Assembly (NCBI GenBank): GCA_000091205.1 | Contig: AP006491.2 | Source of the DNA: Cyanidioschyzon merolae | Taxonomy: Eukaryota | Length of the DNA stretch: 64,000 bases | Reading direction: 5' to 3' (one strand) | Part shown: one piece after another, positions 1-64,000 of the stretch | Numbering within the stretch: the stretch's first letter is position 1 | Layout of the letters: each line of letters starts with the position of its first letter | The notes under the pieces: generated by a model | The model's input: only the letters and a program-made list of their open reading frames with translations | The model's database searches: none | Told to the model about the DNA's origin: nothing | Translations under genes and position numbers: made by a program

Positions 1-1780
1 GCCTCCCGAGCAGCGCAACCTTATTTTTCTGCACGCCGTTCAGGACGACGAGATTCGTAGCAAGAGCGCTGGGGCTCGACCGCCGGTTCGCAAGGGCCTC
101 TTCTAAGGATCGCACAGGCCAACCGCTATCCTAGGATCGCTTTCGTCGAGGTGCACAGCATCGCGGATCATTCGAGTGGCTGCAGCGTCGTTCGTGGAGC
201 GGCAGCAGGCGGCGCATGCGCGCAGCGAGGCGTTCCACTCACAAAGTGGTGCGTTCTGGAATACCTATACCAGCATGAACGTTATGATTTTGTTTTGGTT
301 TTCTCGTAGGCATTCAGAAATAGGAATGGAGCGCGTGGCTTCGAGAAAGATCGCGGTAAAGCTTCATGCTGTGACTGCTAGCTTGCGAATAACGGCATGA
401 ATTCTGCAAGTTCGTCATTCTTTAGTCAGTGGATGGATGCGCCATCGCTTCACTAGTCCGTATTTCGAACATTGTGCACCAAAAGCAGAAGTTCTCAAAG
501 CATACTTACACGACTACCTCCTCGCGAATCCATTCGACTCTGTCCGTCTTATCCGGAATACTACAAATGAAGTCGTAGGATTTGAAGTTTTCGTATCGTT
601 CAGACAAACGGTGATGACGAGATGCAGATGGACAATGTGAAAGACGCCATCACCAAGATTGAAGCACCCAGAATTGGATGCCATGAACAGCAGCCGAACG
701 CTACGCTCTGCAGCGTACTCAATGACCGCTTTTGCGTGATGAAAAGCGATGTTGTCTAAGGGCCGGAAAAGAGATTTTGGGAAGCAGCAGCCGCTGCATG
801 CCTCATCGAAGAATGAGGTGATGAGTGATTCCCTCCGTTCGGCGCGTTCTAGGCGGCGAAACGATCGCGTCGCAACCAGTGCTGACGTTGGCGCCACTCC
901 CGCTGGCCTCCTCTAAAAGAGCAGCGTTCAGCAGCTCTCTGAGTAGCGAATAATCCTGTACCATTTCTTCCAAATGAAGTCTTATCGAGTGAGGCGAGCA
1001 CCCGTTTTTCCTGGAGTAAGCGTCCGCGTTACATGACGAAACCGACAGTATGTTGTTCAACGCATGAGGGTCCCCCGTAGACGCGTGCTGCTTCATTCGT
1101 TCATCCGTGTTACTTGACCACCGTTCGGCTCGAGGGTACGGGAACTTCATATCACGAGGATTGTGCAGAAGTTTTTATTAGAAAACGTGTGCGTTGGAAT
1201 CAAATTGACATCGTGACAGTCTTTTGTATATAGTTTGATAAATACTGATTTTGGGGTGCACGAGGTTCACGATGAGGACTAGAAGAGCGGCGATTCATCC
1301 AGCCGCTGGCCCAAGGAATCGCTTGGATTCGTAAGGCGGCTTTTGCGTAAGCTAGCGGTGACAGCATATAAATGGTCTTCCCGGGCAATGCTCTCGTCCA
1401 CGAACAAGACTCGTTGTCGAATACCTGCAAGAAAAATAAACAAAAACAAAAAGAGAGTGCTTCTGCAAGTGTTCCAGAAGTAACTGCTTCGAGTTATACG
1501 AGCTTGGCTGAGCCCTGAGCAGGGCCAACAGCAGCGCTGTCGTGCGCTAGCGGCGGCACTTTTCGGCGCAGAAGTGCCGGCAGCCGTCGAGCCTGCGCTG
1601 CTGGCCGCTAAAGGAGAGTGTTATGGAGCGGACAGGTTGCCAAAGGGTCCGTGCGAGCCGCGACGCACCTGCCTTCGCACACTCCTTCTCCCGGGTGTTC
1701 CAGGTGCGGACGAAAAAAAGTCAGATCGGTAGTTTTGCAGCTTCGGAGGTATGCATGTTGAGTGTGGGTGGCAACAAGAA

Positions 1781-1884
1781 AGCCCTGTCCGCGATTCGAA
1801 CGAGATCCCTCGGAGGGTTCGGCTGTTCCGAGTCGGGACCTTCTGTTTACAAGACAGATGCTCTAACCGCTGAGCTAACAGGGC
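1781..1884 (-). tRNA. tRNA-Thr, anticodon UGU, with a 31-nt insertion (1803..1833) in the T-stem; possibly a non-canonical intron
   Basis: Reverse complement is GCCCTGTTAGCTCAGCGGTTAGAGCATCTGTCTTGTAAACAGAAGGTCCCG[ACTCGGAACAGCCGAACCCTCCGAGGGATCT]CGTTCGAATCGCGGACAGGGCT. Removing the bracketed 31 nt gives a 73-nt cloverleaf: a 7-bp acceptor stem, a 4-bp D stem, a 5-bp anticodon stem TCTGT/ACAGA, loop CTTGTAA (U33, UGU, A37), T-stem CCGCG/CGCGG, T-loop TTCGAAT, and discriminator U. The inserted segment contains its own hairpin CTCGGA/TCCGAG. Confidence 0.6.
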
Positions 1885-1941
1885 GGTAGTGAAATCGTTC
1901 GCAATTCCGCATATAAAGACCAAAATCCCGGTCGATGAGCA

Positions 1942-2855
1942 GATTTCAACTCAAATGCGTTCCGCATCTCGGTGCGTGTCATTGAACGCTTTTCCGTAGT
2001 GTATAGCAGGAGCTGGAAATCACGATACAATATACCCCATATTTCGTGGACGAACGGCCTTTAGGATGTATTCTTTACCGAGGAGTGCAAGGAGGATAGC
2101 ATGCGTCCTTCAGGTCAGTTATTGCCCAGTACTCAGATGGTGAAGAACCCTGAAAGAAAGCAGGATACGCGCTCCGCGCCAAAAACCGATATGCTCACAG
2201 CGTGCTTGTGGTAAATAGTAGGAAACGAGTCGTTGATCACTGTGTAAGGTAAGCAAAGGCGGCGATAGCGGCCGCCACGTGCGTCTGTGTCGCTCAACAG
2301 CTTATTCGTGTGGTCCTGAAAACACTGGTATACAGGCGCAAAAACGTTGTAGTTTACGAACGGTCATCTTCCATCGAAATCGCACCTACAACGTTCCGAG
2401 AACGTTGCGATGAGTATGGAGCGCAGGGGCGTCGATATGTTTTTTTTCAGTCGATGAGGCCTTCTTCGGATGAATCGGTCGGGGTGTATATGGGTATTCG
2501 CGGGGTAGGCAGCCCGTTCTACGAAAGATCGAACCCGAGGTGAACGACGACATCATCATCATTATCTGCTCCAGCTGCAGTGGGTTCATTTGACGGCCTC
2601 AGTTTCGCTCGTCGAGAAGGCTGATACCACAGCATCGATCACTTTGTCGAATCATTAAAGACTTTTCCCTGGAGTCTCGCGACGTTCCTCAATTGGTAAA
2701 CGTGGTATTTCATCATTCCCGTTGCGTTCGAGCTTTTGCCGATTCTATCGCAGTAGAGCTGTTTATCATTCCTGCATGTTTTACTTGGTTCAAGCCCATT
2801 AAAAAGAATGTTTTCTATTGTGGAACTTGATGCTCGCTTCACCGGGCGAATTTGT
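1942..2855 (+). repeat. Dispersed repeat family 'R2', copy 1 (about 0.9 kb, non-coding)
   Basis: About 70% DNA identity to 11452..12345 over its whole length. Shared blocks include agcaggag..aaatcacgat, gcgctccgcgccaaaaa, gtgtgRtcctgaaaMcactgg, catcttccatcgaaatcgca and cagtttcgctcgtSgagaaggYtgataccacagca. Short ORFs on both strands are conserved equally, which argues for conservation at the DNA level. Confidence 0.65.
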
Positions 2856-2919
2856 CTGTTTGATAGAACGTTTACGCTGTACTTGGGATCTAGATTGCGC
2901 GATGGATATACGCTTTCGG

Positions 2920-3522
2920 GAAAGCGTCCATAACGCTCCACCTACCTCCAAGTTCCATTACTCATACCTCTTCTTGGATACACTGGTCACTTCGCACGTT
3001 CTTTCGCACTCCGAGTGCCCGCCCTGATCGTCCGCGATAGCGCTTATACCGCTGGTGCGGGTACAGCACAGAGTCAGAACGGCTTTGCCATACCACTGAG
3101 GATATCGGACCGAGGAATGCTTCACCTGACACGGAGTCGGGGCTCATAATCAATCTAGGAACGAGCAAGTTGTGCTGATAGCCTTACTGCTCGCAACAGC
3201 GCGATGCGATGTTACAGGAGCCCACTGTAACCAGGATGACCTCAGGACGCATTATACGCGCTCCGGGTCTAAGGATAAACTGCGTTTCGGACGAGTTTCT
3301 GCTCAGATCTCGCCACAGCACCCGCCAATCTGGAGAGCATAAAGCACGAACCTTGCAGACTCGTCCACATCGCGGGACCTTACGCCTAGAAGGTGAACTT
3401 TCGACCGTTCGGAAAGCTTTCCCCCTTCAATGCTTACCGTTCGAGGGGGAAAGAAATTGTTATCTCGTTGCTAGTTCGCGGCTCGTTTCTGTACTCTTTT
3501 TTCTGCGTTACGCTCGATCACA
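2920..3522 (+). repeat. Dispersed repeat family 'R4', copy 1, containing a conserved hairpin
   Basis: Collinear similarity to 20120..20735 (cgtccgcgatagcgcYtata.., gccataccaSWgag, cgaggaatg, ..cgcctagaMgKtRaactttcg..). Hairpin at about 3416..3460 is ctttccccct-[17 nt]-agggggaaag. The homologous hairpin in copy 2 has a 7-bp stem tttcccc/ggggaaa with a similar loop, a compensatory change that preserves the stem. Confidence 0.65.
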
Positions 3523-3663
3523 AAGATCGCGATGCGTACGAATTCGCGCGTGAGTGTCGAGCCTCCACGCACATGGCGGGTCAGCGTTTCAGTTTGCAGC
3601 TTCTTGTTCATAGTGCACATATCGGTGTGGAGGTTGGAGCAAAGTGTTTCTTGTTTTCGCTGG

Positions 3664-6345
3664 ATGGCGAAAACACAAGCGCGGCAAGGGCAGCGGAACG
3701 CGGGGACCGACACAGCGCAGGGTCTTGGTCAAACTGTCGCTCCAGCGGCGGAGCCCGAACCGAACGATGCTCGAGAAGCACCAGCTCCGCAGCTGGAGAC
3801 TTCTTTATATGATAACGACTGGACCCATCGAACACATGCACTCGATGTGTTACGGTGGCTTGGATTTGGTGACTCTGTTGAGGCGCGCAGGCTCCGACGG
3901 TCGTTTGTTGCGCGGAAGCGTTCGCACTCGCCGGGTCAGCAGCGAGCCGGCGCACCGCCTTCGGGCCAGAATCGTTTTGACGGTCACCGTCGGAGTGCCG
4001 AGGACTCTACCTTTGCAGATCTTGAGAACGCTCGCGACGCTGGCGCCGAAAGTTCGCCGCACTGTGTGCGATGTGGCACGGAGTATCACGGTGAGGTGAT
4101 CGTGCGCGACGTTACGTTCTGCGTGCCGAAGCGAGGCACGGGCTTCCTTCATCTTGGCTTCTGTGGCGCTGAGGTGGCGCCTTTGCTCGAGCACGTCTAC
4201 GCGTACTTTCCACCGGGCAAGCTGTCCGGCATTATGGGCCCTTCGGGTTCAGGGAAAACTACGCTCCTAAATCAGATCGGGGGACGCATCCGTACCCTGG
4301 GAGCGACCGTCGCCGGGGAGATTCTCATTGACGCACATCAAAGGCCGAAAAAGGCAAAACGCTTCGTCGGCTACTGTGAACAGAACGACGTCCTGCCCGG
4401 TGACTTAACCGTCCGAGAGGCGCTCTGGTACGCTGCCCAGTTGAAACTACCGGAGCACTTATCGGACGAGGAGCGTTGGCGACGCGTAGAAGAGGTAATT
4501 GAAATTCTGAGTCTCGAGAAAATAGCGGATCAGCGCATCGGCGCTGATAACGATCGACAAATCAGTGGCGGTCAGGCGAAGCGGGTCAGCATCGCACTGG
4601 AAGTCATTGGCGATCCCCCAATATTCCTTGCTGACGAGCCAACGAGTGGGCAGGATACGCGCACCGCTTACTCTGTATGCCAAGCTTTACAGAATGTGGC
4701 ACACATCGGAGGCCAAACGGTCATTGCGACGATTCACCAGCCCTCGGTGGATGCCTGGGCCCTCTTCGATAATTTGGTGATCCTGGCGGCAGGTCGGGTG
4801 CTGTACAGTGGACGCGCGCAGCGTTTCCGCGACTACCTTATGCGAATAGAATTCCCGATTCCGGACAACCTCCATATAGCTCTACCTGACTACTTTATTG
4901 CCGTTGGTGTCAAGGCCGAAAAGAAGGAGCATCGCCTGAAAGGCAAAGGAGCAAGGAACTTTGATGACGAACAGGAGGACGAGGATCAGGACTTCGAAGG
5001 TGATGGTAACGACAACACCGTACAAGGCAATTTTGCTGAAATGAACATAACGGCCCACAAAAGATCCACTCGCGGTCAGCGTCGTGCGAAAACCTGGATA
5101 TCGGGGCTCACGCTTCCCTTTGCTGCACAGGAGTCAAGTCTGCGGTCCAGACGAATGACACGTGAGCGCAGTTGTACAGCATCAAACATGGACAACATTG
5201 CCGAGGTAGCTCGCCGCACCTTCGAGCAGCGTCAATTGTCCCATTATTCCGCAGTGAACGCTAGTCTGCCAGAGGAACACGAGCGAGCCATCAGGCAACG
5301 CACTGATGGCGACGACGCCCTCGTCGAGTCGATACTCGAGCGGCAGCGCTCTCAGTCACCAATGATGACATTTCGCCGCACCCCACAGGAATGGCGTGAG
5401 ATCTGGGAGCAGACTACCGAATACAAACGCCTTCGCTATGTTGCTGAGAGCCGCGCGAAATGCCTCGGGGAGTGCGGACTGCCGTACGCGTTCGGTGAAC
5501 CGACGTACATCACGAGCTGGTGGCGACAATTCCGGACGCTAACGGTACGCGCGTTTCAAGGCGAGGCGACGTCGCCACGTTTTCTCGCTTATCGCCTCAT
5601 CCTGGTGATCCTCGTGAATCCCGCAGGTCTGGCTACGATTTTTTGGCCTGCTCTGCGGCATCATTCGTCGTTGGCTCAGAACACTGCAGCAGCATCCTTT
5701 GTCGTGGCTGTCGCCAGTTGCATGGCGATTATGCGCACCTCCGTCGCGTTTTTGGAAGGGCGTGCGCTCATGTATCGTGAACGCTCTAGCGGTGCGTATC
5801 GCTCCTCCGCGCATTACCTGTCGACAATCGCCATGGAGGCACCGTTCAACGTATTAACCGCGATTGTTTTCTCCATTCTGGACTACTGGGCATTTGGTTA
5901 CCGCAAGAACGTCGGAGCGTTCTTTTTCTTCCTTTTCATCGTATACTTGAGCAATGCTTGTGCAGTGGGTATTGGACAGGGCCTGGCAGCGATTGCCCCG
6001 GACATAACGTTCGCATCGTCCTTTGCACCGGTTGTCTACATGACGTTTGCGGTTCTCGCGGGCTATCTGCTGCCACAGAGCCTCATCCCAATTTACTGGA
6101 AAGTTCTTCTGTACTACGCGAATCCGATCAGCTGGGCGTTTCGAGCGATCCTTCTGAATGAGTGGCAGCCGTACCTGGACGGAGCAACGCCGCCACCCTA
6201 CTTAGACTATCGTTCGGAACTGCGAACGCTTGGTTTGGAAAATCAGAGCAGATGGACAAGTGTCTACGTGTTGGTGGGCATTTATGCCGGCGCACGGCTC
6301 GTGACCTACGTCTTTCAGCGTTTCCTGAAATACGCCCATAACTAG
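3664..6345 (+). CDS. ABC transporter, ABCG/White-type half transporter (N-terminal nucleotide-binding domain then ABC-2 membrane domain); an alternative upstream ATG exists at 3532
   Basis: Walker A GPSGSGKTTLLN. ABC signature ISGGQAKRVSIALE. Walker B IFLADEPTSGQD. H-loop ATIHQPS. A C-terminal multi-helix hydrophobic domain. An acidic linker (DDEQEDEDQDFEGDGNDN) sits between the two domains. Stop codon TAG. Confidence 0.85.
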   Translation: MAKTQARQGQRNAGTDTAQGLGQTVAPAAEPEPNDAREAPAPQLETSLYDNDWTHRTHALDVLRWLGFGDSVEARRLRRSFVARKRSHSPGQQRAGAPPSGQNRFDGHRRSAEDSTFADLENARDAGAESSPHCVRCGTEYHGEVIVRDVTFCVPKRGTGFLHLGFCGAEVAPLLEHVYAYFPPGKLSGIMGPSGSGKTTLLNQIGGRIRTLGATVAGEILIDAHQRPKKAKRFVGYCEQNDVLPGDLTVREALWYAAQLKLPEHLSDEERWRRVEEVIEILSLEKIADQRIGADNDRQISGGQAKRVSIALEVIGDPPIFLADEPTSGQDTRTAYSVCQALQNVAHIGGQTVIATIHQPSVDAWALFDNLVILAAGRVLYSGRAQRFRDYLMRIEFPIPDNLHIALPDYFIAVGVKAEKKEHRLKGKGARNFDDEQEDEDQDFEGDGNDNTVQGNFAEMNITAHKRSTRGQRRAKTWISGLTLPFAAQESSLRSRRMTRERSCTASNMDNIAEVARRTFEQRQLSHYSAVNASLPEEHERAIRQRTDGDDALVESILERQRSQSPMMTFRRTPQEWREIWEQTTEYKRLRYVAESRAKCLGECGLPYAFGEPTYITSWWRQFRTLTVRAFQGEATSPRFLAYRLILVILVNPAGLATIFWPALRHHSSLAQNTAAASFVVAVASCMAIMRTSVAFLEGRALMYRERSSGAYRSSAHYLSTIAMEAPFNVLTAIVFSILDYWAFGYRKNVGAFFFFLFIVYLSNACAVGIGQGLAAIAPDITFASSFAPVVYMTFAVLAGYLLPQSLIPIYWKVLLYYANPISWAFRAILLNEWQPYLDGATPPPYLDYRSELRTLGLENQSRWTSVYVLVGIYAGARLVTYVFQRFLKYAHN

Positions 6346-7229
6346 AGATAATACGGGGTATGCAAGGGCGCGCCAGCGCGGCCCCTGCGGGCGCGTAACG
6401 CCGACGACTGCAACGAACAGTGTACCAGGTGCTGCAGTGGCGACTGAGCTGAGCATTTCGAAAGAGACGCCAAACAAGTTTGACCGATGCTGCAGTTTCA
6501 CACAGAGCAGTTATTTGGTTTCAAAGGAAACGAACAAGACCCGAGGCTGCAGGCAAAGTGAACGTGACTGCAGGCGGTTGCCGTAACTCGTGGAAACAAG
6601 CCGCTTCAGCACGGTTCGGAGACGCGTATCATTTCGTCCTTTGGGGATTGCGGTAAAAGACGCGTCCTAGTCTTGTAGGCATAGCATATGCGTACAGTTC
6701 GAACACAAATGTAAATGCATCCCTACTGACTCTGTGGGAAAGGCATCGACTGATTCATGCAAGCTCTCCCCTGAGGAACGTTCAGGTTCGAAGCGGTGCT
6801 CGCAGGGATCCGGACTCGAACACCGACGAATGCAGTCGGGCGTCAAGCGTTTGTGTCGGATCCCGCCCTCCGAAAGATTCTGTATAACGTTTGATCCGGT
6901 TTGGAGCCTGCTCTGTTTTTCGCAACCATGACGTACCAGTGGATGTCAGACGCAAGATCGGAATCGAAGAGCATCTAGGTTGCACGTGCGCAAGGCGGCA
7001 AGGGATCGTCGGCGTCCTCTTCACACACATGACAGGTTCAGGTCGAATGGGTCTACGATCCTAACTCGCGGGTAGACTCGAAAATGCTGCTCTCTGTCTG
7101 TCTCGATCAACACCAGCCTTTACGAGATTTTGCTGTGACTGTTTCTTGATCTCGCTCTCGAACCTTTGGCTTTCATTACGCATGGCTCTTATGACATGCC
7201 GGGTCCGCTGTTAGTAGTTAAAAGATGTT

Positions 7230-8260
7230 GACTGCAGCAACAGTTTAGATTTCGGTGCTTCTGGTTGTTGTCGAAGCATTTGATTCACAGGCGCAAGTCG
7301 CGATCTCAGCATCGCTTGCCATGTTCATCTTCTTTGTATACAGACGTGGTACGCACTTCGTAGCGATAAAACTTGGGTATCTTCAGGTATTCCTTTTTCG
7401 CTGGCACATCACATGCTCCGAAGGCTGCACTGCAACGCTTGAACGTTTGCTTCATCTCTTGGTACATGTCCATGACGGGTACAGGGCAATGCCCTCGATA
7501 TTCTCATTAGAGTCCGCGCCCGGTGCCGCACCCAGTGATTACGGGCCTGTTCCTGGCGATACCGTCGGCGAGTGCTCTGGGCGCTACACTTGCAGGTACA
7601 CGCTGTCCCATTCGACAGACGATTCGTGAGACGCGATATTGCCCATGATAAAACAAGCACCGGAGAGGAAGTCCAGGATGCGGCTCAAGTCGAGAGATTT
7701 CGATCCATATACGCCTCCTTTCTGCAAAGTCGTGATGCATTCTCCACTGCAAGCGAGCGCTGTGATATCTAGGTCCGAGTCCGAGAACTTGCCACGTACA
7801 AAGAGAAGAGAGAGACGAATATCCAGGAGCGCGTTCTATGACAGGTGCCATGCTGCTTCGGAATGGTGTCTTGTCGATAGTGACGCAGACCTGAAGACAT
7901 GACTTTCGAACGGAATCGATTATTTGATGTGACACGCTCAGCGAACTTTCAGCATGAGCTTGTGACGGATTCGTCGAGGGACGACATCGATCTTTCTCGT
8001 CGTCAGTCCAATGTTGTGCATAATCGCCTCTGCGGATTGCCTTTAACACAGAAGGATTGAAACTTCAAGAATGTTTGATTTAAGCACTCTGCGTCTGAGT
8101 AACAGGGAAGAGTGGAGGCTTGTACGCACAGATTGGAGAAAAATCGTTCCAGGTACGAGCCTTGTTCACGGGCATCGCGATTGATCCTGATTCCGGTGAC
8201 GTAACCAGTTCCAGTGTGAAAGCGTCAAATGAGGTACTCCGAAAGCACTACCGAGCATCC
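7230..8260 (+). repeat. Dispersed repeat family 'R3', copy (about 1.0-1.2 kb)
   Basis: Shares the AQVAISASLAMFIF.. / ..LSHSTDDS* ORF segment with the R3 copies at 12.9 kb and 46 kb. Shares the block tttcgaacggaatcRat and the terminal motif ccggtgacgtaacc..agcgtc (8198) with the other R3 copies. Confidence 0.55.
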
Positions 8261-8899
8261 TAAATCTATAAAAAAGTCTGCAAGTCCTTGGTACGAGACT
8301 GCGAACGTCGAGACAGTCCATCTAAACTAATTTCGGAGAGAATTCCAAGTTAGGAACAGAGCCATTCGTTGTGTGTTCTACATAGGTCTGATGCGCTCTC
8401 TACAGTACCTGGGTGGCCCGCTTACAAAGCAGGTGCTACTTCACCAGAGACACGTTAGCCTAGATGTTGACTTTGTGAGGACGCGGAGCTGTAATGCAAC
8501 TCGGCCGGTCATGCAAGCGGGGCCTGGGAATCCACCCATTTTATCGGTAGAATGACCTCAGCATGTGCCGAGACTTTCCATCACAACTTCTGTCTGTCGC
8601 ACGTTCCCGAATGCCTGTATTCATTCATTCATCCATTTTCACGGTATAACGCCCTCATCTTGGGCTAAATGTTTCCAAAGCAAACTGCGTCAGCTGCGCA
8701 CTCCAGAGAGTCTGTATCCGCGTTGCATGTTGCGTTCGTGTGGAGCCGTTCGCGCCAAGCGCCCCTCTCAAGTTATTGTCATTGTTGTTATTGTTGCCAC
8801 CTGACTCTGGAGACTTCGTTTGCGTGCAGCCCTCGGTTTTCCGGGATGGGGCACTCCACCATCGTGGCTGTTGCGATCGGCGCTGCTGCTTCGCGCTAG

Positions 8900-10417
8900 T
8901 CACTGCCTCCGCAACAAGAGCATAGACGGTGTGCCAAGATGGGTCGGAACGAAGAGCCAAGAATACCGCGCTGCGCTTATGACCACCACCGCTACCCCCA
9001 AGGCAACCATGCTCGAAAGCAGCAAGAGACTCGCGCTGCTGACGCACGGTCGCTGCAGCAGCAACGACCTGGCTTTGCCGCTACCGCCACCAACACTGTA
9101 AACGGATGCCGAGGCCCAAGTGCTCTCGGCAGCAGCACTTATTGCTAGACTCTTGAGCGTGGAAACTTTGGAATGTGCCGCATCGGGCACCTTCGATACC
9201 CAAAATCCGTTTCCATGTTGGCGCTCTGGAACTCCTTTCCTGTTCGCGCCTGTATCGACTGAAGCAGCGGCGGCGGCGGCGACAGCGGCTGGATCCATTC
9301 GTACGGTGGAGCGCATTCTCCGATACCGAAAGAGCGTCGCAAACAAGTGGATGCGGGCCACCTGGAATATCTCATCACCGCTGCGCAAGTCCAGCATGGC
9401 CGCACAGAAGCGGTTACAGCGCTCGTCGCGATAGCGACTTGTCGGTAAGCCGTCGGCCTTGATGAAGACGGCAGCCCCGCCGCCCGCTGCCTGGTTACTA
9501 CCACGTACAACGAAAACACCATCATCGAAGACGGCGTTCCTGCTGCAACCGAATTCGTCTCGATACCTGGAGAGGATAAAACGTGCAATATCCACGTGGA
9601 AGGTCGAACGCGGAATCCGTCCCAAATAGTCGGGGAAGGCGTCCAAGAAGTAGTCGCAGACAGCCCCGATTCCGGCAGGCGACGCGCCAATATTCGTAAC
9701 GGTGAAAGTGCATCTCCGCTGGTTCAGAAGTGGCAGCATCAAACACTTGCTGAAGACTGGTGACTGTATCCGGCGCCCGCGATGCTTCATAGAGATCATG
9801 GTGAGCCCGAGATGGATGACAAAGGGGTACGCTCCGTGTGCGCCTCTTTCGGAGCCCAGGCCAGACGTGTCCAGATACACCATTGCGGTGAAGGCGCACG
9901 GTTCACCGTCAGGAGCGAATGCAACCGTCACAATACGATTAGCGAGTGCTGCACGCGGTCTAGGCCCAAATACACCGTAACTCGGGAGTGCGTCCATGGA
10001 ATTGCGTCCAACGTGCTCGATCAGGCGAACGAGCGCGCTGAGCTCACGGTTGGTCATCCATCGCCCCGGCTGGTCGTATGTGCAGGTTCGATACCCAGCT
10101 TGCAACGTTGAGTGCCAGGCTAACACCAGCGGGTCACGCAAGTACCCTAACCTTGTCCGAAATTGACGTGCGTTATCTGCGAGGACGACATCAGTGCCAA
10201 ATATTTTCAGCAAGAACTGCGCAAGAACTAAAGCCGTTTTTCTCCATTCGCGCACAAGAGCAGTATGCTTCAAATCGAGAAATAGTACGGCGAGAATCGG
10301 AGATGAAGCGATCGCAAGTGTGCCTCCTAGCAGGAGCCGAAGACACCACCAGAGGAGCCAAAGCGCAGCGCGTCTTCCCTGGCAGGCCTCAACGCGCTCT
10401 GAAGATAACGATAGCAT
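8900..10417 (-). CDS. Hypothetical protein (N-terminal transmembrane segment, then a globular region and a low-complexity tail); function unknown
   Basis: An intergenic ORF of about 505 codons starting from the first ATG (10417; the track start at 10438 is TTG). A hydrophobic stretch near the N-terminus (LWLLWWCLRLLLGGTLAIA). No motif I can name. Some of the C-terminal 150 aa may be spurious. Confidence 0.4.
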   Translation of the reverse strand: MLSLSSERVEACQGRRAALWLLWWCLRLLLGGTLAIASSPILAVLFLDLKHTALVREWRKTALVLAQFLLKIFGTDVVLADNARQFRTRLGYLRDPLVLAWHSTLQAGYRTCTYDQPGRWMTNRELSALVRLIEHVGRNSMDALPSYGVFGPRPRAALANRIVTVAFAPDGEPCAFTAMVYLDTSGLGSERGAHGAYPFVIHLGLTMISMKHRGRRIQSPVFSKCLMLPLLNQRRCTFTVTNIGASPAGIGAVCDYFLDAFPDYLGRIPRSTFHVDIARFILSRYRDEFGCSRNAVFDDGVFVVRGSNQAAGGGAAVFIKADGLPTSRYRDERCNRFCAAMLDLRSGDEIFQVARIHLFATLFRYRRMRSTVRMDPAAVAAAAAASVDTGANRKGVPERQHGNGFWVSKVPDAAHSKVSTLKSLAISAAAESTWASASVYSVGGGSGKARSLLLQRPCVSSASLLLLSSMVALGVAVVVISAARYSWLFVPTHLGTPSMLLLRRQ

Positions 10418-10754
10418 GAAACGTTCTTTGCTATCCAAGGTCTTGTTCTAGTGCATGCAGGTCAATACCAAACCGTGCACGAATTTTGTCGAGCGCGTAG
10501 TACCTGATACAGCATAGGCACGAAACACGATACATGTAGAATCTTACGTTTCTTGGAAGCGATGTAGGATGTCCACGCGCGAACTCCGTTGCCGGCGGGA
10601 ATCTGGAGAATCTCCCGCATCCGCCCTGAGGCGTGCGCTGGCGTAAACGCGCCGCTCCGAATTCTTCCTGATCGATAGCTCGTTGACAAGAGCCGGAGAT
10701 CCCCAATTATGACCATGATTTCATCGATTGGAGAAGCATCCATCGTTTGGGGAC

Positions 10755-11138
10755 CTAGCTCCAAGCGCCGTTCCATGTGCTCAGCAAAATGGAAAACGTG
10801 TCGCGATCATACGGTAAATGAATACCGATGTGGAGGCGGATTCTAGTCGTTTTCGACCGGCCCATTGCTATCGACTTCAGCTTATCTTTGCATTCATCGA
10901 GTCTGAGAGGTTGCCCCACAAAGTTCGCTCGTGTTTGTTCCTCGGGCCTCGTCTTGAACACCGCACATCTCCTGGTATTGATGGTAGGGTTAAAGTCTTG
11001 GTTTACGAACTGCATGCATTCAATGACGCTTATTGATCGCACCGGTGCAAAGAGTCCTCGAACCGGTATCCTCTGTGCCACGACACTCTCGTTATTGTCC
11101 CGTCGGCAAAGCACCTCTTCTCGCGTATCTCCCCTCAT
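10755..11138 (-). mobile_element. 3' fragment of the TnpB/Fanzor-like element family (RuvC-III region only)
   Basis: Translation FVNQDFNPTINTRRCAVFKTRPEEQTRANFVGQPLRLDECKDKLKSIAMGRSKTTRIRLH aligns with the C-terminus of the ORF at 23135..24133 (FVNRDFNAVINLRRCAVLEKRSPDSTRGNFVGQPIQVELYEKKLEAVVSGWSIETGRRLY) and with the copy at 45.6-45.9 kb. Confidence 0.5.
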
Positions 11139-11451
11139 GTTGTTCTCCTGCGCCGCTTGCGCTTCTCTGTTCGCTGGTCAGCGAGAGGAGGATTTTTCGT
11201 TTTTTCTTCGACAGCCCGACAAGGCTGCCTTCCAGGATCCCCGACCGACGAACCCAATCCTTTCCCCAGGATTTTTGTTTTTTCAAATGAACACCCTACT
11301 AACGCATCAGCTATAACCACGAAAAAGCATTCGATGGCTTGCATTTAGGGGCGGAACACAGCTGAGGTGAAAGACAAAACACGGCAGATGGTGCCACTGC
11401 CAGACGTACGCGAGAGGCGTCACGGTTTCACTGGACGCCACGGATCACAGC

Positions 11452-12345
11452 TTCGTATGATCTTTCAACTCATTTTTGTTTCACCCGAGCTGTGGTGAAT
11501 AGCAGGAGATAAAAATCACGATGCCATCTACCCTGTAGATCGTAGGCGATTTGGCTATAGGATAGCTTCTTTAATGAACAGTGGAAGGAGGACTGCTTTC
11601 CTCCTTCAGGTCAGTCATACGACGGTTCGCAGATAGCTGAGGAGCACTGAAAGAAAGAAACAAATAGATGCGCTCCGCGCCAAAAAAAACCGGTACTTTC
11701 AAGGCGTGCTTGCGGTCAAAGGAAGAAAACGATCCGCTGATCGCCTTAGTGAAAGCAAAAGCGACGGTAATAGCCACCACGGGCGTCTGTATTACTCAGA
11801 AACTTATTTGTGTGATCCTGAAACCACTGGAATATGGTAGGAATAGAGTCCAATCTCATTCACGGCCATCTTCCATCGAAATCGCAAATATCGCATTCCT
11901 GGAACGTCGCGACCGGTATGAAGCAAAGTGAAGTGGGTTTGTTTTCTCACTCGATGAACCTTTATTCTGGCGATACGCTCGGAGCGTATGTGGGTACTCG
12001 CGGAGCAGGGAGCCCATTGTATGTGCGGTCGAATTCGAAGAAAACGAGGGCATCGTCTGTTCTAGCGGCGATGGATTCATTCGGAAGTCTCAGTTTCGCT
12101 CGTGGAAAAGGTGCATACCACAGCAGAGACCACGTTGTCGAATCGTTGAACAATTTTCCCATGACGTCTACTTACTTTCTTCTATTATACAACGTCGCAT
12201 TTCAGCATTCCGCTTGCGTCCGAGCTTTGTCGATGCTATCAGAATAAAGTTACTTCTCATTCCTCCATACTATCCGTGATTCAAGCTCATTGAAGGAGAG
12301 TTTTCTATCGTAAAATATGTTGATCGCTCCACTAGGCGAACCGCT
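11452..12345 (+). repeat. Dispersed repeat family 'R2', copy 2
   Basis: Collinear homolog of 1942..2855 (see that entry). It lies next to the Fanzor-like fragment at 10.76-11.14 kb and the R3 copy at 12.9-14.1 kb. Confidence 0.65.
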
Positions 12346-12899
12346 GAGGGTGTCACCTTACAGTGAAACCGGTGCATTTTTTCGTCTTTCTTATGCAAAT
12401 CCTAGTCCCTCCGTGTAGGTCCTCACACAACGGCATCAACAATTGCTTTCATTTTAAAAAATAAGGAATGAGCATGAATGCACAATTCAGGAGATCGGAA
12501 TGCAGAAAAGCCAGCGGAGCGCTGACAGAGCAGCAAATGATACTGAGAGCGCGAGTTCGAGGACTCCTTGCACTAATGAGTTCAGAAAACGCCTAGAAAT
12601 GGAGGGAGGTAGCGAACCGAGACTTTAACACCGCCACTAATATCAGGACATGTGCGATGCTGACGACGATACCCGAGATGCTGAGGCGATCTAGTTTTGT
12701 GAGACAGCCTCTCAGGGTTAGAGCGTACAAGGAGAAGCGAAAACCGATAGCAAGCGGCTGGTCAAGAAACGTCGGGAGGCACCTGCGAGTGGGTAGATAT
12801 ACTTACTCTCTATCATTGTGAAGCGTTTTTTTGTTTCACTGACGATCTCTGCACATCATTCACCCATATAAGAATCAAATCGAACGGGTCTGCGGACAC

Positions 12900-14110
12900 G
12901 GGCAAACACACTAAAATTCCGAGTCTCTTCCATCTGTGATGAACACCAGCATCTGCGAGGTTTTTCCTCATCAATCTCCGTTTCCCGTCTCGTATTCCTC
13001 GAGTTACGTACGCGAGTCTCTCCTGCTCTTCCAGCTCCGTGGTAAGCAGTCGAGGGGCGTTGATGGCACTGTGCAAGCCCCGATACCACAGCTTCTAGCG
13101 CTTGTCTACGCATTCTGTCCACGAGCCAAATTTGCAAGATACGCCTCGATTGCCAATTTCATCTCCTTTGTAAAGAGCATTGGTGCGTCCTTCGTGGCGG
13201 TAACGCTTTGCCATGGCCAGATGCGCCCATGTCTCCACCAGAGCTCCTCCGAGAGCGGACCTGTGAGATGTGAACGCTTGCTGCGTCGCTCAGCTCATGC
13301 CCTGGATGGCTAGAGAAGGATTCGTTCGATGTCCTTCTCCGTTTTCGTGCCTGATGCCGTACCCTACGATCACGAGCTTCTTGCACCCGATCCCTTTGGC
13401 AAGCACGCTGCCCGCTGCATGCCCATGCGCATGCTCTTCCCTTTGGTAGAGGATTTCTGGAACGCGGTGTTGCTCTTGATGATACAAGGCCTGGAAGGAA
13501 AATCCAGGCTGGAGGAATACATTCGGAAGTTTTAGATTTTTCGGCGCTCCCTCGATGCCAAAGCAGTAAGGCGCGCTCCATTGGAGGCGATTCCTGCGAT
13601 GACTCACGTCCGAGTCCAAGACCTTTTCCCATGCAACAGAACGGACAGGAGCCTCTGTTAGCATGTTCCGTGAGAAGTATCATGGCGCTTCGTCGATCGC
13701 CACAAAAATGGAAAAATTCGTGTTTCGAACGGAATCAATACATTTCCATGAGAAGCCATGTGAAAGCTCCGCATGATCTTACGAAGAATTCTTCAACAGT
13801 TGATGTCGAATTTTTTTGCTCGTCAGTCCATCGGCGCGAATGAATGAATGAACCCACGAGTTGCCTTGAAATCGAACGTTTTATGAACTGGAGAATGCGT
13901 GATCCGAGTATGCTAAACGTAAGGAATGGAGCAGCGTGGTGGTTTGTGCTCTAGAGTTGGGTGAGGAAAAAATCGTTTCCTTTTTCGAGTCCTCGTTCGA
14001 GAGCCTCGTGGTCCAACTTGATTTCGGTGACGTAACGAATTCCTGCGACACAGCGTCGAAAGAGCCATCCCGAAAACACGACCGAGACTCATGATGCTGC
14101 ATATGAAACC
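12900..14110 (+). repeat. Dispersed repeat family 'R3', copy
   Basis: Carries an ORF ending ..SIGASFVAVTLCHGQ..LLRRSAHALDG*, homologous to the 46.0-46.4 kb copy (..FGASYAAVTLECYR..LSHRSAHTMDG*). The block ccgtaccctacgatcacgagc..ttctggaacgcggtgttgctcttgatgatacaag matches 39.77-39.93 kb. Also has gagaagtatcatgg..tttcgaacggaatc and the terminal ttcggtgacgtaacg..agcgtcgaa (14030). Confidence 0.55.
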
Positions 14111-14971
14111 GTGCGCCCCTATTACTGCAACTTGAATCTCGAGGCCGTCCAGAAAAATTTCGAAAAAATCTCAAGTCAGGAACCGAGCAAGCACTTTAGT
14201 GCTCCATTTTCAGCTAACACAAGTGCTAAGCAGGGCGTGCCGACGCTGGAGCAGTGCGCACACCCACGGACAATGCGAGAAGCGAACGCTGTGGGCTCTT
14301 TCCAGCGCTACTGCGAGCGCACTGGGCAGTCGCTATTGCCGCACCTCACACTGTATACAAGCGACCTGGACGGACGTACACGCAACTTCCAGAAAACGTA
14401 CACTTGGGGCGTTGGATGGGTGCCCGTCACCAGCGGTGTGTAGCGGCTCAAGCTGAGCCTAGTCCTGGGAACGCCAGACGCATTCGCAGCGGAGACTCTA
14501 TGCGTACCGCTACCGCTCGTTTCTTCCCAGCGATGACTGATCAAGCCGCGGCACTGCGACGCCGGCTGACGAGACCCCAGCGCTCCCAACTCTGGTTCAA
14601 ATGCCAAAGCGGGCTATGAACCTCATACCGGGCAGTGCCAGTCTGGTTCCTGCTGGCATTCCAAAGGCCTCCTTCTCCGCGCTAGTGTGTTCTATCTTTC
14701 CCCACGCACACTAGTCATCTCTGCTCTCCTGACCGGAACGCTCGATCGCTTGAGCGCAAGCAGCAACCAACAGCGTACCCGCTCCTTTTCAGCACGTGAC
14801 AGTAGCGTTTCTGACACCAAGCGGCTATGTTCGCTCTTCCTCCAGCAACCGACAGTCCACGGGCTGTTCGGGTCAGAAGCGCGCACAGCGAGGAATCCGC
14901 TTTGCCGATGCGCTGTGGTGTTCGCGCGAGCTAACACAAGTACATAGATCGAGCTTCGATACTTGCTGCGA

Positions 14972-17131
14972 ATGATGACAAGCTCGCTAGGACTAGGATT
15001 TTCATTTGTATATCACCCTCCGCACAGTTTATATCAATGGGTAGATGAGCGGTCCTTAGTACGAACAGACACGCTGGCAGCGACGCGTACGTCACGGTTC
15101 GACGCTGGGCAGCACTGGCGAGCCAGTAGCGTACGCAAAACGAACTCGCGAAGCGTTCACTTGCTGTACAGATCTTTGACAGCGAACGCGAACTCAGCAA
15201 GCGCTGCAACCACGCACGTGCGGAGGGAGTCCTCGGTTTTCTGGAACTCGTGGCCTCGGCGGCGAAGCGTTTGTGGCAAGCCACCGGAGCAGCCTCGAGC
15301 GATTGCTGCTGTGTGGCTTTACGATGCGCCCGGAAACGAAGTCGAAAACCTCGCTGCACTTCAGTTGGCACTAGAATGTCACGGTTCGCGGCAGTTGCGG
15401 GTCTTCTGGATACGCACTGGCGCCTCACAACTGCGACAGGGACTGCGTTGGCGTCCCGCGGCACGCCAGCGTCACAGGGAGGCAGCTGACGCCGCCCTGA
15501 GGGCATTACTGTATTCTCAACACCACCTTTGCCTCGAAGTCATCGAGAACGATACGGATAAGCGCCAGCTCTTGGACGATGGTCAATTGTACCGAACGTT
15601 GCTCTTCAAGCTACGCATGCTCGCACCCCATTACCTCTATGTATCCGCGGGATGTCGGTTGCTCGTTGAGCGCGTTTTCCCATGGGGCAGCGGTATCCAG
15701 CACTGGCAACAGGTGATCCGGCAGCATGTCCGGGAGGCTTCCTGCTCGTGTTGGGTGATCTTCCCGCATGGAAACAAGTGCATATCTTCGCATATTTTCA
15801 TGCTCGGTGCCGGGCCCCTGGTGCCGGCGGCACCCAACTTGGTTCTCGAAGAGATCCAGGCCCGGGGTCAAGTGCGCATTTTCCGGGAACCCGACTGTTC
15901 TGAGAATGACCCTGCGGAGCAACCCTTCATCATGAGCGCCGACTCCAGTGAGCGGTCGCTGGTAGAGCGCCTGCGCAACTGGTTGATCCAGGTGTACCTT
16001 CCGCACGGCTACCCGCACACGGTAACGCAGGACTACCTGGCTTTCACTTTGTGGCGTCTGCTACAGAATACCGCGGCATCGGTGATGGGGGTCTTCTCCA
16101 CCGAGGCCCTTCTCCTGGGTCTCGGTCTCGGGAAAAACGTGTCTGGCACCGCCCAGGCTGTGCAGTGGATCCTCAAAGACGGTTTCGGTCACGCCGGAAA
16201 GATCGCCTACGCAGCCGTTGCCGGGAAGCAGTTCGACATGGATCCACGAAGCTGGCGAATCATGAGCGACCTCCTCGAAGATCTAGCCGGCGTTCTCGAG
16301 ATCATCACACCGATTTTCAGCGGTCAGTTCCTGGTCCTGGCATCTATTGCCACTACCATGAGAGCGATCGCTGCCATGACAGGAACGGCAACCCGTCATG
16401 CGATTTTCAAGAGCATGGCTTTGGCTGAAAATCAGGGTGACCTCGCTACCAAGGGGGAATCCCAGGGTGTTACCACCAAACTAATCGGGCTTGGCCTCGG
16501 TATTACCCTCAGCAAACGAATAGGCCAAGATTACACGAATCTCCTAATCGCGTATGGCATTGCAGCTGTTATTCACTTGGCTGCAAATTTCAAAGCCATG
16601 CAATGCGTCGAGTTCTCGACGCTCAACCGTCAACGAATGGCGCTTCTTCTGGACGCCTTCATGTCAGCGCGCGCGCAGACGTCTCGCCAGGCGTCCAGGC
16701 AACTGACACTCCCAACTCCACGAGAAATCTGTGCAAAGGAGCGCTTTATGATTCCACCTTGGCGGGACTACCGTCCTGAAATCGTTTTCGGAGCGAGTCT
16801 GCAAAGAGTCAAACACGCTCGACACTTTCTCCACTGCGCGGCACTGTATCGGAATGAGCGTTACATTATCTACGCTGAGCCTTCAACAAAGCATGTCTTG
16901 GTTTTCCTGCGGGACGGTGCAACCGTCAAGGACCAGCTCAAAGCTTTCATGAATGCGCAACGATACCTGCTGGATCGAGATGCCGAACGTGCGTACAACT
17001 TCACACAACGCGAATTCTCCACTTTCCTGCAGGCTACCGTCGCGAGCGGCTGGAGCACCAACGTTTCGCTGTTGAACCCCACATCGTACCGGATTCGTTA
17101 CCGTGGCGACAGGCACCTCGTACGCTCCTGA
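14972..17131 (+). CDS. RUS family protein (DUF647; Root-UVB-sensitive / RUSF1-like)
   Basis: Block-wise similarity recalled against human RUSF1/C16orf58: LPHGYPHTVTQDYLAFTLW..ALLLGLGLG ~ FLPQGFPDSVSPDYLPYQLW..AVLLGIGVG; WILKDGFGHAGKIAYAA ~ WLVKDSTGMLGRIVFAW; RIMSDLLEDLAGVLEIITPIF ~ RLFADILNDVAMFLEIMAPVY. The first in-frame ATG is at 14972 (the track start at 14963 is TTG). Stop codon TGA. Confidence 0.75.
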   Translation: MMTSSLGLGFSFVYHPPHSLYQWVDERSLVRTDTLAATRTSRFDAGQHWRASSVRKTNSRSVHLLYRSLTANANSASAATTHVRRESSVFWNSWPRRRSVCGKPPEQPRAIAAVWLYDAPGNEVENLAALQLALECHGSRQLRVFWIRTGASQLRQGLRWRPAARQRHREAADAALRALLYSQHHLCLEVIENDTDKRQLLDDGQLYRTLLFKLRMLAPHYLYVSAGCRLLVERVFPWGSGIQHWQQVIRQHVREASCSCWVIFPHGNKCISSHIFMLGAGPLVPAAPNLVLEEIQARGQVRIFREPDCSENDPAEQPFIMSADSSERSLVERLRNWLIQVYLPHGYPHTVTQDYLAFTLWRLLQNTAASVMGVFSTEALLLGLGLGKNVSGTAQAVQWILKDGFGHAGKIAYAAVAGKQFDMDPRSWRIMSDLLEDLAGVLEIITPIFSGQFLVLASIATTMRAIAAMTGTATRHAIFKSMALAENQGDLATKGESQGVTTKLIGLGLGITLSKRIGQDYTNLLIAYGIAAVIHLAANFKAMQCVEFSTLNRQRMALLLDAFMSARAQTSRQASRQLTLPTPREICAKERFMIPPWRDYRPEIVFGASLQRVKHARHFLHCAALYRNERYIIYAEPSTKHVLVFLRDGATVKDQLKAFMNAQRYLLDRDAERAYNFTQREFSTFLQATVASGWSTNVSLLNPTSYRIRYRGDRHLVRS

Positions 17132-17300
17132 TCAAAGTGCGACGCGCTTTCTCTGCTATTGAAAGATGCAGTCGATAATTCCTGATGCAGCAAATGCGGC
17201 TACGGTAGCCGCTGATGAAAAAACGGTTCCAGAGTCGAATGACGTGCTTTCGCGGAAGCGCAGCACCGCTGTCTCTGGGTGCCGTTCCCCTGGTACGGCA

Positions 17301-17855
17301 TTAGACGGGCGCTTGACCGCTGTCTCTGGGTGCAGTCTCCGCAGAAGCCCTCTGTCCGGGGTGTTGCTCGGGTTCGGCAGCCGGCTGCAGCGGTTTCAAG
17401 TCTAACACTCGTTGCGACCAGTGCGTCTGCCAGTCTTCGATACTGAGTCGCACCTCCGCCGCCAGGTGTGAGTTCGGAAGTCGCAAGATACGCTCCAAGC
17501 AGCTGGGCACCGTGCTCAGCGCTCCAGCGTAGCCGCTCACCCCAGCAGTGGCGACAATAGCGAGCACCCGCAACCAGGCTGGAACGCGCGCACGCCAACT
17601 ATCCTGGAAAAAGCGTGTCGAGCCAGGACGAGCCCGCCATGGTAAACCGTAGAGCACCAGACTAGAGAGCAGTGCGCCGCCGACAAGTGCCCCTGTTCCT
17701 CGAAGAGCTGCCTGTCGTGCGCAGTCCCGAAGCACCAGCTGCTCATCCGGACGCATGCTGGACCAGTTCAGCACCAGCGACTCTGATTTTCGGCCTGTGT
17801 TAGCTTTCTGCCGTCTGGTATCAGGGGTCTCAGCTCGAGGCTGCTCAGTTGTCAT
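17301..17855 (-). CDS. Hypothetical small protein with two glycine-rich hydrophobic helices (possibly an organellar membrane protein)
   Basis: A 184-codon ORF with an ATG start at 17855. Hydrophobic segments GALVGGALLSSLVLYGL and VLAIVATAGVSGYAGAL. No motif I can name. Confidence 0.3.
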   Translation of the reverse strand: MTTEQPRAETPDTRRQKANTGRKSESLVLNWSSMRPDEQLVLRDCARQAALRGTGALVGGALLSSLVLYGLPWRARPGSTRFFQDSWRARVPAWLRVLAIVATAGVSGYAGALSTVPSCLERILRLPNSHLAAEVRLSIEDWQTHWSQRVLDLKPLQPAAEPEQHPGQRASAETAPRDSGQAPV

Positions 17856-18613
17856 TGGGGGTTTTCATCAAAAGAAGCAGCAACAGGAGCAGCGGCGACG
17901 AGCGCAGCCCCGTGCCTTGAACGCACGTGCCTGCGCTGGATGGACAAACCTCGTTTCCTCGTTGCGACGAGAGGTCGCCATACAGCACTGCATTGAACGG
18001 GAGAATATCGGGTGCGTATGCGTAGAAACATCGACTGACGACTCTGTGCGATAGTGTTCAACCCAAATCCTTTAGTGAAACGTCAACAACTGAGATTCTG
18101 CTAAATGTGCTCCATTTCCGTAAGCGACGTACGTTGCGTCGCTCGAACTCCAGCCGCAGCTAACGCTCACCATTGCTGCTACAGGCTGTGAACGAGGTGA
18201 CCACTGTTGAAGCTGTCGTGGCTCACGCTTCTCTACTGCCTTTTCCTGCTGCTTTGAACAGCTTTTCCGACGGAAACTAAACAGAAACTCGGAGACTTGT
18301 TCCAGTCCGTGAACCTGTTTGCATCTGTAGCAAAGGCCTGGCGTCCTCAAGCGTGAAAGCATCCGGCGCGCTTGCCACAGTGGCGACACGTCACGCTTCA
18401 ACAACGGGTATTGTAACGCTTTCCATGTGTTATTGAAGCTCCAGTCTGGCGGCTGCACACGGCCGATGCACTCCCTCCGAGTCGTATGCGAAAACGCGGC
18501 ATCGAGCGATCCCTCCCCAGAGAAGAGCAACGACGCTCGGTACTACCAGGAGAGCGTGCCCACTGAATTCGATGTGCATCGGCTCTGGATGACCCTGTCC
18601 AGCGGGTTTCTAC

Positions 18614-19382
18614 CTAACCACGAGTTGAAGACCGGACACAAATGGAGCCCAATTCGTTCCCGAATTCACTGTAGACGGCAACAGGTCTTCGCGCGGCCCG
18701 GATTTCATCGATAGCGGCTTTGTAGTCCTTGGCACCAAACACTGCTGAACTGGCTACCAGGGCGTTCGCACCCGCCTCGACAACACGCCAGGCGTTGGAG
18801 CCCTTCACGCCGCCGTCGACCTCGAGCCAGAGATCATGCTTGCCGAGGCGATCAGCCATCTTCCGTATCTCGGTGATTTTCGGCAACACCTCGTCAATAA
18901 ATGCTTGCCCGCCGTACCCCGGATTTACGCTCATCACCAGCACCAGGTCCACGATAGGTAGGACGTACTCAATTGCCATTGGTGGCGTGGCCGGGTTCAG
19001 AACGACACCGGCACGACACCCGAGGCTTCGAATCATCTGCAGCGTTCGATGCAGGTGGATCGTCGACTCGCCCTCGCAATGCACGCTGATGATGTCAGCG
19101 CCTGCTTTGGCAAAGGCGGGGATGTGTTGGTCTGGATTCACGACCATCAAGTGAACGTCAAGCGGCCGCTGTGTAACCGGACGCAGCGCCTCCACGACGC
19201 CTGCGCCGATGGTTATTGGCGGTACAAAGTGCCCGTCCATAACGTCAACATGTATCCAGTCTGCACCGAAACGGTCTACGGCGCTTACCTCTTCACCGAG
19301 TCGGGCAAAGTTTGCCGACAGAGTGGAAGGTGCAACCACAACTTGCCCCGGTTTGGGCGTGGGGTACCCTTTCCACACCCAT
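18614..19382 (-). CDS. RPE: Ribulose-phosphate 3-epimerase; proposed two-exon model with exon 1 = ATGG (19379..19382), a 37-nt intron (19342..19378, GT..AG), and exon 2 = 18614..19341
   Basis: The conserved RPE core ([19 protein letters not shown].., ..[12 protein letters not shown].., ..VDGGV..) fills the ORF. The ORF has no in-frame ATG; the track start at 19378 is GTG. An out-of-frame ATG sits 4 nt upstream, followed by GTGTGG...GCAAG. Splicing that out yields [20 protein letters not shown], the canonical RPE N-terminus. Confidence 0.85.
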
Positions 19383-20119
19383 GCGCAGGGGACGACCCTT
19401 TGCTGTGCTGCTGCGCGGTTTTGGTCCCCGCCTGCACGCTACCGTCTCTTACGTCCAGACATTTGCTTGCGCTCGAGAGCACTGTGAACCAGTTACTATA
19501 AACGCGCACATGGAACGAGTTCCAAGCGCCGGTGCAGCTCGCCTTGTCGTAGACACAGATGAGCGCTGGAGCGTACAGCGCTCGGTGGTACCTAGCGGCG
19601 TCGGTGGCGGCGGTGATGAAGCGTCTGAGACAGGCGTCGATGGCCGTCCAGTGACGGGTGTCAAATTTGATCTAAAACTGGAATGAGTGTTCAAGATTCA
19701 AAGGTTGCCGTTGCGGCAGCGGTGCCAGGCTGCTCTCTCGCAGGGATACTATTTACGTAGCTACGATCAATATCCAGAGCTGCATCTAGGATGCCTCCGA
19801 ACAGGCTCGCTTTGATCATATGTGGACCGTTTCGACGGGAACGCTTTCGACAGCACCACACGGACCTGGAAGGTCGTTCACCTATCTGTTGAGAAAAAGC
19901 GCATATACGGCACATGAACTGGCTGGTCCACGGACACGTCAGTGACAACTCATTTTCGCAATGCGTTGTGATATATCGAGTGAACCGTCGGAAAAACGTC
20001 TTTACCACTGAACGAGTTGAGTATACCTGACTAGCGGCGCGCGTGAAGGACACACTCGATTCCTTTTCGTTGGACGAAACGTTGACCCACAGAGCAGCAA
20101 TCCCTGAGAGCGTGCTCGG

Positions 20120-20735
20120 TAACCGCGCGTTGTGGGGTTTCCATCGTTCCGCGCCCTCCTCGCAAGTTCCGCTTCCCATACGTTCCCTCGGAGGTACCGA
20201 TTATTTTCAAGTTCGACCGTGTGCCGACTGCCCGTCGCGAGCGTCCGCGATAGCGCCTATAGCGGCGGCGCGGTCGTAGCATAGACAGAGAGAACCGACA
20301 TGCCATACCAGAGAGCGCATCGACTCGAGGAATGTCACGGCTGAGTCACGGTCGAGGTTCATGATCATTCTGGGAGCCTGCAAGCTGCGCTGGCAGACCT
20401 ACTGCCTGCGACAGCGCGAATCGATATCCTAGGAGTCCACTGCGACCAGGGCGACGCCCAGATGCAGCTTAACTGTCCCTAGTCCCAGAATGAATTGCTT
20501 TGTGGACGAGTAGCACAGGTTTCTTTCAAGAACGCGCCGCTGGGAGGGGCATGAAGCACGAGCCTGGCAGACTCGTTCGGCTCGCGCTACTTTCCGCCTA
20601 GACGTTAAACTTTCGGAAATACGGAAAAAATTTTCCCCTTTTAATGTTTAATGTAGACGGGGAAAGAAATCGATAGCTCGTTGCTCGTGACTCGTGAGTC
20701 TCTTTCCTTTTTTTTCTAAATAGCGCGGTTGAGAC
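20120..20735 (+). repeat. Dispersed repeat family 'R4', copy 2, immediately 5' of the Fanzor-like element
   Basis: Collinear with 2920..3522. Conserved hairpin at about 20626..20670 (tttcccc-[20 nt]-ggggaaa). Confidence 0.65.
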
Positions 20736-21017
20736 GCGCAATTCAGAGATCTGGCAGTCATGAGATATGACGCGCTTGTCGCCGTTGAAGGGAGACACGA
20801 TCCAAACCTTTATGATCCAGCAGTAAAGTAAAAGTTCTATTTCCGTTGAAGTCGTAGCAAACTGCAGTTTTCAGTTGAATCGTGTTTCAACCCTCAAATA
20901 AGTGTATTCAAGTCCTTTTTCGCGGTTTATAGGAGAAGCGTTCAAAGAGCGCCCTTTTTCAAAAAAAATAAAAAAGGAAATGTTATCAAAAACCAAGTCG
21001 ACGATCCTGGAGGCCAA

Positions 21018-21359
21018 GTGTCGCTGGCTGCCAGAAAAAACAAAAAACAGTACCGAGTCCAGAAGAAAAGAAAGAGAAGAAGGACCGAAAGGAGGGAGGT
21101 CCTACGTCGAAGGCTGCAAGAAAGACCACACTACAACGAACTGGTTATGAAAGCCTGTCTTCTTGAACAGATCAAGGTTCCGTGCAAGAAAAAGTTACGA
21201 GAGTCCATTCGAAACCGTTTTGAGCCGAACTCCATGACTATAATACAGGTGTCGTCAGGACTAATGCATTTGGCGGGGGAGATGTATCGCGAAGTGACGC
21301 ACATGGAAACGGTCCAGCTTCCGAACGAGTTTTCGACGAGACCTTTATTCGTCACATGA
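21018..21359 (+). CDS. Element ORF1: basic, NLS-like protein (KKRKRRRTERR). Its TGA stop overlaps the ATG of the nuclease ORF (ATGA)
   Basis: The ORF is conserved in copy C (44013..44501, MHIAKEMYRNVTHMETVEVPDEF..) and copy B (33303..33581, minus strand). The start codon is uncertain: the track start is GTG, and a further ORF at 20902..21150 in another frame may belong to the same protein. The ATGA overlap is present in both copy A and copy C. Confidence 0.4.
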   Translation: MSLAARKNKKQYRVQKKRKRRRTERREVLRRRLQERPHYNELVMKACLLEQIKVPCKKKLRESIRNRFEPNSMTIIQVSSGLMHLAGEMYREVTHMETVQLPNEFSTRPLFVT

Positions 21360-24133
21360 CGATTGGTACAGCGGAAGCGCGGAGGGAAAATGAACGCGTG
21401 CACGTCCTGCACGAAAAACACCTCTTTTACAGCTTCGAGGGTACTCGGTATACAGGTGACGCGGATATTTACATGTACGGGGCGATGAAGTACCTGACGA
21501 ACCTGAAGAACCATGTGACGATGAACCTCGAACGTTTCATGATACGCGCCGTGTTTGCGCTGTACCCGGGAATCTCACGCAAGGGGATATGGGCGATTAT
21601 CAATGGCGCCACGAACGATCGCAGGCATGAAGATGAGGTCGAATTTGTCGAGAAGAAGGCGTCAAACGAGAGCACGAATGAAGCTTCTGTAATCCGTGCG
21701 GCTATGCAAGAGCACGGCGCAGTCATGGGGCTACCGAATCCAACAGAAAAGATGTCAGAGTTAAAAAAAGATAAGGAAAGGTACTATCGCCTCATCCTGC
21801 GCTATTTTGTGTTTCTGAATCGTGAACTCGAACGCAAGGCGGAGATGAAGCTGAGTGAAGAGACAAATGAAGAGTGGGAGAGACGGAAGGCTTTCCTAAT
21901 GGGGAAGCAGTTAAACGTGGTTCCGTTGTGCAACATCAAGTAGTATTTTGTGAGTATCGATTCAGGCGTCCTTTACGGCATCATGAAGGAGATCAGTCCG
22001 GGGTTCAATGTTAGCAGGGAGGACTTCATCGGTGAAAACCGGGAGACGTACTGGAAGAGTATCTTCGATTTCAAACGTCTCAAAGTCAGCAAACAAAAGT
22101 TATTCACTGGGATGATCGAAACCGATGGCGTAGCCATGTGTGCACACTATCGGCGGTTGAAGAAAGAGTGTCCAGTTCCACCCTCGGCTGCACCCGTGAC
22201 GAAGGATGAAGAAAACAAAGAAGAGGATCCTGCGATGCAGGAGGTGGAGGATAACGACTTTGTCGTTGACATTACGAAGGATGAAGATGAGAAGACGGCG
22301 GATCCTGCGACGCAGGAGGTGCAGGATAACGGCTTTATCATTGGCGCGGCGAAGCATGAAGAAAACAAAGAAGAGGATCCTGCGACTCAGGAGGTAGAGA
22401 ATAACGACCTTGTTGTTGACATTACGAAGGATGAAGATGAGAAGACGGCGGATCCTGCGACGCAGGAGGTGCAGGATAACGGCTTTATCATTGGCGCGGC
22501 GAAGCATGAAGAAAACAAAGAAGAGGATCCTGCGACTCAGGAGGTAGAGAATAACGACCTTGTTGTTGACATTACGAAGGATGAAGATGAGAAGACGGCG
22601 GATCCTGCGACGCAGGAGGTGCAGGATAACGGCTTTATCATTGGCGCGGCGAAGCATGAAGAAAACAAAGAAGAGGATCCTGCGACTCAGGAGGTAGAGA
22701 ATAACGACCTTGTTGTTGACATTACGAAGGATGAAGATGAGAAGACGGCGGATCCTGCGACGCAGGAGGTGCAGGATAACGGCTTTATCATTGGCGCGGC
22801 GAAGCATGAAGAAAACAAAGAAGAGGATCCTGCGACTCAGGAGGTAGAGAATAACGACCTTGTTGTTGACATTACGAAGGATGAAGATGAGAAGACGGCG
22901 GATCCTGTGATGCAGGAGGTGCAAGATAACGACCTTGTCGTTGACGCGACGAAGCATGAAGAAAACAAAGAAGAGGATCCTGCGACTCAGGAGGTAGAGA
23001 ATAACGACCTTGTTGTTGACATTACGAAGGATGAAGATGAGAAGACGGCGGATCCTGTGATGCAGGAGGTGCAAGATAACGACCTTGTCGTTGACGCGAC
23101 GAAGCATTAAGAAAACAAGAAGGCGGATCCTGCGATGCAGAATGTGCAGGATAACGACTTTGTCGTTGGCGCGGACCCTGGGAATACGAATATCATAACC
23201 ATCGCTGTACCCAAGCGTGCGGAAGATGGTACTGAAGGTAATTTACGTCAGAAAGACATGCGTCTTTTGAGATTCTCGAGGGCAAGATATTACCGAGAAT
23301 CCGGTATAATGAATGCGAGGAAGAAAATCGAGACTTGGAATTCAGGAATGAAAGAGCGCCTGGAAGCTTTGAGCGAGGTGACGAGCCGCGGAGCGGATTA
23401 TGAAGCTTTTCGGAGATTCATGGAAGTTCGTGTTGCCCATTGGGATGCGCTGTGGAAGGAGTATACAAAGCCCAGTTGGGCTCGTCTGCGAATGAATCTG
23501 TACGGTGTGAAGCAGCGGGCGTTTGCGAATTTTTTCAATCAGTTGAGCGCCCTGAAGGAGGATGAAAGTCAGAGGCTCGTAGTAGCATACGGAGCAGGGC
23601 GATGGAAGACCCAAAAAGGGACTACGCCAGCTCCAACGACAAGAACGTATAAGGAGTGCGCACGGCGTTTTGCCTCGATACCTATAGACGAGTTTCAAAC
23701 ATCGTATACACACCATGAACTGAGGTGCACACTCCAGAGGGCCGAGATGGAAAAGTGCCAGACGAACCCTGAGGATATGAAAAAGTACGGACCGCTGACG
23801 GAAGAGCAAATGGAAAGGAGGACGAAAGTTCGAAGATTATTTGTATTAGTAAGTACAACCGATGACGGCAAGAAACGCATGGAATTCGTGAACCGTGACT
23901 TTAACGCCGTTATCAATCTAAGGAGATGTGCGGTGCTGGAGAAAAGATCTCCAGATTCGACAAGAGGGAACTTTGTTGGACAACCTATCCAAGTCGAACT
24001 ATATGAGAAAAAGTTGGAAGCAGTAGTGAGTGGCTGGTCCATAGAGACGGGGAGGCGTCTGTACGTCAGTTGGAGACTTCTTGTCAAGGGCGGGTTTCTC
24101 GCCACTACTGTACACTGCTGTCGTTCGACTTAG
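21356..24133 (+). pseudogene. TnpB/Fanzor-like RuvC-nuclease ORF (about 925 codons) interrupted by two in-frame stops (TAG 21941..21943, TAA 23108..23110)
   Basis: A single reading frame runs across 21356..21943, 21950..23110 and 23135..24133. RuvC-I-like motif: NDFVVGADPGNTNIITIAV. TnpB 'YTSQ'-like motif: IPIDEFQTSYTHHELRC. RuvC-III-like motif: FVNRDFNAVINLRRCAV (the D-x-NAA-x-NI pattern of TnpB/Cas12/Fanzor). The TAA lies where every other repeat unit has GAA. Confidence 0.65.
22230..23107 (+). repeat. In-frame tandem repeat, 75-bp unit (25 aa), two alternating subtypes forming a 150-bp higher-order repeat, about 11.7 units
   Basis: Units DPA(M/T)QEV(E/Q)DND(F/L)VVDITKDEDEKTA alternate with DPATQEVQDNGFIIGAAKHEENKEE. 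The unit resembles the sequence just before RuvC-I (MQNVQDNDFVVGADPG). This periodicity generates the long antisense ORF at 22100..23107. Confidence 0.85.
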
Positions 24134-24249
24134 AACGGCGGTGGTGGCTTGTCCATTAGCACGCGTCAACGCAGACTTAGGTGCCCGACGCTTCTTGGAT
24201 ACGCGCGCCGCCTGTAATGAACTGAGGAAACACCAGCAGCACTGGCGTC

Positions 24250-25563
24250 ATGCTTGAACGCGGTACGCTAGAAGCGGCGAAGACTGAAACGCCCGCCTCT
24301 CAAGCGGTTGTTTCGGATCACTCGGAAATAGATCGCGTCCGCGTAACGGTAACAAGCCGGGATCGACCGGGTATCACCGCAGCTATTACAGCTGTGGTGG
24401 CGCGATGCTCCTGTGAGATCCTCTCCGTGCGTCAAGTATGCGTGCGTCGACGTCTAACCTTGATGTTTGAGCTTCTAGTGAAGAACGCGTTTCCACAACA
24501 GTCTATCTTTCGTGAGCTTCTATTAGTCAGCAAGCGTATCGGAGTGTCCGTCGATTTCTCGCTACAGCCGTCAACAGAAATATCTTCCGCTGAGGCTTGC
24601 ATGCTGCAGCACGCGTCAGAGCAGTACGTCATTACCGCTATCGCGGCGGACTCGATTACTCCGGCGTTTCTCGCTGATCTTGGGCAGAAATTGCAAGAAC
24701 GGAACTTTGTTCTCGAGTCGGTGAACAAGTTGAGCCAGCATCGCCTCGGCTGCATTGAACTGGTGGTTTCATCCCCGGCGTCCTCGTCGTCCAGCGACAT
24801 TCAACAGTTTCGCTCGGAGATGTTTGTGCTTGGGCGCAAGTACGCGACCGATGTCGCCGTGCAAAAAGAGAGTCTCATCCGCAAAAGCAAACGCCTCGTG
24901 GTCATGGATATGGATAGCACGCTGATCCAACAGGAAGTGATTGATGAGCTCGCTCGCTATGCAGGCAAATTCGAGGCGGTGCAGGAAATCACGCACCGAG
25001 CCATGTGCGGGGAACTCGACTTTAGAACAAGTCTGTACAAGCGCGTGGAATGCTTGAAGGGAACGCCCGCCACCGTCTTTCAAAAGGTGATCGATCATCT
25101 GGTGTACACGCCTGGTGCGCATTTCCTGGCACATTCCTTGAAACGACTCGGGTACAAACTGGCAGTCATTTCCGGGGGCTTCGCTCCGATTGCCCAGCAC
25201 GTGCGACAGACGCTCGGACTTGATTATGCGTACGCGAACCAGCTGGAAGTTGGTCCGGACGGGTGTTTTACGGGCCGAACGGTGGGCCCCATTGTCGACG
25301 GCCAACGCAAGGCAGACCTCTTGATGGCCATCGCCCAACAGGAGCAGATCGACCTCGAGCAGACAATCTGCATTGGTGATGGAGCCAACGATTTGCCAAT
25401 GTTATCGATGGCGGGTCTCGGCATCGCCTTCAATGCAAAGCCTGCTGTCCAGGAGCGGGCAGCTTTTCGTCTCAATCGCCAAAGCCTCGACTCTGTCCTC
25501 TATTTTCTCGGTATTCCAGAATCTGAGCAGATTCAGTTACGAGAGCACAACGATGCATCGTAG
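24250..25563 (+). CDS. serB: Phosphoserine phosphatase (N-terminal ACT-like regulatory domain plus a HAD-family SerB domain)
   Basis: HAD motif I VVMDMDSTLIQQEVIDELA. Motif III-IV ICIGDGANDLPML. An ACT-like segment DRVRVTVTSRDRPGITAAITAVVA. ATG start at 24250 and TAG stop. Confidence 0.9.
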   Translation: MLERGTLEAAKTETPASQAVVSDHSEIDRVRVTVTSRDRPGITAAITAVVARCSCEILSVRQVCVRRRLTLMFELLVKNAFPQQSIFRELLLVSKRIGVSVDFSLQPSTEISSAEACMLQHASEQYVITAIAADSITPAFLADLGQKLQERNFVLESVNKLSQHRLGCIELVVSSPASSSSSDIQQFRSEMFVLGRKYATDVAVQKESLIRKSKRLVVMDMDSTLIQQEVIDELARYAGKFEAVQEITHRAMCGELDFRTSLYKRVECLKGTPATVFQKVIDHLVYTPGAHFLAHSLKRLGYKLAVISGGFAPIAQHVRQTLGLDYAYANQLEVGPDGCFTGRTVGPIVDGQRKADLLMAIAQQEQIDLEQTICIGDGANDLPMLSMAGLGIAFNAKPAVQERAAFRLNRQSLDSVLYFLGIPESEQIQLREHNDAS

Positions 25564-26841
25564 AGGCATCGGTACGTATTGGAAGAGACGCCGCACATCC
25601 TCCAAACGTGATTCGTTCCGGGGATCAGCGATTGCATTTGCGGCACGTGCTGCACGCGAAGACGATCTACGCTTCGCTCCCGCACCACGAACTGTTCGCT
25701 GAATGCGAGGGCACCGGCCTGCACCCGCCAAGGTTGTATATGTGTGTGCGCTGTTGAGCAATACCCGGACGCGCGCAACGCCGCTACGGCATATGGTACG
25801 ATGCCGAAGCGCATGCCCAGAGGCAACGAAGTTGCCGACATGCGGCTCACGCTACGTCTGCGCGTATCCTCGGGGCGCTACTGAAGCGGATGCGATGCTG
25901 CTGGGCCCTCATTGTACTGATGAGTATCGTCGACCAGATTTGGGGACGAGGTGCATGCCTGGTTCCGAATACACCTAGCGACACGTGGATGCATTTATCG
26001 CCAGGTGTCCGCCAAGTGTTCCATGTACAGCAGCAGGGCGGCAACGCAACGCGCAAGCGCTTGGGCAGCTCGCGGGAGAGCCACGAGCACGTGACTCGGT
26101 CCGGCAAGAGCCTCTGCGGAACAGCGCGCTATCTGAAGAAGCTGGCACTACGGGAATGCTCCTGGGATCACGGAATGCGGGCATGTGCATGTTGTAGCTT
26201 CTTTTGCAGCAGGCACCTGTCTCGCGATCGAGGCGCATCACAAGCGCACTAGAAATTGGAACAGCAGTGCAAGGTGATTGTCGCGATACCACGCTATTTA
26301 TCTAGCATTGCACAGTGTTGCGATGGGCGCGTTTTGTGCTTCCTGCCCCGCACTGGCATGTGCAGTTACTAAAATCAGCATGCTTTGCAGATGACTAGGG
26401 AGCCGTTTGTGCACGCTAACGCCTCGCCAGAACGACCACAATAACGAGGCGACAACGCTGCAGCAGACGTCGTCAATACCACGACCACCACCACCACAGC
26501 ACAGACGTGGGAAACCGGCGAACTGGTGGCATGCACGATATAGTGTCCATTGTCCAAGAGCGTGTTACGGAGCGCTGACGGTGTGTCGTATCTTGGCAGG
26601 AAACGCACGAATACTGATCTACACTGCCATCCTGTTCTGCGGAACGAGCTGCAGTTGGCGCCCGCACTTTTCGGACATGTACCAACGCCAGAAATTCCAA
26701 AGACGTCACGCTTCGGGTTCATAAGTGACCTGCTTTCAAGAAGCTAGTACGTTCGCCTACTTTACGCAGACGTTCGGCAACGCCACCTCTTAGAGCAGGC
26801 CGCGCGTACAATTCACATCACCCGACGGCTTGCTCCTATTG

Positions 26842-27261
26842 TCAGTCGTGTTCAAGGCCCATTCGCTTCTCCATGGCGAGGTGTACATCCAACACGCGCT
26901 CATCCAAGCTTTCCAGCCGACCAGCGCGTGCGTGAAACTCGCCAGGCTGGAGTGTTTCGATTGCACCGCTTAGTACCTCCCAGCCCAGGCACGAGGAGCG
27001 CATGGTCACTGGACGATAGACTTCTCGCATGATGTGCTCCTCGAACAGCAGCCTCAGCGGCAAGTGTGTTCCGTATACTTGAGCGAGCCAACGCACGCGT
27101 TCCTCGCGGTAACGGGTGCGGTCGCGTTCCTCCAGCACTTGCACGGGGTGGCGCTCGCGACTGATCGAATCCACGGTTTCGTACGGATTCGACCGAAAAC
27201 GGTCTCGAGGAAAGTTTCGCTGCAAGTCCAGATCGTAAAAGTCGTTTTTGCTGCCGCTCAT
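26842..27261 (-). CDS. Hypothetical charged soluble protein, about 139 aa from the first ATG
   Basis: An intergenic ORF of non-repetitive, balanced composition (..FYDLDLQRNFPRDRFRSNPYETVDSISRERHPVQVLEERDRTRYREERVRWLAQVYG..). No motif I can name. The track start at 27312 is GTG. Confidence 0.3.
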   Translation of the reverse strand: MSGSKNDFYDLDLQRNFPRDRFRSNPYETVDSISRERHPVQVLEERDRTRYREERVRWLAQVYGTHLPLRLLFEEHIMREVYRPVTMRSSCLGWEVLSGAIETLQPGEFHARAGRLESLDERVLDVHLAMEKRMGLEHD

Positions 27262-28622
27262 AACCACAGAGTCTGAGTGCGTTGCGTCCGCAAAACGTCC
27301 AAGGTCGCTCACTGCTCTACGCTGCGCGCTGCTTTCGGCGGTTCAGCTGCGCCGACGGTGCACAGCGCGCCTCGCTTGGCGGCGATGTCGAGCGGGAAAA
27401 CATAGTACGCCGCTGCGTCCTCATATTGCCGTCGTTATTCATGGTGCACGCTCGCTGAAAATCTACCGGTGATTATCGGGTGTGCTATGGGTATCAAAAT
27501 GTGGGGAATGCATCCTGGATCGGTTTGTGTTCCGCGCTGGTCCTAGCATGTGCGATGCACGACTCGAATACACACACAGGTATGCATGTGGTATTGTCAT
27601 CGTCGGTGCAGCATTTCAGAGGGCGAATGTGACGATTTCGGTTGAAGCAACGTGGGCAGGGCGTCTGCGGCAACTTTTCTGGATTCGGATCTACAGCTGT
27701 CGGATGGTCCATATGGCGGGGCGCCCTTGGCGATGCAAAGAAAGCGGGTATCGTTGGAGTGCGTTTCAGAAGTTCACTCAAAAGGAAGCTCTCTGACGCA
27801 TGACACATCAATCTGAGAGAACTGCGTCCATACATAGCGCGATGCACGTTCCATATTCAGGGATACGTCTCATTCATAGAGTGCGGGATCGACACATGTA
27901 GCCAGAATCATGTTTATAAGCGATGCTCGGCAGGCAGCGACGAAGCATGCGCGCACAGCACCTCAGCAGATCCTCCCGTATTCGATGCACATGGGACGAT
28001 TTTCCCATTTTTACAGTATAACATGGATCAATCTAACTAGCATCTTCTGTGGACGCCATTCTTTTCGGTAAAAAAGAGAAGCTTGCACCATACTGCTCCA
28101 GAAGCTTCCACGTTCCACGACTCGTATAAGTGGCGTCGGTGCAATGCGTGCGCTGGTGCGCATCGCCGCTTCCACTGGATGCGTCCACAGCAGTTGAGGC
28201 ATGCGGGCACAATAGCTCATGAGGCGGTGCATGGAGACAATTTGCGTGCTTTGAGAGCGTTCTGGTCAGTTCAGTGCCAGCAACTTGCAGACACAATGCA
28301 GGTCTCACGGGACGGTTCACGAACCATCGCGTGATCCCAAATCACTTTGCACGTGCAGGTAAAGCGCCTTCGTTTCGAAATATCGCTTTAGAACTCTTTC
28401 CCGCTAGAAGAGGAAGCCAGCCAACAAAATCCACGGCAGACTCTCACTTCGCTGAACCGTTACCAAGCCACACACTAGTCGCCGAAAACACGCTTTTTCC
28501 CGCTCGGCTATGGCTAGTCGTGGAAACTGAAGCAAAAAAACACAGAAAACGCAAGGGCATGGCCAGTTCACTCAGACGGTTCCGTCAAACAGCGCCAGCG
28601 CTCAAGTGCTTTTTCCCACGAC

Positions 28623-30599
28623 TCACTTGCGCCCAGAGACGAAGAATTGGAGCACGACGTAGCTGCACAGACGGTAGAATGCGATCATTGCGATGAGTAT
28701 GCCCGAGTTCATCCAGATATTCTTGAACTTGACGTCATAGAATTCAAGTACCTGTGCGCCATTCAACTGAATCGTATCCCCGACAACGTTCTCTGAGAAG
28801 CCCGTTTGAGAGCCGAAATTATTTGCCATGAAACTTCCAAACCCGTAGGTGTGTAATGAGATGTAACCAATCCAGCGGACCCACCAGCCGATCTTATTGA
28901 AAGTCGCGAAAAACCCACAGGTCAACATATAGGCACCGTAGACAGCAGCTCCCAGCGCGATTGCCAGGATCGCGATCGGCACGAGGATGCTGATGAGCAT
29001 CATGAGCGCCTCTGCAACCGCAAGCGCTAGGAATAAATTCCAGATGAAGAAGAAGAAACGGCCGGCTGTTGGCGTGAGTCCCACCATCCAGTATACGATG
29101 GACGAGTTCACGAGCGAGATGAGGAAAACCGCAGGAATGGAGACGAGGGTGTTTGCGATCATCCAAGAATCCACGCTATAGAGGCCGTTTCCGCGCTCGC
29201 GCAAGAACACAAGGCGCTCTTCGATGAACATCACGACGGTGCTGACAGACATGAAAGTCAGAAAAGCCGCAACGAAAAACAAGACGCTCACGATATCTCG
29301 AAGCTGGCTTTTGCCCAGCCGCAGGTACACGAGGCCAACGAATATAGACAGAGCCACATACATCGCCATACGCAGCAGGACGGCAGCGGGGTTACGTCGG
29401 TAGTTGAGGGCGTTCCGGCGGGTAAGCACTTGCACCTGATGCCAGCGAGGCACTGGCTTCACCTCAATACTCTGGCTCTGCTGCTCAGTCTGCGTCGTTG
29501 CGCGCAGTTTCTCAAGTTCCGCATCGAGAACCTTCTTCTCTTCCGACTGTGTCCACGCGTTGCTAATCTTTTCCACTTGCTCCTCGCTCGCAAAGTCTGA
29601 ATTGATACAGTCCAAGAAAAAGTCGGCTGGATTCTCAAGGTTTGGAAGTGGATACCCAATTTTCTCGAAATACTTCACAGCATGGCTGGTTGGCCCAAAG
29701 TATACAGTGCGCCCTCGAGAAAGGAGCATGAGCTTATCGCTCAGTGCCAGAACTCGGGCAGCCGGCTGGTGGATCGTGGCAACAATGGTTACGCCCATGG
29801 CAGCGAGGTTCCGAATCGAGACCATGAGATGAAAGGCGGCGGCTGAATCGAGGCCAGAGGTCGGTTCATCGAGAAAAAGGATGCTGGGCAGGCGAAGAAT
29901 CTCTACACCGATTGACAGGCGCCGCTTTTGGCCACCAGAGATACCTCGGAAAAAAGGCGAGCCCACCAACGTATTCTGCGCATCCTCTAAACCGAGTGTA
30001 CGCAGCATCTGGTCAACGCGGTCTTCGAGTTCAGACTTGGACACACTTGGACCCAGCTGCAAGGTTGCTGCGTAACGAAGCGATTCGCGAACTGTCAGTG
30101 AACCATACAGTGCATCTTCCTGCTCGACAAAGGCGTGAATCTGACGCCAGTTGGTTTGCTCACGGGGTATGTCGTTGACATAAACCGGAGTCTGGAGGCC
30201 AACCTGGTGCTCTATTCTGTCAGACAATGCAGATAAAAGGGTAGTTTTTCCGCTTCCACTCGGTCCCATGACGAAAAGCACTTCGCCGGGGCGCACCACA
30301 CCGCCAACGTTGTTAAGCAGTACCTTTTTGGTTGGCGAAGCCGACTCTATATCCGTTTTGGACACCTTCTTGCCAATCTTGAGAGGGACCTCGAAGTAAA
30401 CGTCCCGCCACCAGAGTATAGCACGTTCGTCTTCAGGAAGCTTGTCTCCATGTTGACCGAGAAATACGGGAAGTCTGGTGATGTACTGCGAAGTCCCTGT
30501 ACCGTGGCTGGACAGGGAAGCGAGACGCGCTTCGATATCATCTCGCTCCGAGATTTCCCGCCCCCTTTCGATGCCTTTGTTTTGATCTAAGAGTGTCAT
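28623..30599 (-). CDS. ABC transporter, ABCG/White-type half transporter
   Basis: Walker A GPSGSGKTTLLSAL. Q-loop. Signature ISGGQKRRLSIGVE. Walker B LFLDEPTSGLD. H-loop ATIHQPA. A six-helix ABC-2 type membrane domain. The first ATG is at 30599 (the track start at 30620 is GTG). Confidence 0.88.
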   Translation of the reverse strand: MTLLDQNKGIERGREISERDDIEARLASLSSHGTGTSQYITRLPVFLGQHGDKLPEDERAILWWRDVYFEVPLKIGKKVSKTDIESASPTKKVLLNNVGGVVRPGEVLFVMGPSGSGKTTLLSALSDRIEHQVGLQTPVYVNDIPREQTNWRQIHAFVEQEDALYGSLTVRESLRYAATLQLGPSVSKSELEDRVDQMLRTLGLEDAQNTLVGSPFFRGISGGQKRRLSIGVEILRLPSILFLDEPTSGLDSAAAFHLMVSIRNLAAMGVTIVATIHQPAARVLALSDKLMLLSRGRTVYFGPTSHAVKYFEKIGYPLPNLENPADFFLDCINSDFASEEQVEKISNAWTQSEEKKVLDAELEKLRATTQTEQQSQSIEVKPVPRWHQVQVLTRRNALNYRRNPAAVLLRMAMYVALSIFVGLVYLRLGKSQLRDIVSVLFFVAAFLTFMSVSTVVMFIEERLVFLRERGNGLYSVDSWMIANTLVSIPAVFLISLVNSSIVYWMVGLTPTAGRFFFFIWNLFLALAVAEALMMLISILVPIAILAIALGAAVYGAYMLTCGFFATFNKIGWWVRWIGYISLHTYGFGSFMANNFGSQTGFSENVVGDTIQLNGAQVLEFYDVKFKNIWMNSGILIAMIAFYRLCSYVVLQFFVSGRK

Positions 30600-30715
30600 A
30601 CGAAGATTAATAGTATCCACGACGATTTAACTTTCGTAGAAGGAACGTATGTGTTGTGCACAGTATTGGACACGGAATCAAAACACAGTAAAAAAATCAG
30701 ATTTGAGAACCGGGG

Positions 30716-30890
30716 GTGCTATGTGATAGTGTGAGACACCGGGGCGCGCGCGGAGGTACTGTGAGACTCCGGGGTGCGCGCGGTGGAGTCAAGCGTCGCG
30801 CGCGATCCGCCGCCGTCGATCCGCCGCCGTCGATCCGCCTCCATCGATCCGCCTCCATCGATCCGCCTCCTCCGGCGCGTCTCGTGAGGC
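30716..30890. repeat. Promoter-proximal tandem repeats: a 28-bp unit x2, then a 13-bp unit (ccgYcgatccgcc) x5
   Basis: gtgagacaccggggcgcgcgcggaggtact / gtgagactccggggtgcgcgcggtggag, followed by ccgccgtcgatccgccgccgtcgatccgcctccatcgatccgcctccatcgatccgcctcc. It lies about 100-270 bp upstream of the ABCG start at 30599. Confidence 0.7.
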
Positions 30891-32425
30891 ACCGAACAAA
30901 ACAAACTAGTCACAAACTATTTATTAAAGAACAACTATCTTAAACACCCACACACCACGCCTGCCTAAGAGGTCTAGCTTTTTCCGGAGAAGCTCTGAAA
31001 GTGGGTTAACGCGGGGTGTCTAAGCGACGGGGAAGGAAGCCGACGACACGGACCTTGACCGCAACGAACGAAGGCGCGGAAGCAGTAGCACCAGAAAATA
31101 TTGACGAGCATTCTGAGCAGTCATCCGCCCCTCCCGAAACAACGCTGCAGGTTCGGGCGCAAATACTGGATCCATCCTTGAATTCGGGCTCAGTTTCACC
31201 TTCTACCTTGAGTACCTACCTCAACTTTGGAAACAATCTCGGCGGATACTTTGGAAGACAGCTGGCAGTATGCTCACTGTCGAAAGTGGAATAAGCGACT
31301 TGCCCGCCTATGTGTTTGGGGAGCGGATACGAAGCCGCTGAAAGGCGGTTTGCAGACTGTTCCCAATGGTTAAGGGTAGCTTCACGCGTCCGGCAAGATA
31401 AAGGTCGCATTCGAATCGACCTTGACTAATGTACTTTTGATGCTAACTTCGTGCTGCGGCAGACACGCAGTGAACGACTGGAATGCAGGAGGCAATGGTG
31501 GCATGTGCTCTCACACACCCCGTGGAAGCTGCGTCTAAATCGACAATGTATCTCTGGAGTACCGCGGCGTTACTGCTATTCGGTTATGCGCTACGACTCG
31601 ATAGGTTTCGCATCATGGAATATTAGCGGGATCGCCTCGGTATTGAACTACGAGATATCGAATTACCAGTACAGTAATGAAGAACTGATACAAGTCGAGG
31701 ACTCTACAATAGGAAAAGAGACCCAACGGGATACGGAGAAGGAGACACAAAGGCCTCATGATCCACCTAGATGCAAAATAACCAGAGAAAGCAGCTCCGG
31801 AAAGAGCGCGAGGAAGAAGACCAACAAGGAAAAACAGAAGAATAGAAAAAAGAACGCCCAAACGAGCCCATCACGAGTGATCCCCCGAAAAAGCACCCCT
31901 GCGGGAACTCAAGAAAGCCGTCGCCAAACCCAGTCACCTACTCACAGCGCTGAAGATCCGAAAAGCCGTGCATGCAAATCTGTAGACCAACTGGCACGCG
32001 AGTTTGTAGATGGGAATCAGAAGATTGCCACAGAACTGGGACGGCTGGCACCAGAACGCAACAGCTGCAAACCTTAGTACCTGAAACGACGTATCAAAAC
32101 CCAGATTGATGAATGCCACCGACTCAACAAAATCGTCAACCGCACCGCCATACATGCCAACGCCGGAGACAAGGAAGCGATGGCAGCGCTACCGGCGCTA
32201 CCGGCGCAACATGAAGAAGCTATCAAAAGAAAGAACAAACTTCCCAGAGAAGACAAACGAGAGCATCGAAACCGCAAAATCGCCTCCCTGACGAAATCTA
32301 TGCTGGAGAGCACCAACGAAGATGAGACCTAGCGCTCCATTCGATCGAGACTGGACCCACCAAAAAAGTGTCTGGGGCTCACACCAATCGTTTATGAGGA
32401 AGCGCTGAGGACGGAGCGTGCCTCA

Positions 32426-32857
32426 GTGAATGAGGCCTGGATAGACCACGGGACAGAGCTGCATGAAGACGCAACTGGGCACTGCCAAGACCCAATCTAT
32501 TGGCACCAGTATGCCGCAGAACTACCGCGCCTCGAACCGGTACCGGAATGGAACGACCCAATCTTCTGGCCTGAATCTGTTCGGGCCCTGTTAAGCTCAT
32601 GCAACCGCAAAACACCTGGCATTGACGGTATCGCTGCCGAGTGGATGAAACTGGTGATCCCAAAATACGAGACAACAGGGACACCATCGATACCACGCCT
32701 CAAGTCGACGCCCGTTGTGGTACGGCAACGCCGTTCTGTCTCCGTGCAGCGACCGCACCGGCGCTATAGGCGCTATTGCTGTCGCTTTCGGCAGGCACTA
32801 GGCACACACGATAGGACGTATGAAACGACCAGAATATCCGAGATGAAGTATAGGTAA
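32426..32857 (+). pseudogene. Fragment of a reverse transcriptase from a non-LTR (LINE-like) retrotransposon (N-terminal RT motif only)
   Basis: ..VRALLSSCNRKTPGIDGIAAEWMKLV.. matches the conserved K-x-PGPDGI motif at the N-terminal boundary of the RT domain. No further RT motifs follow, so the copy is truncated or degenerate. Confidence 0.4.
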
Positions 32858-32965
32858 TGTACCATGGAGGTAGGTGTAGATCGATGGATACTTCACCGCG
32901 CACTGAAAAAACACACACAAAAAAAAGTAAGAAAAGAAAAATGCGCAGAATCGGAGAACGCTGGC

Positions 32966-33760
32966 CTAAGTAAACGTTTTGTGAGTGGAAAAAAATTTGA
33001 TAATCGCCCATATCCCCTTGCGTGAGATTCCCGGGTACAGCGCAAACACGGCGCGTATCATGAAACGTTCGAGGTTCATCGTCACATGGTTCTTCAGGTT
33101 CGTCAGGTACTTGATGGCCCCGTATTCGTAAATATCCGCGTCACCTGTATACCGAGTACCATCGAAGCTGTAAAAGAGATGTTTTTCGTGGAGGACGTGC
33201 ACGCGTTCATTTTCCCTCCGCGCTTCCGCTGTACCAAGCATCAGGTGACGAATAAAGGTCTCGTCGAAAACTCGTTCGGAAGCTGGACCGTTTCCATGTG
33301 CGTCATTTCGGGATACATCTCCCCGCCAAATGCACTAGTCCTGACGACACCTGTATTATAGTCATGGAGTTCGGCTCAAAACGGTTTCGAATGGACTCTC
33401 GTAACTTTTTCTTGCACGGAACCTTGATCTGTCCAAGAAGACAGGCTTTCATAACCAGTTCGTTGTAGTGTGGTCTTTCTTGCAGCCATCGACGTAGGAC
33501 CTCCCTCCTTTCGGTCCTTCTTCTCTTCCTTTTCTTCTGGACTCGGTACTGTTTTTTGTTTTTTCTGGCAGCCAGCGACACCTAGGCCACCAGGATCCTC
33601 CACTTAATTCCCCATAGGTTTCCTACTTTATTTTTTTGAAAAGGAACGCTCTTTGAACGCTTATGTCATATAATGGGAAAAACACTTGAATACACTTGTT
33701 TGAGGTTTGAAACACGAATGAACTGAAAACTATGCTTTGCTACGACTACATCGCAAATCC
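32966..33760 (-). mobile_element. TnpB/Fanzor-like element, copy B: a 5' fragment (ORF1 plus the N-terminus of the nuclease ORF), then truncated
   Basis: ORFs at 33303..33581 (MSLAARKNKKQYRVQKKRKRRRTERREVLRRW..) and 32966..33241 (MLGTAEARRENERVHVLHEKHLF..ISRKGIWAII) are over 90% identical to copy A. The 5' leader matches copy A at 20850-20990. Homology ends after GIWAII. Confidence 0.65.
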
Positions 33761-34899
33761 AACTTGTTCGTTGGATCTACACACTCTATCTCGCCATGCG
33801 ATGCCGTTGTCATCCGTTCGACAAGGCCCCCAGCCACAGTGAACGCGCCTAATCTGGAGTCTCATGTCCCCCTAACAAGAAAACGTATTGTCAAGCTCGC
33901 GTTTCCCTTCAACGGCTACATTCGCGCCGTATCTCGTGACGGCCTGATCGCCCAGGTGCGCGTATCGAGTGCGCCACACAGAAAAAAGAACAGAGACTCT
34001 CGATTCACGAGCATGTAGATTTTGTTTTCCCTTTCGACGATAAACTTTGAAAGGAGAGAAAGCTTTCCGTATTTTAGAAACTTTACCTTTTACGCGTAAG
34101 ATCCCTAGAACTGTAAGAGTCTGCTAAGCTGGTGCTCGGTGTTCATCTAAAGTGGCTGGAGCAGCCGCGAGACCTGAGCAACTCGTCCCCAGAGCGGTTT
34201 ATTCCGGGACCAGGGGTGCTTAGGCAGCGTCTGCACGCCGCCCTGGTCGCAGCGTATCCAGTGGTAAGCCTAGACTGTTCTGTCTACGTGCCATGACCGC
34301 AGCGGCGCAATGGGGGCTACGGCGGGTGCTCACGGCATGCATTCGACACGCGATAGGGCGTGCGAAAGGACAATTATATCCGAGAAGAAGAATGGCTAAT
34401 GGAACGTGAAAGTAGAGTGCAACATGGTGGACGCTTTCCCCGAAGTCGCTGGCGGCGCGTCTCCATTCCATGCGAAAGTGCTGCACCGAGTTACTGGTAT
34501 CGATGACCCGAGTTCGATTAAACTTGAACAGTATATTGCTCGCCCTCTTCCTGCTTTTCGAATTTTAAAACTTTATTCCGATGGAAAGCCGCGGCATTCG
34601 AAAAGGGGCTATTGTGACTTACGCATTCTAACGAATATGCGGATCCTCGGCAGCGTTTTTGGAATGGCCTCCTCAACGCGTTACCACGGGAACTCTTTCA
34701 GTTCCGGGACGCGAGCTCATTTGCGAGACCCCCCGAGCGAGACTTCTTAAAATACCCGATACGATGATCCACCGCATACGCCCAAGTCTCCAAGCTTCCC
34801 TTTTTCTCACGATAAGTATGCTTCAACCATAAATGTTTCAAGGCGACCCGTTGACGCAGCAATGCACGTCACTAGATTGATGAGCAGAAAAATTCGACT

Positions 34900-35410
34900 T
34901 GCTCCACTGTGAGCATGTTCATGAGCTCGCACGGAAAGCTCTCTGAACTCATCAATTCAAATAATCGATTCTCTTCGAAAATGGACAAATGCTCCTCTAT
35001 TTGTGGCCATCAAGGAGGCCGCATTCGACAGCAGCACGATGCCTGTAATGGGATACGCTTCCAGAGCCATCCGCCTGCACAGTGTGAATGCAAAGGGGTC
35101 CTGCGCTCGGACCTCAGCCATCGCAGCGCTCGCTTCCTGCGGATAATGCGCAACCGTTTCGCATGATGGGGGCGTAGATGAACAGAGATATTACGACTTG
35201 ACCTCTAGCCTGTTTTTTCCCTTCCAGTGCCTTTTCAATGTAGACAACATCGCGTTCCACAAACCCCGTATCGAATGGGACAGCGTGCGCTTGCGTGTAC
35301 CTCGGACAGAGTCCTCGCCAAGGCGATCGCGCGGAAGAGGCCGGTGATCAGAGCGTACAGTAATGGGCACGAAAACGAAGAATGCGTCATGGGGAGCGCT
35401 CTGCACCCGT
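34900..35410. repeat. Rearranged partial copy of the R3 repeat (plus-oriented 5' part next to a minus-oriented middle part)
   Basis: On the plus strand, ..DLSHRSARFLRIM.. (about 35100-35160) resembles the R3 ..DLSHRSAHTMDG segment. On the minus strand, 35191..35406 (..VRSDHRPL..GLWNAMLSTLKRHWKGK) resembles 39.77-39.93 kb. Confidence 0.4.
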
Positions 35411-35669
35411 CAACTACTTGTACTGAGCGATGAAGCGAGCGGTCAAGCGCCACCAAGAACGCCTCAACCTAGTTGTCCAGTTTTCCTTGGGGGGCGAATG
35501 CGCTGCTCCAGGTGGAAACCCTCCTGAAGCGCGGCAAGTGGACGCGCGCTGCATCCTTCCAAAGCGATACATTTTGGGTCAAATCGTACGCTATGAACAG
35601 TATCCACCGCGGGCGCTCCGTCGAGCACCTGCGCTTCCGAACGCGGGTATTCGCGTAAACACAGAGGCC

Positions 35670-37244
35670 ATGTCGGGAGCGTGCCGTGTCACGGCATTTT
35701 GTTTCGCTTCTACTCATATCATCACAAGATCAGAAGAGCGATCGGCTAAAACAAGGTTCATATGGAGATGGCGCGTTCAATGGCGCGCTTCACGCTCTGC
35801 TGTGAACCGGCTTACTTGCACCGCGACCTCACCGTCGTCGCCCAAAACACCAACAACCTCTGCAGACGGGCACGCGCGGGACGGAACAGCGGGCCTGGAA
35901 CCCTTGCGCGTCTACGACCCGGAAGTGTACCAGATTCTCGAGAAGGAGAAAGAACGGCAACGGAGAGGACTCGAACTTATCGCATCGGAGAACTTCACCT
36001 CCGCCGCAGTGATGGAAGCACTCGGATCTGCCTTCACCAATAAGTATTCAGAAGGTTATCCTGGTCGCAGATATTATGGTGGAAACATGTATATCGATGA
36101 AGTTGAGCGGCTATGTCAGGAACGCGCACTCGCCGCGTTCTCCCTGTCGCCAACCGACTGGGGCGTCAACGTACAGCCGTACTCAGGGTCACCGGCCAAC
36201 TTTGCAGTCTATACGGCGCTGCTGAATCCGCACGATCGTATCATGGGCCTCGATCTTCCTTCCGGCGGACATCTAACCCATGGTTTTTACACGGCGAAGA
36301 AGCGCGTTTCGGCGACCTCGATCTACTTCGAGTCGCTGCCGTACCGAGTGAATGAAACCACTGGTTACATCGACTATGATGCGCTGGAGAAACAAGCCGC
36401 ACTCTTCCGACCAAAGCTGTTGATCGCTGGGGGCAGTGCGTATGCACGCGAGTGGGATTACGCACGTTTCCGGCAGATAGCTGACCAGAGCGGCGCGTAC
36501 CTCTTGGTCGATATGGCACACATCAGCGGACTTGTAGCGACCGGCGAAGCACAATCACCGTTCCCCTATGCAGACGTTGTGACGACGACGACGCACAAGT
36601 CGCTGCGAGGCCCCCGAGCTGGAATGATTTTTTATCGCCGGTCAGCGCTGGCAGAAATAGCACCGCGTGGTGCCGACCTCGAGCAGCGCATTCAGGAAGC
36701 GGTATTTCCGGCTTTACAGGGTGGTCCACACAACCACCAAATCGCTGCCTTGGCGGTGCAGTTACGCGAGGTACAAACGCCCGCCTTTCGAGCATACGCC
36801 AAGCAAATTCGACGGAATGCACAGGCCCTGGCCCGACGTCTTGTACAACACGGGTATGATTTGGTGACCGGTGGCACGGAGAATCATCTGGTACTGTGGG
36901 ACCTCCGACCGATCGGAATCACGGGAAGCAAGATGGAAAAGTTATGTGAATACGTGAGCATTACACTGAACAAAAATGCAGTACCCGGTGATACCAGCGC
37001 CCTGAACCCAGGTGGCGTTCGGATCGGCACGCCAGCGCTGACGACTCGCGGTTTTCGTGAGGCGGATTTCGAAAAGGTTGCAGACTTTCTGGATTCATGT
37101 GTGCGGATTGCACTCCGGATCCAGGAACAAAGCGGTAAGAAGCTTAATGACTTTGTCGCAATGCTTCCAGACGATCCAGAGGTGCAAGCGCTCCGTGAAA
37201 GCGTGGAGCGCTTTGCGAGCACCTTTCCTATGCCTGGTCGCTGA
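35670..37244 (+). CDS. SHMT: Serine hydroxymethyltransferase (possibly with an organellar presequence); an alternative upstream ATG exists at 35430
   Basis: ..[20 protein letters not shown]... Motifs [10 protein letters not shown] and [13 protein letters not shown], with the PLP-lysine region TTTTHKSL. Stop codon TGA. Confidence 0.9.
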
Positions 37245-38305
37245 TTCGTTACCCTCAAGCTGATTGCCCTGCTTGGACACGGACCCTCTATCTCTGTCGG
37301 GGGGTATGCACGAATACGGTGGAGGCACCTACACTCGCCCGTACTGTTTCCGGCGCATTCGACGAGAGCAGCGCCCTTATCTTTGTGAATCAGGCGTGGA
37401 CGTCTTCTCAAAGGCACCGCGATGACGCTGAAAGTGGTCACGAAACCCGTACGCAAGCAATAGATGCCGTCTATCGGAAACAGTTGTTCATCGGGGGATT
37501 TGCTCATCCACACGTCTGCACGCGTGGATGTTAGGGTGGAATCCAGCATGCCGGCATGGTAAAAATTCTCACGAATCGTTGATCCTCCGAACCGTCGGCA
37601 TCTGCACGTACAGGTACGGATACTAAAGTCGAATCCTTTATTTTCGTGATCTGTATCCACGCGTCTGGCAGCTCGTGCTCGTCAGCGCGTTTGCCGCAAC
37701 CTGCTGCTCCCTCTTCGGTGGTACGAATGTCGCCCAGCAGATCAGTTTCACCGTATCCGCCAGCCCAAAGTCGACGACGATCACAAAACAGGTCCCGGGT
37801 GCTCGTCACAACGGACCTCCGCTTTCGCGTCTGCGAACGCGAGCATCGAACGCGGAGCTTGCACGGCGCCAGGACGAGCGCTCGTTCATGCACAAACGCA
37901 AGCCTGTAGAAAAGCTTTCTGTGCTTCGTGCGACCTTGCGAAGCGATTTTGCAGGCCAGTGCCGGAACCTCGCCCAACTGATGTACGGCAACGCTGATTG
38001 TGGAAACGAGACAGCAAATTCAGCTGGATATCTGGACCTCTTCCCCTGGCATGTTTTACACGCCGTTCGATCATGACCAGAGCAGCGACTGCAGCGCTGC
38101 GATGCCAATGCGATCGCCAAGAGGTAGCGTCCCTCATCTGCAGGTCATCTAACAATCTAGGGACTGGTCTGTGGCAGCGGTGTGTGGCCCCCAGCGGTTT
38201 GCATTCCTTTGAACTGAAGAGGCACGAGCAGTAGTGGCGTGCAATGCATACGTCGGAGCCTCCTCGACATGAACGCCTTTCTGGGTAATACTCAGACTAG
38301 TGCCT

Positions 38306-38362
38306 TCTAGAGTGCCTGTACCAGCACGCCCGATTTGGTTTTGTTTGTTTTCCTGGCAGGAG
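38306..38362 (+). other. Conserved 57-nt intergenic motif, copy 1 (function unknown)
   Basis: ttctagagtgcctgtaccagcacgcccgatttggttttgtttgttttcctggcaggag is about 93% identical to 53443..53499. The flanking sequences of the two copies are unrelated. Confidence 0.5.
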
Positions 38363-39449
38363 GATCGAGTAGGATGACGAGGTCAGGACCCGTCTCGATG
38401 CTCTGGGTTCCTTTCCGATGAATGAGGACATTTTCTGCGCCTTATTTCGAGCGAATATTAGCGTCCAACTAGCGAAATCGGACAATCTCCGGCTGGAGTG
38501 CATGACATCGTGCACGGGACGCCAACGGTATCCGCAGTGCAGAGACAACAAGCGTGGATTCAAGTGTCTGCTCAATATGTAGGAAATAGAAATGACGAAC
38601 ATGACGTGTCGTTTGGTCGAGGCCCCTGGCTCTGGAGGTGCTGCAACGCGCTGAACCTGCACTTTTGCTCCGTCGACCAGCGCGCACAAAGTGAGCAGGA
38701 ACTGAATCTTTCCATCTCCCATCGATGCAATCCAGACGATTTGAGCGCATCACGAGCACAAGGGCACGTTGAGCGTGCTAGACGACAACAGCAACATCGT
38801 GAAGCAATGACGAATGCACCAGATGATGGAAAGTTAGTTGACCATCCGTTTATGGCGAGGCAGTCGGGGGCAAGAGACTTGCGATGATATGACTCTCCGC
38901 GCAACAGTACGCGCCATGACTTGATGCATCGTGACAGGAAGGCTCCCATCACGAGCGAGGGATGTCTCGTGCTTCCCGGGCGGACGTCCGTCGGCTCGGT
39001 ATCCAGCGAGCTTTCGCAGGAATCGTTTCGTACCAAGCGTGTGCGTTGTGCTGCGATGCGGAAGACTTGCGCTCACGAAATCAGTGCCTGGGAGAGGGTC
39101 ATAGATTCCCGTCTGGCTCAAGGCCCTGGCATGATACGGGGTCACCAATGCGGCAAGGCTGGTACGTTCTATGCATACATCGGGAACGGTTTCCCAGGTA
39201 ATCGGTGAACAAGAATGGTGCCATATCATTCAGTAGTACTGAATATTGGTATATATAGGCAGAACGTTTCACCGTAAACCTCTGATGGATTCCTAAAGCA
39301 ACGTCAGACTGAATCGGATCGGGTCCGTTCAGATAACCCGAGTGTTTACGCTCAACATGAGGGTCTCTTCTCCTTGTCATCAACATGAGCGTTTTGCGCG
39401 CTTCCACTGCGAATGCTTCCTTTTTCTCTCGCTTATATGCGGTTTTCAG

Positions 39450-40500
39450 TGTGCCGGTCTCTACGATCCCTCCAGCTCCGATGTCAGCTGTTGGGGAGAG
39501 TTCATGAGAGCGTGTGAGTCCCGCTCTCGTCGCTTCCTGCTGTTGTCGACGCATTGCATGCCGAGGCTCAAGTGACGATCTACATATCGATTCCCATTTT
39601 CACCGTCTTTGTAGATAGCCTTGATGCGCTCTTCGCAGCGCTGTTCATTCACTGAGCTCAGGTGCTCCCATCTGTCCACCGACTTTGCTTCTCAGAGCAT
39701 TGCCAACCTCTATAGTGTTCGAAAGCTTCGTTCATCTCGTTCGATGCCGTCCTCCGTTTCCGCGCTCGGTGCCGTACCGTGCGATCATGAGCAACTTCTG
39801 TATGAAAACTACGGCGACTGCGCTGTCCTCTGCACGTGGGAGCGCGCGCTGTTCCATGAAAGCCCGTCCTTGTGGAACGCAATGTTGTCCTTGATGAAAC
39901 AAGTACCGAGAAGCAAAATCCAGGATACAGAACATGATAACGAATTTCGATGTTCCGGTGCCCCGTTCGAGCTAAGCGATGCTGCACGCTCCACTGGAAA
40001 CAATCGCTCCGATGAATCTAGTCCGAGTCCGAGACGCTCTTTTACGAAAACAGCAGAAATGCGAGCTTCTCGCAACGTATCAGAGGAGAAGTATCATGCC
40101 GTTGTCGAATGGCGTCTTATCGATGGGAACAAAGATGGAAAAATCTAGTTTTTGAACGGAACAGATGATTCAACTTGACAAGTTCCGTGAAGTTTCGGCT
40201 TATACTTGTGACCGAATCGTTCACGGACGACCTCGAGTATCTTTCCTCGTAAACCTAGCGGTGCAAAGGGCTGCACCCATGATTTGCCTTGAAATAAAGA
40301 GATCGAATCCCTGAAGGATTTGTGACATGCGCGTGCCTCATATAAAGAAAAGAGATGGGCGGAGGCTTTGCCTCATGAATTCGATGATGATATCGGTAAT
40401 TTCACGAACCTTCGTTCGGCGGCGTCGCCAAACATCCTGAATCCGGTGACGTAACAAAAGCCAACGGCAAAGCGTCGTAGCAGGCACTTCACCACTGAGA
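39450..40500 (+). repeat. Dispersed repeat family 'R3', copy, containing an intact 175-codon ORF (39621..40148)
   Basis: Homologous to the 13.1-14.1 kb and 46.0-47.2 kb copies (..ccgtaccgtgcgatcatgagc.., ..ttgtggaacgcaatgttgtccttgatgaaacaag.., ..gagaagtatcat..). Terminal motif atccggtgacgtaac..agcgtcg (40447). Confidence 0.55.
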
Positions 40501-40860
40501 ACGCTGAGCCTACGTATGCATCCGCAAGCCCTTCGTGCAGCACTCGAAATTACAATTCTATACATGTACATACGGTTCGGAAAAAAATCTCAGGGCATGA
40601 ACAGTGCGACCAGTTCCATGTTTCAGTTTACTCTGACACGCGTCCTAGTGCAGGTAGCGGGGTGCGAGCTTCAGCGGCATCGTCCTCGCTTGACCAAGAA
40701 GCCTTGTAGTTACAGCGGGCGCGCTCCGATGCCTGAACGTCATCGCGAGCCCATCGGACAAGTTCCGCACTGAACGCCAATAACGCAACCCTCGTATTCG
40801 TCTTCTGCGTGTTGTGCAGGAGCCCGCCCTGGCAGCGGTTTCTGCAAAACTCGGCACCGC

Positions 40861-43341
40861 TCAGAGGACCTGTGGCACATCCACGGGACAAGGACATGAT
40901 ACGCGGGCAGCGGGTACCGGTCCTGGCCCTGGTTCCGCTGACGACGGCACCTCAGCCATAACTTGCGTACTGCGACGACGAAAGCGACGTGCTTGGTGGC
41001 ACACGCTGCGCACCATGGTGCCGCTCTCGGGTCCAAACAGATGCCGAGATATACCATCACGAAGCCCTGTTGCAGGACGTTCACAGAATGAGGCAGGTAC
41101 AGCCTGTGCTTCCCACTCAGTCCAAGTCGGGGAACGATTCAGCGCACCAACAAGCCCAGCGAGACGACGAGTCGCAGCCGTCCGAGCCACTTTTTCTATA
41201 TCCTCGACAGGCTCATGCCTGGTGTTGGTACCGCTCAGCGAACCAACAGCTGACGTACTCGAGGAGCGTGTGCGCACACCAGGTCCAGAGTGGCTCGCTG
41301 CATCCGCAGATGACGATCCGAGCGCTTGCGTTCCAGAAAGTGTTCGTGGACGCGACGCTGACGCCGTCACCGATCGGACATCGTCGAGGACTTTTCGAAT
41401 CTCTGACAAGTCCGTAGCATCGGGCAGCGCGCTGCGGCGTGTGCGTTTCTGTGGCGTTTCCGGCGGTGACATCACCGGCGTCGCCAGCCCTGCAGCCGGT
41501 GACGACTCCACATCCGAACTCGGGCACGCTGCCGTTGGTGCACCAGAATTCCGAGACCCGCCTGCGAGCGGCTGGGATAACGGCGTGCTCGACTTGACTG
41601 TCCGCTCAGGCGTTTTCAGCGCTGCTGCTGCTGCTGCTGCTGCACCTTTCTGTGAACGCAATGACCAGTGCGGGCCTGCCGTTTGCGCATGCGTCGAGAG
41701 CTCATCCAACATGGATGCGCTCGCAGGTGAATGACCTGATGAGGGAGTTTCGCACCTCAGGTCTCGCAATTTGGGTTCTATCTGGACCAGGTAATGCTGT
41801 TGGGCTCCGATCACAGATCCGGGGCGGCACAGCCGACACCAGGCAATGGCCTCCGTTGCCGTAAAGCCGTACATGTGCATCAAAGCACAGCACATAAGCG
41901 TTCCAGTGCGTCCAAGGCCGGCCTTGCAGTGAACCGCAACGGCACCCGGTTCATCCGCGCAAATCGCCAGAAAACGCTGGACGATATTCCAGTCCGGACA
42001 TGCACCGTCCGCAAAGTACAGATCGTAGTGACGAAATCCCGCTTGGCGAAAAACACGCGCGTCATAGCGTCGCCGGTTCAGACGTACCACAGCAGTGACG
42101 CCAAACTGCTGAAAGAGGCGAATAAAGTACTCGGGAGCACAGCCCACGCCGATGTCTGTTGCTTCCGGGCAGCTCGTCGGACCCGCGAACGCCAGCAGCT
42201 TACCCGGAACAATCCAGTTCAGGTCGCCGTTGTGTACTTGCTCCCAAAGCTCATATGATTCGATATCGAACGCATCTGGTGCGAAGAGGTGGCACACATT
42301 GGTCGCCCGATGCCAAGCGCTGATGCAGTCAAAGACGCCCAAAGGGAACGAGGATTCCGGACCAGCAGATGCATCGCGAAAGAAAACCAAAGAGCTTTTG
42401 AGACGCTGGAGTTTTGCATCGGCCTGTTCGGGGAGATCTCCAAGGCGAAGAACGCGATAGGCGCCCACCAGGGCTGCTGCGTTCGTCAAAGACTCTAGAT
42501 CATCTGTACAGAGCATGATGGCGATAGGAGACGCCCTGCCGGGGACATTGTCCTCCACGAAAGATCCTTCATCTCCGTCGCTAACAACAGTTTTCGGAGC
42601 GTATGCAAGATTGTGTTTCACTCCCTCGCCTTGGACTGCGTTGCCTCGCAGTGCTCCGTCGCACATACCCCGAGGCATCAAGACACCGTCCGTGCGTCCT
42701 TGCCAGAGATGCAGCTCTCGGACGATACTTTCAATACGCTGAATAAACCGCATGGTCTGCGCGAGATTGTATGGTCCAAAGTCGTTACAGAACGCCTCGT
42801 ACACAAGGTCGTCCTGGACGGAAAACAAAAGTCCAGCCAGGTGTCGAGTTCGGTTCGAGCGAGCGCCGCCACCTGCGGTGTCCGCAGCGTCCGCCTGCGG
42901 CCGGAGCGGCGTGCCGTTCGCAGTCGCTTCTGCGAAGAGCCCCAACAGCGTCGGCGGTGCTAACAACCGACAGTCCGGAGTGCGTCTTTCGCAGCATCCT
43001 CGATCGATGCTTTCAGATACTGGCCGGTCTTCAGGGTCTCGGGCGCGTACCGACCACGGAACCAGGTACACGAGACCAGGAACAACCTCAGCATAGAGCT
43101 CTAGACGAAGATGCGATCGCAGTTCTGGCCTCTGCTCCAAGGCAGAACGCAGCCAAGGAGACATCCAAGCCCATTCTTCATATGCACAGTGGGTTCTTTG
43201 TTCGTCGCCCTCAAAGCAACTGCTGCTTCGCTGCTCTGAGGGTTCCTCAGCTCCGCCCGGTCCCGCGCTTGTTCGCACGCGCTCCGACACAGACTGCGCC
43301 CTGCTCTGCTGGCGGGTGCGATGCGCAACACCGACCATCAT
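40861..43341 (-). CDS. CDC14: CDC14-type dual-specificity protein phosphatase with a long Ser/Ala-rich C-terminal tail
   Basis: A CDC14-type N-terminal domain (..LVYEAFCNDFGPYNLAQTMRFIQ..). Catalytic loop VHCKAGLGRTGTLMCCALM. ATG start at 43341. Confidence 0.85.
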   Translation of the reverse strand: MMVGVAHRTRQQSRAQSVSERVRTSAGPGGAEEPSEQRSSSCFEGDEQRTHCAYEEWAWMSPWLRSALEQRPELRSHLRLELYAEVVPGLVYLVPWSVRARDPEDRPVSESIDRGCCERRTPDCRLLAPPTLLGLFAEATANGTPLRPQADAADTAGGGARSNRTRHLAGLLFSVQDDLVYEAFCNDFGPYNLAQTMRFIQRIESIVRELHLWQGRTDGVLMPRGMCDGALRGNAVQGEGVKHNLAYAPKTVVSDGDEGSFVEDNVPGRASPIAIMLCTDDLESLTNAAALVGAYRVLRLGDLPEQADAKLQRLKSSLVFFRDASAGPESSFPLGVFDCISAWHRATNVCHLFAPDAFDIESYELWEQVHNGDLNWIVPGKLLAFAGPTSCPEATDIGVGCAPEYFIRLFQQFGVTAVVRLNRRRYDARVFRQAGFRHYDLYFADGACPDWNIVQRFLAICADEPGAVAVHCKAGLGRTGTLMCCALMHMYGFTATEAIAWCRLCRPGSVIGAQQHYLVQIEPKLRDLRCETPSSGHSPASASMLDELSTHAQTAGPHWSLRSQKGAAAAAAAALKTPERTVKSSTPLSQPLAGGSRNSGAPTAACPSSDVESSPAAGLATPVMSPPETPQKRTRRSALPDATDLSEIRKVLDDVRSVTASASRPRTLSGTQALGSSSADAASHSGPGVRTRSSSTSAVGSLSGTNTRHEPVEDIEKVARTAATRRLAGLVGALNRSPTWTEWEAQAVPASFCERPATGLRDGISRHLFGPESGTMVRSVCHQARRFRRRSTQVMAEVPSSAEPGPGPVPAARVSCPCPVDVPQVL

Positions 43342-43964
43342 CTCCGTCGTGCCTGTGCAGCTACTGAAAGCTGATAAGCACAGGACAAAAGTTCAGAGGC
43401 TACAAACACGTCTTTGCATCCACGTCCGAGCACACATTCGTCAGGGACGCTGCAAAATAGACCCCCGATGGATCCGCCTCCGATGCCGGGGAGTGTAGGC
43501 CCCGGTGCGCTTCGACGGCCTTGTTTCGTTGTTCGCAGCCGCAGCTCGATGCGCGATCTCCGGCGGATGCGCGCCTGCCGTGGACGTAACGGTCGCGCGA
43601 TGCTACTGGGCCTTGCATCGCATACGACTCAAATGTACAGAAATGTTCAAATTGATACGGCGATCGTTACGAGCGCGTGTGCGTGCGATTTGGCTGTGAT
43701 GGAAAAACGTGTCCATGGACTGTGGATGGCCCAAATTGCGGGATAGGTGAGCATTGACATTCGGGAAAGCGTCCATCATGCTGCGCAATACTCACGCCCA
43801 AGTTCTATTACCTATGCTTCCTATTTTCTATATGGTGCGCTTGATATTTGCACCTCCAGATCTGACATGCATTGAACACGTCGCGCATGTCGCCGCTTTA
43901 GGGAAACGCGATACTGATCATCAGCGTGACGCTCGAACGAACAAGTTGTATTTGCGTCAAATTC

Positions 43965-45941
43965 GTACCAAAGTAGAGTGTTTATCCCAATCGTGTTTCA
44001 ACCATCAAGTACGTGTATTCAAGTGGTTATTTGCAGTTTGTATCAGAAGCGTTCAAAGAGCGATATAAAAAAATCAAAAAATGGAAAGTTTCGGAAGAGG
44101 AAGAGGAGGATCCTGGAGGCGGAGTATCACCGGCTGGCAGAAAAAAACAAAAGACAGTGCAGAGCGAAGAAGAACAGGAAAAGACGAAGAAGCAAAAAGG
44201 AGAGGCTCTACCTCAAATGCTGGAAGAAAGACGACGGTGTGACGAGATGGTAGTGAAAGCCTGTCTTCGTAAACAGAACAAAGATCCGTACAAGCAGGCG
44301 TTGCGGGAGGCCATTAGAAACCGTGTTGAGTCGTACTGTAGGAGTATTCGTAACGCTTCTTTTGGACATATGCATATAGCGAAGGAGATGTATCGTAACG
44401 TGACGCACATGGAAACAGTCGAGGTTCCGGATGAATTTTTCAACGAGAACTTATTCGTCGCTTGCTGGTTGGCACAGGGGAAGCTTCGACGAAAACAATG
44501 AGCGAGTGCATGCTCTCCACGAACATTGCGCCGAATTTCGCTTCAGCGATACTCGATACAAGGATGTCCGGCATATTTACACCTACGAGCCGATGTAGTA
44601 CCCGACGAACCTGAGGAACCATTTGACCAAGAACCTCAAACGCTTCGTGATACGCTCCATCTTTGCACTATACCCGGGCCTCTCTCGCAAAGTGATTGAG
44701 GATCATAGTCGATGGCATCGTTAACGATAGTAAGAATGAAGAGGAGAACGAATTCGTTGAGAAGAAGACATTACACAGGGGACAGAATGAAGCTTCTGGA
44801 ATCCGTGCGGCTATTCAAGAGCACCGTGTGGTCGTGGGCCTGTTCAACCCAGCAGAAATGGTATCCGATATGGAATAAGATTAAGAAAGATGCTATCCCC
44901 TAATCCTGCGGTTTTTCGTGTTTTTGGACCGAGAACTCGAACGTAAGGCGGAGATGGAGCTGGGTGTCGTAAAATGAAGAGTCGGAGAAACGGAAGGCTG
45001 CCCTAATGGGAACGCGCTTCAACGGCGTTCCATTGTGGAACATCAAGTCGCACATTGTGACCATCAACTCCAGAGTCCTTCACAGCTTAATGAAAGAGGT
45101 CACCCCAGTGTTCGATGTCCATGAGGAGGAGTTCAGCAAAGTGACAAGCCGCGGAGCGGACTTTCGAGCCTTCCGGGAATTCATGGAAGCTCAGGCTGCT
45201 CATGACTGCGAGATGTGGAAATGGTCCGGAAAGCCCCGGAGGGCCCGTCAGCATGTGAACCTGTATTGTGGCAAACAGCGTGCATTCACCAACTTCTTCA
45301 ATCAGTTGAGCGTCCTCAAGGTGGTCAAGAGTCAAAGGATTGTAATATCGTACGGAGCAGGGCGCTTTGTACCCGGAAGACGGAGCGCACCCGCTCCATC
45401 GACACGAGCGAACAAGGAGTGCGCATACCTGTTTATTCCATTTCCGATAGATGAGTTCCGAACGTCCTATGTGCACCATGAGCTGAGATGTGCATTCCAG
45501 AGAATCGAGTTGGAGAAGTGTCAGCAGAGCCCTGAGCAAATAGAAAAATACTGTGCGCTAACGGAAGTGCAAATGGAAAGGAGGGCGAAAGTTCGACGGC
45601 TACTCGCATTAGAGAGTACAATCAACGGCAAGAAACGTACGGAGTTTGTGAATCGTCAATTTCACGCTGTTATCACAATAATGAGATGTGCGGTGCTGGA
45701 GACGAGACCCGAGGAGTTGACGCGAACCATCTCTGTGGGGCAGCTCCTCAAGGTCGCATTGTACGGAGAGAAGTTGAAACCAGTAGTTGCAGGCCGGTCA
45801 AAAAAGGCTGGGAGGCGTCTGCACGTCGGTGGGAGACGTATTGTCTACGTCGGGCGGTTTGCAGCTCGCCACCACAGTACACCCGTTATGCAGCGTACGC
45901 CGACTGAAACGCAATCGCTTCTTTGTCACACAATTTTGTAA
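43965..45941 (+). mobile_element. TnpB/Fanzor-like element, copy C: a degenerate copy lacking the RuvC-I and tandem-repeat region
   Basis: ORF1 homolog 44013..44501. The nuclease-ORF homolog 45006..45941 jumps from ..VHEEEF directly to SKVTSRGADFRAF (equal to copy A at about 23380), a deletion of roughly 1.35 kb. It keeps IDEFRTSYVHHELRC, but RuvC-III has degenerated to FVNRQFHAVITIMRCAV. It also carries extra stops and frameshifts. Confidence 0.65.
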
Positions 45942-45949
45942 GCATAAAG

Positions 45950-47180
45950 TTGAAATCGCTCCTTGAAGCATGCACTCGTGCACTCTGAATTTTGGGTATT
46001 GCCCCAGCGTTATCAAAATTGCCCCTTGGTGGATGGTTTTGCAGCTGCCTCCTTTTCTCTCCATCATCTCCGCGTTTGAAAACGTCGGTCTCTCGAGTCC
46101 CTACAGCTCTGCGGTCCGCAATCAAAGGTTCTTGATGGCAGCGTGCAAGTCCTTATTTCCCAGCTTCCAGGTGCAATCGACACCTTCTATTCACAGGCGA
46201 AAGTTGCGATACACGCATCGCTTGACATTTTCATTCGTTTTTTTGGACAGGTTCGGTGCTTCCTACGCAGCGGTGACATTAGAATGCTATCGGATGCTCC
46301 TACGCGTCCACCAATTTTCCTCATGCTCTGACCACCGACCTATGGCGCGTAAAGACTTGAGTCATCGCTCGGCACATACCATGGACGGCTAGACAAGGCG
46401 ATTCGCCTCGCGCTCCTCTGATTCCGAGCCCCGTGTTGTACGCTACGATGACGGGGTTCTTCCGGGCGATCCCTTCGGAGACTACTTTGTCCAGTGCACA
46501 CGCGAGCGTATGCTGTCCTCTTCAAGGGCGTATTTGTAGAACGCAATGCTGTTCACGATGGAACGAGTACCGGAAGCGAAAAATTCAGACTGTAGAAAAA
46601 CGTGACCCAAGAACTTCGATCCTGCTGCGTGCCCTTTGTGCAAAAGCGACGGTGCGCCCTCCAATGGAATCCATCTCGACGATGACTCAGGCCCGAGTCC
46701 GAGACTCTTTTCCATCGAATCACAAGAACTGGGAGCCCCTGTGACCATATCCCGTGATACACGTCATGCTCGTGTCGATTACCATGTCGTCGAGGGCTAC
46801 AAAGAGAAGAAGCATCAAATTTCGAACAGAGTCGATTATATGACGTGAGCCATTCACTTTTCGTTAGGCCTGAGCCCCCAGAGAGGCTTCCAAGGTTCGA
46901 AGCCGATCATGCGTCCGCGTCAACCCAGCGGAACGGAATCCTGGTCCCAGACGGTGCTCTGAACGAGAAAGAGTGAAAATTTGACGAGTGCATGATTGGT
47001 GGACGGTGCGCGTAAGGAGATATGTGTAGTCGTCTTCGCATGTAATGGATCATGATTCCTGATATTTTACGATTCCGTGTTCGTGGGCGTCGCGAGACAT
47101 CCTGATTCCGCAGACGTAACGCACTCCAGCGGCAACGCGTCGAATGACCCATTCCGATACGACGACAGCGCTTCTCCAAA
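45950..47180 (+). repeat. Dispersed repeat family 'R3', copy, directly 3' of Fanzor-like copy C
   Basis: ..AKVAIHASLDIF.. / ..FGASYAAVTLECYR..LSHRSAHTMDG* matches 13.1-13.3 kb. tgtagaacgcaatgctgttcacgatggaacgagtaccg matches 39.88 kb, with TGG changed to TAG. Terminal motif ttccgcagacgtaacgc..aacgcgtcg (47107). Confidence 0.55.
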
Positions 47181-47490
47181 CGACGTATGATTCCATAATC
47201 CCTTCTCGCCGCACTTCGAATGTGGCGTCTGTGCGCCTAACCGATTTCGGAAATTATCGACAGACCGGAGCAAAGCGAGCAGTTCAGTGTCCCATTCTCA
47301 TTGGACCCGGGCCTCGGCACCGTCGACAAACAGTATGACGCAACCTCGTATGGACGTCGCCCGGCTCATGCCGCAACGCGACGATCGATCAAGGCCGTGG
47401 TCTGGACGATCGTTTGCGTCTGCAGCCTGCCGTAGTTTGTTTGTTTGTTTTGTACTTCCACAGGCGACGTGACCTTGTGCTTCGCGGTAC

Positions 47491-49959
47491 ATGTCTGCTG
47501 AGAGCGACCTGGCTGATGATTTGGACCGGCAGGCCTCATTGACGTCATCGAGGACGAAGAAGATACCCATTCAAGGAACTCGAAACGTCCTCGTTACGTC
47601 CGCGTTACCGTACGTCAACAACGTGCCGCACCTGGGAAACCTCATCGGTGCTGTGCTCTCCGCTGACGTCTACGCGCGCTACCTACGTCAGTGTGGAGTC
47701 AATGTGCTCTACATCTGTGGCACTGATGAGTACGGCACCGCCACAGAAACAAAAGCGAGAGAGGAAGGCGTATCGCCAAAGGCGCTTTGTGACAAGTACC
47801 ACGAACTGCACCGACACATCTACCAGTGGTTCGACATACGCTTTGATCACTTTGGACGAACATCTATCCCTCAGCAGACAGCCATCTGTCAGGAGATATT
47901 CTGGGATGTGTACAGAAACGGCTTCGTCGTCGAGGACACCGTCGAACAGCTCTACGACGCGGAGGCGGGTATGTTCCTCGCAGACCGCTATGTGCGGGGC
48001 ACGTGCCCGCACTGCGGCTACGCTGAGGCGCAAGGAGACCAGTGTGACGCGTGCGGGAACCTTCTGAACCCGACGGAACTGTTGGATCCTCGTTCCGCAC
48101 TGACCGGAAGCGTCCCAGTGCGCCGCACGTCCCGCCACCTTTTCCTGGACCTTCCGCGGCTGCGTGACGAACTGGAGGCGTGGATTGAGCGCTCTGCAGC
48201 TCGGGGGCAATGGAGCGAAAATGCCCTCACGATGACGCGGAGTTGGTTGCGTGATGGTCTCAAAAAAAGATGTATCACAAGGGATCTGCGTTGGGGCGTT
48301 CCAGTTCCACTAGATGGATTCCAAGACAAAGTTTTCTACGTCTGGTTCGATGCTCCGATTGGCTACCTGAGCATCACTTCGGACTACATGGGCGACAACG
48401 AGAGCTGGCGCTGCTGGTGGCAGCAGCCAGACGATGTTGAACTCATTCAGTTCATGGGCAAGGACAATACACCATTCCATACGATCATTTTCCCGGGAAC
48501 GCTACTCGCTACCCGGCGTCCGTTCACCATGCTTTGTCGCTTATCGACGACAGAATATCTGAACTATGAGAGCGGTAAGTTCAGCAAAAGCCGCGGTACT
48601 GGCGTCTTTGGTGACAGCGCATCCGAGACGGGTATACCCGCTTATGTGTGGCGTTATTATTTGGTGGCAAATCGACCAGAGCAAGCAGATTCTGTCTTTA
48701 CATGGACCGATCTGGCTGCAAAGAATAACAACGAATTGCTTGCGAACATTGGCAACGTCGTCAGCCGCGTGGTTGCTTTTGTTCAGAACCAAATGGGAGG
48801 CGTGCTGCCGGCGCTCGCGGACGCCTGGTCACCAGCGCCGCTCGATGAACGCTTGTTCGAGCAGGTTACGGCGGAGTTGCAGGTTTTTCATCAGGCAATG
48901 GCGAATATCGGCTTGAAGGCAGCGCTGCGCTCGAGCATGTCCATCGGAAGACTCGCGAATCAGTACTTGCAGGAAACAAAGCCGTGGGACCTCTTCAAAC
49001 AGGACTCGAAACGCGCAGACGGTGTTCGTGTTCTCGTCATCGCGAGTGCAGTTATCCGCTTGCTGGCTGTGACCCTCGAGCCGTTCCTGGGGTCGGGCTT
49101 CGCGAGGCTGGTTTTCCAACAAATCGGTGTACCCCATGCCGATGAGACAAATCGAATTCCGCAGCGTTTCGATCGATCGCAGCTTCAGGAATGGAACTAT
49201 GGCACCGAATCATTTGCGTTTGGCAAACCACAGCACCTGTTCACGAAGCTGGAACCCAGCTTCATAGAAGAGCTCCGTCGCCATTTCGCGGGACATGTTT
49301 CTGCCAACGAAGGCTCGGCATCGAGTGGTGTGGCATCTTCCGACAGCGAGCTACCTCTGGAACTTCGTCTCGGACGGATTATGCAGTGCAACAAGACAGC
49401 GCAGTCCGATCAATTGTATCAGTTGGTGCTGGATCTAGGCCCCGAGGAGGGATCTCGCCAAGCAGCGGCAAATCTCGGACATGCGTTTCCGATGACCAGC
49501 GACTTGCTCGGCCGCTTCGTTGTCGTATGCTGTAATGTGGAGCGCGCGGTGCTAGGCGGTGTGCAAAGCGAGGCTATGGTGCTCGTTGCAGAGAAGAAGG
49601 CGCGCACAGCGCTCCTAACAGTGCGCCACGCGAATGAGGCTATGCTAGGGGCAAGACTGCTCCCATGGTCAGCGTCTGAATCAGGAAATCCGCACACGGC
49701 ACTGATGAACGCAGCTCCGCTGTCACCCCTGGATCGGAAGGGTCTCCAGAGCCGTCTGAAGGAACTTCGTGTTCGCGACGACGGTGTCGTGATTTGGAAG
49801 CAAAACAAGCCGCTGGCAGCTGTCGTCCGAGATCCCGATGATCCACGTCCTCTTGGAACATCTAGCGACCCCGCGATGAAGCCGTCTACCGCATGGGTCG
49901 TAGTTAGCGCCGAAGCATCCCTGGATGTAGGATTCTGGAATAACGCACGTGTACGGTAG
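47491..49959 (+). CDS. MARS: Methionyl-tRNA synthetase (class I catalytic core plus a C-terminal Myf/EMAP-II-like tRNA-binding domain)
   Basis: HLGN(L) HIGH-type motif PYVNNVPHLGNLIGAVLSADVYARY. KMSKS variant KFSKSRG. Zinc-knuckle cysteines CPHCGY..CDACG. A C-terminal OB-fold-like region ..LRLGRIMQCNKTAQSDQLYQLVLDLG... ATG start and TAG stop. Confidence 0.92.
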   Translation: MSAESDLADDLDRQASLTSSRTKKIPIQGTRNVLVTSALPYVNNVPHLGNLIGAVLSADVYARYLRQCGVNVLYICGTDEYGTATETKAREEGVSPKALCDKYHELHRHIYQWFDIRFDHFGRTSIPQQTAICQEIFWDVYRNGFVVEDTVEQLYDAEAGMFLADRYVRGTCPHCGYAEAQGDQCDACGNLLNPTELLDPRSALTGSVPVRRTSRHLFLDLPRLRDELEAWIERSAARGQWSENALTMTRSWLRDGLKKRCITRDLRWGVPVPLDGFQDKVFYVWFDAPIGYLSITSDYMGDNESWRCWWQQPDDVELIQFMGKDNTPFHTIIFPGTLLATRRPFTMLCRLSTTEYLNYESGKFSKSRGTGVFGDSASETGIPAYVWRYYLVANRPEQADSVFTWTDLAAKNNNELLANIGNVVSRVVAFVQNQMGGVLPALADAWSPAPLDERLFEQVTAELQVFHQAMANIGLKAALRSSMSIGRLANQYLQETKPWDLFKQDSKRADGVRVLVIASAVIRLLAVTLEPFLGSGFARLVFQQIGVPHADETNRIPQRFDRSQLQEWNYGTESFAFGKPQHLFTKLEPSFIEELRRHFAGHVSANEGSASSGVASSDSELPLELRLGRIMQCNKTAQSDQLYQLVLDLGPEEGSRQAAANLGHAFPMTSDLLGRFVVVCCNVERAVLGGVQSEAMVLVAEKKARTALLTVRHANEAMLGARLLPWSASESGNPHTALMNAAPLSPLDRKGLQSRLKELRVRDDGVVIWKQNKPLAAVVRDPDDPRPLGTSSDPAMKPSTAWVVVSAEASLDVGFWNNARVR

Positions 49960-51099
49960 CGCCGTTCGCATTCGATGATCGACGAGCTGCTACCTACCTT
50001 AGGATACCTAAACACCGCACTATTCAATCTCGCCCCGAGGATGGAATGTTCGAAGCGATCGAGCAAGAGCTGTTGACCCGGGCTCTGCAGCCTGAACACA
50101 AGTATGTGGACTAGAGCATGCGCTCTTCCATCTGTTGAAGTCGTCCATCATCGCGGATACTACAATTCTGTTGTTCGACTCGCTCCTGAACAGGACTGGC
50201 TATTCACATGGCAATCAATGGAAAAGCGGAGACCGACACTATCAAGAGCGGCTTGAGTCGTGCCCGGCATTCACCCGTTACGAGCACGATGCGACGCATG
50301 CGCGTCTGGCGAGGCCTCTACCAAGCGCGCACTGCAGACGGAACGCACTGCACGGGAGCCTGTCCACGCAGGGCGACGTTTTCGGTGGTGCACGTCGTTC
50401 TACCAGGCCCCTGAGCGCGCTTCGAACGATGTCGCCCTCCAAGATCCGCAGGATGCCGAGCGACTTGACCCGCGCGTACTGAGGTAAACGACGCGGTCCT
50501 AGACTGTAGCAGGTATCCGCGAATCACGCAAGCCTAAAACGCCAGTGCTGTAACTGCCGAGACTTTCCAGACGCATGTACGGATGAGCAAACTCGTTCAT
50601 CAAGTAGGACAGGGCCCAAAGATGCCAGCATTTGCACCAATCCAACATGTACGCGGTGTGCCGCTAGCCTCGAGTGCGTCCTCTCCGTCTGCTACGATGC
50701 GGTCGCTATGATTGTACAAAGGGTGTGCGCGGCTCTGCATGAGCATGCTTCCGCGACGACATATGATGACATTCATGAATCGTAGGCTGTTGGAATCTGA
50801 ACACAAGTGAAGAAAGGATAGACACTCTCCTGGATGCCGATTTTCATCCCGGAATCTCCGATCCCTGGTCAGTGTCGATGCAATACCCATCAAAACAATG
50901 ACTGGTGTGTGCGCGTACATCCGTAAACGTGCATGCTTCTATGCACTGGGAGCTCGCCTATATCCAGGTCACATGAACACGGAATACTGAACTGCTCGCG
51001 CTGTTACACCCTCGATATTGTTTCCGAAACTGTTATAGATGTCCCGACTCGACACACGAATTGCAGCAGTGGGGATTGCGGATGCCTAGGGCATTGCAG

Positions 51100-52320
51100 G
51101 ATTCCGGGCCTTGCTTCCCGAGTCGATCCTTTGACGCCCTGCCGCTGGAATTTCGTACGGTCATCGGAATCAAGATGACTCGCGTCGTCCGCGAACAAGG
51201 ATGCGTCAACGAAGAGAGTTCATGTTCAAATGCATATGTGCCAGCCTGAACGCCTCTCCATGCCTCATGTGTATCGTGGCTAGTTCATACAATTTTCAAG
51301 TTATCGGTTTTTCTGTTTCACGGCAACTTGTGGACACAGCAACGCTCACCGCTGGATTGAAGAGGAAAGCATGCGGCATCGTCACTTAAAGTCGTGTTCA
51401 CACGCGCACGACGAAATTTCACGGATCTCTTCGTGTCAACCGAGAATCCATTTCGATCGAAGGACAGCGTGTACCCGATTGTGGCCGTCGGAACCAACGG
51501 CATTCGACAGTAGCATGATGCCTCTCACTAGATATGCTACCAGAAGCGCTGGGCCCCTCTGGTTCCATGGAAAACCGTCTTGCACTAGAGTCATCGCAAC
51601 GATCTCTTCCAGCGGGGAGTGTGTCATTACGCTCTACGAAGATGCGTAGAAGGATCGATATTTCTCGATCTGATCCCCTGTCTGAATTCTTCTTCCGGGG
51701 CATGTTTCTTCATCATCAACGTTGCGCTCCATAACTCGGTTGCGTGTAACAACGTGCGATTGTGCGTACACCGGACAGAGCGCTTGTCGAGAGGATCACC
51801 CACGAGAAGAAGCTACGGATCGTATGGTACGGAACCGACCGTGGAAACGGTTGCGCGCATCGGCTGGAGTCATCTGCTCCCGTCACGGGCAGGCACCGTG
51901 CGATGACGCAAGCGTTCACGCGCCACAGCGTATTCCGCAGCTGAAGAATCGTTGTGGATATCTGGGAATCCCTGATCCTAGCCATGTGTCACGGTTGCGA
52001 AACGCACACCGATGCTGTCTACAAACAAGACGGAAATGGCAAGCGCAGCGTAGATCGCAACTTTTGCACCCACGTAATATGCATATACAACATCGGGAAC
52101 TATCGAAATCAGGAACCTAACGCTGCTGTCGATGTTCTTCAACTGCTGACAACACAGCTGGAGGGAATCGAGAAACGCCCGTCTGGAAAGCCAGAGATAA
52201 GAGACAGGAAAAGCAAGCAGTTCCATGCAGAGTTTGAAAAACACTGGTATTGAGTACCAGAAAAAAGAAACCCAAAGGTTGAAGTTCATGCCCGAGTTAC
52301 ACAAGTAGACCTGTTCTATT
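51100..52320 (-). repeat. Dispersed repeat family 'R3', copy, in inverted orientation
   Basis: The reverse complement of 51110..51160 matches the R3 terminal motif (cgacgcgttgccgctggagtgcgttacgtctgcggaatcaggatg ~ gacgccctgccgctggaatttcgtacggtcatcggaatcaagatg). Minus-strand ORFs give ..PFPRSVPYHTI.. and ..GAKVAIYAALAIS... The plus-strand ORF gives ..VWYGTDRGNGCAHR.., equal to the minus-strand frame of the 39.7-39.9 kb copy. Confidence 0.5.
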
Positions 52321-52497
52321 TGATGCTCACATCGCTAGCAGACTGCGCTGATCCAAGTCGCGTGAAACGCTGCTTCGCGCGCACACATCGTCGATTCGAT
52401 GTTTCGCAACGATTCACAGCGTAAACAATTTCTTCTGTTGCCGCTACTGTTGAACGTTTCTGCACGGTAGACGCTGGTGCCTGCCCAGTCTTGAGAT

Positions 52498-53190
52498 ATG
52501 AGTCAGGTGTTCATCCTGAAGCGTGTTTTCAGTCGGTGTACGAGACCGCTTCTACCAGTGGTAGAACGAAACAGCGGAGCAGCGAGCTGCTTCGTCACTG
52601 GGTACCACGGGGCTGCGCTCTCGACGCAAGCGGACACGGTTCCGAGCGTGCGCCCCGGCACCGCTCCGCGGGTGCTCAAGTCGTCTGCTCCATCGCTGCC
52701 GGTGGGCATGCACCCGGAAGGAAAGTTAGAGTATGCCGTATCGAAGCTGGACGACTTGGTGAACTGGGCGAGGCGGAGCTCGGCGTGGCCGATGACGTTT
52801 GGTCTCGCGTGCTGCGCAGTCGAGATGATGCACGCAGCTGCCGCGCGCTACGACTTTGATCGATTCGGCATCATCTTTCGACCATCACCGCGGCAGAGTG
52901 ATGTTATGATCGTGGCCGGGACTTTGACGAATAAAATGGCACCAGCTTTACGGAAAGTGTATGATCAAATGTCGGAGCCGCGCTGGGTCATCAGCATGGG
53001 GTCTTGCGCGAACGGCGGTGGCTACTACCACTACAGTTACTCGGTGGTGCGCGGTTGCGATCGAATCGTCCCCGTTGACATATATGTACCGGGTTGTCCG
53101 CCGACTGCGGAGGCCTTGGTCTACGGTGTATTACAGTTACAGAAGAAGATGAAACGCCAACAGACTTTGCTCGCTTGGATGAAGAAGTGA
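52498..53190 (+). CDS. NDUFS7: NADH:ubiquinone oxidoreductase 20-kDa subunit (NDUFS7 / PSST / NuoB homolog) with an N-terminal presequence
   Basis: ..[16 protein letters not shown].., ..[82 protein letters not shown]... These include the Fe-S cluster N2 cysteines. ATG start and TGA stop. Confidence 0.9.
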
Positions 53191-53442
53191 GCATATCCGC
53201 GCAGCGCATGCAGGATGAAGAGACCGTTTCTTTCCCAAAAGCAAATGCGTGCAGGCAGCTTTTGACGGCAAGGTATGCGACATGAGGCTGTGAATGATCC
53301 CCGCGACCAGGGTTATGGAGATGAGCGACCCGCCGGCGCCTCGAACCTGTGCACAGCACCTCTCGTAGAAGCAGGGGGTGTTCCGGCCCGACCGTGGAGT
53401 CGATGAACGCAGTCTGGTGACTGGCATGCCCAGAGCAGGACG

Positions 53443-53499
53443 TTCTAGAGTACCTGTACCAGCACGCCCGTTTTGGTTTTGTTCGTTTTCCTGGCAGGA
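53443..53499 (+). other. Conserved 57-nt intergenic motif, copy 2
   Basis: ttctagagtacctgtaccagcacgcccgttttggttttgttcgttttcctggcaggag; see copy 1 at 38306. Confidence 0.5.
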
Positions 53500-55953
53500 G
53501 TCCAGTGAATGCAATGTATCCTGTGGATCGAAGAAAGGTCCTGGAGAGACTCTATGCTGTAACTGCTTGCTTGAGAAAAAGGCGACCGTACCCGTCCAGC
53601 GTAGCCATTCTACGCTCATCGTAGGGATTAACTGGCCTCCTCGTTCTCCGCAAGACGAGCGCCGTGCGCCCGAAACAGTACGTGTCACTCTCTATCGATA
53701 TGACGGTTTTATGGTCGATCCATTCCATACTGTCTCTAAAAGATATAATTGAAGTAGCCGCATGGTCTGAAGCTACCGTGCTGTTGATGCGTCCGGTGAC
53801 CAGGAGACAGCAACGGACCGAGAAGGAAGCACGCTTCTGCGAGAGACCTTCGCACATGAGATGCCACACACTTGACTCTGGTAGTGCGCTGCGAACGCTG
53901 GGTACAGGGCCGACGGGTGTTCGTCTCACACGCTGAGACTGCATTCGTGAGAAACGGTAGACCTGTATATACGTACTCAGAAATGAGCAGGCCGTCGTTT
54001 CTAAAGTAGAGACAAATGAGCGTTCCGAAAACATCATCTCCAGCGGCGATGCAGTCTTGTAGTCGCCTGCGAATCCCAAACCGAATAGAATCGCATAGCA
54101 CTTGAGCTTTCATCGAAACGCTTTGCGGCTCCTGCTTCCCACATGCTTCCGTCCTGTTATTAGAAAACGTCGCTTCCCATGACTCAAGAGCTATCAAATA
54201 GAGCGCTGCTGCTTCTGGCGTTCATCTGGTCTCCGTACCGGCCTCGGCTCAGTGGTTCAGTCTAGCCGAAGGCATCCTCTCGGCAGGCAAACGCCATGTT
54301 CATGATCGTAGAACAGTCGCTAAGTCGTTCGTGTCCACGATATCCCTCTTGGACAACTCGCTGCAAGCCTTCACCAGCGGGTGAGCTGCTGCTTTGCTTC
54401 TCTGTCAGTGCGCGGGAGGGAGCGGAAAGCCGCGCTTCTGTCTAGAGATACGTTCGCGCCGAAGCAACCGACGAAAACGCACTCGAAGAACCGCAGAGAC
54501 GCACAGACGTAGGAACTGCGGGGTTCGGAAACCGCGTTTAGCCGGCGCGTCCTAGTCCTGAGGGAAAACTTGGATATAGATTCCAGCGAACACATGCATC
54601 CTCCATCGCCAAGTCCAAAACGAAGACGAAGAAACCACCAGACAAAGGAGAAGAAGACCCGCCCCTAAACGCGGACGCAATTCGACAAGAAAGGAAACGT
54701 TCGGGGCGCGATGGTTAGTCTGAAGCGGTTGTCAGCGCCATCCTCCAACATAAAACACGAACGGGGAGTATCCTGCGAAAAGTGACATGCAGGAGTCCAT
54801 CAGGGGTCGCTTGACGCACCTCGTCGAGCACTTGCTCCCAGAAGTGGTGGACGCCGGGCTTCCAGCCGTCCATATTCTTCGCGAATTCTTGAGCCAATGC
54901 TTCGTGCAACTACACAGCTGTGATGCTGCTGAGAAGATACAAAACGGCATGAATTGCCAGGATTCCATGGTATCGGCAGTCAGGCATCATGAACGCTACG
55001 AGGCACACCAACAACTGGAATGATATCATCAGGACCGAACTTGACCTTCTGAAATACGTATCGAGCTGGGAGCTATGCCCTGTACGCTTCACCGAGAGCG
55101 TCCATGGTCGTCCAGCTCGCTCATTAGGACAAAACTTGGCAGAATACATGAGAGCACGCTGGTGTCGCCAACAGTTCCGATTGCGTGGAAGCAAGAAGCA
55201 TGCATTCGTCAGCCTGAAGAATGAGCTCGAGACAGAAGCAAACGACACGTCGCGTCCTTTTTATTGGTATCCTACGGCGCTGGCGTACCGTACCGTCAAC
55301 GCTGCACGCGTGCACCGTCGACCAGACCATGCAACGAGTGCAGGAATCAATTCAACGGATTCCCGTCGATGCACTCAGGACGGTACCACCGCATCATGAG
55401 CATGGATTCACGCTAATTCATGCACAAAAGAGAAATCTGAAACGGAAACGAATGCATGAGATGGTGTACGCTACGCTGATCCAACACCAGACGGCGATGC
55501 AATGGTGTATCGAAGCGTCTGGCGATGGGTTGCGTTCCACGAGCGGGGACGCGCAGGCACCTGCTGCACTCAAACTCGAACGCTTCGATCCTCATCCTGA
55601 ACGATTTCGCAATGCCTTAGCACCCAAAGGCTTTGGGTCTAGCCAACTTTCAAGATCTTGGTTTAGGATTCTCAGTAGGCATTGTGTTGCTACGCGGAAG
55701 ACTGGTGATGAAAAGAATACTGGGGCCAGGAAACAGGGTATTCGACGCTCGCCTGGATCCGGGTACTGGTGTGTGGTAGCGCTCAGCCAGCGCGAAACAC
55801 CGCAGCGGCATACGTACATCGACACGGGAAACAATTTTCCTGGGCAATCGATGAACGACCATGATGTTCCATGAGTCCACGGTACCGAGTATACCACGCT
55901 TCGACCTGGTCAACGCATCTCTCTGCCCTGGAAAGCATTCCCATGGAATACGA

Positions 55954-58641
55954 TCATTGCAGCGTTGACGGGACCGGCGAGCGGCTGAGCGCACGTGCCA
56001 CATACCCAACCCGGTCGGCAATAATCCCATCGACCTGCCATTCTATGAGCTGCATCGCACAGTCGGGTACCGTGTTCGACCGGCCATAGCACATGACCAG
56101 GAGTCGGTACTTGTGATGCGCTAGCCGAATCAAGGAAGGTCCCGCTGCCAGGAGGATCTCGTTGAAGAATACCACGCCGCTGAGGCGTGCCTGCGAGGCG
56201 AACTCGAGCGCGCGCTCAGCTCGCAACCGGCGGGGGTCACTGTATACGACGTCGCCGTCACGGTCCTCAGAACAGAGGAAAAAAACGCGACAAACGTTTT
56301 GCTTGCGACGCAGCAGCAAACAGACTTCAGGATCGAATGAAAGGAACGAAAGGCGAGAACCAAGGCGAGCTGAGGCGTCTGCACCCCCGCGACGTACGGG
56401 CGCGAAAGCGACGCTGAAGACGGTGTCTAGTACGCGGTCTACGAGGTAGTTGCGCTCGGGGGCCGGCACCTGCTCTCGACCTGAACCCTCGGGAAGTGGA
56501 TATTTGATCTCCACAAGCAGGTGGACAAACGCTGGCACCTTTCGCAGCACGTGCTCTAAGGTCGGCATAGAGTCGCGGATTACCGACTGGTGTTGTCGAC
56601 AGTGGACACAGAGGTGGTATCCGCTGCGCGTTGGCTTCGCTTTTTCGGGTGCAGCGCTTGCCTCAGCGGCGCTGCTTCCATCGAATTGGCTCGAGACTTT
56701 TGACGACTTGTTCGACTCGCTGGGTAGTGTAACGAGCGACGCTGCCACGGACGCACCTCTCGACGGATCGCACCCGAACTCGCTAGTGTTCAGTGCCCAG
56801 GGCGCCGAACTGTGATCCATATGCCTGTTCAGGGCTTGGAAGCGCTCGGTTGGAGACGCCCGCTGCGCGTGGACGAAGGTGGTGACACCCTGATCCCGGT
56901 CGGTTTCAAGTGAGCTTGGGAAATCCAAATCTTTTCGTCGCAGCAGCAACGCCGATGCTCGCTTCCATTCCTCGAGATCCATGGTGAAGATGGGGCGCGC
57001 TACACAACAGCGACTTGGTCTGGCGTTCTGCGGACAGCGAGGGCGATGTTGCGGCCTGGGCACGCCGTATCCGCGTATGAAGCAAGCTGCGGAGGAAGGA
57101 GATTTCTCGCTGTCCTCGTCGTCGTCGTCGTCGTCGTCGTCGTCATCGTGGTCGATGTTGTCGTCCAGAGCATTGGATAGATAGGGCAGCTGCTGCCCGC
57201 CCCAGTCTTGGGAGATTTCCGGGCCGCTTGGGCAAGGATATACGCTGACCGAAGAGGCACGCTGCGGAAACAGGCCCACCTGCAGAGGCTCAGACTTTGG
57301 CTCCCAAAAATTTGGCGCTGCTGACCAGTCCGCTTCGAAGCCGGACGGTCCAAAAATATCGGGTGGCGGAATCGATGCTGAAGCGCTAACCATATCTGGT
57401 GGCGCTCTCTGAGAGCTAACCAAGCGGCCAGAGGAGGCGGTGACGCTTGTGCTACCGAGCCTGCGCTGCGGGTGCGGTAGCCTCAGGACTGCATCGTGGT
57501 GCACCACCGGTACTCCGTCTCGAGTGAGCTGAACATCGAGCTCGACCGCCCGAACATTCTTGCCTCGGATAGCCGCAAGAAAGCTGAGCAACGTATTCTC
57601 CTGCAACAACGACGTTGTCTGTTCGCCGTCTCCCCGATGACCGATGAGCGGCGTGCAGAGCAGCATCGATTCTTCCGCGGCAGCAGCGACGGGAAACGGA
57701 GCTTCCTCTGCAGAGTCTCCACTGAGCGTCGGGTCCGTTGCAGCGAAATGCGCCAGAATGAACCTGGGCGGCTTACTCCCGGGTCCACGAGTTTGTTCGA
57801 GGGCAGCGTTGAACGCAGCGCGGCTGTGCTGTCCCTGATACGGCTCGATCAACATGTACGAAAAGACAAATTCACCAACAACACGACCAAGAGCGGTCAC
57901 AATTGGCCTTTTCATGCGGAAACCGAAGCGATTCCCGTCTGCTGCGCGATGATCATCTCTGAGGAGGAGCTCCGACCCGAGCACCGCCGCTCGACCAAGA
58001 TACATGCGTTCGCTAACATCCGATCCCGGCTGCAGTGCGAAGAAAGCCACGACAAAATCGAAAGCATGAGGTGTGCCCTGAAACGCCACTGTACCCGACG
58101 GCGTTTGGTGTTGGCCCTCTTGAGGCAGACCAGCGCCCCGACGCGCCTGCAGCTCGGCGAACTCTGCAGTTATGGACTCGGCGTATGGCTGCGCAGGCTC
58201 CCCAAGCGGTGCATGCAGCCGCACTCGCCACTTGTTCGCGCCAAACGAAGTCATGGAGACGCGTTCAGCAAAACTTTCGAGGCTGACTAGCTCGGCGTCG
58301 CTGATAACAAAGTCGAGCTCAAGGTCGGCGCCAACTACGGACCAGCCACAGCCAGCACGAAAGCGCACACTTGACGCCACACACGGAGCTGCTGGGGCAC
58401 CGAGTGTCACGCGCAAAGAGCGCACACACTGCACGCCGGCGTCGTCTACCCACAGAGTGCCGGTCACCGGAGACCGTCTCCCTTCCATATGCGGTGTAAA
58501 CCAGTCGCCCGGCCTCGAAGCGGTGCCCATGAGCACGGAACCCACACGGTGCTCGTGCCCCGACTCCATTGTAAGTGAAGTGCAACTCTCCAACTGCTCT
58601 TCCTGAATCGTTCCAAGAAGTATACGGTTTGTTCGAGCCAT
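55954..58641 (-). CDS. Protein with a glycerophosphodiester phosphodiesterase (GDPD) domain, a long N-terminal extension and a poly-Asp tract
   Basis: GDPD core LIGHRGDGEQ..ENTLLSFLAAIRGKNVRAVELDVQLTRDGVPVVHHD. An internal acidic run DDDDDDDDDDDE (the (tcg)n tract at about 57117-57150). The first ATG is at 58641. The track start at 58731 would read through the (CA)n microsatellite. Confidence 0.8.
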   Translation of the reverse strand: MARTNRILLGTIQEEQLESCTSLTMESGHEHRVGSVLMGTASRPGDWFTPHMEGRRSPVTGTLWVDDAGVQCVRSLRVTLGAPAAPCVASSVRFRAGCGWSVVGADLELDFVISDAELVSLESFAERVSMTSFGANKWRVRLHAPLGEPAQPYAESITAEFAELQARRGAGLPQEGQHQTPSGTVAFQGTPHAFDFVVAFFALQPGSDVSERMYLGRAAVLGSELLLRDDHRAADGNRFGFRMKRPIVTALGRVVGEFVFSYMLIEPYQGQHSRAAFNAALEQTRGPGSKPPRFILAHFAATDPTLSGDSAEEAPFPVAAAAEESMLLCTPLIGHRGDGEQTTSLLQENTLLSFLAAIRGKNVRAVELDVQLTRDGVPVVHHDAVLRLPHPQRRLGSTSVTASSGRLVSSQRAPPDMVSASASIPPPDIFGPSGFEADWSAAPNFWEPKSEPLQVGLFPQRASSVSVYPCPSGPEISQDWGGQQLPYLSNALDDNIDHDDDDDDDDDDEDSEKSPSSAACFIRGYGVPRPQHRPRCPQNARPSRCCVARPIFTMDLEEWKRASALLLRRKDLDFPSSLETDRDQGVTTFVHAQRASPTERFQALNRHMDHSSAPWALNTSEFGCDPSRGASVAASLVTLPSESNKSSKVSSQFDGSSAAEASAAPEKAKPTRSGYHLCVHCRQHQSVIRDSMPTLEHVLRKVPAFVHLLVEIKYPLPEGSGREQVPAPERNYLVDRVLDTVFSVAFAPVRRGGADASARLGSRLSFLSFDPEVCLLLRRKQNVCRVFFLCSEDRDGDVVYSDPRRLRAERALEFASQARLSGVVFFNEILLAAGPSLIRLAHHKYRLLVMCYGRSNTVPDCAMQLIEWQVDGIIADRVGYVARALSRSPVPSTLQ

Positions 58642-58675
58642 GAATATCGTTAATGATTCGAACGCCAGCAATAAC

Positions 58676-58694
58676 CACACACACACACACACAT
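58676..58694. repeat. (CA)n microsatellite in the 5' leader of the GDPD gene
   Basis: cacacacacacacacacat, read directly from the sequence. Confidence 0.8.
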
Positions 58695-58789
58695 AGACAC
58701 CGTATTTTTCGGATAAGCGAATCTGGCGCATACCGATGCAATCGGATCAGGCGCCAGCATCGCAGCATCGATGCGGCTTCGTATCCGGG

Positions 58790-59170
58790 ATGCGCGTAGC
58801 CGCTGCGATTCCGCGATGATGGACTAGATGGATGACGGGATCGAGCGATGATGGACTAGATGGATGATGGGATTCTGCGATGCTTTATTAGACGGATCAT
58901 GGGATCGAGCGATGCTTTATTAGACGGATCATGGGATCGAGCGATGCTTGACTAGATGGACGATGGGATTCAGCGATGATGGACTAGATGGATGATGGGA
59001 TCGAGCGATGCTTTATTAGACGGATCATGGGATCGAGCGATGATTGACTAGATAGATGCTGCGATTCAGCGATGATGGACTAGACGGATGATGCGATTCC
59101 GCGATGATGGACTAGATGGATGATGGGATTCATCGATGCTTGACTAGATAGATGATGGGATTCCGCGATC
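58790..59170. repeat. Minisatellite, about 30-31-bp unit x about 12 (gcgatgatggactagatggatgatgggatYS variants)
   Basis: Head-to-tail units with variants (gatgctttattagacggatcatgggatcgagc / gatgatggactagatggatgatgggattc). It lies between the GDPD 5' end and the 3' end of the EFL1-like gene. Confidence 0.8.
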
Positions 59171-59955
59171 GAGGTACGCGCACACCCGGTGATTGGCAGT
59201 TAGCGTCACAGTACCTGGGATGCCGCCGCTGGCCCTCTCGGGTGGTTCTGCTAAACGCCCTTTGGTGCAGTACACGCTCTAGCGGGGTTTCCATAAAGCC
59301 CCGAGTCGCGACCCTCAATCCACGACACGCACGCTGCAGTGCACTCCCTGGTGTTGCTTCGTCTGGCGATGAAGCACACGCGCACACGTGTCGGGCACGC
59401 GGGCGTGCATGCGCGGCATCGAGCACAGCGTCGGACACGTTGCCAGCCGCGATGCACCTCATTGGCGTATCGATAGGAAAGCGCGTTCGTGTGGAGTACA
59501 GGGAGCACATCGCTCCATGCAAGGTGTCAGGCGATAACTGCATGAAAACCGACAAACAAATCAGGCGGAAAAACACGCAAGAGATTTAACATGCAAGTGA
59601 CTAACGTGCGCCGGGTGTCCACTTGTTGCCCGCGGCCTCATCTCGTGACAAGATAATGTGCATCGCGCTACGGTACGCAGCGGTCTGTATGCACAGGTAT
59701 CAGGAAACGATGCACGAACGAGTGTGTGCATCGTCTCTGGTGTCTAATGCTGCTCGAGAGCGCTCATCGGTTCGTTGCCACGCAGCGGCGTGCTGGTCCC
59801 TGTCTCTGCGTGGACACCTTTGGAAACCCTGAACGTATCGGGATATGCATTCATATGCGCTGAGAGGCGAACAGGCTTGCCTGTAGAAGCTGGATTCGAC
59901 GTCCAACACCGGATGGTTGCAGCGGCAACGACAGCGGCGTCTGCATCGCCGGTTC

Positions 59956-62900
59956 CTACTTTTTACGAGCGAGCGTTCGTTGCTTCTCGGCACGCTCGAC
60001 GAGTTTATAGGCAACCAGCCGGCCTTTGCGTGCTCGGACTTGCTCCATCAAGTTACGCGCCAAGTTATTCATGGACGCGGTGGTGTCCTCCACGCCCAGT
60101 AATTCGATATCCTCGGCGGTGGCCGGGTACCAGAAGGGATCCTCTTCGATCACCTTCCAGTCGCCGACGAAGCGCAGCTCGACATCACTGGCGACGCCGC
60201 TACTCGCCCGGCGTATCTTCTCTGCAAGACCGAAAATCGCAGATGCAGGGACTAGTGCGCGAATGAAGAACGTGGAAGTAACCTGATACTCTTTGATTTG
60301 TTCGCTGAGCACTTGGGCGCGGGCTGCTCGCAACACAGTGTGAACCCGACCGAGAGCATTGGACGAGCACTGCACCTCTGTCTGGAAGAGCGGCTCGACA
60401 AGTCGCGGGTTCGCAGCCAAAAGCGCCTGGCGAAGCGCCTCTGTCAGAAGCGAGATCAGGCTGGTAGCGTCCCTGGTGGAGGAGGCGCTCAATGAACCGG
60501 CCCGCGTCGCTGAGTCCGATGTCTCTTGACATTCGTCTGCAACATGCACCACGAAGCAGACGCCCTGGAGAGGCTCCTCCACAAGGGGACCGGCAGCACA
60601 AACCACCTGGAACGCCGAAACCAGCGCCCGATACACTGTGGTCGGCAACGATCCCTCTGCGGCTGCCGTGGTGCTCGGGAGCGGCTGGCCCCAGACCTGC
60701 CGAAAAACGTCGCGAATTCTATCCCAGTGACGCATTTCAGAGCGACTTGCAGCTCCTGCGGCGTGTTCTGCTTCCGTGTTGGCTTCAGGAGCATCGCTTT
60801 CAAGGTCTTGGGGCCGCTCATGATGCGTGTGGTACCCGGCAGTCGCTGCCGTTGCCGCTGCCGCTGTCGCCGGTACCACCAACACGTTCGAACCGCAGTC
60901 GTGCGGACCCAGCGCTGCAGCCTGCTCCACCAGCATACGGAATAACGTCGCAAGGCGACGCTGAGCGGTACCGTCCGTTATGCTGCATTCATGCGGTGAG
61001 CATTCGGCTCCCTGCTCGACTAGCGCTGACGGTGCTGGACGCTGATCCGCGGAACCCGCATCTTCCATAACGGCCCGGTGGAGGCGCACGAGCAACTCCG
61101 CTTGGAGCCGTGGCGCAGTGGCAGGTCGCTGGGAGGCAACCCCACGCTTCGGTTGGAGAAAGAGTGAGCGCAGCGCGCCTCGACTCGAGGATTCCCATGC
61201 TTGCACGAACGTTCTCGGCAGTGGAGCTGCATAGATGTATAGCGTGATATTGTGGGACGGCAACGGCACCGGCACGATGCCGCCACCGAGGAGCACGCGA
61301 TGCTGCTCTTCGCGGTATCCGCTCCATGAGGCCCACTTTTCCAGCGCCGCAGCGCCGCTGAACGTTGACGAAGCGTCCGCCATTGAACCGAGTGCTGCAC
61401 GCTCGTGAACACTCGTCTGTTCGAAGCGTTCCGCCAGCGACTCGAGTACAGAATCGGTGTTTTCCGTCGCAGTGCTCGACTGGCCTGCACCATGCACAGC
61501 GGCGCCACTGAGGCCACCGACACCAGCCGATCGCGTGAGCAGGACGACCCAGGGGTTTGCGGGACTCGTCGACACTCCACCAGCAACCGTTTCCCGTACT
61601 GCCGTCATCGGTGCAGAGCATTTGACCGGCACACCCGCGAAACGTTCTTCGAGGTCGCACAGGCAGCGCTGGAGGTGCAGTTCTCCGCTGACACCGAGCA
61701 CCATTTCGCCTGACCCTGAGATGAACGTCTCCACCGCTGGGTCCGCCTGATTGAGGAGACGCAGGCCCCGACGAAGTCGTGGCAGATCAGAGAGCTGCGC
61801 TGCCGGCTCCACAGCGAAAAAAACCACCGGACTCGTCTGTCCGTGGCGCAAGAGGTTCGCACACGGCAGACAACGCCCCGGCGGAAGTGTCGAAATCGTT
61901 GCCGACTTGAGAATCACCTCCCCGACACCATACAGTGCAACCACTGCACCAGGTACGAGCCGTTGTCGAACTGATGTCTCCGTCTCCATCCGGTCTCTGA
62001 GCGAGGCGACGTCTCGTCCATGCAGCAGAAAGGCTTCCAGACGCGCATCTGGAAGCCGCACACAGAAAGGTTCCGTGTGTGTCTCTGCATCTTCGGCGTT
62101 ATACCGAGGTCCGTACACGAACAGTTCACCAAACCGCGAGGAAACCTCCACTGCACCGCAGAGAATACGGCCCAGTGCGAGCTGGACCTGCTGGTCTCGT
62201 TCGAAACGCTGCTGGGGCTCCCAGCACTCGTCCTCCTCCTCCTGGGTGTCGGAACCCGCCGGAGGGCGCCTAGCCGGGCGTGCCGCCACGCCGAGTGCCG
62301 CAAGCGCAGCGCCCTCGACACCCATCACTTTGCTCACATAAATCATTACCGGGGCTTCGTCGGAGATGTCGCCCTCGCTGATCGCCCTGGCCAGTACCTG
62401 GGCCAAGGGATGCTGCGTAGCATCATGAGGCCACAGATTTCCCAGCCGCTGCCGGTTTGCGATCACGGCAGCGGGTACCAGGTCCACCACAGCGTCCAGC
62501 ACGGTCTGACTCAACGGCAACCAGCGAGAGAGCATACTCTGCAGCGCATAGCGCCCATCGCGATGAAAGAGGTCGCGCTCTGGAACGGCAATGCCGAGTC
62601 GCTCGACCAAACGTTGCCGCTCGGAGCGGTCGACCTGCTCATCATTGGCACTCTTGACCAATCGTTGATAGAGGTAAGCGATTGGTTCAAGGACAAACTG
62701 CGCAAAAAGACTCCGTGGTGGGCGTCCGCTCGCTGTCAGACTTTCCCGGATCCGCTGGACCCGTTTCTGCTTAGCATCAATGTAAAAGTCACCCCAGAGG
62801 GTGCGATCGAGCACCTCCTGGCGAATCCCAAAGCGCTGCGCCACGAACTGGACCATATCCGCGAGCCGAAACGCCCATCCGTCCAAGGCAGATGCGAACA

Positions 62901-63756
62901 CCACGTTGCCAGCTGCTGGTTCGAAGAGGGTTTCCTCCTCGTGGACTTCCGCCTGATCCGTTGGCATTGATGGGTGTATTTCGACCGCAGGCACTGCTCG
63001 CGCCGTCACCTGAGCACTGGTACAGGTCGTCTCTTGATCGGGGGCGCACGCCCAAAGCGAGGCCTGCTCTTCCAGGCGCAGCCGCTGCTCTGCGATATGG
63101 GCGCCAAGCACAGCATTGGCATCCTCGAGAACACGTCGCAGGTGCAGGTATGCTTCGGTGGCATCCAGTTGCAGTTCCAGGAACAGTCGATCGATCTTGT
63201 TCAACACCAGAATCGGCTGGAGTCCCTCGCTCAATGCCTGCCGGAGAACTGTGCGTGTTTGGCTGCAGACTCCCTCAACGACATCAACGACGATGAGCGA
63301 GCCGTCACTGAGCCTTGCAGCTGCCGATACCTCAGCTGCGAAATCCACATGACCCGGCGAGTCCAGCAACGTTACGACGTATTCGTCTGCGGCTTTCGTG
63401 TTGGCTTCGCGACCACCATAGCGATGATAGAGCGTGACGCCTGCCGACTTCATGGTGATGCCTCGATTCTGCTCATCGTCGCGAAAGTCCAGATATCGCG
63501 CTTTGCCTACGAGTCGCTGAGAGAGAAAACCGTTCGACATGAGCAGGGAGTCCGTCAGCGTGGTCTTTCCATGGTCTATATGACCAGTCACGCAGATGTT
63601 ACGCAGTCGAAGTGGAGCCTCCGTCAAAATTCGGCGAATGCGGTGGAGCCTCTCGAGCTCTCCGCCGGCCGGTGAGCGGCTTGGCTGACGGAAACGTCGC
63701 CCCGGCGGGTGCACTGTGGAGGTTTCCGGAATGCGTTCTTCCGCGGGTAACAACAT
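59956..63756 (-). CDS. EFL1: Elongation-factor-2-like GTPase of the EFL1/Ria1 type (ribosome assembly GTPase) with large internal insertions
   Basis: G1 NICVTGHIDHGKTTLTDSLL. G3 LLDSPGHVDFAAEV. G4 LVLNKIDRL (NKID as in EFL1, rather than the NKMD of EF-2). EF-2-like domains II-V are recognisable downstream. 1266 codons is longer than a typical EFL1. ATG start at 63756. Confidence 0.85.
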   Translation of the reverse strand: MLLPAEERIPETSTVHPPGRRFRQPSRSPAGGELERLHRIRRILTEAPLRLRNICVTGHIDHGKTTLTDSLLMSNGFLSQRLVGKARYLDFRDDEQNRGITMKSAGVTLYHRYGGREANTKAADEYVVTLLDSPGHVDFAAEVSAAARLSDGSLIVVDVVEGVCSQTRTVLRQALSEGLQPILVLNKIDRLFLELQLDATEAYLHLRRVLEDANAVLGAHIAEQRLRLEEQASLWACAPDQETTCTSAQVTARAVPAVEIHPSMPTDQAEVHEEETLFEPAAGNVVFASALDGWAFRLADMVQFVAQRFGIRQEVLDRTLWGDFYIDAKQKRVQRIRESLTASGRPPRSLFAQFVLEPIAYLYQRLVKSANDEQVDRSERQRLVERLGIAVPERDLFHRDGRYALQSMLSRWLPLSQTVLDAVVDLVPAAVIANRQRLGNLWPHDATQHPLAQVLARAISEGDISDEAPVMIYVSKVMGVEGAALAALGVAARPARRPPAGSDTQEEEDECWEPQQRFERDQQVQLALGRILCGAVEVSSRFGELFVYGPRYNAEDAETHTEPFCVRLPDARLEAFLLHGRDVASLRDRMETETSVRQRLVPGAVVALYGVGEVILKSATISTLPPGRCLPCANLLRHGQTSPVVFFAVEPAAQLSDLPRLRRGLRLLNQADPAVETFISGSGEMVLGVSGELHLQRCLCDLEERFAGVPVKCSAPMTAVRETVAGGVSTSPANPWVVLLTRSAGVGGLSGAAVHGAGQSSTATENTDSVLESLAERFEQTSVHERAALGSMADASSTFSGAAALEKWASWSGYREEQHRVLLGGGIVPVPLPSHNITLYIYAAPLPRTFVQAWESSSRGALRSLFLQPKRGVASQRPATAPRLQAELLVRLHRAVMEDAGSADQRPAPSALVEQGAECSPHECSITDGTAQRRLATLFRMLVEQAAALGPHDCGSNVLVVPATAAAATAATAGYHTHHERPQDLESDAPEANTEAEHAAGAASRSEMRHWDRIRDVFRQVWGQPLPSTTAAAEGSLPTTVYRALVSAFQVVCAAGPLVEEPLQGVCFVVHVADECQETSDSATRAGSLSASSTRDATSLISLLTEALRQALLAANPRLVEPLFQTEVQCSSNALGRVHTVLRAARAQVLSEQIKEYQVTSTFFIRALVPASAIFGLAEKIRRASSGVASDVELRFVGDWKVIEEDPFWYPATAEDIELLGVEDTTASMNNLARNLMEQVRARKGRLVAYKLVERAEKQRTLARKK

Positions 63757-64000
63757 CGCTCGGTTGAGCGTTTTAATCGCCTAGAGAAAGGAGCCCGGTG
63801 GTGCAAGAGCCTTGTTTGCTCGGTAGTTCGTCGAACAAGATGACAGGCTCGCGCCGCCACCTCTCGTACAAGTTGCCAGTATACTCAAGACCAGCACTGG
63901 CTTTGTGTTCATGGCCCTGAAGCCTTTCAGGGGCGGCTGCTCGTTTCGATACAACTTATGTATTTACGCGGTGAACGAGATACCTAGAAACGACTTGCGC

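Follow-up and report, generated by a model that had tools for sequence, protein, structure and literature searches.

The DNA analysed here, a stretch of 64,000 nucleotides referred to below as the window, carries a tRNA-Thr(UGU) gene at positions 1781-1884 of the minus strand, and the 5′ strand of its T-stem is interrupted by 31 nt. This is very probably a functional nuclear gene, probably single-copy, containing a protein-spliced intron of the bulge-helix-bulge (BHB) type at an ectopic site, between tRNA positions 51 and 52 in the TψC-stem. We favor a functional spliced gene because the exons, the splice geometry and a promoter-like element are all conserved in related lineages, in contrast to the divergent flanks and intron loop. 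The feature itself is already known, as it belongs to the ectopic-intron tRNA genes published for Cyanidioschyzon merolae 10D. What is added here is the conservation of the intron and of its BHB nucleotides beyond C. merolae, namely in Cyanidiococcus and an uncultured third lineage, together with a mis-call of the gene by ARAGORN as tRNA-Tyr(GTA).

The split gene and its proposed transcription signals

The Rfam tRNA family RF00005 matches positions 1781-1884 of the minus strand with 47.7 bits (E=4.2e-07; gathering score 29), and this is the sole gathering-level Rfam tRNA match in the 64-kb window. The Rfam alignment fits an insertion of about 33 nt ahead of the T-arm, i.e. in the variable region. 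The precursor RNA of 104 nt reads GCCCUGUUAGCUCAGCGGUUAGAGCAUCUGUCUUGUAAACAGAAGGUCCCG (exon 1), ACUCGGAACAGCCGAACCCUCCGAGGGAUCU (intron) and CGUUCGAAUCGCGGACAGGGCU (exon 2). Cutting out the 31 nt (RNA positions 52-82, window 1833-1803) leaves a 73-nt RNA whose minimum free energy (MFE) structure, at -29.4 kcal/mol, is the exact cloverleaf, with stems of 7, 4, 5 and 5 bp in which 21 of the 21 pairs are Watson-Crick. The spliced tRNA has the anticodon loop CU-UGU-AA, the T-loop UUCGAAU and the discriminator U, and ARAGORN run on the spliced 73-nt sequence returns tRNA-Thr(tgt). All possible 31-nt deletions were tried, and 51/52 alone gives zero mismatched stem pairs. Exon 1 comprises the 5′ strand of the acceptor stem, the D-arm, the anticodon arm with UGU, the variable loop AGGUC and the first three nucleotides of the T-stem (CCG). 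[quoted passage not shown] The intron therefore lies in the TψC-stem and not at the canonical eukaryotic site 37/38. The sequence-only reading had proposed a canonical tRNA-Thr(UGU) once 31 nt are removed, with perfectly paired stems, canonical T- and anticodon loops, and an insertion that splits the T-stem as CCG/CG between positions 51 and 52. The fold, the ARAGORN call and the deletion scan bear out each of these points. Its coordinates were also right, and the strand, which it had left unstated, is the minus strand. The positions of the individual elements are collected in Table 1.

Table 1. Elements of the tRNA-Thr(UGU) locus, in window coordinates.
Element	Position	Strand	Description and basis
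Exon 1	1834..1884	(-)	tRNA positions 1-51; Rfam alignment, post-splicing cloverleaf
Intron, 31 nt, ACUCGGAACAGCCGAACCCUCCGAGGGAUCU	1803..1833	(-)	between tRNA positions 51/52; unique deletion register
Exon 2	1781..1802	(-)	tRNA positions 52-73; Rfam alignment and cloverleaf
Helix H, exon strand GUCC (RNA 46-49)	1836..1839	(-)	pairs with intron GGAU, RNA 77-80, window 1805-1808
5′ splice-site bulge C50 G51 / A52	1833..1835	(-)	3 nt, cut after the 2nd; canonical BHB geometry
Intron hairpin h′	1809..1832	(-)	RNA 53-58 CUCGGA with 71-76 UCCGAG, 6 bp, 12-nt loop
3′ splice-site trinucleotide C81 U82 / C83	1802..1804	(-)	in an open region, without closing outer helix
TATA-like block CTTTATATGCGGAATT (probable promoter element)	1903..1918	(-)	-34 to -19 upstream; conserved in an otherwise unaligned flank
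T7 run (tentative terminator)	1713..1719	(-)	62-68 nt 3′ of the discriminator; sequence reading

The gene escapes common annotation tools. ARAGORN with default settings reported 0 tRNA in the window. In its intron mode (-i), it called a tRNA-Tyr(gta) with an 18-nt intron in the anticodon loop; we consider this candidate an artefact, as it is absent in the orthologues and ignores the perfect UGU arm. On the orthologues, ARAGORN made no call at all. The Thr(UGU) gene is thus overlooked by common tRNA finders or mistaken for Tyr(GTA), a trap in the annotation of genomes with ectopic introns.

The TATA-like block upstream of the gene follows the consensus CTTTATAT(G/C)C(G/C)GAATT, with 14-16 of its 16 nt conserved in three lineages, and is a probable Pol III promoter element. 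According to the text of Soma et al. (2013, PMC3728597), TATA-like sequences precede most C. merolae tRNA genes, and tRNA transcription in this alga appears to be TATA-like-dependent rather than TFIIIC-dependent. The T-stretch downstream of the C. merolae gene is weak: directly 3′ there is only UUUCUUGUU (T3), and the nearest run of at least 4 T is the T7 run, which we tentatively assign as the Pol III terminator. In the relatives, runs of T4-T5 occur about 10-20 nt from the gene.

The host genome and its published tRNA set

Judged by its coding content, the window is nuclear DNA of C. merolae 10D, because five of its ORFs match 10D proteins residue for residue (BAM79981, BAM79986, BAM79987, BAM79989 and BAM79990), whose genes share a single contig of 810,151 bp. 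It has a GC content of about 54% and consists of long uninterrupted ORFs with spacers between them. Two tandem repeats were observed elsewhere in the window. At 22198-23168, the ORF 21950-23110 (+) contains a 75/150-nt repeat, with 12.9 copies for the 75-nt period and 6.5 copies, matching at 96%, for the 150-nt period; the repeat is on a strongly purine-rich strand (GC skew 0.16 and AT skew 0.17 over 20-24 kb) and looks like a repetitive coding region. At 58813-59169, about 11 copies of a 32-nt (also 96-nt) repeat occupy the spacer between a GP-PDE-domain gene (55954-58731, -) and an EF2-like gene (59956-63756, -). Finally, the ABCG transporter ORF 3532-6345 has exact matches only in JGI metagenome contigs, and no NCBI accession of C. 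merolae contains it; this gene may be missing from the 10D annotation or be annotated there with another start.

C. merolae is one of the few unusual eukaryotes to which, besides Archaea, the sequence-only reading had ascribed such introns, and ectopic BHB introns are documented in strain 10D. Soma et al. (2013, Sci Rep 3:2321, PMC3728597) give in their text 42 introns, ectopic or canonical, in 27 of the 43 nuclear tRNA genes. The lengths given there are 11-69 nt, and the introns are distributed over position 37/38 (17), the D-stem (5), the D-loop (14), the variable arm (1), the TψC-stem (1) and the TψC-loop (4). Ectopic sites show motifs from the strict hBHBh′ to the relaxed hBH and HBh′, and the same text reports relaxed motifs as splicing substrates. 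The 31-nt intron of Thr(UGU) is almost certainly, by elimination, the single TψC-stem intron of that catalogue, because the text gives exactly one intron in this class and Thr(UGU) has one. The name of the gene with that intron appears in PMC3728597 only in Fig. 2, and we found no explicit naming of Thr(UGU) or Thr(TGT) as the gene with the TψC-stem intron in the running text of the C. merolae literature, nor any mention there of intron conservation in Cyanidiococcus or in a third lineage. PlantRNA 2.0 states that the C. merolae tRNA introns are annotated in that resource. The two other Thr genes of C. merolae, CGT and AGT, are circularly permuted; therefore, Thr(UGU) is the only Thr gene in conventional order.

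Splice-junction motif and its conservation in related lineages

The junctions were analyzed in the BHB register, with 3-nt bulges, each cut after the second nucleotide, and a 4-bp helix H between them. In this register, helix H forms with 4/4 pairs, its intron strand G77-U80 corresponding to intron positions -6 to -3. The outer helix h cannot form, since G45 faces G84, and the junction motif is therefore of the relaxed HBh′ class (H of 4 bp, bulge of 3 nt, h′ of 6 bp) and not a strict hBHBh′. The HBh′ class is accepted in the motif classifications for archaea and for C. merolae (for the latter, in the text of PMC3728597). The hairpin CTCGGA..TCCGAG noticed within the insert by the sequence-only reading is h′, which is present with its 6 bp, and the BHB motif that it had suggested looking for at the insertion boundaries is present in the correct register, in the relaxed HBh′ form.

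The BHB conformer would not be picked out by folding energies alone. Locally, the HBh′ register is not the MFE structure, with -9.9 vs -14.2 kcal/mol for a shifted helix of 7 bp that pairs nucleotides 44-50 with 76-82 and leaves a GAC bulge. The MFE fold of the whole precursor is a non-cloverleaf in which this shifted helix replaces the BHB register. The junction geometry is, nevertheless, far from chance expectation. When the 31-nt insert was shuffled with its composition kept, helix H together with an h′ of 3 bp or more was obtained at this register in 70 of 200,000 shuffles (p about 3.5e-4 or less), and an h′ reaching 6 bp in none of the 200,000.

For the comparison with related lineages, syntenic loci were fetched via orthologues of the ABCG-type transporter (937 aa) whose ORF adjoins the tRNA. 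Its best named relative is from Cyanidiococcus yangmingshanensis, with 76% identity, and the transporters of the lineages compared are 76-79% identical. Rfam detected orthologous tRNA genes in C. yangmingshanensis (L001, 8605-8707) and in a metagenome contig (L002, 7972-8074), both in the same orientation and upstream of the transporter. The metagenome contig is, on the evidence of its protein sequence, from a third lineage, because its transporter shares 87% identity with the Cyanidiococcus protein. Both orthologues carry an insertion of 30 nt at the identical 51/52 site. The exons are identical at 73 of 73 positions across the three lineages (exon 1, 51/51; exon 2, 22/22). The introns of the two relatives share 18-19 of 31 positions with that of C. 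merolae, clustered in the strands of H and h′, i.e. at the helix-forming ends, and the intron loops ACAGCCGAACCC, CGCCUCGCAAA and CAUGUCGUAUA are unrelated among the three. The 100-nt flanks are 24-48% identical and essentially unaligned, with the exception of the TATA-like block, which stands in a flank of otherwise about 45-50% identity.

All modelled pairs (acceptor, D, anticodon, H and h′) are standard in the three sequences (26/26). Helix H keeps its 4/4 pairs in the three lineages, the G46.U80 pair of C. merolae being G-C in the relatives, a single-sided change. The hairpin h′ likewise keeps 6 bp, and its closing pair is A-U in C. merolae vs U.G in the relatives, with both sides changed. 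The bulge C50 G51/A52 is invariant. Covariation is uninformative with three distinct sequences, as 159 of 500 shuffles did equally well. By these comparisons, the T-stem intron predates the split between Cyanidioschyzon and Cyanidiococcus-like algae, and only its BHB-forming nucleotides are under constraint.

An exact-match pattern of exon 1, which is independent of the intron, retrieved no intron-less copy from 241 million metagenome records; it matched four metagenome contigs, 4/4 with the C. merolae-type 31-nt intron. In a more distant cyanidiophyte contig (L003, ENA ERZ1300892), whose transporter is 61% identical, no tRNA was detected at the syntenic site by exact search, by search with 3 mismatches or by Rfam at E <=1, so that the tRNA-Thr gene has not kept its location in so distant a relative. 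Only about 740 bp (9262-10000) separate the transporter of this contig from its WD40 gene, and they contain no tRNA. The metagenome contigs L006 (5320-5424), L007, L008 and L009 carry the identical tRNA with the 31-nt intron, with upstream flanks 94-97% identical, and their similarity to the window indicates C. merolae-like populations in the sampled environments.

Conserved exons, splice geometry and promoter-like element amid diverged flanks and a diverged intron loop are to be expected of a functional, spliced tRNA gene, and are the reverse of pseudogene decay. Inactivation of a once-intact Thr(UGU) gene by a 31-bp insertion would fit with its rejection by a standard finder (0 genes with ARAGORN). 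Such a pseudogene is nonetheless very improbable: its exons would have remained identical at 73/73 positions in three lineages, next to a protein of 76-79% identity and within unalignable flanks. Furthermore, the helix-forming ends of the insertion are kept while its loop drifts, the TATA-like block upstream is conserved, and the minimal set of 43 tRNA genes has no obvious spare Thr(UGU). An origin as a tRNA-derived repeat or SINE-like retroelement, or by recent mobile insertion, has a negligible probability, given that no second copy of the 31-nt intron exists in the 64-kb window, even at the 12-mer level, that the 64 kb hold a single tRNA match, at a locus syntenic in three lineages, and that no target-site duplication is evident at CCG/A...U/CG. 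Selective conservation, synteny and the uniqueness of the intron in the window thus go against both of these origins; the sequence-only reading had already disfavored pseudogene decay.

Two further explanations accept a functional gene and differ in the fate of the 31 nt. In the Rfam alignment the insert falls in the variable region, and it folds into a stem-loop, as would be expected of an unspliced, class-II-like tRNA with an oversized variable arm. The T-stem of such a molecule would, however, consist of UCUCG/CGCGG (in the relatives, CUUCG) and contain wobble pairs as well as a U-C mismatch at its center, and its variable arm would reach about 36 nt, which is unprecedented in tRNA-Thr; a class II tRNA has an intact T-stem 5′ of the T-loop and an arm of about 10-24 nt. 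The upstream CCG completes a perfect T-stem once the insert is removed, and the host is documented in the text of PMC3728597 to splice such introns, so that an unspliced product appears extremely improbable. It is equally hard to believe that a real intron is removed outside the BHB endonuclease pathway, for instance by self-splicing or by a spliceosomal-type reaction, even if the absence of helix h, and hence of a strict hBHBh′, could be taken in this sense. The 31 nt are far below group I/II size (a group I ribozyme core exceeds 200 nt and is Rfam-detectable), no Rfam intron family matches at E <=1, and GU...AG boundaries are absent. Moreover, HBh′ is conserved in the exact BHB register, and relaxed motifs are among the substrates reported for C. 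merolae in the published text. The HBh′ motif and the same-site intron in two other cyanidialean lineages argue instead for the non-canonical tRNA intron that the sequence-only reading had put forward.

Proposed maturation of the precursor and known splicing systems

The gene, the precise limits of its intron, the conserved HBh′ geometry and the organism follow directly from the sequences; for the maturation of the tRNA, we infer the enzymes and the order of steps as follows. Transcription by Pol III would be driven by the TATA-like element upstream of the gene. Within the transcript, G46-C49, belonging to the variable loop and to the 5′ strand of the T-stem, would pair with the intron's 3′ end to form helix H, placing the 5′ splice site in the 3-nt bulge CG/A beside the intron hairpin h′. 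The HBh′ motif would then be cut by the cmSen endonuclease, and the exons would be ligated. Published text on C. merolae describes homologues of Sen2, Sen34 and Sen54, Sen15 not being identified there. The T-arm could fold only after splicing, and would then allow T-loop modification, with formation of ψ55 by cmPus4, end-processing and CCA addition. cmPus4 forms no ψ55 on pre-tRNA while a T-arm intron is retained. The RT-PCR and northern blots on tRNA processing described in the published C. merolae text concern Asn, Phe, Ile and Gly.

The T-stem intron might have been kept by selection as a maturation checkpoint and not as a neutral relic, a proposal that we regard as rather unlikely. Helix H would sequester the 5′ strand of the T-stem, so that the T-arm would stay unfolded until splicing, and this would delay ψ55 formation by cmPus4 and recognition by RNase P and tRNase Z. 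If this were true, function and not inertia would explain why an intron has been retained at the identical site, with its BHB nucleotides, since Cyanidioschyzon and Cyanidiococcus split.

Archaeal non-canonical tRNA introns are cleaved by EndA of the (αβ)2 or ε2 type at hBHBh′ or relaxed motifs. Those of the Crenarchaeota (Thermoproteales) and Nanoarchaeota resemble the intron of Thr(UGU) in being short, located outside the anticodon loop and provided with a hairpin, and archaeal introns share with it the 4-bp helix H and the 3-nt bulge cut after the second nucleotide. Unlike in archaea, the host is here a eukaryote with Sen2/Sen34/Sen54 homologues (Sen15 not identified), and no outer helix h closes the motif. 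Ectopic tRNA introns of a eukaryotic nucleus tie eukaryotic to archaeal tRNA splicing, a point that was made for C. merolae in 2013.

With the canonical eukaryotic intron at 37/38, the intron of Thr(UGU) has in common the presumed enzymatic logic of endonuclease plus ligase, as well as a relaxed, BHB-like motif in which one bulge is defined. It differs by its site, 51/52, and by a T-arm that cannot form before splicing. Because the site is 51/52 and not 37/38, a yeast-type ruler measuring from the mature domain cannot apply. Nuclear ectopic tRNA introns challenge the yeast/vertebrate model, in which the cut sites are measured from the mature tRNA body; this, too, was pointed out for C. merolae in 2013.

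Introns in the D- and T-regions of nuclear-type tRNA genes, like that of Thr(UGU), are also found in the red-algal lineage, in Chondrus crispus (PlantRNA 2.0) and in the nucleomorphs of cryptophytes and chlorarachniophytes. The D-loop and T-loop introns of Chondrus crispus have been experimentally validated, and the genes are scored as pseudogenes by tRNAscan-SE (PlantRNA 2.0). They occupy fixed loop positions, 20/21 and 58/59, whereas the Thr(UGU) intron is inside the T-stem, at 51/52. The closest likeness is with the ectopic introns of C. merolae 10D as described in the text of PMC3728597: the genome is the same, 31 nt falls within the 11-69 nt given there, the TψC-stem class, the HBh′ motif and the TATA-like element are shared, and those genes, like Thr(UGU), are missed by standard tRNA finders. 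From that published text, no difference between the two can be demonstrated.

Follow-up and report, generated by a model that had tools for sequence, protein, structure and literature searches.

The window, by which we mean the whole 64,000-nucleotide stretch of contig AP006491.2 that was analyzed, is nuclear DNA of Cyanidioschyzon merolae 10D, and its MetRS and SerB open reading frames (ORFs) are exact matches to BAM79987 and BAM79981, respectively. Each of its three Fanzor-like ORFs belongs to a decayed copy of a published Fanzor1 transposon, CMe-1A. This family has been known since 2013, when a 3169-bp consensus with both ends determined was reported (Bao & Jurka 2013, Mob DNA 4:12; PMC3627910, Additional file 2). 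CMe-1A is present in about 150 copies, has no TIRs and is not associated with a HUH, Rep or other transposase, and its 5′ 635 bp constitute TE-N2_CMe, a non-autonomous element of about 70 copies (Bao & Jurka 2013, PMC3627910). Copies A, B and C, together with a solo copy of the 5′ module, here called R4, are 77-90% identical to the CMe-1A consensus, and the assignment of the window elements to CMe-1A and TE-N2_CMe is virtually beyond doubt. The relevant features, with consensus positions referring to CMe-1A, are as follows.

1996-2850, + strand: R2a, a dispersed non-coding repeat with a second copy (R2b) at 11492-12340; very probably outside CMe-1A
2861-3504, + strand: solo R4, TE-N2_CMe-like; consensus 4-641, 79.7% identity
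3417-3453, + strand: R4 hairpin of the solo copy, CTTTCCCCCT (3417-3426) with AGGGGGAAAG (3444-3453); same as the consensus stem
10897-11063, − strand: Fanzor 3′ fragment; consensus 2850-3019, forming an inverted pair with 12515-12714
12515-12714, + strand: Fanzor 3′ fragment; consensus 2810-3012
20140-20719, + strand: R4 portion of copy A; consensus 70-644, holding the hairpin (20632-20665) and tail (20666-20685)
20720-20979, + strand: leader at the 5′ end of the Fanzor core, non-coding and conserved; consensus 645-905, common to all 5′ subtypes
20980-24133, + strand: Fanzor1 pseudogene, copy A; frameshift near 21350, in-frame stops at 21941 and 23108
22120-23244, + strand: 75-nt (25-aa) units repeated in tandem within the ORF; consensus 2117-2196
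24050-24148, + strand: 3′-terminal module, a candidate omega-RNA scaffold; stem B and terminal hairpin
32692-32888, − strand: isolated R4 5′ fragment; consensus 70-262
32997-34440, − strand: copy B; consensus 61-239, 366-729 and 735-1525, comprising an internally deleted R4, the leader and the initial ~620 nt of the ORF
43698-45928, + strand: copy C, heavily decayed; R4 remnant (consensus 2-115) and core (638-1950, 2394-3138)
46088-47166, + strand: R3 beside copy C, a dispersed non-coding repeat; very probably outside CMe-1A

From 5′ to 3′, a full unit would consist of R4 (~640 nt), a 260-nt non-coding leader, a 734-residue Fanzor1 ORF and a non-coding tail of ~60-75 nt; no ORF besides Fanzor was found in the element. 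Copy A covers consensus 70-3145 at 83-90% identity, and within the same copies the consensus is matched less closely by R4 (75-82% identity) than by the ORF (84-90%). Copy A has a mutated AAG in place of the consensus TAG stop at 24087, and its tandem array holds ~13-15 units compared with 2-5 in homologs. Copy B is truncated at 32997, and positions 32997-33570 are 95-100% identical to copy A; copy C has lost the RuvC-I region, and its 3′ module is degraded. The leader opens with a small GCGCG...CGCGC hairpin, and no consensus RNA structure was found in it. TIRs were not evident in family end alignments, and an unsystematic look at the flanks gave no obvious TSD or motif.

A profile built from 30 family members matches the solved Fanzor1 structures PpFz1 (9cf0, E 2.7e-19) and SpuFz1 (8gkh, E 4e-12); searches with a single sequence or a shallow profile returned no match. 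Fanzor1 RuvC domains are recognized by a D...E...D triad in the motifs DPG, DEFRTS and NRDxNAA, and copy A retains all three (GADPG, DEF..TS, NRD) as the split motifs GADPGNTN, IDEFQTS and VNRDFNAV, with D232, E404 and D473 invariant across alignment A10. An intact ORF (~734 aa in the consensus) is absent from copies A, B and C, which carry frameshifts, stops, a truncation or a deletion, and among 47 sampled relatives a single one has a near-intact ORF (722 aa). An AlphaFold model reached a pLDDT of just 33 and could not be used. Since the window copies are all pseudogenes, any activity they had is historical.

The original prediction distinguished three non-coding repeat families, R2, R3 and R4, and proposed that they recur in fixed adjacency as parts of a larger composite element. 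Self-BLAST of the window confirms the families themselves. R2 at 1996-2850 matches 11492-12340 (70% identity, E 1e-101); R4 at 3011-3475 matches 20224-20688 (69%, E 1e-43), with reverse-strand pieces at 32698-32879 and 33897-34440; and R3 has further copies at 7257-8255, 13016-14086, 39532-40477 and, in reverse complement, 35106-35449 (64-75%). As proposed, they have no obvious coding capacity: none of the three contains a conserved ORF, and tblastx matches (37-55% amino acid identity) occur on both strands in shifting frames. The adjacencies described for the window are likewise correct, in that R2a abuts the solo R4 (2850/2861), R4 lies 5′ of copy A, R3 begins ~160 nt past copy C, and R2b lies between the Fanzor 3′ fragments at 10897-11063 (−) and 12515-12714 (+). 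These junctions, along with the order R2, Fanzor fragment, R3 at 11.5-14.1 kb, are what a single R2-R4-Fanzor-R3 transposon, visible in the window only in pieces, would explain. Such an element is nonetheless very improbable. Neither R2 nor R3 matches the 3169-bp consensus, both ends of which are determined, and in 47 independent copies conservation ends at ~24149, with unrelated flanks beyond. Nor is the adjacency fixed: R3 is found in either orientation and comes within 500 nt of just one of 47 independent Fanzor 3′ ends, none of four independent R2 copies in related loci touches R4, and R4 in the forward orientation precedes only about a third of Fanzor cores (see below). What survives of the composite element is R4 and the Fanzor ORF as one mobile unit. 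R2 and R3 very probably do not belong to CMe-1A and are best explained as unrelated, non-coding dispersed repeats sharing the scarce intergenic space of a compact genome.

R4 is real and corresponds to CMe-1A consensus 1-644, the 5′ module that had been reported to occur in TE-N2_CMe as well; the equation of the two rests on the statement of Bao & Jurka 2013 and on the CMe-1A consensus. The 5′ ~635 bp is also found as an independent element, at 2861-3504 in the window and in four related loci (L026, L033, L036, L037), and these solo copies share a common end at a T-rich motif. Homology of the window solo to other copies reaches ~2848-3510, and an ABC-transporter ORF follows, with its ATG at 3532. 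Linkage to the nuclease was counted at 31 independent Fanzor 5′ ends, drawn from the window and from related metagenome contigs: R4(+) lies directly 5′ in 10, is inverted in 5-6, gives way to another module in 11 and is absent from 4.

It had further been proposed that a hairpin in R4 is maintained by a compensatory change and, with the tail that follows, encodes an omega-RNA-like partner of the nuclease. The hairpin is present in both copies as described, with a 7-bp stem in copy A (TTTCCCC, 20632-20638, with GGGGAAA, 20659-20665) and a 10-bp stem in the solo copy. The family consensus, however, has a perfect 10-bp stem that decays in individual copies, and the supposed compensation in copy A is merely a shortened stem. 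No covariation was detected among 14 independent copies, in which 81.6% of cells are paired compared with 81.4% in shuffles (239/500), and RNAalifold returned no consensus structure. The solo copy does fold better than shuffles (z = −2.53), and the tail recurs in most copies; in copy A, by contrast, z is +0.16 with the hairpin outside the minimum-energy fold, copies A and B fold no better than shuffles, and hairpin and tail are no more conserved than the rest of R4. Position also argues against this role, because guide RNAs of TnpB and Fanzor systems are encoded at the 3′ end, according to the literature. The R4 hairpin lies ~55 nt inside R4 and ~300 nt upstream of the ATG, on the 5′ side, and R4 itself, 240-300 nt from the ORF, does not sit at a boundary able to supply a guide. 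With R4(+) missing from 21 of 31 cores and solo copies residing beside host genes, we rejected R4 as the omega-RNA; the proposal is largely refuted and can hardly be correct. R4 is better explained as an exchangeable 5′ cassette, which other cores carry inverted or replace with a different module, and its decay is uniform and apparently neutral.

The opposite end of the element has different properties. The 3′-terminal module is ~100 nt long and consists of stem B (24087-24106) followed by a terminal hairpin in which 24113-24126 pairs with 24133-24146. This hairpin has 14-19 bp, is G·U-rich and sense-strand-specific, lies past the consensus stop codon (which corresponds to 24087) and ends exactly at the element boundary, where the terminal letters are ...GTTGATGGTG or ...GTTGTTGG. 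Past ~24060 codon periodicity disappears, and family conservation drops sharply to background at ~24149. Most of the 47 independent copies keep the hairpin, and in 39 of them the plus strand folds more stably than the minus strand (Wilcoxon p = 1.6e-6); in copy A, z is −4.82 for the tail, compared with +0.06 for the minus strand of the 101-nt module (24050-24150). Compensating indels distinguish type-1 from type-2 ends, but stems of 14-19 bp are retained in each. Covariation is weak to modest and depends on the subset. In type-1 copies, 81.1% of cells are paired compared with 78.0% in shuffles (0/500), with 30 further pair types compared with 23.5 (0/500), and in a model-aligned set, in which the alignment was fitted to the structure, 48 cells changed on both sides compared with 29.7 (0/500). 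None was detected in 13 type-2 copies or on a plain MAFFT alignment of all 47, RNAalifold predicted nothing for the module, and Rfam contained no match to it. ORF length and hairpin stability are weakly correlated (rho = −0.32, p = 0.08). Four related 'type II' loci carry a second, ~100-nt copy of the module ~740 nt upstream of the Fanzor core, with no ORF directly in front.

The idea of a structured guide RNA at a conserved non-coding element end was reasonable and right in kind, but it was assigned to R4 instead of the 3′ end. SpuFz1, ApmFz2 and TnpB suggest by analogy that the last ~100 nt, 24050-24148 (+), would most likely encode the guide (omega) RNA, with a scaffold made up of a small stem-loop and then the long G·U-rich terminal hairpin. 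The module lies at or after the 3′ end of the ORF, as omega-RNAs do, and because it stops exactly at the right boundary, adjacent flanking DNA would be transcribed as the guide. On these grounds we tentatively regard it as a present or former omega-RNA scaffold, at a level of confidence just short of an even call.

Two other roles for the hairpin deserve consideration. It could act in DNA, as a cis signal on the single-stranded top strand for some transposase, a reading modelled on the right ends of IS200/IS605 elements or the 3′ hairpins of Helitrons. Placement exactly at the end of a family without TIRs would suit such a signal, as would the small hairpin (GCGCTC-GGT-GAGCGC) with which the core opens, and the strand asymmetry does not discriminate, single-stranded DNA being tolerant of G·T wobbles. 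But no HUH, Rep or other transposase is tied to the family, the 3′ end reads ...GGTG rather than the Helitron CTRR, and the hairpins at its two ends share no sequence relationship, in contrast to those of IS200/IS605. We consider a DNA signal unlikely as the explanation, and it is not an exclusive one, because both roles coexist in IS200/IS605. Less probable still is that the hairpin serves the mRNA as a 3′-UTR, terminator or stability element, or is just an inherited palindrome without function. Its position just past the consensus stop codon is what a UTR element would predict, and sequence conservation alone explains most of the type-2 pairing; neither the stems preserved through compensating indels nor the covariation in type-1 copies fits this account, however, the hairpin ends exactly at a mobile-element boundary, and the 'type II' loci keep a second copy of the module with no ORF directly ahead of it.

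Taken together, the locus is probably explained by decayed CMe-1A copies in which R4 is a 5′ cassette and the 3′ end most likely encodes the guide RNA. A more specific combination, in which the 3′ module is, or until recently was, a genuine omega-RNA scaffold drawing its guide from the flank and R4/TE-N2_CMe is an independently mobile, possibly promoter-bearing 5′ cassette, is possible but doubtful; in this combination R4/TE-N2_CMe has been joined to cores either way round and is additionally found a short way upstream of host genes. Annotation should mask R4 and the Fanzor-like ORFs as CMe-1A/TE-N2_CMe and not take them for new regulatory or RNA genes. C. merolae, a thermo-acidophilic red alga, grows at ~42-50 °C and pH 1-3, and the hairpin-bearing tail is the obvious place to seek the guide RNA of its Fanzor1. 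Were an intact copy and its RNA active, a heat- and acid-adapted enzyme would join the few characterized eukaryotic RNA-guided nucleases, a gain that would be incremental rather than conceptual.

Published CMe-1A comes from the same genome, has the same sequence as the window copies and, like them, shows no evident TIRs. Unlike it, the window copies are pseudogenes that have undergone deletions and an expansion of the tandem units and that carry a gene-conversion tract, and related copies add two 5′ architectures, inverted R4 and the 'type II' module. Conservation extends ~10-14 nt past the published 5′ end and ~12-15 nt past the published 3′ end, where it completes a terminal hairpin not described in the paper; the published consensus stops within this hairpin and needs correcting to a right end ~12-15 nt further on. 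Fanzor1 genes ride in Helitrons of other algae, for example CRe-2 and CRe-3 (Bao & Jurka 2013, PMC3627910), and a GC-rich hairpin at the 3′ end of a TIR-less element is a Helitron-like trait. The CMe-1A hairpin, however, ends at the boundary with ...GGTG, without CTRR, and no RepHel gene is present; Helitron membership was rejected on its ends and on the lack of a second ORF. A similar layout is seen in IS200/IS605 TnpB elements, which have no TIRs or TSDs, carry subterminal hairpins and encode an omega-RNA (reRNA) that overlaps the nuclease gene at its 3′ end and stops at the element boundary. CMe-1A differs in lacking TnpA, in its eukaryotic host and in its dissimilar left and right hairpins, and a transposon-adjacent motif was not detected in its flanks. 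Compared with SpuFz1 of Spizellomyces punctatus (Saito et al. 2023, Nature 620:660), the C. merolae element lacks 30-nt inverted repeats, the two RNAs have no sequence similarity, and the C. merolae module is a candidate predicted from sequence. The nucleases nevertheless belong to the same family, as the profile match to 8gkh indicates, the scaffolds are of similar size (~75 nt for the SpuFz1 omega-RNA, ~60-100 nt for the C. merolae module), and the ORF-less module copies of the C. merolae family are comparable to the 'ghost loci' of SpuFz1.

The identity, anatomy and boundaries of the Fanzor-bearing element are clear, and the family to which it belongs is already known. CMe-1A was described in C. 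merolae by Bao and Jurka (2013; PMC3627910) as ~150 copies, each ~80% identical to a 3169-bp consensus that lacks TIRs and carries a single-exon Fanzor1 ORF of 734 aa; its 5′ 635 bp are 95% identical to the whole of TE-N2_CMe, with ~70 copies. We aligned the consensus from Additional file 2 of that paper to the window, and this alignment identifies the non-coding repeat R4 as consensus 1–644. The parts recovered, including those in the three Fanzor1 copies A, B and C, are:

Solo R4: consensus 4–641
Copy A: consensus 70–3145, with the 75-nt unit at 2117–2196 expanded
Copy B: consensus 61–239, 366–729 and 735–1525
Copy C: consensus 2–115, 638–1950 and 2394–3138
Two small fragments, at 10.9 and 12.5 kb: ~consensus 2810–3019

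The original prediction had described three non-coding repeat families, and all were found in the expected places by sensitive self-BLAST, with similarities between copies (E 1e-14 to 1e-101) far above chance in the window:

1996–2850 and 11492–12340: R2, 70% identity
~2861–3504, 20140–20719 and, reverse-complemented, 33891–34440: R4, with a 5′ fragment at 32692–32888, also reverse-complemented
7257–8255, 13016–14086, 39532–40477, 46088–47166 and, reverse-complemented, 35106–35449: R3

They lack protein-coding capacity, as had been proposed, because tblastx between copies gave only 37–55% amino-acid identity, on both strands and in shifting frames.

The adjacency of these repeats to the Fanzor ORFs is real locally, within the window, but it is not fixed as had been supposed. 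We collected 80 related loci (~1 Mb) around Fanzor homologs on metagenome contigs, collapsing same-locus copies by their flanks. All 31 independent Fanzor 5′ ends converge at the equivalent of window ~20723. Upstream of this point, R4 is present in plus orientation in 10, its first ~200 nt are inverted and abut head to head in 5–6, an unrelated 'type II' module precedes the core (leader, ORF and tail) in 11, and nothing recognisable was seen in 4 of the 31. R3 comes within 500 nt of just 1 of 47 independent 3′ ends, that of copy C; its other copies lie kilobases from Fanzor 3′ ends, in either orientation. In the related loci R2 has four independent copies, and none contacts R4. Solo R4 copies end in a common T-rich motif (...TCTCTGTTCTTTTTTCT), followed by unrelated sequence. 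Because of these counts and solo R4 ends, R4 plus Fanzor is a genuine composite, as published, and the larger R2-R4-Fanzor-R3 arrangement is not; R2 and R3 show no recurrent adjacency and did not match the CMe-1A consensus at all in its alignment to the window. A 2024 study of dispersed repeats in C. merolae gave no lead to their identity. The second R2 copy (11492–12340) is bracketed by inverted Fanzor 3′-region fragments at 10897–11063 (−) and 12515–12714 (+), ~68% identical (longer self-matches 10848–11063 and 12555–12771), in a foldback-like arrangement.

R4 acts like a 5′ cassette that can be exchanged. Full-length solo copies lie just 5′ of host ORFs, in the same orientation, in three cases:

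Window 2861–3531: solo R4, 28 nt before an ABC-transporter ATG (3532)
Related locus L033, 1519–2190: solo R4, 57 nt before a DEP/DUF547 gene
Related locus L037, 11947–11090, minus strand: solo R4, ~200 nt before an SSXT/Myb gene

Their positions, in three cases only, hint that R4 may act as a promoter or 5′ UTR. The window has two ABC-2-type transporter genes, at 3532–6345, directly downstream of the solo R4, and at 28623–30620 (− strand). The first-ATG, 937-aa reading of the former is not an annotated protein, so its true start is probably further downstream. A small GC hairpin starts every Fanzor core (window 20723–20745 and equivalents), its sequence varying by subtype with pairing kept (GCGCG-gtcgata-CGCGC with R4-linked copies, GCGCTC-ggt-GAGCGC in the others), and inverted R4 copies abut exactly there. 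Beyond this initial stem, RNAalifold found no consensus structure in the 260-nt leader common to all subtypes.

The hairpins at the end of R4, which with the following tail had been put forward as an RNA partner of the nuclease, are present as predicted, and R4 carries no structural signal. The stem of the family consensus is a perfect 10 bp (CTTTCCCCCT/AGGGGGAAAG), and the 7-bp stem of copy A, previously taken for a compensatory change, is a decayed form of it. RNAalifold predicted no structure for the R4 end across 14 independent copies. In these copies 81.6% of cells in the proposed stems were paired, versus 81.4% in column shuffles (239/500 shuffles equal or better), and covariation did not exceed that of shuffles (score 0.161 versus 0.157). 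Folding is more stable than that of shuffled sequence only for the R4 at 3 kb (z = −2.53), and not for copies A (z = +0.16) and B (z = −0.09). Along R4, identity to the consensus varies little (0.77–0.85; hairpin and tail, 0.78–0.80), and the ORF of the same copies is better conserved than R4 (0.84–0.90 versus 0.75–0.82).

The nuclease was placed by profile comparison. The C-terminal ORF (23135–24133) has hundreds of close relatives, every one from hot-spring metagenomes, and searching 1.84 billion representatives with a profile returned 1,246, many of 600–700 aa. No window ORF or distant relative scored above threshold in Pfam, where the sole signal was a weak Cas12f1-like TNB match (E 0.0023) in one relative, and PDB searches with a single sequence or shallow profile found no Fanzor. 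A profile built from 30 members matched solved Fanzor1 structures, 9cf0 from Parasitella parasitica (E 2.7e-19) and 8gkh from Spizellomyces punctatus (E 4e-12), in an alignment spanning the DPG, DEFRTS and NRD motifs; D232, E404 and D473 are invariant. An AlphaFold2 model from a 19-sequence alignment had a pLDDT of 33, too low to be of use. Helitron and IS200/IS605 membership were each considered for the element and rejected.

All three window copies are pseudogenes: a single frameshift and two stop codons disrupt the one frame of copy A, a truncated 5′ part is what remains of copy B, and the RuvC-I region is missing from copy C. A 75-nt (25-aa) unit (consensus 2117–2196) immediately precedes the RuvC-I GADPG motif on its N-terminal side. 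In copy A it is expanded to ~13–15 tandem units (22120–23244, with 97% identity at a higher-order period of 150 nt), against 2–5 in homologs, which makes this acidic linker variable in repeat number. Copies A and B, ~55–70% identical over R4 and leader, are 95–100% identical over ~580 bp of the 5′ part of the ORF (21030–21603 and 32997–33570 (−)), a stretch that ends at the copy B truncation point and appears, from the sequence comparison, to be the product of recent gene conversion between pseudogenes lying 11.4 kb apart in opposite orientation.

The window has a G+C content of ~54%, few introns and densely packed genes. Two ORFs exactly match C. merolae 10D proteins, and Rfam gave one match at gathering threshold, a tRNA missed by ARAGORN:

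47491–49959: methionyl-tRNA synthetase ORF (BAM79987)
24250–25563: phosphoserine phosphatase ORF (BAM79981)
1781–1884, minus strand: intron-containing tRNA gene (RF00005, 47.7 bits), directly upstream of the first R2 copy

A permissive Rfam scan of 20100–24300 returned a mir-375 match alone, taken as chance. A 32-nt tandem array of ~14 units (58772–59233) adjoins the start of a 925-aa ORF, and a 75-nt dispersed repeat occurs at 237–311, 38288–38362 and 53426–53500, two of the three copies being 87–95% identical.

The right end of the element carries a strand-specific hairpin module. When the 47 independent 3′ ends were aligned, pairwise identity stayed at ~0.73–0.75 and dropped to background (0.27) at window ~24149. 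The codon-position signature, in which third positions are less conserved, is lost after ~24060 and the position of the consensus stop codon corresponds to 24087, so that the ancestral element ended in ~60 nt of non-coding sequence. In this tail a small stem-loop (24087–24106) is followed by a terminal hairpin (24113–24126/24133–24146) whose 3′ arm stops at the element boundary. The copy A tail reaches −31.6 kcal/mol (z = −4.82; 0/200 shuffles as stable), versus z = +0.06 for the opposite strand of the 101-nt module (24050–24150). In 39 of 47 copies the sense strand is the more stable (−15.3 versus −10.8 kcal/mol, p = 1.6e-6), because five or six positions of the terminal stem are mostly G·U. 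Stems in relatives run to 14–19 bp (e.g. CACCGTTGGCGTCGTTCGA-CTT-TCGAACGGCGTTGATGGTG), and both hairpin subtypes have long ones, even though a 3-nt deletion in the loop and a 3-nt insertion in the arm set them apart.

The published consensus is short at both ends, as judged by conservation across independent copies in the window and related loci L010, L029, L047 and L013. It ends in ...GAAAGGCG, inside the 3′ arm, and the hairpin is therefore not visible there; conservation runs ~12–15 nt further (window 24136–24148), completing it. At the 5′ end, conservation begins ~10–14 nt earlier (window 2848–2860), where GATTTTTTTTT precedes CGATGACAAAACG. Neither R4 5′ ends nor element 3′ ends showed any obvious TSD or conserved flanking motif (TAM). 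To a known family these results add, as minor points, the extended ends with their terminal hairpin and an omega-RNA candidate that can be tested.

Four 'type II' loci hold a second, ORF-less ~100-nt 3′ module ~740 nt upstream of the core, so that the candidate omega-RNA module stands in direct orientation on both sides of their units:

L016, 1230–1345
L044, 1038–1153
L046, 4271–4378
L068, 366–478

Flanks ~80% identical suggest that the four may descend from one event. A covariance-model search of the window revealed no additional solo 3′ module; its match at 3770–3865 (E 0.016), inside the ABC-transporter ORF, was taken as chance.

Formal covariation evidence at the 3′ end is mixed:

23 type-1 copies: 81.1% paired versus 78.0% shuffled (0/500); 30 pair types versus 23.5 (0/500)
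All copies, covariance-model alignment, which is biased towards structure: 48 cells changed on both sides versus 29.7 (0/500)
13 type-2 copies: no covariation signal
All 47 copies, plain MAFFT alignment: no covariation signal
RNAalifold on the 3′ module: no structure predicted

ORF intactness correlates weakly with hairpin stability, and segment identity to the consensus says nothing about constraint on the tail, because the consensus itself carries the type-2 hairpin. That the hairpin is a UTR element or a relic seems improbable to us. A hairpin reaching the element boundary on one arm could also be a DNA-level end signal for an unnamed transposase, which we regard as rather unlikely, and which is compatible with a guide-RNA role.

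The idea of an RNA partner thus fits the 3′ end and not R4, and our tentative reading is that the 3′ module is an omega-RNA scaffold. TnpB and Fanzor systems encode their guide RNA in the right end, where it overlaps part of the ORF or lies just past it, and the guide is read from flanking DNA; SpuFz1 combines a 75-nt scaffold with a further 14–15 nt, and in ApmFz ~200 nt lie past the ORF. By analogy with these characterised Fanzor1 and TnpB systems, the 3′ module and adjacent flank would be transcribed together as an omega-RNA, which would guide the Fanzor nuclease.

Follow-up and report, generated by a model that had tools for sequence, protein, structure and literature searches.

The sequence-only reading of a 64,000-nucleotide stretch of DNA from the red alga Cyanidioschyzon merolae (the window) proposed that a multi-copy family encoding a TnpB/Fanzor-like RuvC nuclease lies at 20850-24135, within a eukaryotic gene neighbourhood. 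The locus raises the question of which nuclease family this is and whether its members could still cut DNA. Judged by its alignment with published sequences, the segment from 20140 to ~24150 is very probably a degenerate copy (copy A) of CMe-1A, a Fanzor1-carrying repeat family of C. merolae. A paper from 2013 already reported this family together with its host, its copy number and its placement in Fanzor1, and the finding is already known. CMe-1A was described with a consensus of 3169 bp, ~150 copies that are ~80% identical to this consensus, and a Fanzor1 protein of 734 aa (Bao and Jurka, Mob DNA 2013, PMC3627910).

The identification depends on the published CMe-1A consensus aligning with the locus. 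It aligns over 20140-24123 at 83-90% identity, with consensus positions 70-2190 falling on 20140-22268 (82.6%) and positions 2122-3145 on 23100-24123 (89.6%) in a blastn search. At the protein level, copy A is 78-84% identical to CMe-1 over residues 114-734, and its frameshifted N-terminus is 53% identical to residues 1-116 (tblastn). Relative to the originally proposed span, the start moves upstream to 20140 or before, and the end lies near 24150. The element is flanked by window ORFs that match the C. merolae 10D proteins BAM79981, BAM79987 and BAM79989 exactly.

The family profile, the predicted fold and the published CMe-1/CMe-1A consensus agree on a RuvC nuclease family of the TnpB/Fanzor kind in a eukaryotic genome, and the element is, more precisely, a Fanzor1. 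A profile built from the family alignment (A2) and searched against all PDB sequences matches Fanzor1 proteins only (PpFz1, E=2.5e-22; SpuFz1, 6.5e-16; GtFz1, 2.9e-11), with no TnpB chain among the matches. The family profile is required for this result, as a phmmer search of PDB with the single 332-aa ORF of copy A returns noise only. The checks suggested by the sequence-only reading included a Pfam search for OrfB_IS605 and OrfB_Zn_ribbon and a structural comparison, and the outcomes of these two differ. Pfam yields nothing significant for the ORFs of the window, for close homologues or for intact relatives that are more distant; the best match among the relatives, PF07282 (Cas12f1-like_TNB), scores 18.5 bits where the cut-off is 26.3. 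This negative result is no evidence against homology; it arises because the zinc ribbon has been lost and the clade is too diverged for the Pfam models.

The structural comparison supports the assignment. The model was generated with AF2 for the intact relative P0136, which is 37-47% identical to the window copy in tblastn segments, rather than for the window protein itself. An initial run on 15 aligned sequences gave no usable model (pLDDT 52) and was superseded by one using 89 sequences (pLDDT 89.4, pTM 0.87). All of the first seven Foldseek matches to this model are Fanzor1 structures (E from 4.9e-18 to 3.6e-16), with target-normalised TM scores of 0.53-0.74 over 678-807 aligned columns. 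SpuFz1, PpFz1 and GtFz1 can be superimposed on the P0136 model along its entire length, while Cas12f and other Cas12 proteins rank far behind and the Fanzor2 protein ApmFz2 (9b0l) appears at rank 17 (E=5e-3, TM ~0.2). The C. merolae family is part of a large Fanzor1 clade that lacks the zinc finger. An exhaustive search at E<=1e-3 retrieves 3341 cluster representatives, the majority of which are found only in metagenomes and carry the precomputed Pfam label DUF8286. We consider it possible, although still doubtful, that this clade remains an active ωRNA-guided nuclease.

The residues expected of such a nuclease are found in a C-terminal ORF of 332 aa at 23135..24133 (+ strand; ORF list, tblastn and codon reading). 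All three motifs that drew attention to this ORF are present where they had been placed: the RuvC-I motif NDFVVGADPGNTNIITIAV, with GADPG at 23168..23182 and its Asp at 23174-23176; the motif IPIDEFQTSYTHHELRC, with IDEFQTS at 23684..23704 and an alternative Glu at 23690-23692; and the RuvC-III motif FVNRDFNAVINLRRCAV, with NRDFNAV at 23891..23911 and its Asp at 23897-23899. These three catalytic residues are still intact in copy A. An alignment of 89 relatives (A2) shows no variation at the Asp of DPG, the Gly of AYG or the Glu of DEF, and the Asp of NRD is nearly invariant; the Gly of DPG is likewise invariant, its Pro is at least 90% conserved, and so are the Arg and Asp of RuvC-III. The canonical RuvC-II site of copy A holds a glycine (VVAYGAG, 23579-23599), and the IDEFQTS Glu lies ~37 residues downstream of it. 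The absence of a canonical RuvC-II glutamate was read correctly, but the variant inferred from it is no peculiarity of the CMe-1A family. The missing Glu of a 'vviEdL' context is the known Fanzor rearrangement: a relocated RuvC-II glutamate (Ealt) marks all Fanzors (PMC10530073, PMC10711439), forms the Fanzor signature together with DPG (PMC10711439) and is essential for cleavage, which is abolished by Ealt mutation in ApmFz2 (PMC10530073).

The clade departs from the characterised enzymes in lacking the zinc finger. The corresponding segment of copy A (TSYTHHELRC...RRLFVLVST) has no CxxC, and in 47 of the 51 full-length relatives the stretch from Ealt to the Asp of RuvC-III is likewise free of any CxxC. 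The CxxC...CxxC motif of Bao and Jurka, located between the TS motif and RD, is typical of Fanzor1 and in practice not required, since these authors, who defined the family, still list CMe-1 as a Fanzor1 (PMC3627910). Both SpuFz1 and TnpB use a CCCC zinc finger in the NUC/TNB domain (PMC10432273). Because this finger is missing, the activity of the C. merolae Fanzor1 clade cannot be assumed.

Copy A itself is nearly full length (20140..24150, + strand, by blastn of the consensus), its 3' end having been placed at ~24150 by comparison with metagenome copies. It begins with a non-coding part at 20140..20711 (+; blastn) equivalent to consensus positions 70-641 and to the TE-N2_CMe unit, which is the 5' 635 bp of CMe-1A (Bao and Jurka, PMC3627910). 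Residues 1-428 of the Fanzor1 protein, comprising the basic, NLS-like N-terminus and the REC and WED regions, follow at 20985..22267 (+; tblastn), with CMe-1 residues 1-116 in frame 3 and residues 114-428 in frame 2. The start codon has been lost (ATG to ATC) and a frameshift lies near 21323-21332. The supposed separate NLS-like ORF1 (21018..21359) is no gene of its own: it encodes the N-terminus of the same protein, which this frameshift near 21.33 kb has moved into another frame. The long frame at 21356..24133 is interrupted just twice, by TAG at 21941 and by TAA at 23108, as had been stated.

The second of these stops falls inside an in-frame minisatellite at 22198..23168 (+; ~970 bp), in which Tandem Repeats Finder detects ~13 repeats of a 75-bp unit, equivalent to 6.5 repeats of a 150-bp unit with 96% matches. 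The repeat is an amplified acidic linker located directly before the first RuvC strand; every unit maps to consensus positions 2117-2196 (blastn), and the copy number varies among the relatives P0002, P0006 and P0121. Near 24086 the native stop codon has changed from TAG to AAG, which lets the C-terminal ORF continue to 24133. With its start codon lost, a frameshift, two premature stops, no native stop and an expanded minisatellite, copy A is a pseudogene that is unable to make the protein. An exact look-up of the Fanzor ORFs of the window, including those of copy A, in the protein collection gives no match, while neighbouring C. merolae genes are present there.

The family is indeed multi-copy within the window, where blastn and tblastn recover copy C, a 5' fragment and a C-terminal fragment in addition to copy A. 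Copy C (43698..45887, +; 43698..45883 by blastn and by tblastn in four frames) has deletions of consensus positions 116-637 and 1951-2393, the second of which removes RuvC-I and confirms the internal loss reported for this copy. The 5' fragment, copy B, is truncated and holds consensus positions 61-1525 at 32997..34440 (-; blastn, tblastn); it adjoins an extra TE-N2-like 5'-end fragment at 32692..32888 (-; consensus 70-262, blastn). The C-terminal fragment is an old one at 10827..11090 (-; CMe-1 residues 640-728, 51% identity, tblastn), and its ORF (10755..11138) reads ...FVNQDFNPTINTRRCAV....

While the four copies or fragments counted by the sequence-only reading all stand, four further units escaped it. 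These are a solo TE-N2_CMe-like unit at 2861..3504 (+; consensus 4-641, 79.7%, blastn), a second old C-terminal fragment at 12479..12791 (+; residues 615-728, ~52% identity, blastn and tblastn), a weak, old Fanzor1-like relic at 38373..38936 (+; tblastn E=1e-8, 27-31% identical to P0135 and P0136) and a strongly degraded remnant from a Fanzor1 lineage that is less closely related, at 54935..55604 (+; tblastn with CMe-1, P0135 and P0136). The last is more similar to members of the P0135-P0139 clade, with which its segments share up to 37-44% identity, than to CMe-1 (25-31%), and its ORF fragments read ...RWCRQQFRLRGSKKHAF... and MVSYGAGV...APSTR. A recent inverted duplication was considered for the two C-terminal fragments and rejected after a repeat search of 10.3-13.3 kb. 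The claim that one copy is young does not hold, as no window copy is: copy A is disrupted and 83-90% identical to the consensus, and its 92% match to copy B spans 770 bp only.

A candidate for a guide RNA lies at the 3' end of the element. The covariance model R1 matches a conserved terminal module at 24046..24142 (+; 100 bits, E=9.5e-23); this module forms three hairpins, reaches back into the last codons and may represent an ωRNA scaffold, and R1 also matches copy C at 45806-45887. Over ~100 nt, the 3' end is retained with recurrent hairpins in 92 matches, the hairpins being taken from single-sequence folds. The same module is present on 'ghost' units that carry no ORF. Comparison of many copies suggests that the published CMe-1A consensus ends ~10-12 nt before the true 3' end. 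Fanzor ωRNAs derive from the 3' end and can overlap C-terminal codons (PMC10432273), and this hairpin-rich end is a plausible candidate ωRNA. It is not claimed as proven, because covariation for the hand-defined three-hairpin structure does not exceed that of shuffles within one subfamily (A4) and exceeds it weakly in a model-fitted alignment of 71 sequences (A5). RNAalifold on a plain MAFFT alignment of the 3' ends finds essentially no consensus structure, and an Rfam search of the window reports a single tRNA at 1781-1884 and no known RNA family at the element.

Terminal inverted repeats and target site duplications could not be defined from the old copies, and no recombinase adjoins the element. 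A Helitron or Replitron carrier, a candidate prompted by the 3' subterminal hairpin, was rejected on finding neither a Rep/Hel gene nor a CTRR end; Replitrons are reported to be absent from red algae (PMC10288648).

Intact CMe-1A members encode a protein of ~730 aa that combines REC and WED domains, behind a basic N-terminal region, with a RuvC nuclease whose active site probably consists of the Asp of DPG, the alternative Glu of DEF-x-TS and the Asp of NRD. By homology with SpuFz1, GtFz1 and PpFz1, this protein would bind an ωRNA for which the element's conserved 3' terminus is the template. If it resembles the characterised Fanzor1 proteins, the sequence flanking the 3' end of the element would serve as the guide, and the complex would cleave matching double-stranded DNA. 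Such cleavage may aid the persistence or spread of the element, the Fanzor protein itself presumably not being a transposase.

Several other readings of the locus were weighed against a Fanzor1 pseudogene from a family with a conserved active site. The most serious is that the family is a derived Fanzor1 which still binds a guide RNA but no longer cuts DNA, the catalytically altered variant suspected by the sequence-only reading, for which one may cite the lack of Glu at the canonical RuvC-II position (VVAYGAG) and the loss of the CCCC zinc finger throughout most full-length relatives. The canonical Glu, however, is missing in all active Fanzors, and the near-complete conservation of the alternative Glu and the two Asp residues in 89 diverged relatives argues for selection on catalysis; we regard this reading as unlikely. 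A functional or domesticated host gene, expressed from the window copy through read-through or splicing, would account for the long open stretches and three intact catalytic residues of copy A, but it is very improbable given the lost start and native stop codons, the frameshift, the two in-frame stops, the absence of the ORFs from a protein collection that includes neighbouring genes, and a consensus identity (83-90%) like that of other old copies.

Assignment to a prokaryotic TnpB (IS200/IS605 or IS607) or to Fanzor2 instead of Fanzor1 carries slightly less probability still. The RuvC motifs are common to all of these proteins and some relatives match PF07282 below threshold; yet no TnpB chain is retrieved from PDB by sequence, 9b0l scores E=5e-3 and TM ~0.2 against 5e-18 and 0.64-0.74 for Fanzor1 in Foldseek, a length of ~730 aa with a large REC is typical of Fanzor1, and the element sits between nuclear genes of a red alga. 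That the motifs merely resemble a nuclease by chance in an unrelated repeat, as the empty Pfam result might hint, is ruled out for practical purposes by profile E values down to 1e-22 against Fanzor1, by structural agreement over the full length and by the match to a published Fanzor1 family.

The discovery value of the Fanzor1 assignment is small, as the family has been in the literature since 2013 and the rearranged catalytic glutamate since 2023. The locus nevertheless demonstrates that reading motifs alone can rightly identify a Fanzor where Pfam finds none, and it draws attention to a clade without the zinc finger present in every solved Fanzor and TnpB. Should this clade be active, Fanzor function would not depend on the CCCC zinc ribbon. 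Intact copies from an alga of acid springs at 42-45 °C, combined with the ~100-nt 3' module, could then offer a compact, possibly heat-tolerant editor scaffold. For tests of a Fanzor1 from a red-algal thermoacidophile, a putative ωRNA region and an improved 3' boundary are now delimited.

Among characterised systems, SpuFz1 (Spizellomyces punctatus, PDB 8GKH/9CEU), PpFz1 (Parasitella parasitica, 9CF0) and GtFz1 (Guillardia theta, 9CER) share with the C. merolae family the full-length WED, REC and RuvC fold, the DPG motif, the Glu in D-E-[FY]-x-T-S, the RD of RuvC-III and the Gly at the canonical RuvC-II site, as well as a eukaryotic host and multiple copies; the conserved 3' end of the C. merolae family lies at the position that encodes the ωRNA in those systems. 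Sequence identity to them is 12-15% only. Unlike these proteins, the clade lacks the CCCC of the NUC domain, at most one Cys being left (RGLLWC; RGLLAL in C. merolae), and the C. merolae element shows no inverted terminal repeats. With ISDra2 TnpB (OrfB_IS605 and OrfB_Zn_ribbon, the latter now Cas12f1-like_TNB) the family has a distant RuvC core and the motif order D...E...TS...RD in common, whereas it gives no significant Pfam or PDB sequence match, has a rearranged Glu and a far larger REC, and lacks both the zinc ribbon and a TnpA partner. With CMe-1A the window element shares its host organism, consensus DNA, consensus protein and TE-N2_CMe unit; copy A differs in holding 13 units of a 75-bp segment that occurs once in the consensus, and in carrying its own disruptions.

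The repeated element in the window is a Fanzor1, and it belongs to the already known CMe-1A Fanzor1 family of Cyanidioschyzon merolae. Searches with the 332-aa C-terminal ORF of copy A, a nearly full-length piece of the element, return over 240 close relatives from hot-spring metagenomes, 65-97% identical to it, and a repaired full-length query retrieves the intact proteins P0135-P0139 (~700 aa, 32-39% identity). An exhaustive profile search finds 3341 cluster representatives with E<=1e-3, of which 426 reach E<=1e-30. A single-sequence search of the PDB gives noise and no meaningful match. With a 15-sequence profile the top PDB matches are SpuFz1 (8GKH, E=7.8e-4) and GtFz1 (9CER, E=0.007), in an alignment to Fanzor1 that spans the WED strands, DPG, DE[FY]xTS, [RH]GLL and NRD, and an 89-sequence profile matches Fanzor1 proteins alone, namely PpFz1 (2.5e-22), SpuFz1 (6.5e-16) and GtFz1 (2.9e-11). 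A structural comparison was run on an AlphaFold model of the intact distant relative P0136, built from the 89-sequence alignment (pLDDT 89.4, pTM 0.87). Its first seven Foldseek matches in the PDB are all Fanzor1 (E 4.9e-18 to 3.6e-16, TM 0.53-0.74, 678-807 columns aligned), followed by Cas12f, Cas12o, Cas12h and Fanzor2 at E >=1e-4 and TM near 0.2. The sequence-only reading of a TnpB/Fanzor-like nuclease is therefore correct. The sole precomputed Pfam label in the family (P0192-P0338) is a weak match to PF26935 (DUF8286, 'unknown function'), which the present evidence links to Fanzor1.

The three motifs on which that reading was based are all present in the C-terminal ORF of copy A, as GADPG (23168-23182), IDEFQTS (23684-23704) and NRDFNAV (23891-23911). 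In Fanzors the canonical RuvC-II position is occupied by an inert residue, Gly or Pro, and an alternative glutamate, Ealt, lies ~45 residues downstream and six before the zinc finger; Ealt is needed for cleavage, and together with DPG it forms the Fanzor signature (PMC10530073, PMC10711439). The extremely conserved G and E of Fanzor1 were already recorded by Bao & Jurka (PMC3627910). The copy A equivalents are VVAYGAG for the inert canonical site and IDEFQTS for Ealt. Across 89 relatives there is no variation at the DPG Asp, AYG Gly and DEF Glu, and conservation of the NRD Asp is >=90%. The reported lack of a 'vviEdL' glutamate thus holds, as the canonical site is Gly, but its interpretation as a catalytically altered variant does not, since the rearranged site is normal for Fanzors.

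Bao & Jurka (Mob DNA 2013; PMC3627910) list one Fanzor1 family for C. merolae, CMe-1A, with ~150 copies each ~80% identical to a ~3-kb consensus and some still intact. The family has no TIRs, its TSDs were not determined there, and its 5' 635 bp equal TE-N2_CMe, a second repeat with ~70 copies (PMC3627910). The supplements of that paper supply the consensus (3169 bp) and the CMe-1 protein (734 aa), both of which were aligned to the window. Copy A aligns on the plus strand at 20140-22268 (consensus 70-2190, 82.6%) and 23100-24123 (consensus 2122-3145, 89.6%), copy C at 43698-45883 (+; consensus 2-115, 638-1950 and 2394-3138) and copy B at 32997-34440 (-; consensus 61-1525). A TE-N2-like fragment lies at 32692-32888 (-; consensus 70-262), and a C-terminal fragment is matched at the protein level at 10827-11090 (-). 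Two pieces had been missed previously: a solo TE-N2_CMe-like unit at 2861-3504 (+; consensus 4-641) and an additional CMe-1 C-terminal fragment, a protein-level match at 12479-12791 (+). The claim of a multi-copy family is borne out, as a blastn comparison of the region with the whole window returns related sequences at about 11 kb, 33 kb (minus strand) and 44-46 kb, and at least eight Fanzor-related pieces lie within the 64 kb; none of the copies is young, as one had been supposed to be. Two heavily decayed Fanzor1 relics, at 54935-55604 (+) and 38373-38936 (+), resemble the P0135-P0139 clade, the former more than it resembles CMe-1 and the latter more weakly. Whereas Bao & Jurka list a single family, these relics suggest that C. 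merolae has a further and older lineage of Fanzor1.

Copy A itself is a dead pseudogene. From 21356 on, its coding part comprises three successive open stretches, 21356..21943, 21950..23110 and 23135..24133, which share a frame and are divided by in-frame stops, TAG at 21941 and TAA at 23108. The upstream basic ORF (21018..21359), previously taken for a separate ORF1, lies in another frame and is the N-terminus of the same Fanzor protein, as shown by alignment with P0135-P0139. ATC stands in place of the start codon, a frameshift lies near 21.33 kb, and the last ORF overruns by 16 codons because the native stop is now AAG. Against CMe-1, residues 114-734 are 78-84% identical and the frameshifted residues 1-116 are 53% identical. 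A tandem repeat takes up ~970 bp of the middle stretch (22198..23168), with periods of 75 bp and 150 bp (6.5 copies at the 150-bp period, 96% matches); in it the 75-bp segment at consensus 2117-2196 is present ~13 times between the two consensus alignments. This minisatellite is in-frame and codes for an acidic linker (…KHEENKEEDPATQEVENNDLVVD…) immediately N-terminal of the first RuvC strand, with one unit in the CMe-1A consensus vs ~13 in copy A; it also occurs in P0002, P0006 and P0121. The 96% identity of the units indicates that the expansion is recent, inside an old pseudogene.

The eukaryotic gene neighbourhood is real and is that of a red-algal chromosome. Neighbouring ORFs are exact matches to C. 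merolae 10D phosphoserine phosphatase BAM79981, methionyl-tRNA synthetase BAM79987 and BAM79989, and others are ordinary nuclear genes (ABC transporters, NADH dehydrogenase 20-kDa subunit, dual-specificity phosphatase, EF-G-like GTPase). Look-up in the public protein collection finds the neighbouring genes and no entry for the copy A ORFs. Rfam matches the window at a single place, a tRNA gene at 1781-1884 (-), which probably contains an intron because it is 104 nt long and the model has 71 positions.

In SpuFz1 and GtFz1 the guide ωRNA is transcribed from the element 3' end, may overlap the last codons, and reaches 14-15 nt into the flank, which serves as the guide (PMC10432273). A candidate ωRNA from the CMe-1A 3' end would be arranged in the same way. 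From 80 related hot-spring metagenome loci, 41 distinct 3' ends were aligned; they are conserved past the stop codon to '...GAA[AC]GGCGTT[T]GTTG[GT]TG', where similarity is lost. In L015, L016, L019, L045 and other loci the similarity ('...GGCGTT(T)GTTG(K)TGG') continues 10-12 nt past the published consensus end, so the consensus is probably 10-12 nt short at its 3' side, with the right end slightly further out. The copy A 3' end lies near 24150, ~24123-24150 being the stretch past the consensus end. In single-sequence folds the last ~100 nt recurrently form three hairpins; the stem of the terminal one, 9-10 bp long, carries two paired changes between two subfamilies (CGTCGTTC/GAACGGCG vs CGTTTTTC/GAAAAGCG). 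Within one subfamily covariation shows no excess (pairing 86.8% vs 86.3% in shuffles). When 71 distinct sequences are aligned with a covariance model, which biases the alignment towards the structure, the percentage paired and the double-change cells each beat all but 1 of 500 shuffles, and pairs with double changes are not above shuffles (77/500). Because these covariation tests are weak, the putative ωRNA at the element 3' end is treated as a reasonable inference.

Most metagenome copies lack TE-N2 at the 5' side. The 5' junctions of L035, L042, L043 and L071, together with L012, L013, L022, L049 and others, place the start of the Fanzor unit at consensus ~640-670, downstream of three contexts: direct TE-N2 (CMe-1A), an adjoining inverted TE-N2-like end, or an unrelated ~700-nt leader. 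Judged from these junctions, the published CMe-1A may be composite. ORF-less 3' modules of ~100 nt (L022:1229-1321, L050:1037-1122, L052:1526-1621, L074:365-465) are located ~740-770 nt upstream of full copies; they are possibly non-autonomous units sharing the putative ωRNA end, and recall the 'ghost' loci of S. punctatus. Four independent metagenome contigs (L002-L005) carry P0136, 37-47% identical to the window copy in tblastn segments, and in each a same-strand ORF for a DDE_3 (Tc1/mariner-type) transposase lies directly upstream of it. Mariner elements are known to have captured Fanzor1, and this arrangement agrees with that.

The Fanzor1 motif of Bao & Jurka takes in a zinc finger (PMC3627910). 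The corresponding copy A segment reads TSYTHHELRC...RRLFVLVST and holds no finger. Both flanking motifs are present in 51 full-length relatives; in 47 of these the ~50 residues between Ealt and the RuvC-III Asp contain no CxxC, and most retain just the Cys of RGLLWC. The suggested Pfam check against OrfB_IS605 and OrfB_Zn_ribbon came back empty. The absent finger explains why the OrfB_Zn_ribbon / Cas12f1-like_TNB model misses these relatives (best score 18.5 bits against a 26.3 cut-off). The remaining interest of the family lies in its candidate ωRNA and in this clade, which lacks the CCCC zinc finger that SpuFz1 and ISDra2 TnpB have in common in the NUC domain (PMC10432273).

Follow-up and report, generated by a model that had tools for sequence, protein, structure and literature searches.

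Inherited nonsense codons in a decayed CMe-1A (Fanzor1) copy of Cyanidioschyzon merolae 10D

Introduction

The passages on Cyanidioschyzon merolae in the survey of Bao and Jurka (2013; Mobile DNA 4:12; PMC3627910) list its CMe element as Fanzor1 and describe the family CMe-1A as having ~150 copies, each ~80% identical to a roughly 3-kb consensus. According to the same passages, CMe-1A lacks terminal inverted repeats (TIRs), its target-site duplications are left undefined, its 5' 635 bp correspond to the short element TE-N2_CMe and some of its copies are intact. A second point of reference is SpuFz1, the Fanzor1 protein of Spizellomyces punctatus (Saito et al. 2023; structure 8GKH), which has an omega-RNA derived from the transposon end. 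The element that carries it is flanked by 33-bp TIRs and TA duplications, whereas CMe-1A has none. A further comparison is offered by the bacterial tnpB-only elements of the IS200/IS605 type, which share with CMe-1A a single TnpB-like nuclease gene, the absence of inverted repeats and a structured 3' sequence that stops exactly at the right boundary of the element. CMe-1A differs from them in being eukaryotic and nuclear, and in coding for a protein about twice as long with an NLS-like N-terminus. The tnpB-only elements likely rely on a transposase acting in trans, as CMe-1A probably does too; no TnpA-like gene was seen in the stretch of DNA analysed here (64 kb; hereafter the window).

Within this window lies an interrupted Fanzor-like reading frame that a first-pass annotation took to be intact apart from two nonsense codons, and therefore to have been inactivated very recently or, with lesser probability, to be read through. 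Our analysis points instead, with high confidence, to one fixed, non-functional CMe-1A (Fanzor1) insertion in C. merolae 10D, which decayed neutrally after a long period of purifying selection and whose lesions are older than the split between strains.

Results and Discussion

The element, its ends and its neighborhood

The window is anchored to its organism by two host ORFs identical to proteins of C. merolae 10D, namely BAM79981.1 (phosphoserine phosphatase) and BAM79987.1 (methionyl-tRNA synthetase). The insertion is bordered upstream by a divergent region and on the other side by serB, which codes for the phosphoserine phosphatase. Comparison with paralogs delimits the following parts of the element and related sequences in the window:

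20211-24147, + strand: whole CMe-1A (Fanzor1) copy, delimited by paralog homology; ~3.94 kb, or ~3.03 kb without 12 extra repeat units (900 nt)
20211-20984, + strand: 5' non-coding region, with related stand-alone pieces at 3011-3475, at 32698-32807 and downstream of other copies
24072-24147, + strand: 3'-terminal structured region with three hairpins (24072-24088, 24088-24103 and 24114-24145); MFE -34.4 kcal/mol, z = -4.2
32997-34252, - strand: 5' fragment, 92% identical to this copy
43824-45882, + strand: internally deleted, heavily decayed copy, ~72% identical to this copy
10905-11090, 12479-12743, 38373-38771 and 54839-55604: weaker remnants

The right end is sharp: in dozens of copies, paralog homology ceases at 24146-24148. 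The 5' limit can be placed only approximately, homology setting in at 20211-20224 in the long-form copies and at ~20724 in others; a further stretch of homology upstream of 20211 in a MAFFT alignment was discarded for want of BLAST support. Judging by sequence relationships, the non-coding region at 20211-20984 is probably the part held in common with TE-N2_CMe. All in all, the window holds at least seven CMe-1A fragments, and the copy studied here is 72-92% identical to the other window copies and 78-86% identical to environmental ones.

In these respects the element conforms to CMe-1A as portrayed in the passages of Bao and Jurka (2013): it resides in the same genome, has a single Fanzor1 ORF, measures ~3 kb once the repeat expansion is subtracted and shows no TIRs, while its copies are numerous in the genome, ~70-85% identical to one another, and have a 5' part that also occurs as separate short elements. 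The assignment is thus made on genome, length, lack of TIRs, range of identity to other copies and the occurrence of the 5' part elsewhere. Nothing essential distinguishes the window element, which is one decayed copy of the family. Absent from those passages are a 25-residue repeat that precedes the RuvC-I motif, the sharp right end with its three hairpins and a quantified history of selection.

Of 32 non-redundant copies, most fold into the same three hairpins, with stem sequences that differ between the subfamilies. A hand-drawn three-hairpin structure leaves 78% of the alignment cells paired, versus 35-52% when the register is slid. Covariation in the hairpins is not significant, being reached by 41 of 500 shuffles, and RNAalifold applied to the sequence-based 3' alignment returns a weak consensus; part of the reason for the weak covariation is that the alignment does not bring the hairpin 3 versions of two subfamilies into register. 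From this analysis, the 3' hairpins could be regarded as a candidate omega-RNA scaffold of the kind known from Fanzor and TnpB systems or, equally well, as transposon-end hairpins.

Fanzor1 affinities of the encoded protein

A reconstruction of the ORF with its repeat collapsed recovered 54 homologs, nearly all of which come from hot-spring metagenomes and share 60-85% identity with it, along with a few at 30-39%. A family profile made from an 11-sequence alignment matches a single solved structure in the PDB, S. punctatus Fanzor1 8GKH (E = 3e-5), which establishes homology to Fanzor1. The match runs from the WED/REC part to RuvC-II, and the likeness extends to the D...E...D motifs; the similarity of SpuFz1 to CMe-1A is nonetheless very low and confined to part of the protein. 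Neither the reconstructed protein nor any of six homologs gave a match in Pfam-A. The homologs bear the precomputed label PF26935. The split RuvC triad is present in the window copy, with its D-E-D residues in order (GADPG, IDEFQTS, NRDFNA):

23168-23191, + strand: RuvC-I motif GADPGNTN, catalytic Asp kept; D377 is invariant in the 11-sequence alignment
23684-23704, + strand: RuvC-II motif IDEFQTS, Glu kept; E549 is invariant, and the motif aligns with LLDEYKTS of SpuFz1
23888-23911, + strand: RuvC-III motif VNRDFNAV, Asp kept; D618 and N620 are invariant

The CMe family is peculiar in its zinc-finger region, where it has HHELxC and LLALVSTT in places at which relatives have cysteine pairs; no full cysteine pair is retained (THHELGC...C and LLALVSTT), and more distant relatives show LLWC.STS. 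In the window copy, the HHELRC that follows RuvC-II stands where we take a CxxC zinc knuckle to be expected from Fanzor/TnpB comparisons. The zinc finger is probably degenerate, as far as these sequences allow a prediction. The initial reading of the ORF as a Fanzor (specifically Fanzor1) pseudogene, and of its host as using the standard code, is upheld, as is the description of the host stop codons as ordinary, the nine host ORFs that we examined ending in TAG or TGA.

Lesions of the reading frame

TAG at 21941-21943 and TAA at 23108-23110 are, as first reported, the sole stops within a 2.9-kb frame at 21224-24133. This is the frame of the ATG at 21356, and it ends at the TAG at 24131-24133. 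Outside these limits the same frame has 21 stops in 1.2 kb upstream and ~20 in 1.2 kb downstream, or one per ~60 nt; given this density on both flanks, the open frame is far from what chance would produce and is a real coding relic. The contention that it is intact apart from two nonsense codons does not survive, however, since the family ORF begins ~370 nt 5' of the ATG at 21356, and in that segment the start codon has been lost and a frameshift in a T-run is uncompensated. The start had been called at an ATG lying just past this frameshift, and so the N-terminal lesions were missed.

We placed the lesions against a majority consensus built from 37 near-full-length copies, the metagenome scan having furnished 80 related loci. 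The consensus translates as an open frame beginning MKKQVDDPGGPVSPAARKKQKTVPSPEEKEEKK, with the ORF start MKKQVDDPGG. A consensus stop at the codon corresponding to window position 23957 was considered as the natural terminus and rejected as artefactual, the codon being hypervariable (TAG 11, TCG 7, TGG 6, TTG 5). Relative to other copies, the window copy displays the following changes:

20985-20987, + strand: start codon lost, ATC replacing the ATG of the family (ATG in 26 of 39 aligned copies)
21031-21102, + strand: compensating frameshift pair, indels relative to the majority consensus that rewrite 18 codons of the K/R-rich N-terminus
21331-21334, + strand: uncompensated -1 frameshift, TTTT versus TTTTT in the family, within the conserved motif PDEFFDKTFIRH
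21941-21943, + strand: nonsense TAG, ancestrally Ser, seen only in the window copy and in the orthologous allele L037
23108-23110, + strand: nonsense TAA in place of an original GAA (Glu), located in the last repeat unit, which is ancestral

The compensated pair combines a -1 change in the A-run at 21031-21050 (A6, not A7) with a +1 change at 21087-21102, a stretch rich in G. We entertained programmed frameshifting at the A-run and rejected it, because copies differ in the length of the run (A6 to A10) and because the -1 is compensated downstream in this copy. At the T-run, the frame switches between ...QLPNEF and FDETFIRHM; the change is a deletion with respect to the consensus, and the run is TTTTT in window copy C.

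At the TAG site the paralogs have TCA (60), GCA (4), TCG (3) or TTA (1), and the homologous proteins read CNIKSHF around it. At the TAA site GAA is found in 53 of 84 paralogous copies and a stop in none of the 84; within the array itself, the first-pass observation that TAA replaces a GAA present elsewhere holds at the matching position of all 12 other repeat units. Apart from the window copy, TAA is confined to orthologous contigs of three assemblies (Ga0080006_1139754, Ga0078972_1021186 and JGI24721J44947_10020228). The stops had been taken for mutations of a single locus rather than a property shared by all copies, and the wider comparison agrees, as ~70-80 paralogs have sense codons at both sites. 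With four clearly disabling lesions (ATC, the T-run -1, TAG and TAA) in addition to the compensated pair, this copy has neither the start codon nor the uninterrupted frame of an intact gene.

The functional master copy that had been anticipated elsewhere would accord with the intact CMe-1A copies mentioned by Bao and Jurka (2013), but it did not come to light: none of the 37 near-full-length environmental copies or the other window copies is intact, and all bear at least two lesions. L043/L005, which combine a frameshift in the A-run with a late stop, are the least damaged environmental copies; L047, with two stops, comes next, and the longest ORFs (P0001 of 752 aa and P0101 of 716 aa) are without the N-terminus. 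The members of 17 protein clusters of the family are exclusively metagenomic, with no NCBI-annotated C. merolae protein among them.

Orthologous alleles and the age of the lesions

Exact matches to the serB protein led to metagenomic contigs that carry the same insertion and are 98.7-99.1% identical to window 22851-28564. On the upstream side, L037 is 97.7% identical to window 19176-22371 and has the TAG at 21941 and the ATC, along with a T-run as long as that of the window copy; L080 matches window 17575-21833 and likewise has the ATC and that T-run length. The TAA is present in L001/L027, L002/L064 and L063, which are the contigs from the three assemblies named above. Exact-protein look-ups of the pieces of the window Fanzor ORF and of an upstream ORF at 19691-20179 gave no match. 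As the family is multicopy and the alleles were assembled from short reads, some of their positions could be chimeric.

The stops are genuine, private to one insertion and inherited by its alleles. As both of them, together with the ATC and the T-run deletion, are common to alleles that have diverged by 1-2.3%, they are older than the split between the 10D and environmental lineages. This sharing also disposes of the notion of a "very recent" inactivation. The idea that the environmental contigs are contamination by, or derivatives of, strain 10D is disfavoured by their 1-2.3% divergence.

Selection before and after inactivation

Against the consensus, the window copy has a dN/dS of 0.25 (1632 aligned coding positions), the lowest among the copies tested, and along the lineages of the family the ratio lies at 0.25-0.5. 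Its differences from the consensus are distributed 35:33:87 over the three codon positions. The skew across codon positions and the low dN/dS together indicate that most of the divergence accrued while the lineage encoded a protein under selection. A long-lasting coding capacity is remarked upon in the passages of Bao and Jurka (2013; PMC3627910), and the dN/dS obtained here puts a figure on it.

The substitutions found in no other copy have a different signature. There are 34 of them (2.1%), of which 27 are nonsynonymous and 7 synonymous; they are distributed 12:11:11 over the codon positions and match the neutral expectation. Of those in the N-terminal half, 15/18 predate the split of the alleles, as do about half or more of those in the C-terminal half. 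Between alleles, pN/pS is ~1 in the N-terminal half, and next door in serB pN is 0 with a pS of 0.6-1.9%. In the C-terminal half the ratio between alleles is ~0.5 rather than 1, the differences being gathered in tight paralog-like clusters that we tentatively read as gene conversion or chimeric metagenome contigs. Inactivation is hence late relative to the age of the family, yet not very recent. The earlier suggestion of a recently active copy holds to the extent that the lineage remained protein-coding until late (the dN/dS of 0.25 against the consensus); it fails in that the private substitutions are neutral.

The 25-residue repeat array

Immediately upstream of the catalytic region, the frame is occupied by a tandem array:

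22198-23172, + strand: array of 13 tandem 75-nt units, each encoding an acidic 25-aa stretch, from Tandem Repeats Finder and the unit layout; just 5' of RuvC-I

The array is organised as higher-order double units of 150 nt, four of which, at 22273-22872, are 100% identical (0 differences), which implies a recent amplification. The TAA had been placed inside a just-expanded repeat. The array did grow recently, as the identical double units attest, but the TAA itself is in the last, ancestral unit, outside the amplified block; this terminal unit adjoins GADPG and is present in every family member. The amplification probably hit a gene that was already dead.

Measured as the distance between flanking anchors, the number of units is 1-7 in 56 environmental copies versus 13 here, longer arrays being of a kind that short-read assemblies would miss. 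The homologous proteins have 2-8 units, and the distant relatives at 30-39% identity have none. The allelic contig L001/L027 is ~7.5% different in the last units versus ~1.5% elsewhere, which suggests that turnover of the array is ongoing.

A long shot, in our estimation, is that the 25-residue repeat is a functional, rapidly length-varying module of the active CMe-1A Fanzor1, perhaps a tunable linker, perhaps an autoinhibitory DNA mimic, and, as a separate matter, that dead copies supply omega-RNAs via their intact 3' hairpins to Fanzor made elsewhere, thereby redirecting it to their own flanks. ORF-bearing relatives have 1-7 units where this copy has 13.

Alternative explanations and a proposed history

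Several features of the locus would sit comfortably with a very recent inactivation of an otherwise intact and recently active copy: the RuvC D-E-D motifs are intact, the dN/dS against the consensus is the lowest of the tested copies, a mere two stops interrupt 2.9 kb and the amplified repeat units are identical. We nevertheless consider it very unlikely, because further lesions lie upstream (ATC for ATG and the T-run -1), every lesion is common to alleles diverged by 1-2.3%, and the neutral terminal branch of 2.1% is mostly older than the strain split. That three ORF pieces lie in one frame, with stops kept in the alleles, might be thought to signal a programmed arrangement, whether by readthrough, recoding or a split into N-terminal, repeat and RuvC polypeptides. 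This we find scarcely credible: some 70 paralogs at the first site and 80 at the second have sense codons, host genes use the usual stop codons, the alleles evolve neutrally and descent accounts for their sharing of the stops. The first piece, moreover, is without a start codon and lies behind a frameshift, which makes stop-codon readthrough in particular pointless.

An artefact of sequencing or assembly, affecting either the stops or the 13-unit array, deserves thought as tandem arrays and homopolymers are error-prone and all the metagenome contigs break within the array, so that the length of 13 units rests on the reference. It is extremely improbable all the same, given that the TAG recurs in one independent assembly and the TAA in three, from other samples, and that L037 and L080 show identical homopolymer lengths. 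The possibility of error in the stops, raised at the outset, is accordingly not borne out. With paralogs having sense codons at both sites and independent assemblies agreeing on the stops, the decay of a single locus is the reading to be preferred over assembly error, readthrough or a programmed split.

Under neutral decay, the history of the element may be pictured as follows. Extrapolating from the biochemistry of Fanzor1, the active element would have specified one ~700-aa protein composed of a K/R-rich N-terminus, a variable acidic linker of 25-residue repeats and a RuvC D-E-D nuclease. The guide of this protein would be an omega-RNA made from the structured 3' end, and guided cleavage of DNA matching the flank of the element could aid its persistence. 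The ancestral lineage was under purifying selection at the protein level, giving way to neutral evolution after insertion at this site. The copy lost its start codon, suffered the T-run frameshift and acquired the TCG to TAG and GAA to TAA changes, all four before the 10D/environmental split. Either at the same time or afterwards, the 150-nt double unit of the repeat already in place was amplified to yield the array of 13 units, probably by slippage during replication or by unequal exchange.

Implications

The transposon family has been on record since 2013, from a model alga whose genome is fully sequenced, and the copy beside serB is an ordinary, moderately old pseudogene. Its stops are real and old, and there is no recoding or split-gene arrangement. 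Anyone taking it for a near-intact Fanzor template would have to repair at least four lesions and collapse the repeat. For rebuilding an active Fanzor1 of a thermoacidophilic red alga together with its guide RNA, the intact consensus ORF from the environmental copies, the sharp right end with its hairpins, the dN/dS values and the variation in repeat number may help.

Variation among CMe-1A copies

The N-terminal K/R-rich coding region of the Fanzor1 transposon family CMe-1A contains a hypervariable A-run, which ranges from A6 to A10 across the window copy (21031-21050) and the homologous sites in the related metagenomic loci L005-L079, with A7 being the in-frame length. In the window copy, the -1 state of this run is offset by a +1 approximately 55 nt downstream, and this pair may have originated before selection on the gene had ceased. 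The codon at 23957-23959, which is TCG in the window, is likewise hypervariable: all four bases occur at its second position across 39 copies (TAG in 11, TCG in seven, TGG in six and TTG in five, along with others), and the majority consensus consequently acquires a spurious stop. The best-preserved of the copies seen is the right-hand member of a head-to-head CMe-1A pair (18-1632 and 2936-5684) on the environmental contig L043 (Ga0078972_1000527), its lesions being a single frameshift, in the A-run, and a single stop codon late in the frame.

Differences between the window copy and four allelic metagenomic contigs (L002, L003, L004 and L063) are tightly clustered at window positions 23818-23896. 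L003 shows a further tight cluster at 23377-23587, and its changes are for the most part G>A and C>T. Such clustering of allelic differences reflects one of three processes: a mutational episode, gene conversion with paralogs as donors, or chimerism in the metagenome assemblies.

Homolog labels and other features

Many of the homologous proteins (P0001-P0052) carry the precomputed Pfam label PF26935, but neither these homologs nor the window protein were matched in our local Pfam-A library; hence, the two Pfam versions evidently differ. A 335-aa antisense ORF at 22100-23107 (-) lies wholly inside the tandem array and was rejected as a gene, being a repeat artefact.

Near the window start, Rfam gives a tRNA match at 1781-1884 (-) (47.7 bits, 104 nt span), although ARAGORN calls none there. 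C. merolae is known for intron-containing and otherwise unusual tRNA genes, and this locus is probably a tRNA gene with an intron or one unusual in some other respect.

Transposon fragments in the window

Other fragments derived from CMe-1A or Fanzor1 number at least seven in the 64-kb window, among them 5' pieces resembling the short element TE-N2.

CMe-1A/Fanzor1-derived fragments
3011-3475 (+)
10905-11090 (-)
12479-12743 (+)
32698-32807 (-)
32997-34252 (-)
38373-38771 (+)
43824-45882 (+)
54839-55604 (+)

The C. merolae genome is considered transposon-poor, and relative to this reputation the local density of fragments in the window is high.

Follow-up and report, generated by a model that had tools for sequence, protein, structure and literature searches.

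A variable-number 25-amino-acid linker repeat in the CMe-1 Fanzor1 transposons of Cyanidioschyzon merolae, with an apparent recent amplification in a decayed copy

The 64,000-nucleotide stretch of DNA analysed here (the window) carries on its forward strand, from about 20140 to 24147, a transposon termed copy A, which blastn to the CMe-1A consensus identifies as a CMe-1A Fanzor1 element. The host is Cyanidioschyzon merolae, since the window encodes SerB and MetRS proteins that match BAM79981.1 and BAM79987.1 of strain 10D exactly. Consensus nt 70–2190 match window positions 20140–22268 at 82.6% identity and consensus nt 2122–3145 match 23100–24123 at 89.6%, with similarity to a related genomic copy, locus L001, extending the right end to about 24147. 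At ∼4.0 kb copy A is longer than the 3169-bp consensus by 900 bp, an excess accounted for by 12 extra 75-bp units of a tandem repeat. CMe-1A was described as a Fanzor1 family of C. merolae by Bao & Jurka (2013, Mob DNA 4:12; PMC3627910), with copies stated to be ∼80% identical to the consensus, and judged by its sequence the element belongs to this already described family. The host is the same, the DNA is 83–90% identical to the consensus, the 5′ module (TE-N2_CMe) is shared, terminal inverted repeats are absent and decayed copies are many. The complete 10D genome contains roughly 150 CMe-1A copies. Alignments of the element ends yielded neither terminal inverted repeats nor target-site duplications, in agreement with the published account (PMC3627910). 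Over aa 114–734 the protein remnants are 78–84% identical to the consensus protein. The published consensus is of 734 aa with one unit and no mention of a tandem repeat (PMC3627910), and here copy A, with its 13 units, departs from it; relatives have 1–6.

Three other remnants of the family lie in the window. Copy B (32692–34440, reverse strand) is a rearranged 5′ fragment comprising consensus nt 61–1525 in pieces and a second piece of nt 70–262, and shares 92% identity with copy A across 20832–21603. Copy C (43698–45883, forward strand; blastn to the consensus) is a deletion derivative missing consensus nt 116–637 and nt 1951–2393. A sequence-only reading of the window had it that copy C lacks the repeat region altogether; it does, and RuvC-I went in the same deletion as the unit. 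The relative protein P0012 has the same deletion junction. A solo 5′ module at 2861–3504 on the forward strand (consensus nt 4–641 by blastn, 80% identity) corresponds to TE-N2_CMe of Bao & Jurka (PMC3627910).

The coding sequence of copy A survives in parts, all on the forward strand. The N-terminal remnant at 20985–21332 (consensus aa 1–116; 53% identity to the CMe-1 consensus protein by tblastn, frame +2) is out of frame with what follows, and its start codon has been lost, with IKNQVDDPGG standing where the consensus has MEKEVEDPGG. The tblastn HSPs switch frame at 21323–21332, and sequence comparison places the frameshift at 21330–21333, a run of four Ts where the consensus has five (GAGTTTTCGAC versus GAATTTTTCGAC). 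Three long ORFs follow in one common frame, 21356–21943, 21950–23110 and 23135–24133. Translation and tblastn show an in-frame TAG at 21941–21943 (NIK, stop, YFVSID, against NIKSHFVTID in the consensus). The last WED-like β-hairpin upstream of the repeat array is at 22103–22159 (FTGMIETDGVAMCAHYRRL), as located from the AlphaFold model of the relative P0001, where its two strands are residues 350–358 and 362–370. A TAA at 23108–23110, between the array and RuvC-I, interrupts the last unit, which on translation reads KH, stop, ENK where other units have KHEENK; it is common to the orthologous metagenome contigs L002 and L003 (97% identical; about 2.3–2.5% different from the window). The C-terminal ORF (23135–24133, 332 aa) comprises the RuvC and NUC parts and is 84% identical to consensus aa 407–734. 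It has the RuvC-I motif GADPGNTN at 23168–23191 (Asp codon GAC, 23174–23176), whose D-P-G is conserved in most rows of family alignment A1, and the RuvC-III Asp at 23897–23899 in NRDFNAVINL, a motif in which R724, D725, N727, A729 and N731 of that alignment are nearly invariant. Carrying two in-frame stops and one or more frameshifts, and lacking a start codon, copy A is a pseudogene, and the view that the repeat had ‘expanded inside the nuclease ORF’ was overstated insofar as no intact ORF is present. That the array is in frame with the nuclease holds in the sense that it has the frame of the RuvC part; the TAA lies between them.

What kind of protein was it? An AlphaFold model was made of P0001, a 68%-identical relative, rather than of broken copy A; its mean pLDDT is 64, with 70–89 in most of the core, and it has the TnpB-like fold of WED, REC and a split RuvC with inserted NUC. 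The strongest Foldseek matches of this model were to SpuFz (9cez and 8gkh, E ∼1e-14), followed by PpFz and GtFz (1e-13 to 1e-11) and then Cas12f, so that the description of the protein as RNA-guided-nuclease-like is well founded. The overall fold is that of SpuFz1 (8GKH/9CEZ), GtFz (9CER) and PpFz (9CF0/1), with a match probability of 1.0 and the same order of WED, REC, RuvC and NUC, though sequence identity to these solved Fanzor1 enzymes is only 11–17% and for none of their structures has a tandem-repeat linker ahead of RuvC-I been reported. An HMM of the family alignment gave zero matches to PDB sequences even at E ≤10, and thus the Fanzor homology is visible at the fold level alone. [quoted passage not shown] The general rule for Fanzors is that an inert residue replaces the canonical RuvC-II Glu and that an alternative conserved Glu is found downstream (PMC10530073). 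In the CMe-1 family a conserved Glu occurs ∼33 residues after the Gly in VDEF(R/Q)TS, and the candidate in copy A is at 23690–23692 in IDEFQTS, both being placed by motif position in the sequence rather than by structural superposition. SpuFz1 has been reported with a CCCC zinc finger (PMC10432273); none is evident in the NUC of the CMe-1 family, where the segment from this Glu to the RuvC-III Asp has only two Cys and two His (HH..GC...KC) and no CxxC pairs, and where P0052–P0054 have at most two Cys and again no CxxC pair. CMe-1 is nevertheless listed as Fanzor1 by Bao & Jurka (PMC3627910). Pfam scans of the window ORFs and relatives gave nothing relevant, the only weak precomputed match being to PF26935 (DUF8286), of which a literature search found no mention. 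A further, word-indexed protein search using the alignment filled up with close same-family fragments and brought in no new diversity. Rfam had no match within the element, and at 150-bp resolution the 3′ end of the element is no more conserved in the family alignment than elsewhere, so that no omega RNA footprint is seen.

The array itself, at 22190–23164 on the forward strand, consists of thirteen 75-bp units of 25 codons each, exact and with zero indels when cut in register, in the order U1, (b,a)×4, b′, a′′, b′, U13. Tandem Repeats Finder recovers both its periods over 22198–23168: 75 bp (12.9 copies, 73% matches) and 150 bp (6.5 copies, 96% matches, score 1670). The 75-bp period of the sequence-only reading is therefore exact, its 11.7 units are a slight undercount, and the strict alternation of two subtypes as a 150-bp higher-order repeat is confirmed by the in-register cut; its bounds of 22230–23107 fall inside the array and clip both ends, the latter being the base preceding the in-frame TAA. 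Four b-a dimers at 22265–22864 are identical over their 150 bp in every pairwise comparison (150/150; 600 bp in all), and the fifth, b′-a′′, matches them at 141/150. The encoded sequence is acidic (D+E 33%, pI 4.05). Each unit aligns with CMe-1A consensus nt 2117/2122–2196, that is aa 405–430 (VAKHEEKKEADPATQEVQENDFVVGA), which immediately precede the Asp of GADPGNTN, and this alignment upholds the proposal that the unit is a duplicate of the segment before RuvC-I. The array is thus directly N-terminal to RuvC-I and in its frame, with the WED hairpin on one side and RuvC strand β1 on the other.

Is the repeat peculiar to copy A? The family has 3915 representatives with typical members of 600–650 aa. 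In 46 related proteins the units are spaced by exactly 25 aa and number 1–6, and at 80 DNA loci the two anchors lie 80+75(n−1) bp apart, or 68 bp in ten single-unit loci. These resolve to 42 distinct genomic places: 16 with one unit, 18 with two, four with three, one with four, two with five, and copy A with 13. The refuting case set out in the sequence-only reading, full-length copies elsewhere wholly without the repeat, is not what is seen. Homologues at ≤39% identity have a single unit and no repeat. Arrays other than that of copy A have units 67–89% identical to one another, and in the 2-unit arrays unit identity within and between copies is all about 0.80, which does not separate the order of duplication and transposition. 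Two of the multi-unit arrays are in long open frames, L001 being full length with 819 open codons and four units, and L027 having 772 open codons and three units; most family copies are as broken as copy A. Units of constant length, head-to-tail and differing in number among paralogues characterize a coding minisatellite or VNTR, and the likeness extends to the exact unit that is a multiple of three, the frame-preserving variation, the higher-order dimer amplification and the homogenised centre with divergent edge units. Unlike the usual coding minisatellite, the host gene is a transposon-borne RNA-guided nuclease and the longest allele is in a pseudogene. The suggestion that the expansion is recent needs dividing: the repeat is an old, family-wide, variable-number feature, and only the 150-bp dimer amplification in copy A is recent.

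The explanation considered very probable is that a variable-number linker repeat, old in CMe-1 Fanzor1, underwent a recent neutral amplification in situ in a dead copy. On this account the array would be a coding minisatellite in the linker from the last WED β-hairpin to the first RuvC β-strand. An old 75-bp duplication in the CMe-1 lineage would have copied the 25 codons upstream of the RuvC-I Asp, taking the acidic linker and a β1-like ‘DNDFVV’ that lacks the Asp. Units would then have been gained and lost with the frame intact, 75 being divisible by 3, to give members with 1–6 diverged units; replication slippage or unequal recombination (crossing-over) is the mechanism to which the pattern points. 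Copy A would subsequently have lost its start codon and acquired the frameshift and the two in-frame stops, after which in-situ amplification of the 150-bp b-a dimer would have yielded four identical copies and an array of 13 units. That the central dimers are a recent amplification follows from their 100% identity, when other arrays examined have only 67–89% between units, and the stop seems to have come first, since the 600 bp of dimers have zero differences and yet the TAA is shared with L002 and L003 at about 2.3–2.5% divergence. The final amplification is most likely a neutral DNA-level event in a pseudogene and not an adaptation of the nuclease.

Against so neutral a reading are the multi-unit arrays in long open frames; the extra units are at least tolerated and in live copies might be functional. 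An alternative regards the repeat as a selected module of Fanzor, an acidic and length-tunable WED–RuvC linker with the long array a relic of adaptive expansion, and variants of it envisage a nucleic-acid mimic or auto-inhibitor, a spacer setting domain geometry or a repeated β-hairpin domain. Many independent insertions have arrays of 2–6 units, the longest open frames are among those with extra units (four in L001, three in L027), and the units retain their acidic composition and a DP..Q.V.DNDFVV core. Single-sequence AlphaFold of the 13-unit ORF gave periodic β-hairpins, a regular one in each unit, at low confidence (pLDDT 40–57), and is weakly informative. Set against these, entropy at codon positions 1, 2 and 3 is 0.58, 0.48 and 0.54 in the extra units and 0.38, 0.37 and 0.67 in the adjacent RuvC-I region, in a test that is crude in pooling paralogous units; lacking the third-position excess of the flanking region, the extra units appear to be under no codon-level constraint. 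The alignment-based model of P0001 has its array residues at pLDDT 23–31 with zero secondary structure, and mean hydropathy (0.366 versus a charge–hydropathy boundary of 0.504) likewise predicts disorder, in keeping with a disordered linker, so that the extra units are probably a poorly constrained, disordered acidic spacer. (A MAFFT alignment for a second structure run was dropped, the window array being smeared over the RuvC columns of relatives.) Moreover, a single unit suffices in 16 of the 42 places, in the published consensus and in all distant homologues, and copy A is dead, with identical dimers apparently younger than a shared stop. This reading of the repeat as a selected module is considered unlikely. 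An accompanying proposal, that active CMe-1 Fanzor1 proteins carry a functional length-variable acidic repeat from WED to RuvC β1 which tunes or auto-inhibits the nuclease, is given a similarly small chance; each unit would then contain a decoy β1 that lacks the catalytic Asp, and unit number would set the activity, for instance through nucleic-acid mimicry in the positively charged channel or strand competition at β1. Were it true, it would be a regulatory device undescribed for any TnpB, Fanzor or Cas12 enzyme.

Could the length of the array be an artefact of assembly, with identical dimers mis-assembled at a locus of really ∼5 units? Independent support for the exact count of 13 is absent, all three orthologous short-read contigs stopping in or just after the array, and neither the 386-aa array ORF nor the other Fanzor ORFs of the window have an exact match in other assemblies. 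L002 reads from the end of U1 through b, a and b′ to U13 with no branch, which, barring collapse, would be an allele of 5 units, and suggests that unit number at the copy A locus varies between strains. L003, in which b′ is identical to that of the window and U13 matches at 74/75, breaks inside the repeat, as expected of a long array, and the distinct edge units and second dimer variant b′-a′′ would be hard to obtain from collapse or expansion errors. The window is from the C. merolae 10D genome, which was finished by Sanger sequencing, and this also counts against an artefact. Mis-assembly seems quite improbable, and the repeat itself would be real even were the count wrong.

That copy A is instead a live gene, its stops read through or recoded or its interruptions introns, so that it produces a full-length nuclease with 13 linker units, is scarcely credible: the three long ORFs do share a frame and the motifs with the catalytic D, candidate E and D all survive, but the genes next to it encode proteins identical to ones annotated under the standard code, there is a 1-bp frameshift besides and no start codon, most family copies are just as broken, the ORFs are absent from the protein collection, and over neither stop did inspection find a GT...AG interval suited in length and phase.

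What had appeared to be a nuclease ORF with an unusual expansion thus resolves into a dead copy of a Fanzor1 family known since 2013; neutral minisatellite dynamics offer the best account of its long array. The novelty lies in the variable-number 25-aa linker repeat, absent from the published family description; a full-text literature search for ‘Fanzor’ with ‘tandem repeat’ gave no title or abstract pointing to such a repeat. It points to the WED–RuvC junction as a place where Fanzor proteins tolerate insertions, which could interest those engineering Fanzor/TnpB editors with linkers or domain insertions, and it is a handy marker of subfamily history in Cyanidioschyzon populations. It also accounts for the breaks that short-read assemblies of these algae show at CMe-1A copies.

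The strongest tandem repeat by far within the window is a real and non-random array in copy A, for which Tandem Repeats Finder gives 22198-23168 as a single array of period 75 (12.9 copies, 73% matches) or alternatively of period 150 (6.5 copies, 96% matches, score 1670). Cut in register, it occupies 22190-23164 as 13 exact 75-bp units with zero indels: an edge unit U1, four b-a dimers at 22265-22864 (b being VDITKDEDEKTADPATQEVQDNGFI and a IGAAKHEENKEEDPATQEVENNDLV), a variant stretch b'-a''-b', and a final unit, U13, that abuts VGADPGNTN. Every pair among the four dimers is identical at 150/150 positions, and the fifth matches them at 141/150. The sequence-only reading had the units, the alternation of two subtypes and their near-identity right, its limits of 22230-23107 being clipped at both ends. 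The encoded peptide is acidic (Asp+Glu 33%, pI 4.05). A 335-aa opposite-strand ORF through the array (22100-23107, minus strand) exists only since the unit is stop-free in that frame and is not to be read as a gene.

Copy A belongs to CMe-1A, one Fanzor1 family described in C. merolae by Bao and Jurka in 2013, whose ~150 copies share ~80% identity with a consensus of 3169 bp and which has a protein of 734 aa, no terminal inverted repeats and a 5' 635 bp common to the short element TE-N2_CMe (PMC3627910). Mapping that consensus onto the window located seven CMe-1A/TE-N2_CMe pieces: copy A (20140-24147, 83-90% identity to the consensus), beside which the SerB and MetRS proteins are identical to BAM79981.1 and BAM79987.1 of Cyanidioschyzon merolae 10D; copy B (32692-34440, minus strand), a rearranged 5' fragment adjoined by another 5' piece (consensus nt 70-262); copy C (43698-45883), without consensus nt 116-637 and 1951-2393; a solo 5' module (2861-3504, plus strand); and two small 3'-end fragments (10897-11063, minus; 12515-12714, plus). 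Copy C does lack the repeat region, as had been noticed, but its deletion of nt 1951-2393 takes out RuvC-I along with the unit. Since P0012, a metagenome protein from a cluster of 18 sequences, has the identical junction (...EFSKVTSRGADFRAF...), copy C is a propagated deletion derivative, and this nuclease-dead type has apparently spread to form a separate subfamily.

What is the nuclease? A local Pfam scan gave no match relevant to a RuvC nuclease, a family-profile search of PDB sequences gave zero matches, and the sole label for the protein is a weak precomputed DUF8286 match. The AlphaFold model was built not on copy A itself but on P0001, a closely related protein of 752 aa (68% identical to repaired copy A), with mean pLDDT 64 and most of the core at 70-89. 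In fold comparison this model matches Spizellomyces SpuFz (9cez, 8gkh) at E ~1e-14 and the Fanzors of Parasitella and Guillardia at 1e-13 to 1e-11, Cas12f-type proteins ranking next. Predicted fold, where sequence methods had not, shows the family protein to be a Fanzor-type RuvC nuclease, in agreement with the earlier 'RNA-guided-nuclease-like'. Its motifs appear to fit: the RuvC-I Asp is present in GADPGNTN and the RuvC-III Asp in NRDFNAAINI, while the canonical RuvC-II position is Gly (VVAYGAG) with a conserved Glu ~33 residues downstream (VDEFRTS), the candidate for the relocated glutamate in a rearrangement reported for Fanzors (PMC10530073). However, the CCCC zinc finger that SpuFz1 (PMC10432273) and TnpB carry in the segment from the RuvC-II Glu to the RuvC-III Asp is not evident in the CMe-1A family: there (23700-23890; columns ~845-900 of family alignment A1) CxxC...CxxC is absent and only HH..GC...KC occurs, and P0052-P0054, which are distant members, have no CxxC pair in this stretch and two Cys at the most. 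The family comprises 3915 representatives at 50% identity (E<=0.001), typical members being 600-650 aa.

All units align to consensus nt 2117/2122-2196 (aa 405-430, VAKHEEKKEADPATQEVQENDFVVGA), directly before the catalytic Asp, which bears out the proposal that the unit duplicates the segment preceding RuvC-I; every additional unit therefore repeats the linker together with a β1-like strand that lacks the Asp. The P0001 model places the array (residues 373-471) after the last WED-like β-hairpin (350-370) and before RuvC strand β1 (479-484), with no secondary structure and pLDDT 23-31, and on a charge-hydropathy plot the copy A array falls far to the disordered side (H 0.366; boundary 0.504). 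Single-sequence AlphaFold of the 386-aa copy A ORF instead gives periodic β-hairpins at low confidence (pLDDT 40-57); predicted disorder is the better-supported reading.

The repeat is present in other copies too: among 54 related proteins the units recur at a spacing of exactly 25 aa, 1-6 per protein, the published consensus has one (PMC3627910), and homologues at <=39% identity have no unit beyond the native segment. Across 80 metagenome loci, the anchors on either side stand 80+75(n-1) bp apart, or 68 instead of 80 bp in a single-unit subfamily with a 12-bp (4-codon) deletion in the unit/linker (L017, L018, L025, L029, L031, L037, L044, L045, L052, L056). Grouping loci on their 3' flank defines 42 distinct genomic places, within each of which unit number is constant: one unit in 16, two in 18, three in four, four in one, five in two and 13 in one, the copy A locus. 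Units in all other arrays are 67-89% identical mutually, a divergence similar to that between the copies, and identical units are found only in copy A. The repeat, variable in number, is thus old and runs through the whole family, with a recent local amplification superimposed in copy A; the identical dimers agree with the recency suggested for the central units.

That amplification lies in a pseudogene. Copy A retains three ORFs in a common frame (21356-21943, 21950-23110, 23135-24133), interrupted by an in-frame TAG (21941-21943) between the first and second and by a TAA (23108-23110) in the last unit, between array and RuvC-I; in the upstream coding remnant a T-run (21330-21333) has four T against five in the consensus, changing frame, and the start codon is lost. 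Sequencing error does not account for the TAA: both L002 and L003, metagenome contigs with the same insertion beside the same SerB gene at ~97.5% identity to the window, carry it. Since these contigs share the stop despite differing by ~2.3-2.5% from the window, and the 600-bp dimer block has zero differences, we infer that the dimers were probably amplified after the TAA, in a gene already dead. L002 reads, unbranched, U1-end, b, a, b', U13, which points to a 5-unit allele in that population, although collapse during assembly would explain it just as well. Each of the three orthologous short-read contigs stops within the array or just past it, and the 13-unit ORF was not found in other assemblies; the count of 13 is therefore that of the 10D assembly.

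In live copies the repeat might serve some function, although the evidence lends this no support. Family-wide, the ORF has the signature of purifying selection. For codon positions 1/2/3, pooled entropy (a crude measure) comes to 0.376/0.366/0.667 over the 201 bp that follow the array (RuvC-I), 0.442/0.404/0.595 in the native (last) unit and 0.579/0.480/0.541 in the extra units, where the third-position excess is missing, a sign that constraint on the extra units is weak. On the other hand, multi-unit arrays occur in the longest open frames (four units in the full-length 819-codon ORF of L001, three in the 772 open codons of L027), so that extra units are at least tolerated where coding capacity is kept. 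Neutral minisatellite amplification, which would have proceeded via slippage or unequal recombination, best explains the copy A expansion. The earlier interpretation thus stands on nuclease type, unit origin and recent central units, and other copies do carry the repeat; it gives way where it saw expansion in a nuclease ORF, for the gene here is a pseudogene, belongs to a family already on record, and has probably expanded neutrally. A full-text search (titles/abstracts) returned nothing relevant on tandem repeats in Fanzors, and the variable-number linker repeat appears undescribed so far, a modest addition to a known Fanzor1 family.

Elsewhere in the window, a second tandem array at 58813-59169 (32-bp units, 11.2 copies, 83% matches; higher-order repeat 96 bp, 3.6 copies) lies just past the end of ORF 55954-58731 (minus strand), and a 14-bp repeat at 30803-30870 (4.9 copies, 96% matches) just past an ABC-transporter-like ORF (28623-30620, minus strand). 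An Rfam tRNA match at 1781-1884 (minus strand; 47.7 bits, full model) is, at 104 nt, longer than a standard tRNA and could mark a tRNA gene that has an intron or is unusual in some other way; ARAGORN called no tRNA gene anywhere in the window. Adjoining the truncation point of copy B, 31000-33000 has strong positive AT skew (+0.24 to +0.31) and contains a 208-aa ORF (31451-32077, plus strand) rich in K, E, T and Q; it may be another inserted element.

Follow-up and report, generated by a model that had tools for sequence, protein, structure and literature searches.

The locus holds copies of a published transposable element, CMe-1A of Cyanidioschyzon merolae, for which both a DNA consensus (3169 bp) and the encoded Fanzor1 protein, CMe-1, have been published (Bao & Jurka 2013, PMC3627910). 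Neither terminal inverted repeats nor target-site duplications are known for CMe-1A (PMC3627910). An interspersed repeat of ~3.2 kb with a WSV486-like ORF, described in C. merolae by Nozaki et al. (2007, PMC1955436), is apparently of the same family.

The window analysed here is a stretch of 64,000 nucleotides in which a sequence-only reading had drawn attention to a 57-nt sequence, nearly identical at two intergenic sites. We find that the repeat is real but ordinary in nature, a patch preserved in a pair of paralogous transposon remnants that are lineage-specific. The two copies agree at 55 of 58 positions; the block is 58 nt long, and the first copy starts one base earlier than noted, at 38305. 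Their common orientation is confirmed, since the earlier consensus matches each on the + strand. That consensus is degenerate and already includes the three variable positions; its exact matches are these two copies, and it had none in 100 dinucleotide shuffles. The claim that only two sites carry the block did not hold, as four copies were found:

38305-38362, + strand: block copy A, 58 nt, fitting the earlier degenerate consensus
53443-53500, + strand: block copy B, 58 nt, its first base 253 nt past the NDUFS7 stop codon
254-312, + strand: block copy C, diverged and with one additional T, found by repeat search (nhmmer E 2e-21)
1479-1422, - strand: block copy D, diverged and inverted relative to C, found by blastn (nhmmer E 1e-19)

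Copy C is 71-73% identical to A and B, and copy D 69-71%. All pairs other than A-B fall between 66 and 73%; thus, the high identity of the block is specific to the A-B pair. No copies beyond these four were detected in the 64-kb window by profile nhmmer on both strands together with the repeat search. Both A and B are unchanged in independent metagenome assemblies of closely related strains. We scanned the metagenome collection with a degenerate 27-nt pattern to which every one of the four copies conforms. Of the 71 loci returned, 15 were true matches, all of them orthologues of the four block loci; each locus was recovered in three or four of the main assemblies, and four or more independent assemblies contributed in all. 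A scan of viral contigs gave chance matches only, confined to the pattern itself.

The window, identified as C. merolae 10D by exact protein matches and lying on chromosome 9, contains the following genes:

24250-25563, + strand: phosphoserine phosphatase gene
35430-37244, + strand: SHMT
40861-43341, - strand: CDC14
47491-49959, + strand: MetRS
52498-53190, + strand: NDUFS7
55954-58731, - strand: GDPD-domain gene

Block A lies in the SHMT-CDC14 gap (3617 nt), 1060 nt beyond the SHMT stop codon, and block B in the NDUFS7-GDPD gap (2764 nt); both are downstream of + strand genes, in the same orientation. SHMT and NDUFS7 are nuclear genes for mitochondrial proteins. The SHMT frame is open for 604 codons; the NCBI protein has 524 aa, and the longer form appears in several metagenomic gene calls. 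Just upstream of the start of the GDPD-domain gene (- strand), a 32-nt tandem repeat of ~14 units occupies 58772-59233. The tract before MetRS (47435-47453), which had been linked to the block, shares with it a GT-rich, low-complexity resemblance only, and the block profile misses it; such tracts are no general feature upstream of genes here.

Distant orthologous loci were reached via NDUFS7 in Cyanidiococcus yangmingshanensis (L089) and in another cyanidiophyte (L090/L091). Both relatives keep the gene order and orientation SHMT-CDC14-MetRS-NDUFS7-GDPD, with far shorter gaps in Cyanidiococcus: 554 nt for SHMT-CDC14 and 168 nt for NDUFS7-GDPD. The CDC14-MetRS gap (43342-47490) is likewise 4150 nt here versus 949 nt in Cyanidiococcus (L089 5965-6912). 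All three gaps examined in the syntenic block are enlarged by repeat insertions. Queries with the block profile and with entire C. merolae intergenic regions gave no homology to the block or its surrounding repeat in the two relatives; both blocks thus lie in DNA that the C. merolae lineage gained by insertion. The insertions at A and B postdate the split from Cyanidiococcus, and the blocks are not ancestral regulatory sequence. At the other extreme, footprinting failed with the strain-level orthologous contigs of hot-spring metagenomes, since at ~99.3% identity they are too similar to the window.

Much of the inserted DNA derives from CMe-1A. Self-comparison of the window revealed many decayed repeats and a reading frame with TnpB-type D/E/D motifs, which agree with those of the published CMe-1 protein. 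The match to that protein and to the CMe-1A consensus settles the Fanzor identity; searches of the Fanzor ORFs with Pfam, NCBIfam, PHROGs, PDB phmmer and a PDB profile search yielded nothing informative, and an AlphaFold2 model of the candidate protein was unusable (pLDDT 37). We also built a Fanzor family HMM from 120 metagenomic homologues and searched it against the six-frame translation. The copies are:

20073-24126, + strand: full-length CMe-1A (consensus 5-3148, nhmmer E 0), with an expanded 75-nt tandem repeat
43698-45908, + strand: CMe-1A with two internal deletions (consensus 2-116, 633-1951 and 2394-3164)
2861-3650, + strand: partial CMe-1A (consensus 4-791)
12468-12796, + strand: partial CMe-1A (consensus 2737-3094)
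34448-32997, - strand: partial CMe-1A (consensus 53-1525)
54968-55892, + strand: decayed CMe-1A remnant at site B, consensus 2310 onward (nhmmer 54968-55415 = 2310-2756, weak, E 3e-9)
38363-39250, + strand: decayed CMe-1A remnant at site A, adjoining block A on its 3' side and covering the consensus from about 2339 to its end

The family HMM matches 54953-55478 in the site B remnant and 38442-38774 in the site A remnant (iE 1e-7), for which this protein HMM alone gave a match, without one by nhmmer to the published consensus. The 75-nt tandem repeat of the full-length copy spans 22120-23244 (~15 units) within the Fanzor ORF, where it encodes acidic repeats; the number of units varies among metagenomic homologues.

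The block itself is not part of CMe-1A as published. It occupies positions ~37-95 of a non-coding, low-copy repeat module, here named Y, and neither the block nor Y matched the 3169-bp consensus, whether the profile was searched against the consensus or the consensus against the window. We also considered the block as a decayed piece of the Fanzor ORF and rejected this, as neither the family HMM nor tblastn with N-terminal ORFs gave a match over the block or Y. Pfam found no domain in ORFs within Y. The module is represented as follows:

53403-54340, + strand: module Y as found in copy B, with a B-specific segment that may extend to ~55015
38269-38362, + strand: remainder of module Y in copy A, its first ~94 nt only, with the block at the end
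218-1515: module Y as a near-perfectly placed inverted duplication, its C (+) and D (-) arms ~640 nt each and meeting near 865
1994-2852, + strand: Y-body copy Z1, lacking the block and followed directly by CMe-1A positions 4-791
11490-12342, + strand: Y-body copy Z2, lacking the block (E 1e-118 versus Z1) and followed by CMe-1A positions 2737-3094

The inverted duplication is seen as an nhmmer self-match of 218-1513 to 1515-220 on the - strand (E 1.5e-48). About 270 nt from it, Rfam identifies a tRNA gene at 1781-1884 (-; 47.7 bits), whose 104 nt against a 71-position model imply an insertion or intron of ~33 nt; ARAGORN did not report this gene.

The flanks of A and B had been described as completely different, but they are homologous, though very diverged. 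Segment 38269-38371 of A aligns with 53403-53509 of B, and 38372-39246 of A with 55018-55892 of B (E 1e-41); compared with B, copy A is missing ~1.5 kb immediately 3' of the block. The first of these homologies starts at ATGAACGC (A 38269 = B 53403) and ends at A 38371 = B 53509, just past ...CAGGAG. Copy B also aligns with the other two block copies, 53431-54278 with D 1491-641 (E 3e-58) and 53348-53820 with C 150-635. Upstream of about -36 nt, all block pairs are at the shuffled background (53-56% versus 50±2%), and the homology of Z1 and Z2 begins exactly at TAGCAGGAG, the 3' end of the block. The sharp edges noted earlier have mundane causes: at the 3' side a junction of the module or of a deletion, and at the 5' side the end of a high-identity tract within older, weak homology. 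At the junction in A, ...CCTGGCAG is joined to GAGGATCGAG (CMe-1A ~2339) via GAG/GAGG microhomology. The sequence ATGAACGC recurs at both ends of the B-specific 1.58 kb (B 53403-53410 and 54989-54996) as well as at A 38269-38276, and the second of the B occurrences (54989) also coincides with CMe-1A positions 2331-2338. Its recurrence could reflect a target-site duplication, deletion microhomology or coincidence with these CMe-1A positions.

A further repeat, W, is ~1.4 kb long, dispersed and outside the published CMe-1A consensus, with a conserved core of ~100 nt containing GGTGACGTAAC:

39250-40644, + strand: W copy at site A, after the CMe-1A remnant, within a match of 38543-40644 to 45269-47313
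45937-47354: W copy
7077-8380: W copy
~12797-14216: W copy
35452-34467, - strand: W copy
52331-50956, - strand: W copy

Copies also occur at three loci outside the window (L092, L093 and L095). W sometimes directly follows the 3' end of CMe-1A or precedes its 5' end, and at other loci it stands alone; the CDC14-MetRS gap holds W together with the internally deleted CMe-1A. No Helitron-like or matching 3' terminus was seen in the W and CMe-1A copies.

The block and Y are absent from three other Cyanidioschyzon loci that carry full-length CMe-1A (48 kb in total). From this distribution, Y and the block appear to be a small local family within 54 kb and no standard part of CMe-1A. A single composite transposon made of Y, CMe-1A and W was considered and set aside, as full-length CMe-1A occurs at these three loci without Y, and W is separate. 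Among the earlier suggestions, the end of a mobile element comes closest to the evidence, in that the block is subterminal at the 5' side of a repeat module beside remnants of a Fanzor transposon. The "miniature" part of that suggestion fares worse: the four block-bearing copies all lie within 54 kb and have no inverted terminal partner, which argues that the module is not a typical miniature element. The sole inverted block copy, D, belongs to the inverted duplication of the whole module.

Sites A and B, described earlier as unrelated, are remnants of the same dead repeat copy. Their CMe-1A-derived parts are 55% identical to each other, and each is 41-43% identical to the CMe-1A consensus. 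Relative to that consensus, 188 derived states are common to A and B, while A has 109 private ones and B 106. The common states mark A and B as sisters, derived from a single element that was dead before they split, and each has diverged strongly since then. Against this background the block is an outlier: it retains 55 matches of 58, versus 27-39 in every other 58-column window of the A-B alignment. Transposon-level constraint cannot act on dead sisters, so later transfer of sequence or selection at the host level remain as explanations.

From these observations we infer, with a modest leaning in its favour, that the 95% identity of the A and B blocks stems from a sequence transfer between these dead paralogues. 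The sister remnants of one dead CMe-1A copy stand at A and B, each with the Y block on its 5' side, and copy A later lost ~1.5 kb just past the block at the short GAG/GAGG microhomology. The short transfer between A and B would be a later ectopic gene conversion or templated break repair, its tract running to the point where A-B homology ends. A second abrupt tract in the window, which we take as the precedent for such events here, joins 21015-21603 (+) to the inverted CMe-1A copy at 33585-32997, 12 kb apart. Over ~590 nt the two are 95-100% identical, whereas identity is 60-80% up to 21014, and the tract stops at the end of homology; its appearance is that of gene conversion or of a recent partial copy. 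Several observations speak against conversion of the block. Gene conversion requires homology, and the DNA immediately left of the tract is only ~55-60% identical today. There is also no polymorphic or intermediate state, as the sampled strains (~99.3% identical) all carry the same three A/B differences.

Other features of the segment, which also tell against conversion, hint at an older constraint. In the B-D, B-C and C-D comparisons, too, the block ranks at or near the top of all windows for conservation, if by a modest margin. A possible interrupted stem of 8 bp (CCTG..CCAG / CTGG..CAGG) is paired in 30 of 32 cells with two compensatory changes, among four sequences only; its loop is 29 nt, and pairing as good arose in 28 of 500 shuffles. 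Against a function, the predicted folds of all copies on both strands carry no signal (z -0.73 to +0.25 versus shuffles). Rfam 15 returned nothing for the block at gathering thresholds and, in E-value mode (E <= 10), no match other than unrelated models at E 8.1 and 2.6; the ARAGORN tRNA scan found nothing. No reading frame is conserved across or after the block, the three A/B differences show no coding pattern, and a peptide search with all block translations, of low sensitivity, recovered ORFs of the B locus only. The block is not a gene.

The best surviving alternative to conversion is purifying selection at the host level, with the block exapted at both sites after the A/B duplication, for instance as a 3'-region, RNA or DNA-binding element downstream of SHMT and NDUFS7. 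Block evolution is ~10-fold slower than that of the adjoining sister DNA, and the position of both copies downstream of + strand genes in one orientation fits such a role, as does the weak covariation in the stem. Neither block contains a segregating site among strains, which is consistent with selection but not significant (~1.2 expected in each). Nevertheless, the same gaps in the two relatives lack the block, so the genes work without it; block A is separated from the SHMT stop codon by 1060 nt; copies C and D show no conservation; and there is neither a significant fold nor an Rfam match, nor a coding pattern in the A/B differences. With a conversion-like tract elsewhere in the window offering a simpler cause, we regard exaptation as unlikely.

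The block could instead be a cis-acting transposon end, that is, a subterminal 5' recognition site or hairpin of a Y element, perhaps mobilised with pieces of CMe-1A. Copy A would then be an internal-deletion derivative that kept the required end, and the A-B similarity would come from closely related, constrained masters. The module does behave as if bounded here: the four copies become homologous ~36 nt before the block, and the 3' end of the block is both the exact start of Z1 and Z2 and the point where A stops. In four cases Y has a CMe-1A piece of the same orientation on its 3' side, the stem shows weak covariation, and ATGAACGC flanks the B-specific 1.58 kb; CMe-1A lacks known terminal inverted repeats and target-site duplications. 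To our knowledge, the ends of C. merolae Fanzor1 elements have never been defined. On the other hand, A and B are sisters of an already dead element, so transposon-level constraint cannot have acted on them since their split, the three other full-length CMe-1A loci carry neither Y nor the block, the four copies are all local, and no inverted partner or matching 3' end was found. We consider a transposon end quite unlikely. That the block is a selected nucleic-acid element, either the subterminal 5' hairpin by which Fanzor1-associated repeats are moved or a sequence exapted downstream of SHMT and NDUFS7, is in our estimate distinctly improbable.

A 3' splice site was also considered, with the block as an intron end in which a T-rich tract precedes CAG/G. 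All four copies do end in a pyrimidine- or T-rich run followed by YAGG, but reading the sequence revealed neither a branch-point-like element nor a 5' splice-site partner, the DNA after the block keeps no reading frame, the surrounding DNA is decayed transposon sequence, and only ~0.5% of C. merolae genes contain introns; we give this very little credence. The terminator suggested earlier finds no support. A gene for a small structured RNA, be it an snRNA, a spliced-leader RNA or another kind, or the promoter of such a gene, has the sharp A-B conservation as the one point in its favour and is hardly credible given the absence of Rfam matches, fold z-scores near 0 on both strands, the decay of copies C and D and the lack of the block in the syntenic gaps of the two related species.

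For gene function these results have little import, as the block is neither a hidden RNA gene nor a conserved regulatory site. Their value is for annotation: this region of chromosome 9 is pieced together from decayed CMe-1A/Fanzor copies and at least two modules, Y and W, outside the published consensus, and because of this mosaic its intergenic regions are 4-16 times the length of those in Cyanidiococcus. The C. merolae genome is known for efficient homologous recombination, and the two abrupt tracts of high identity point to an exchange of sequence among its transposon remnants. Such exchange, if it does occur, could mislead estimates of repeat age and searches for motifs.

Comparison with known systems places the block as follows. 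It differs from IS200/IS605-type subterminal hairpins in that its stem has a 29-nt loop and no thermodynamic signal, with neither a Y1 transposase nor a right-end hairpin found, although it resembles them in that a stem, interrupted and possibly conserved, lies close to an element end and next to a TnpB-like gene family. Its relation to MITE-like internal-deletion derivatives is similarly mixed: in copy A a terminal ~94 nt is joined to a distal part, with microhomology where the two meet, whereas MITEs are set apart by terminal inverted repeats, clear target-site duplications and amplification, none of which is seen for these four copies in 54 kb. As to CMe-1A, both blocks lie immediately 5' of decayed CMe-1A sequence, yet the block and Y fall outside the 3169-bp consensus and are absent beside full-length copies at other loci. 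Compared with ectopic gene conversion tracts between transposon copies, the block is very short (58 nt) and the identity of its flanks very low today; like them, it is a short near-identical patch in old, diverged paralogues, with one edge sharp, the other at the end of homology and a second tract nearby. The closest kinds are a conversion tract between transposon remnants and the terminal fragment of a non-autonomous repeat next to CMe-1A.
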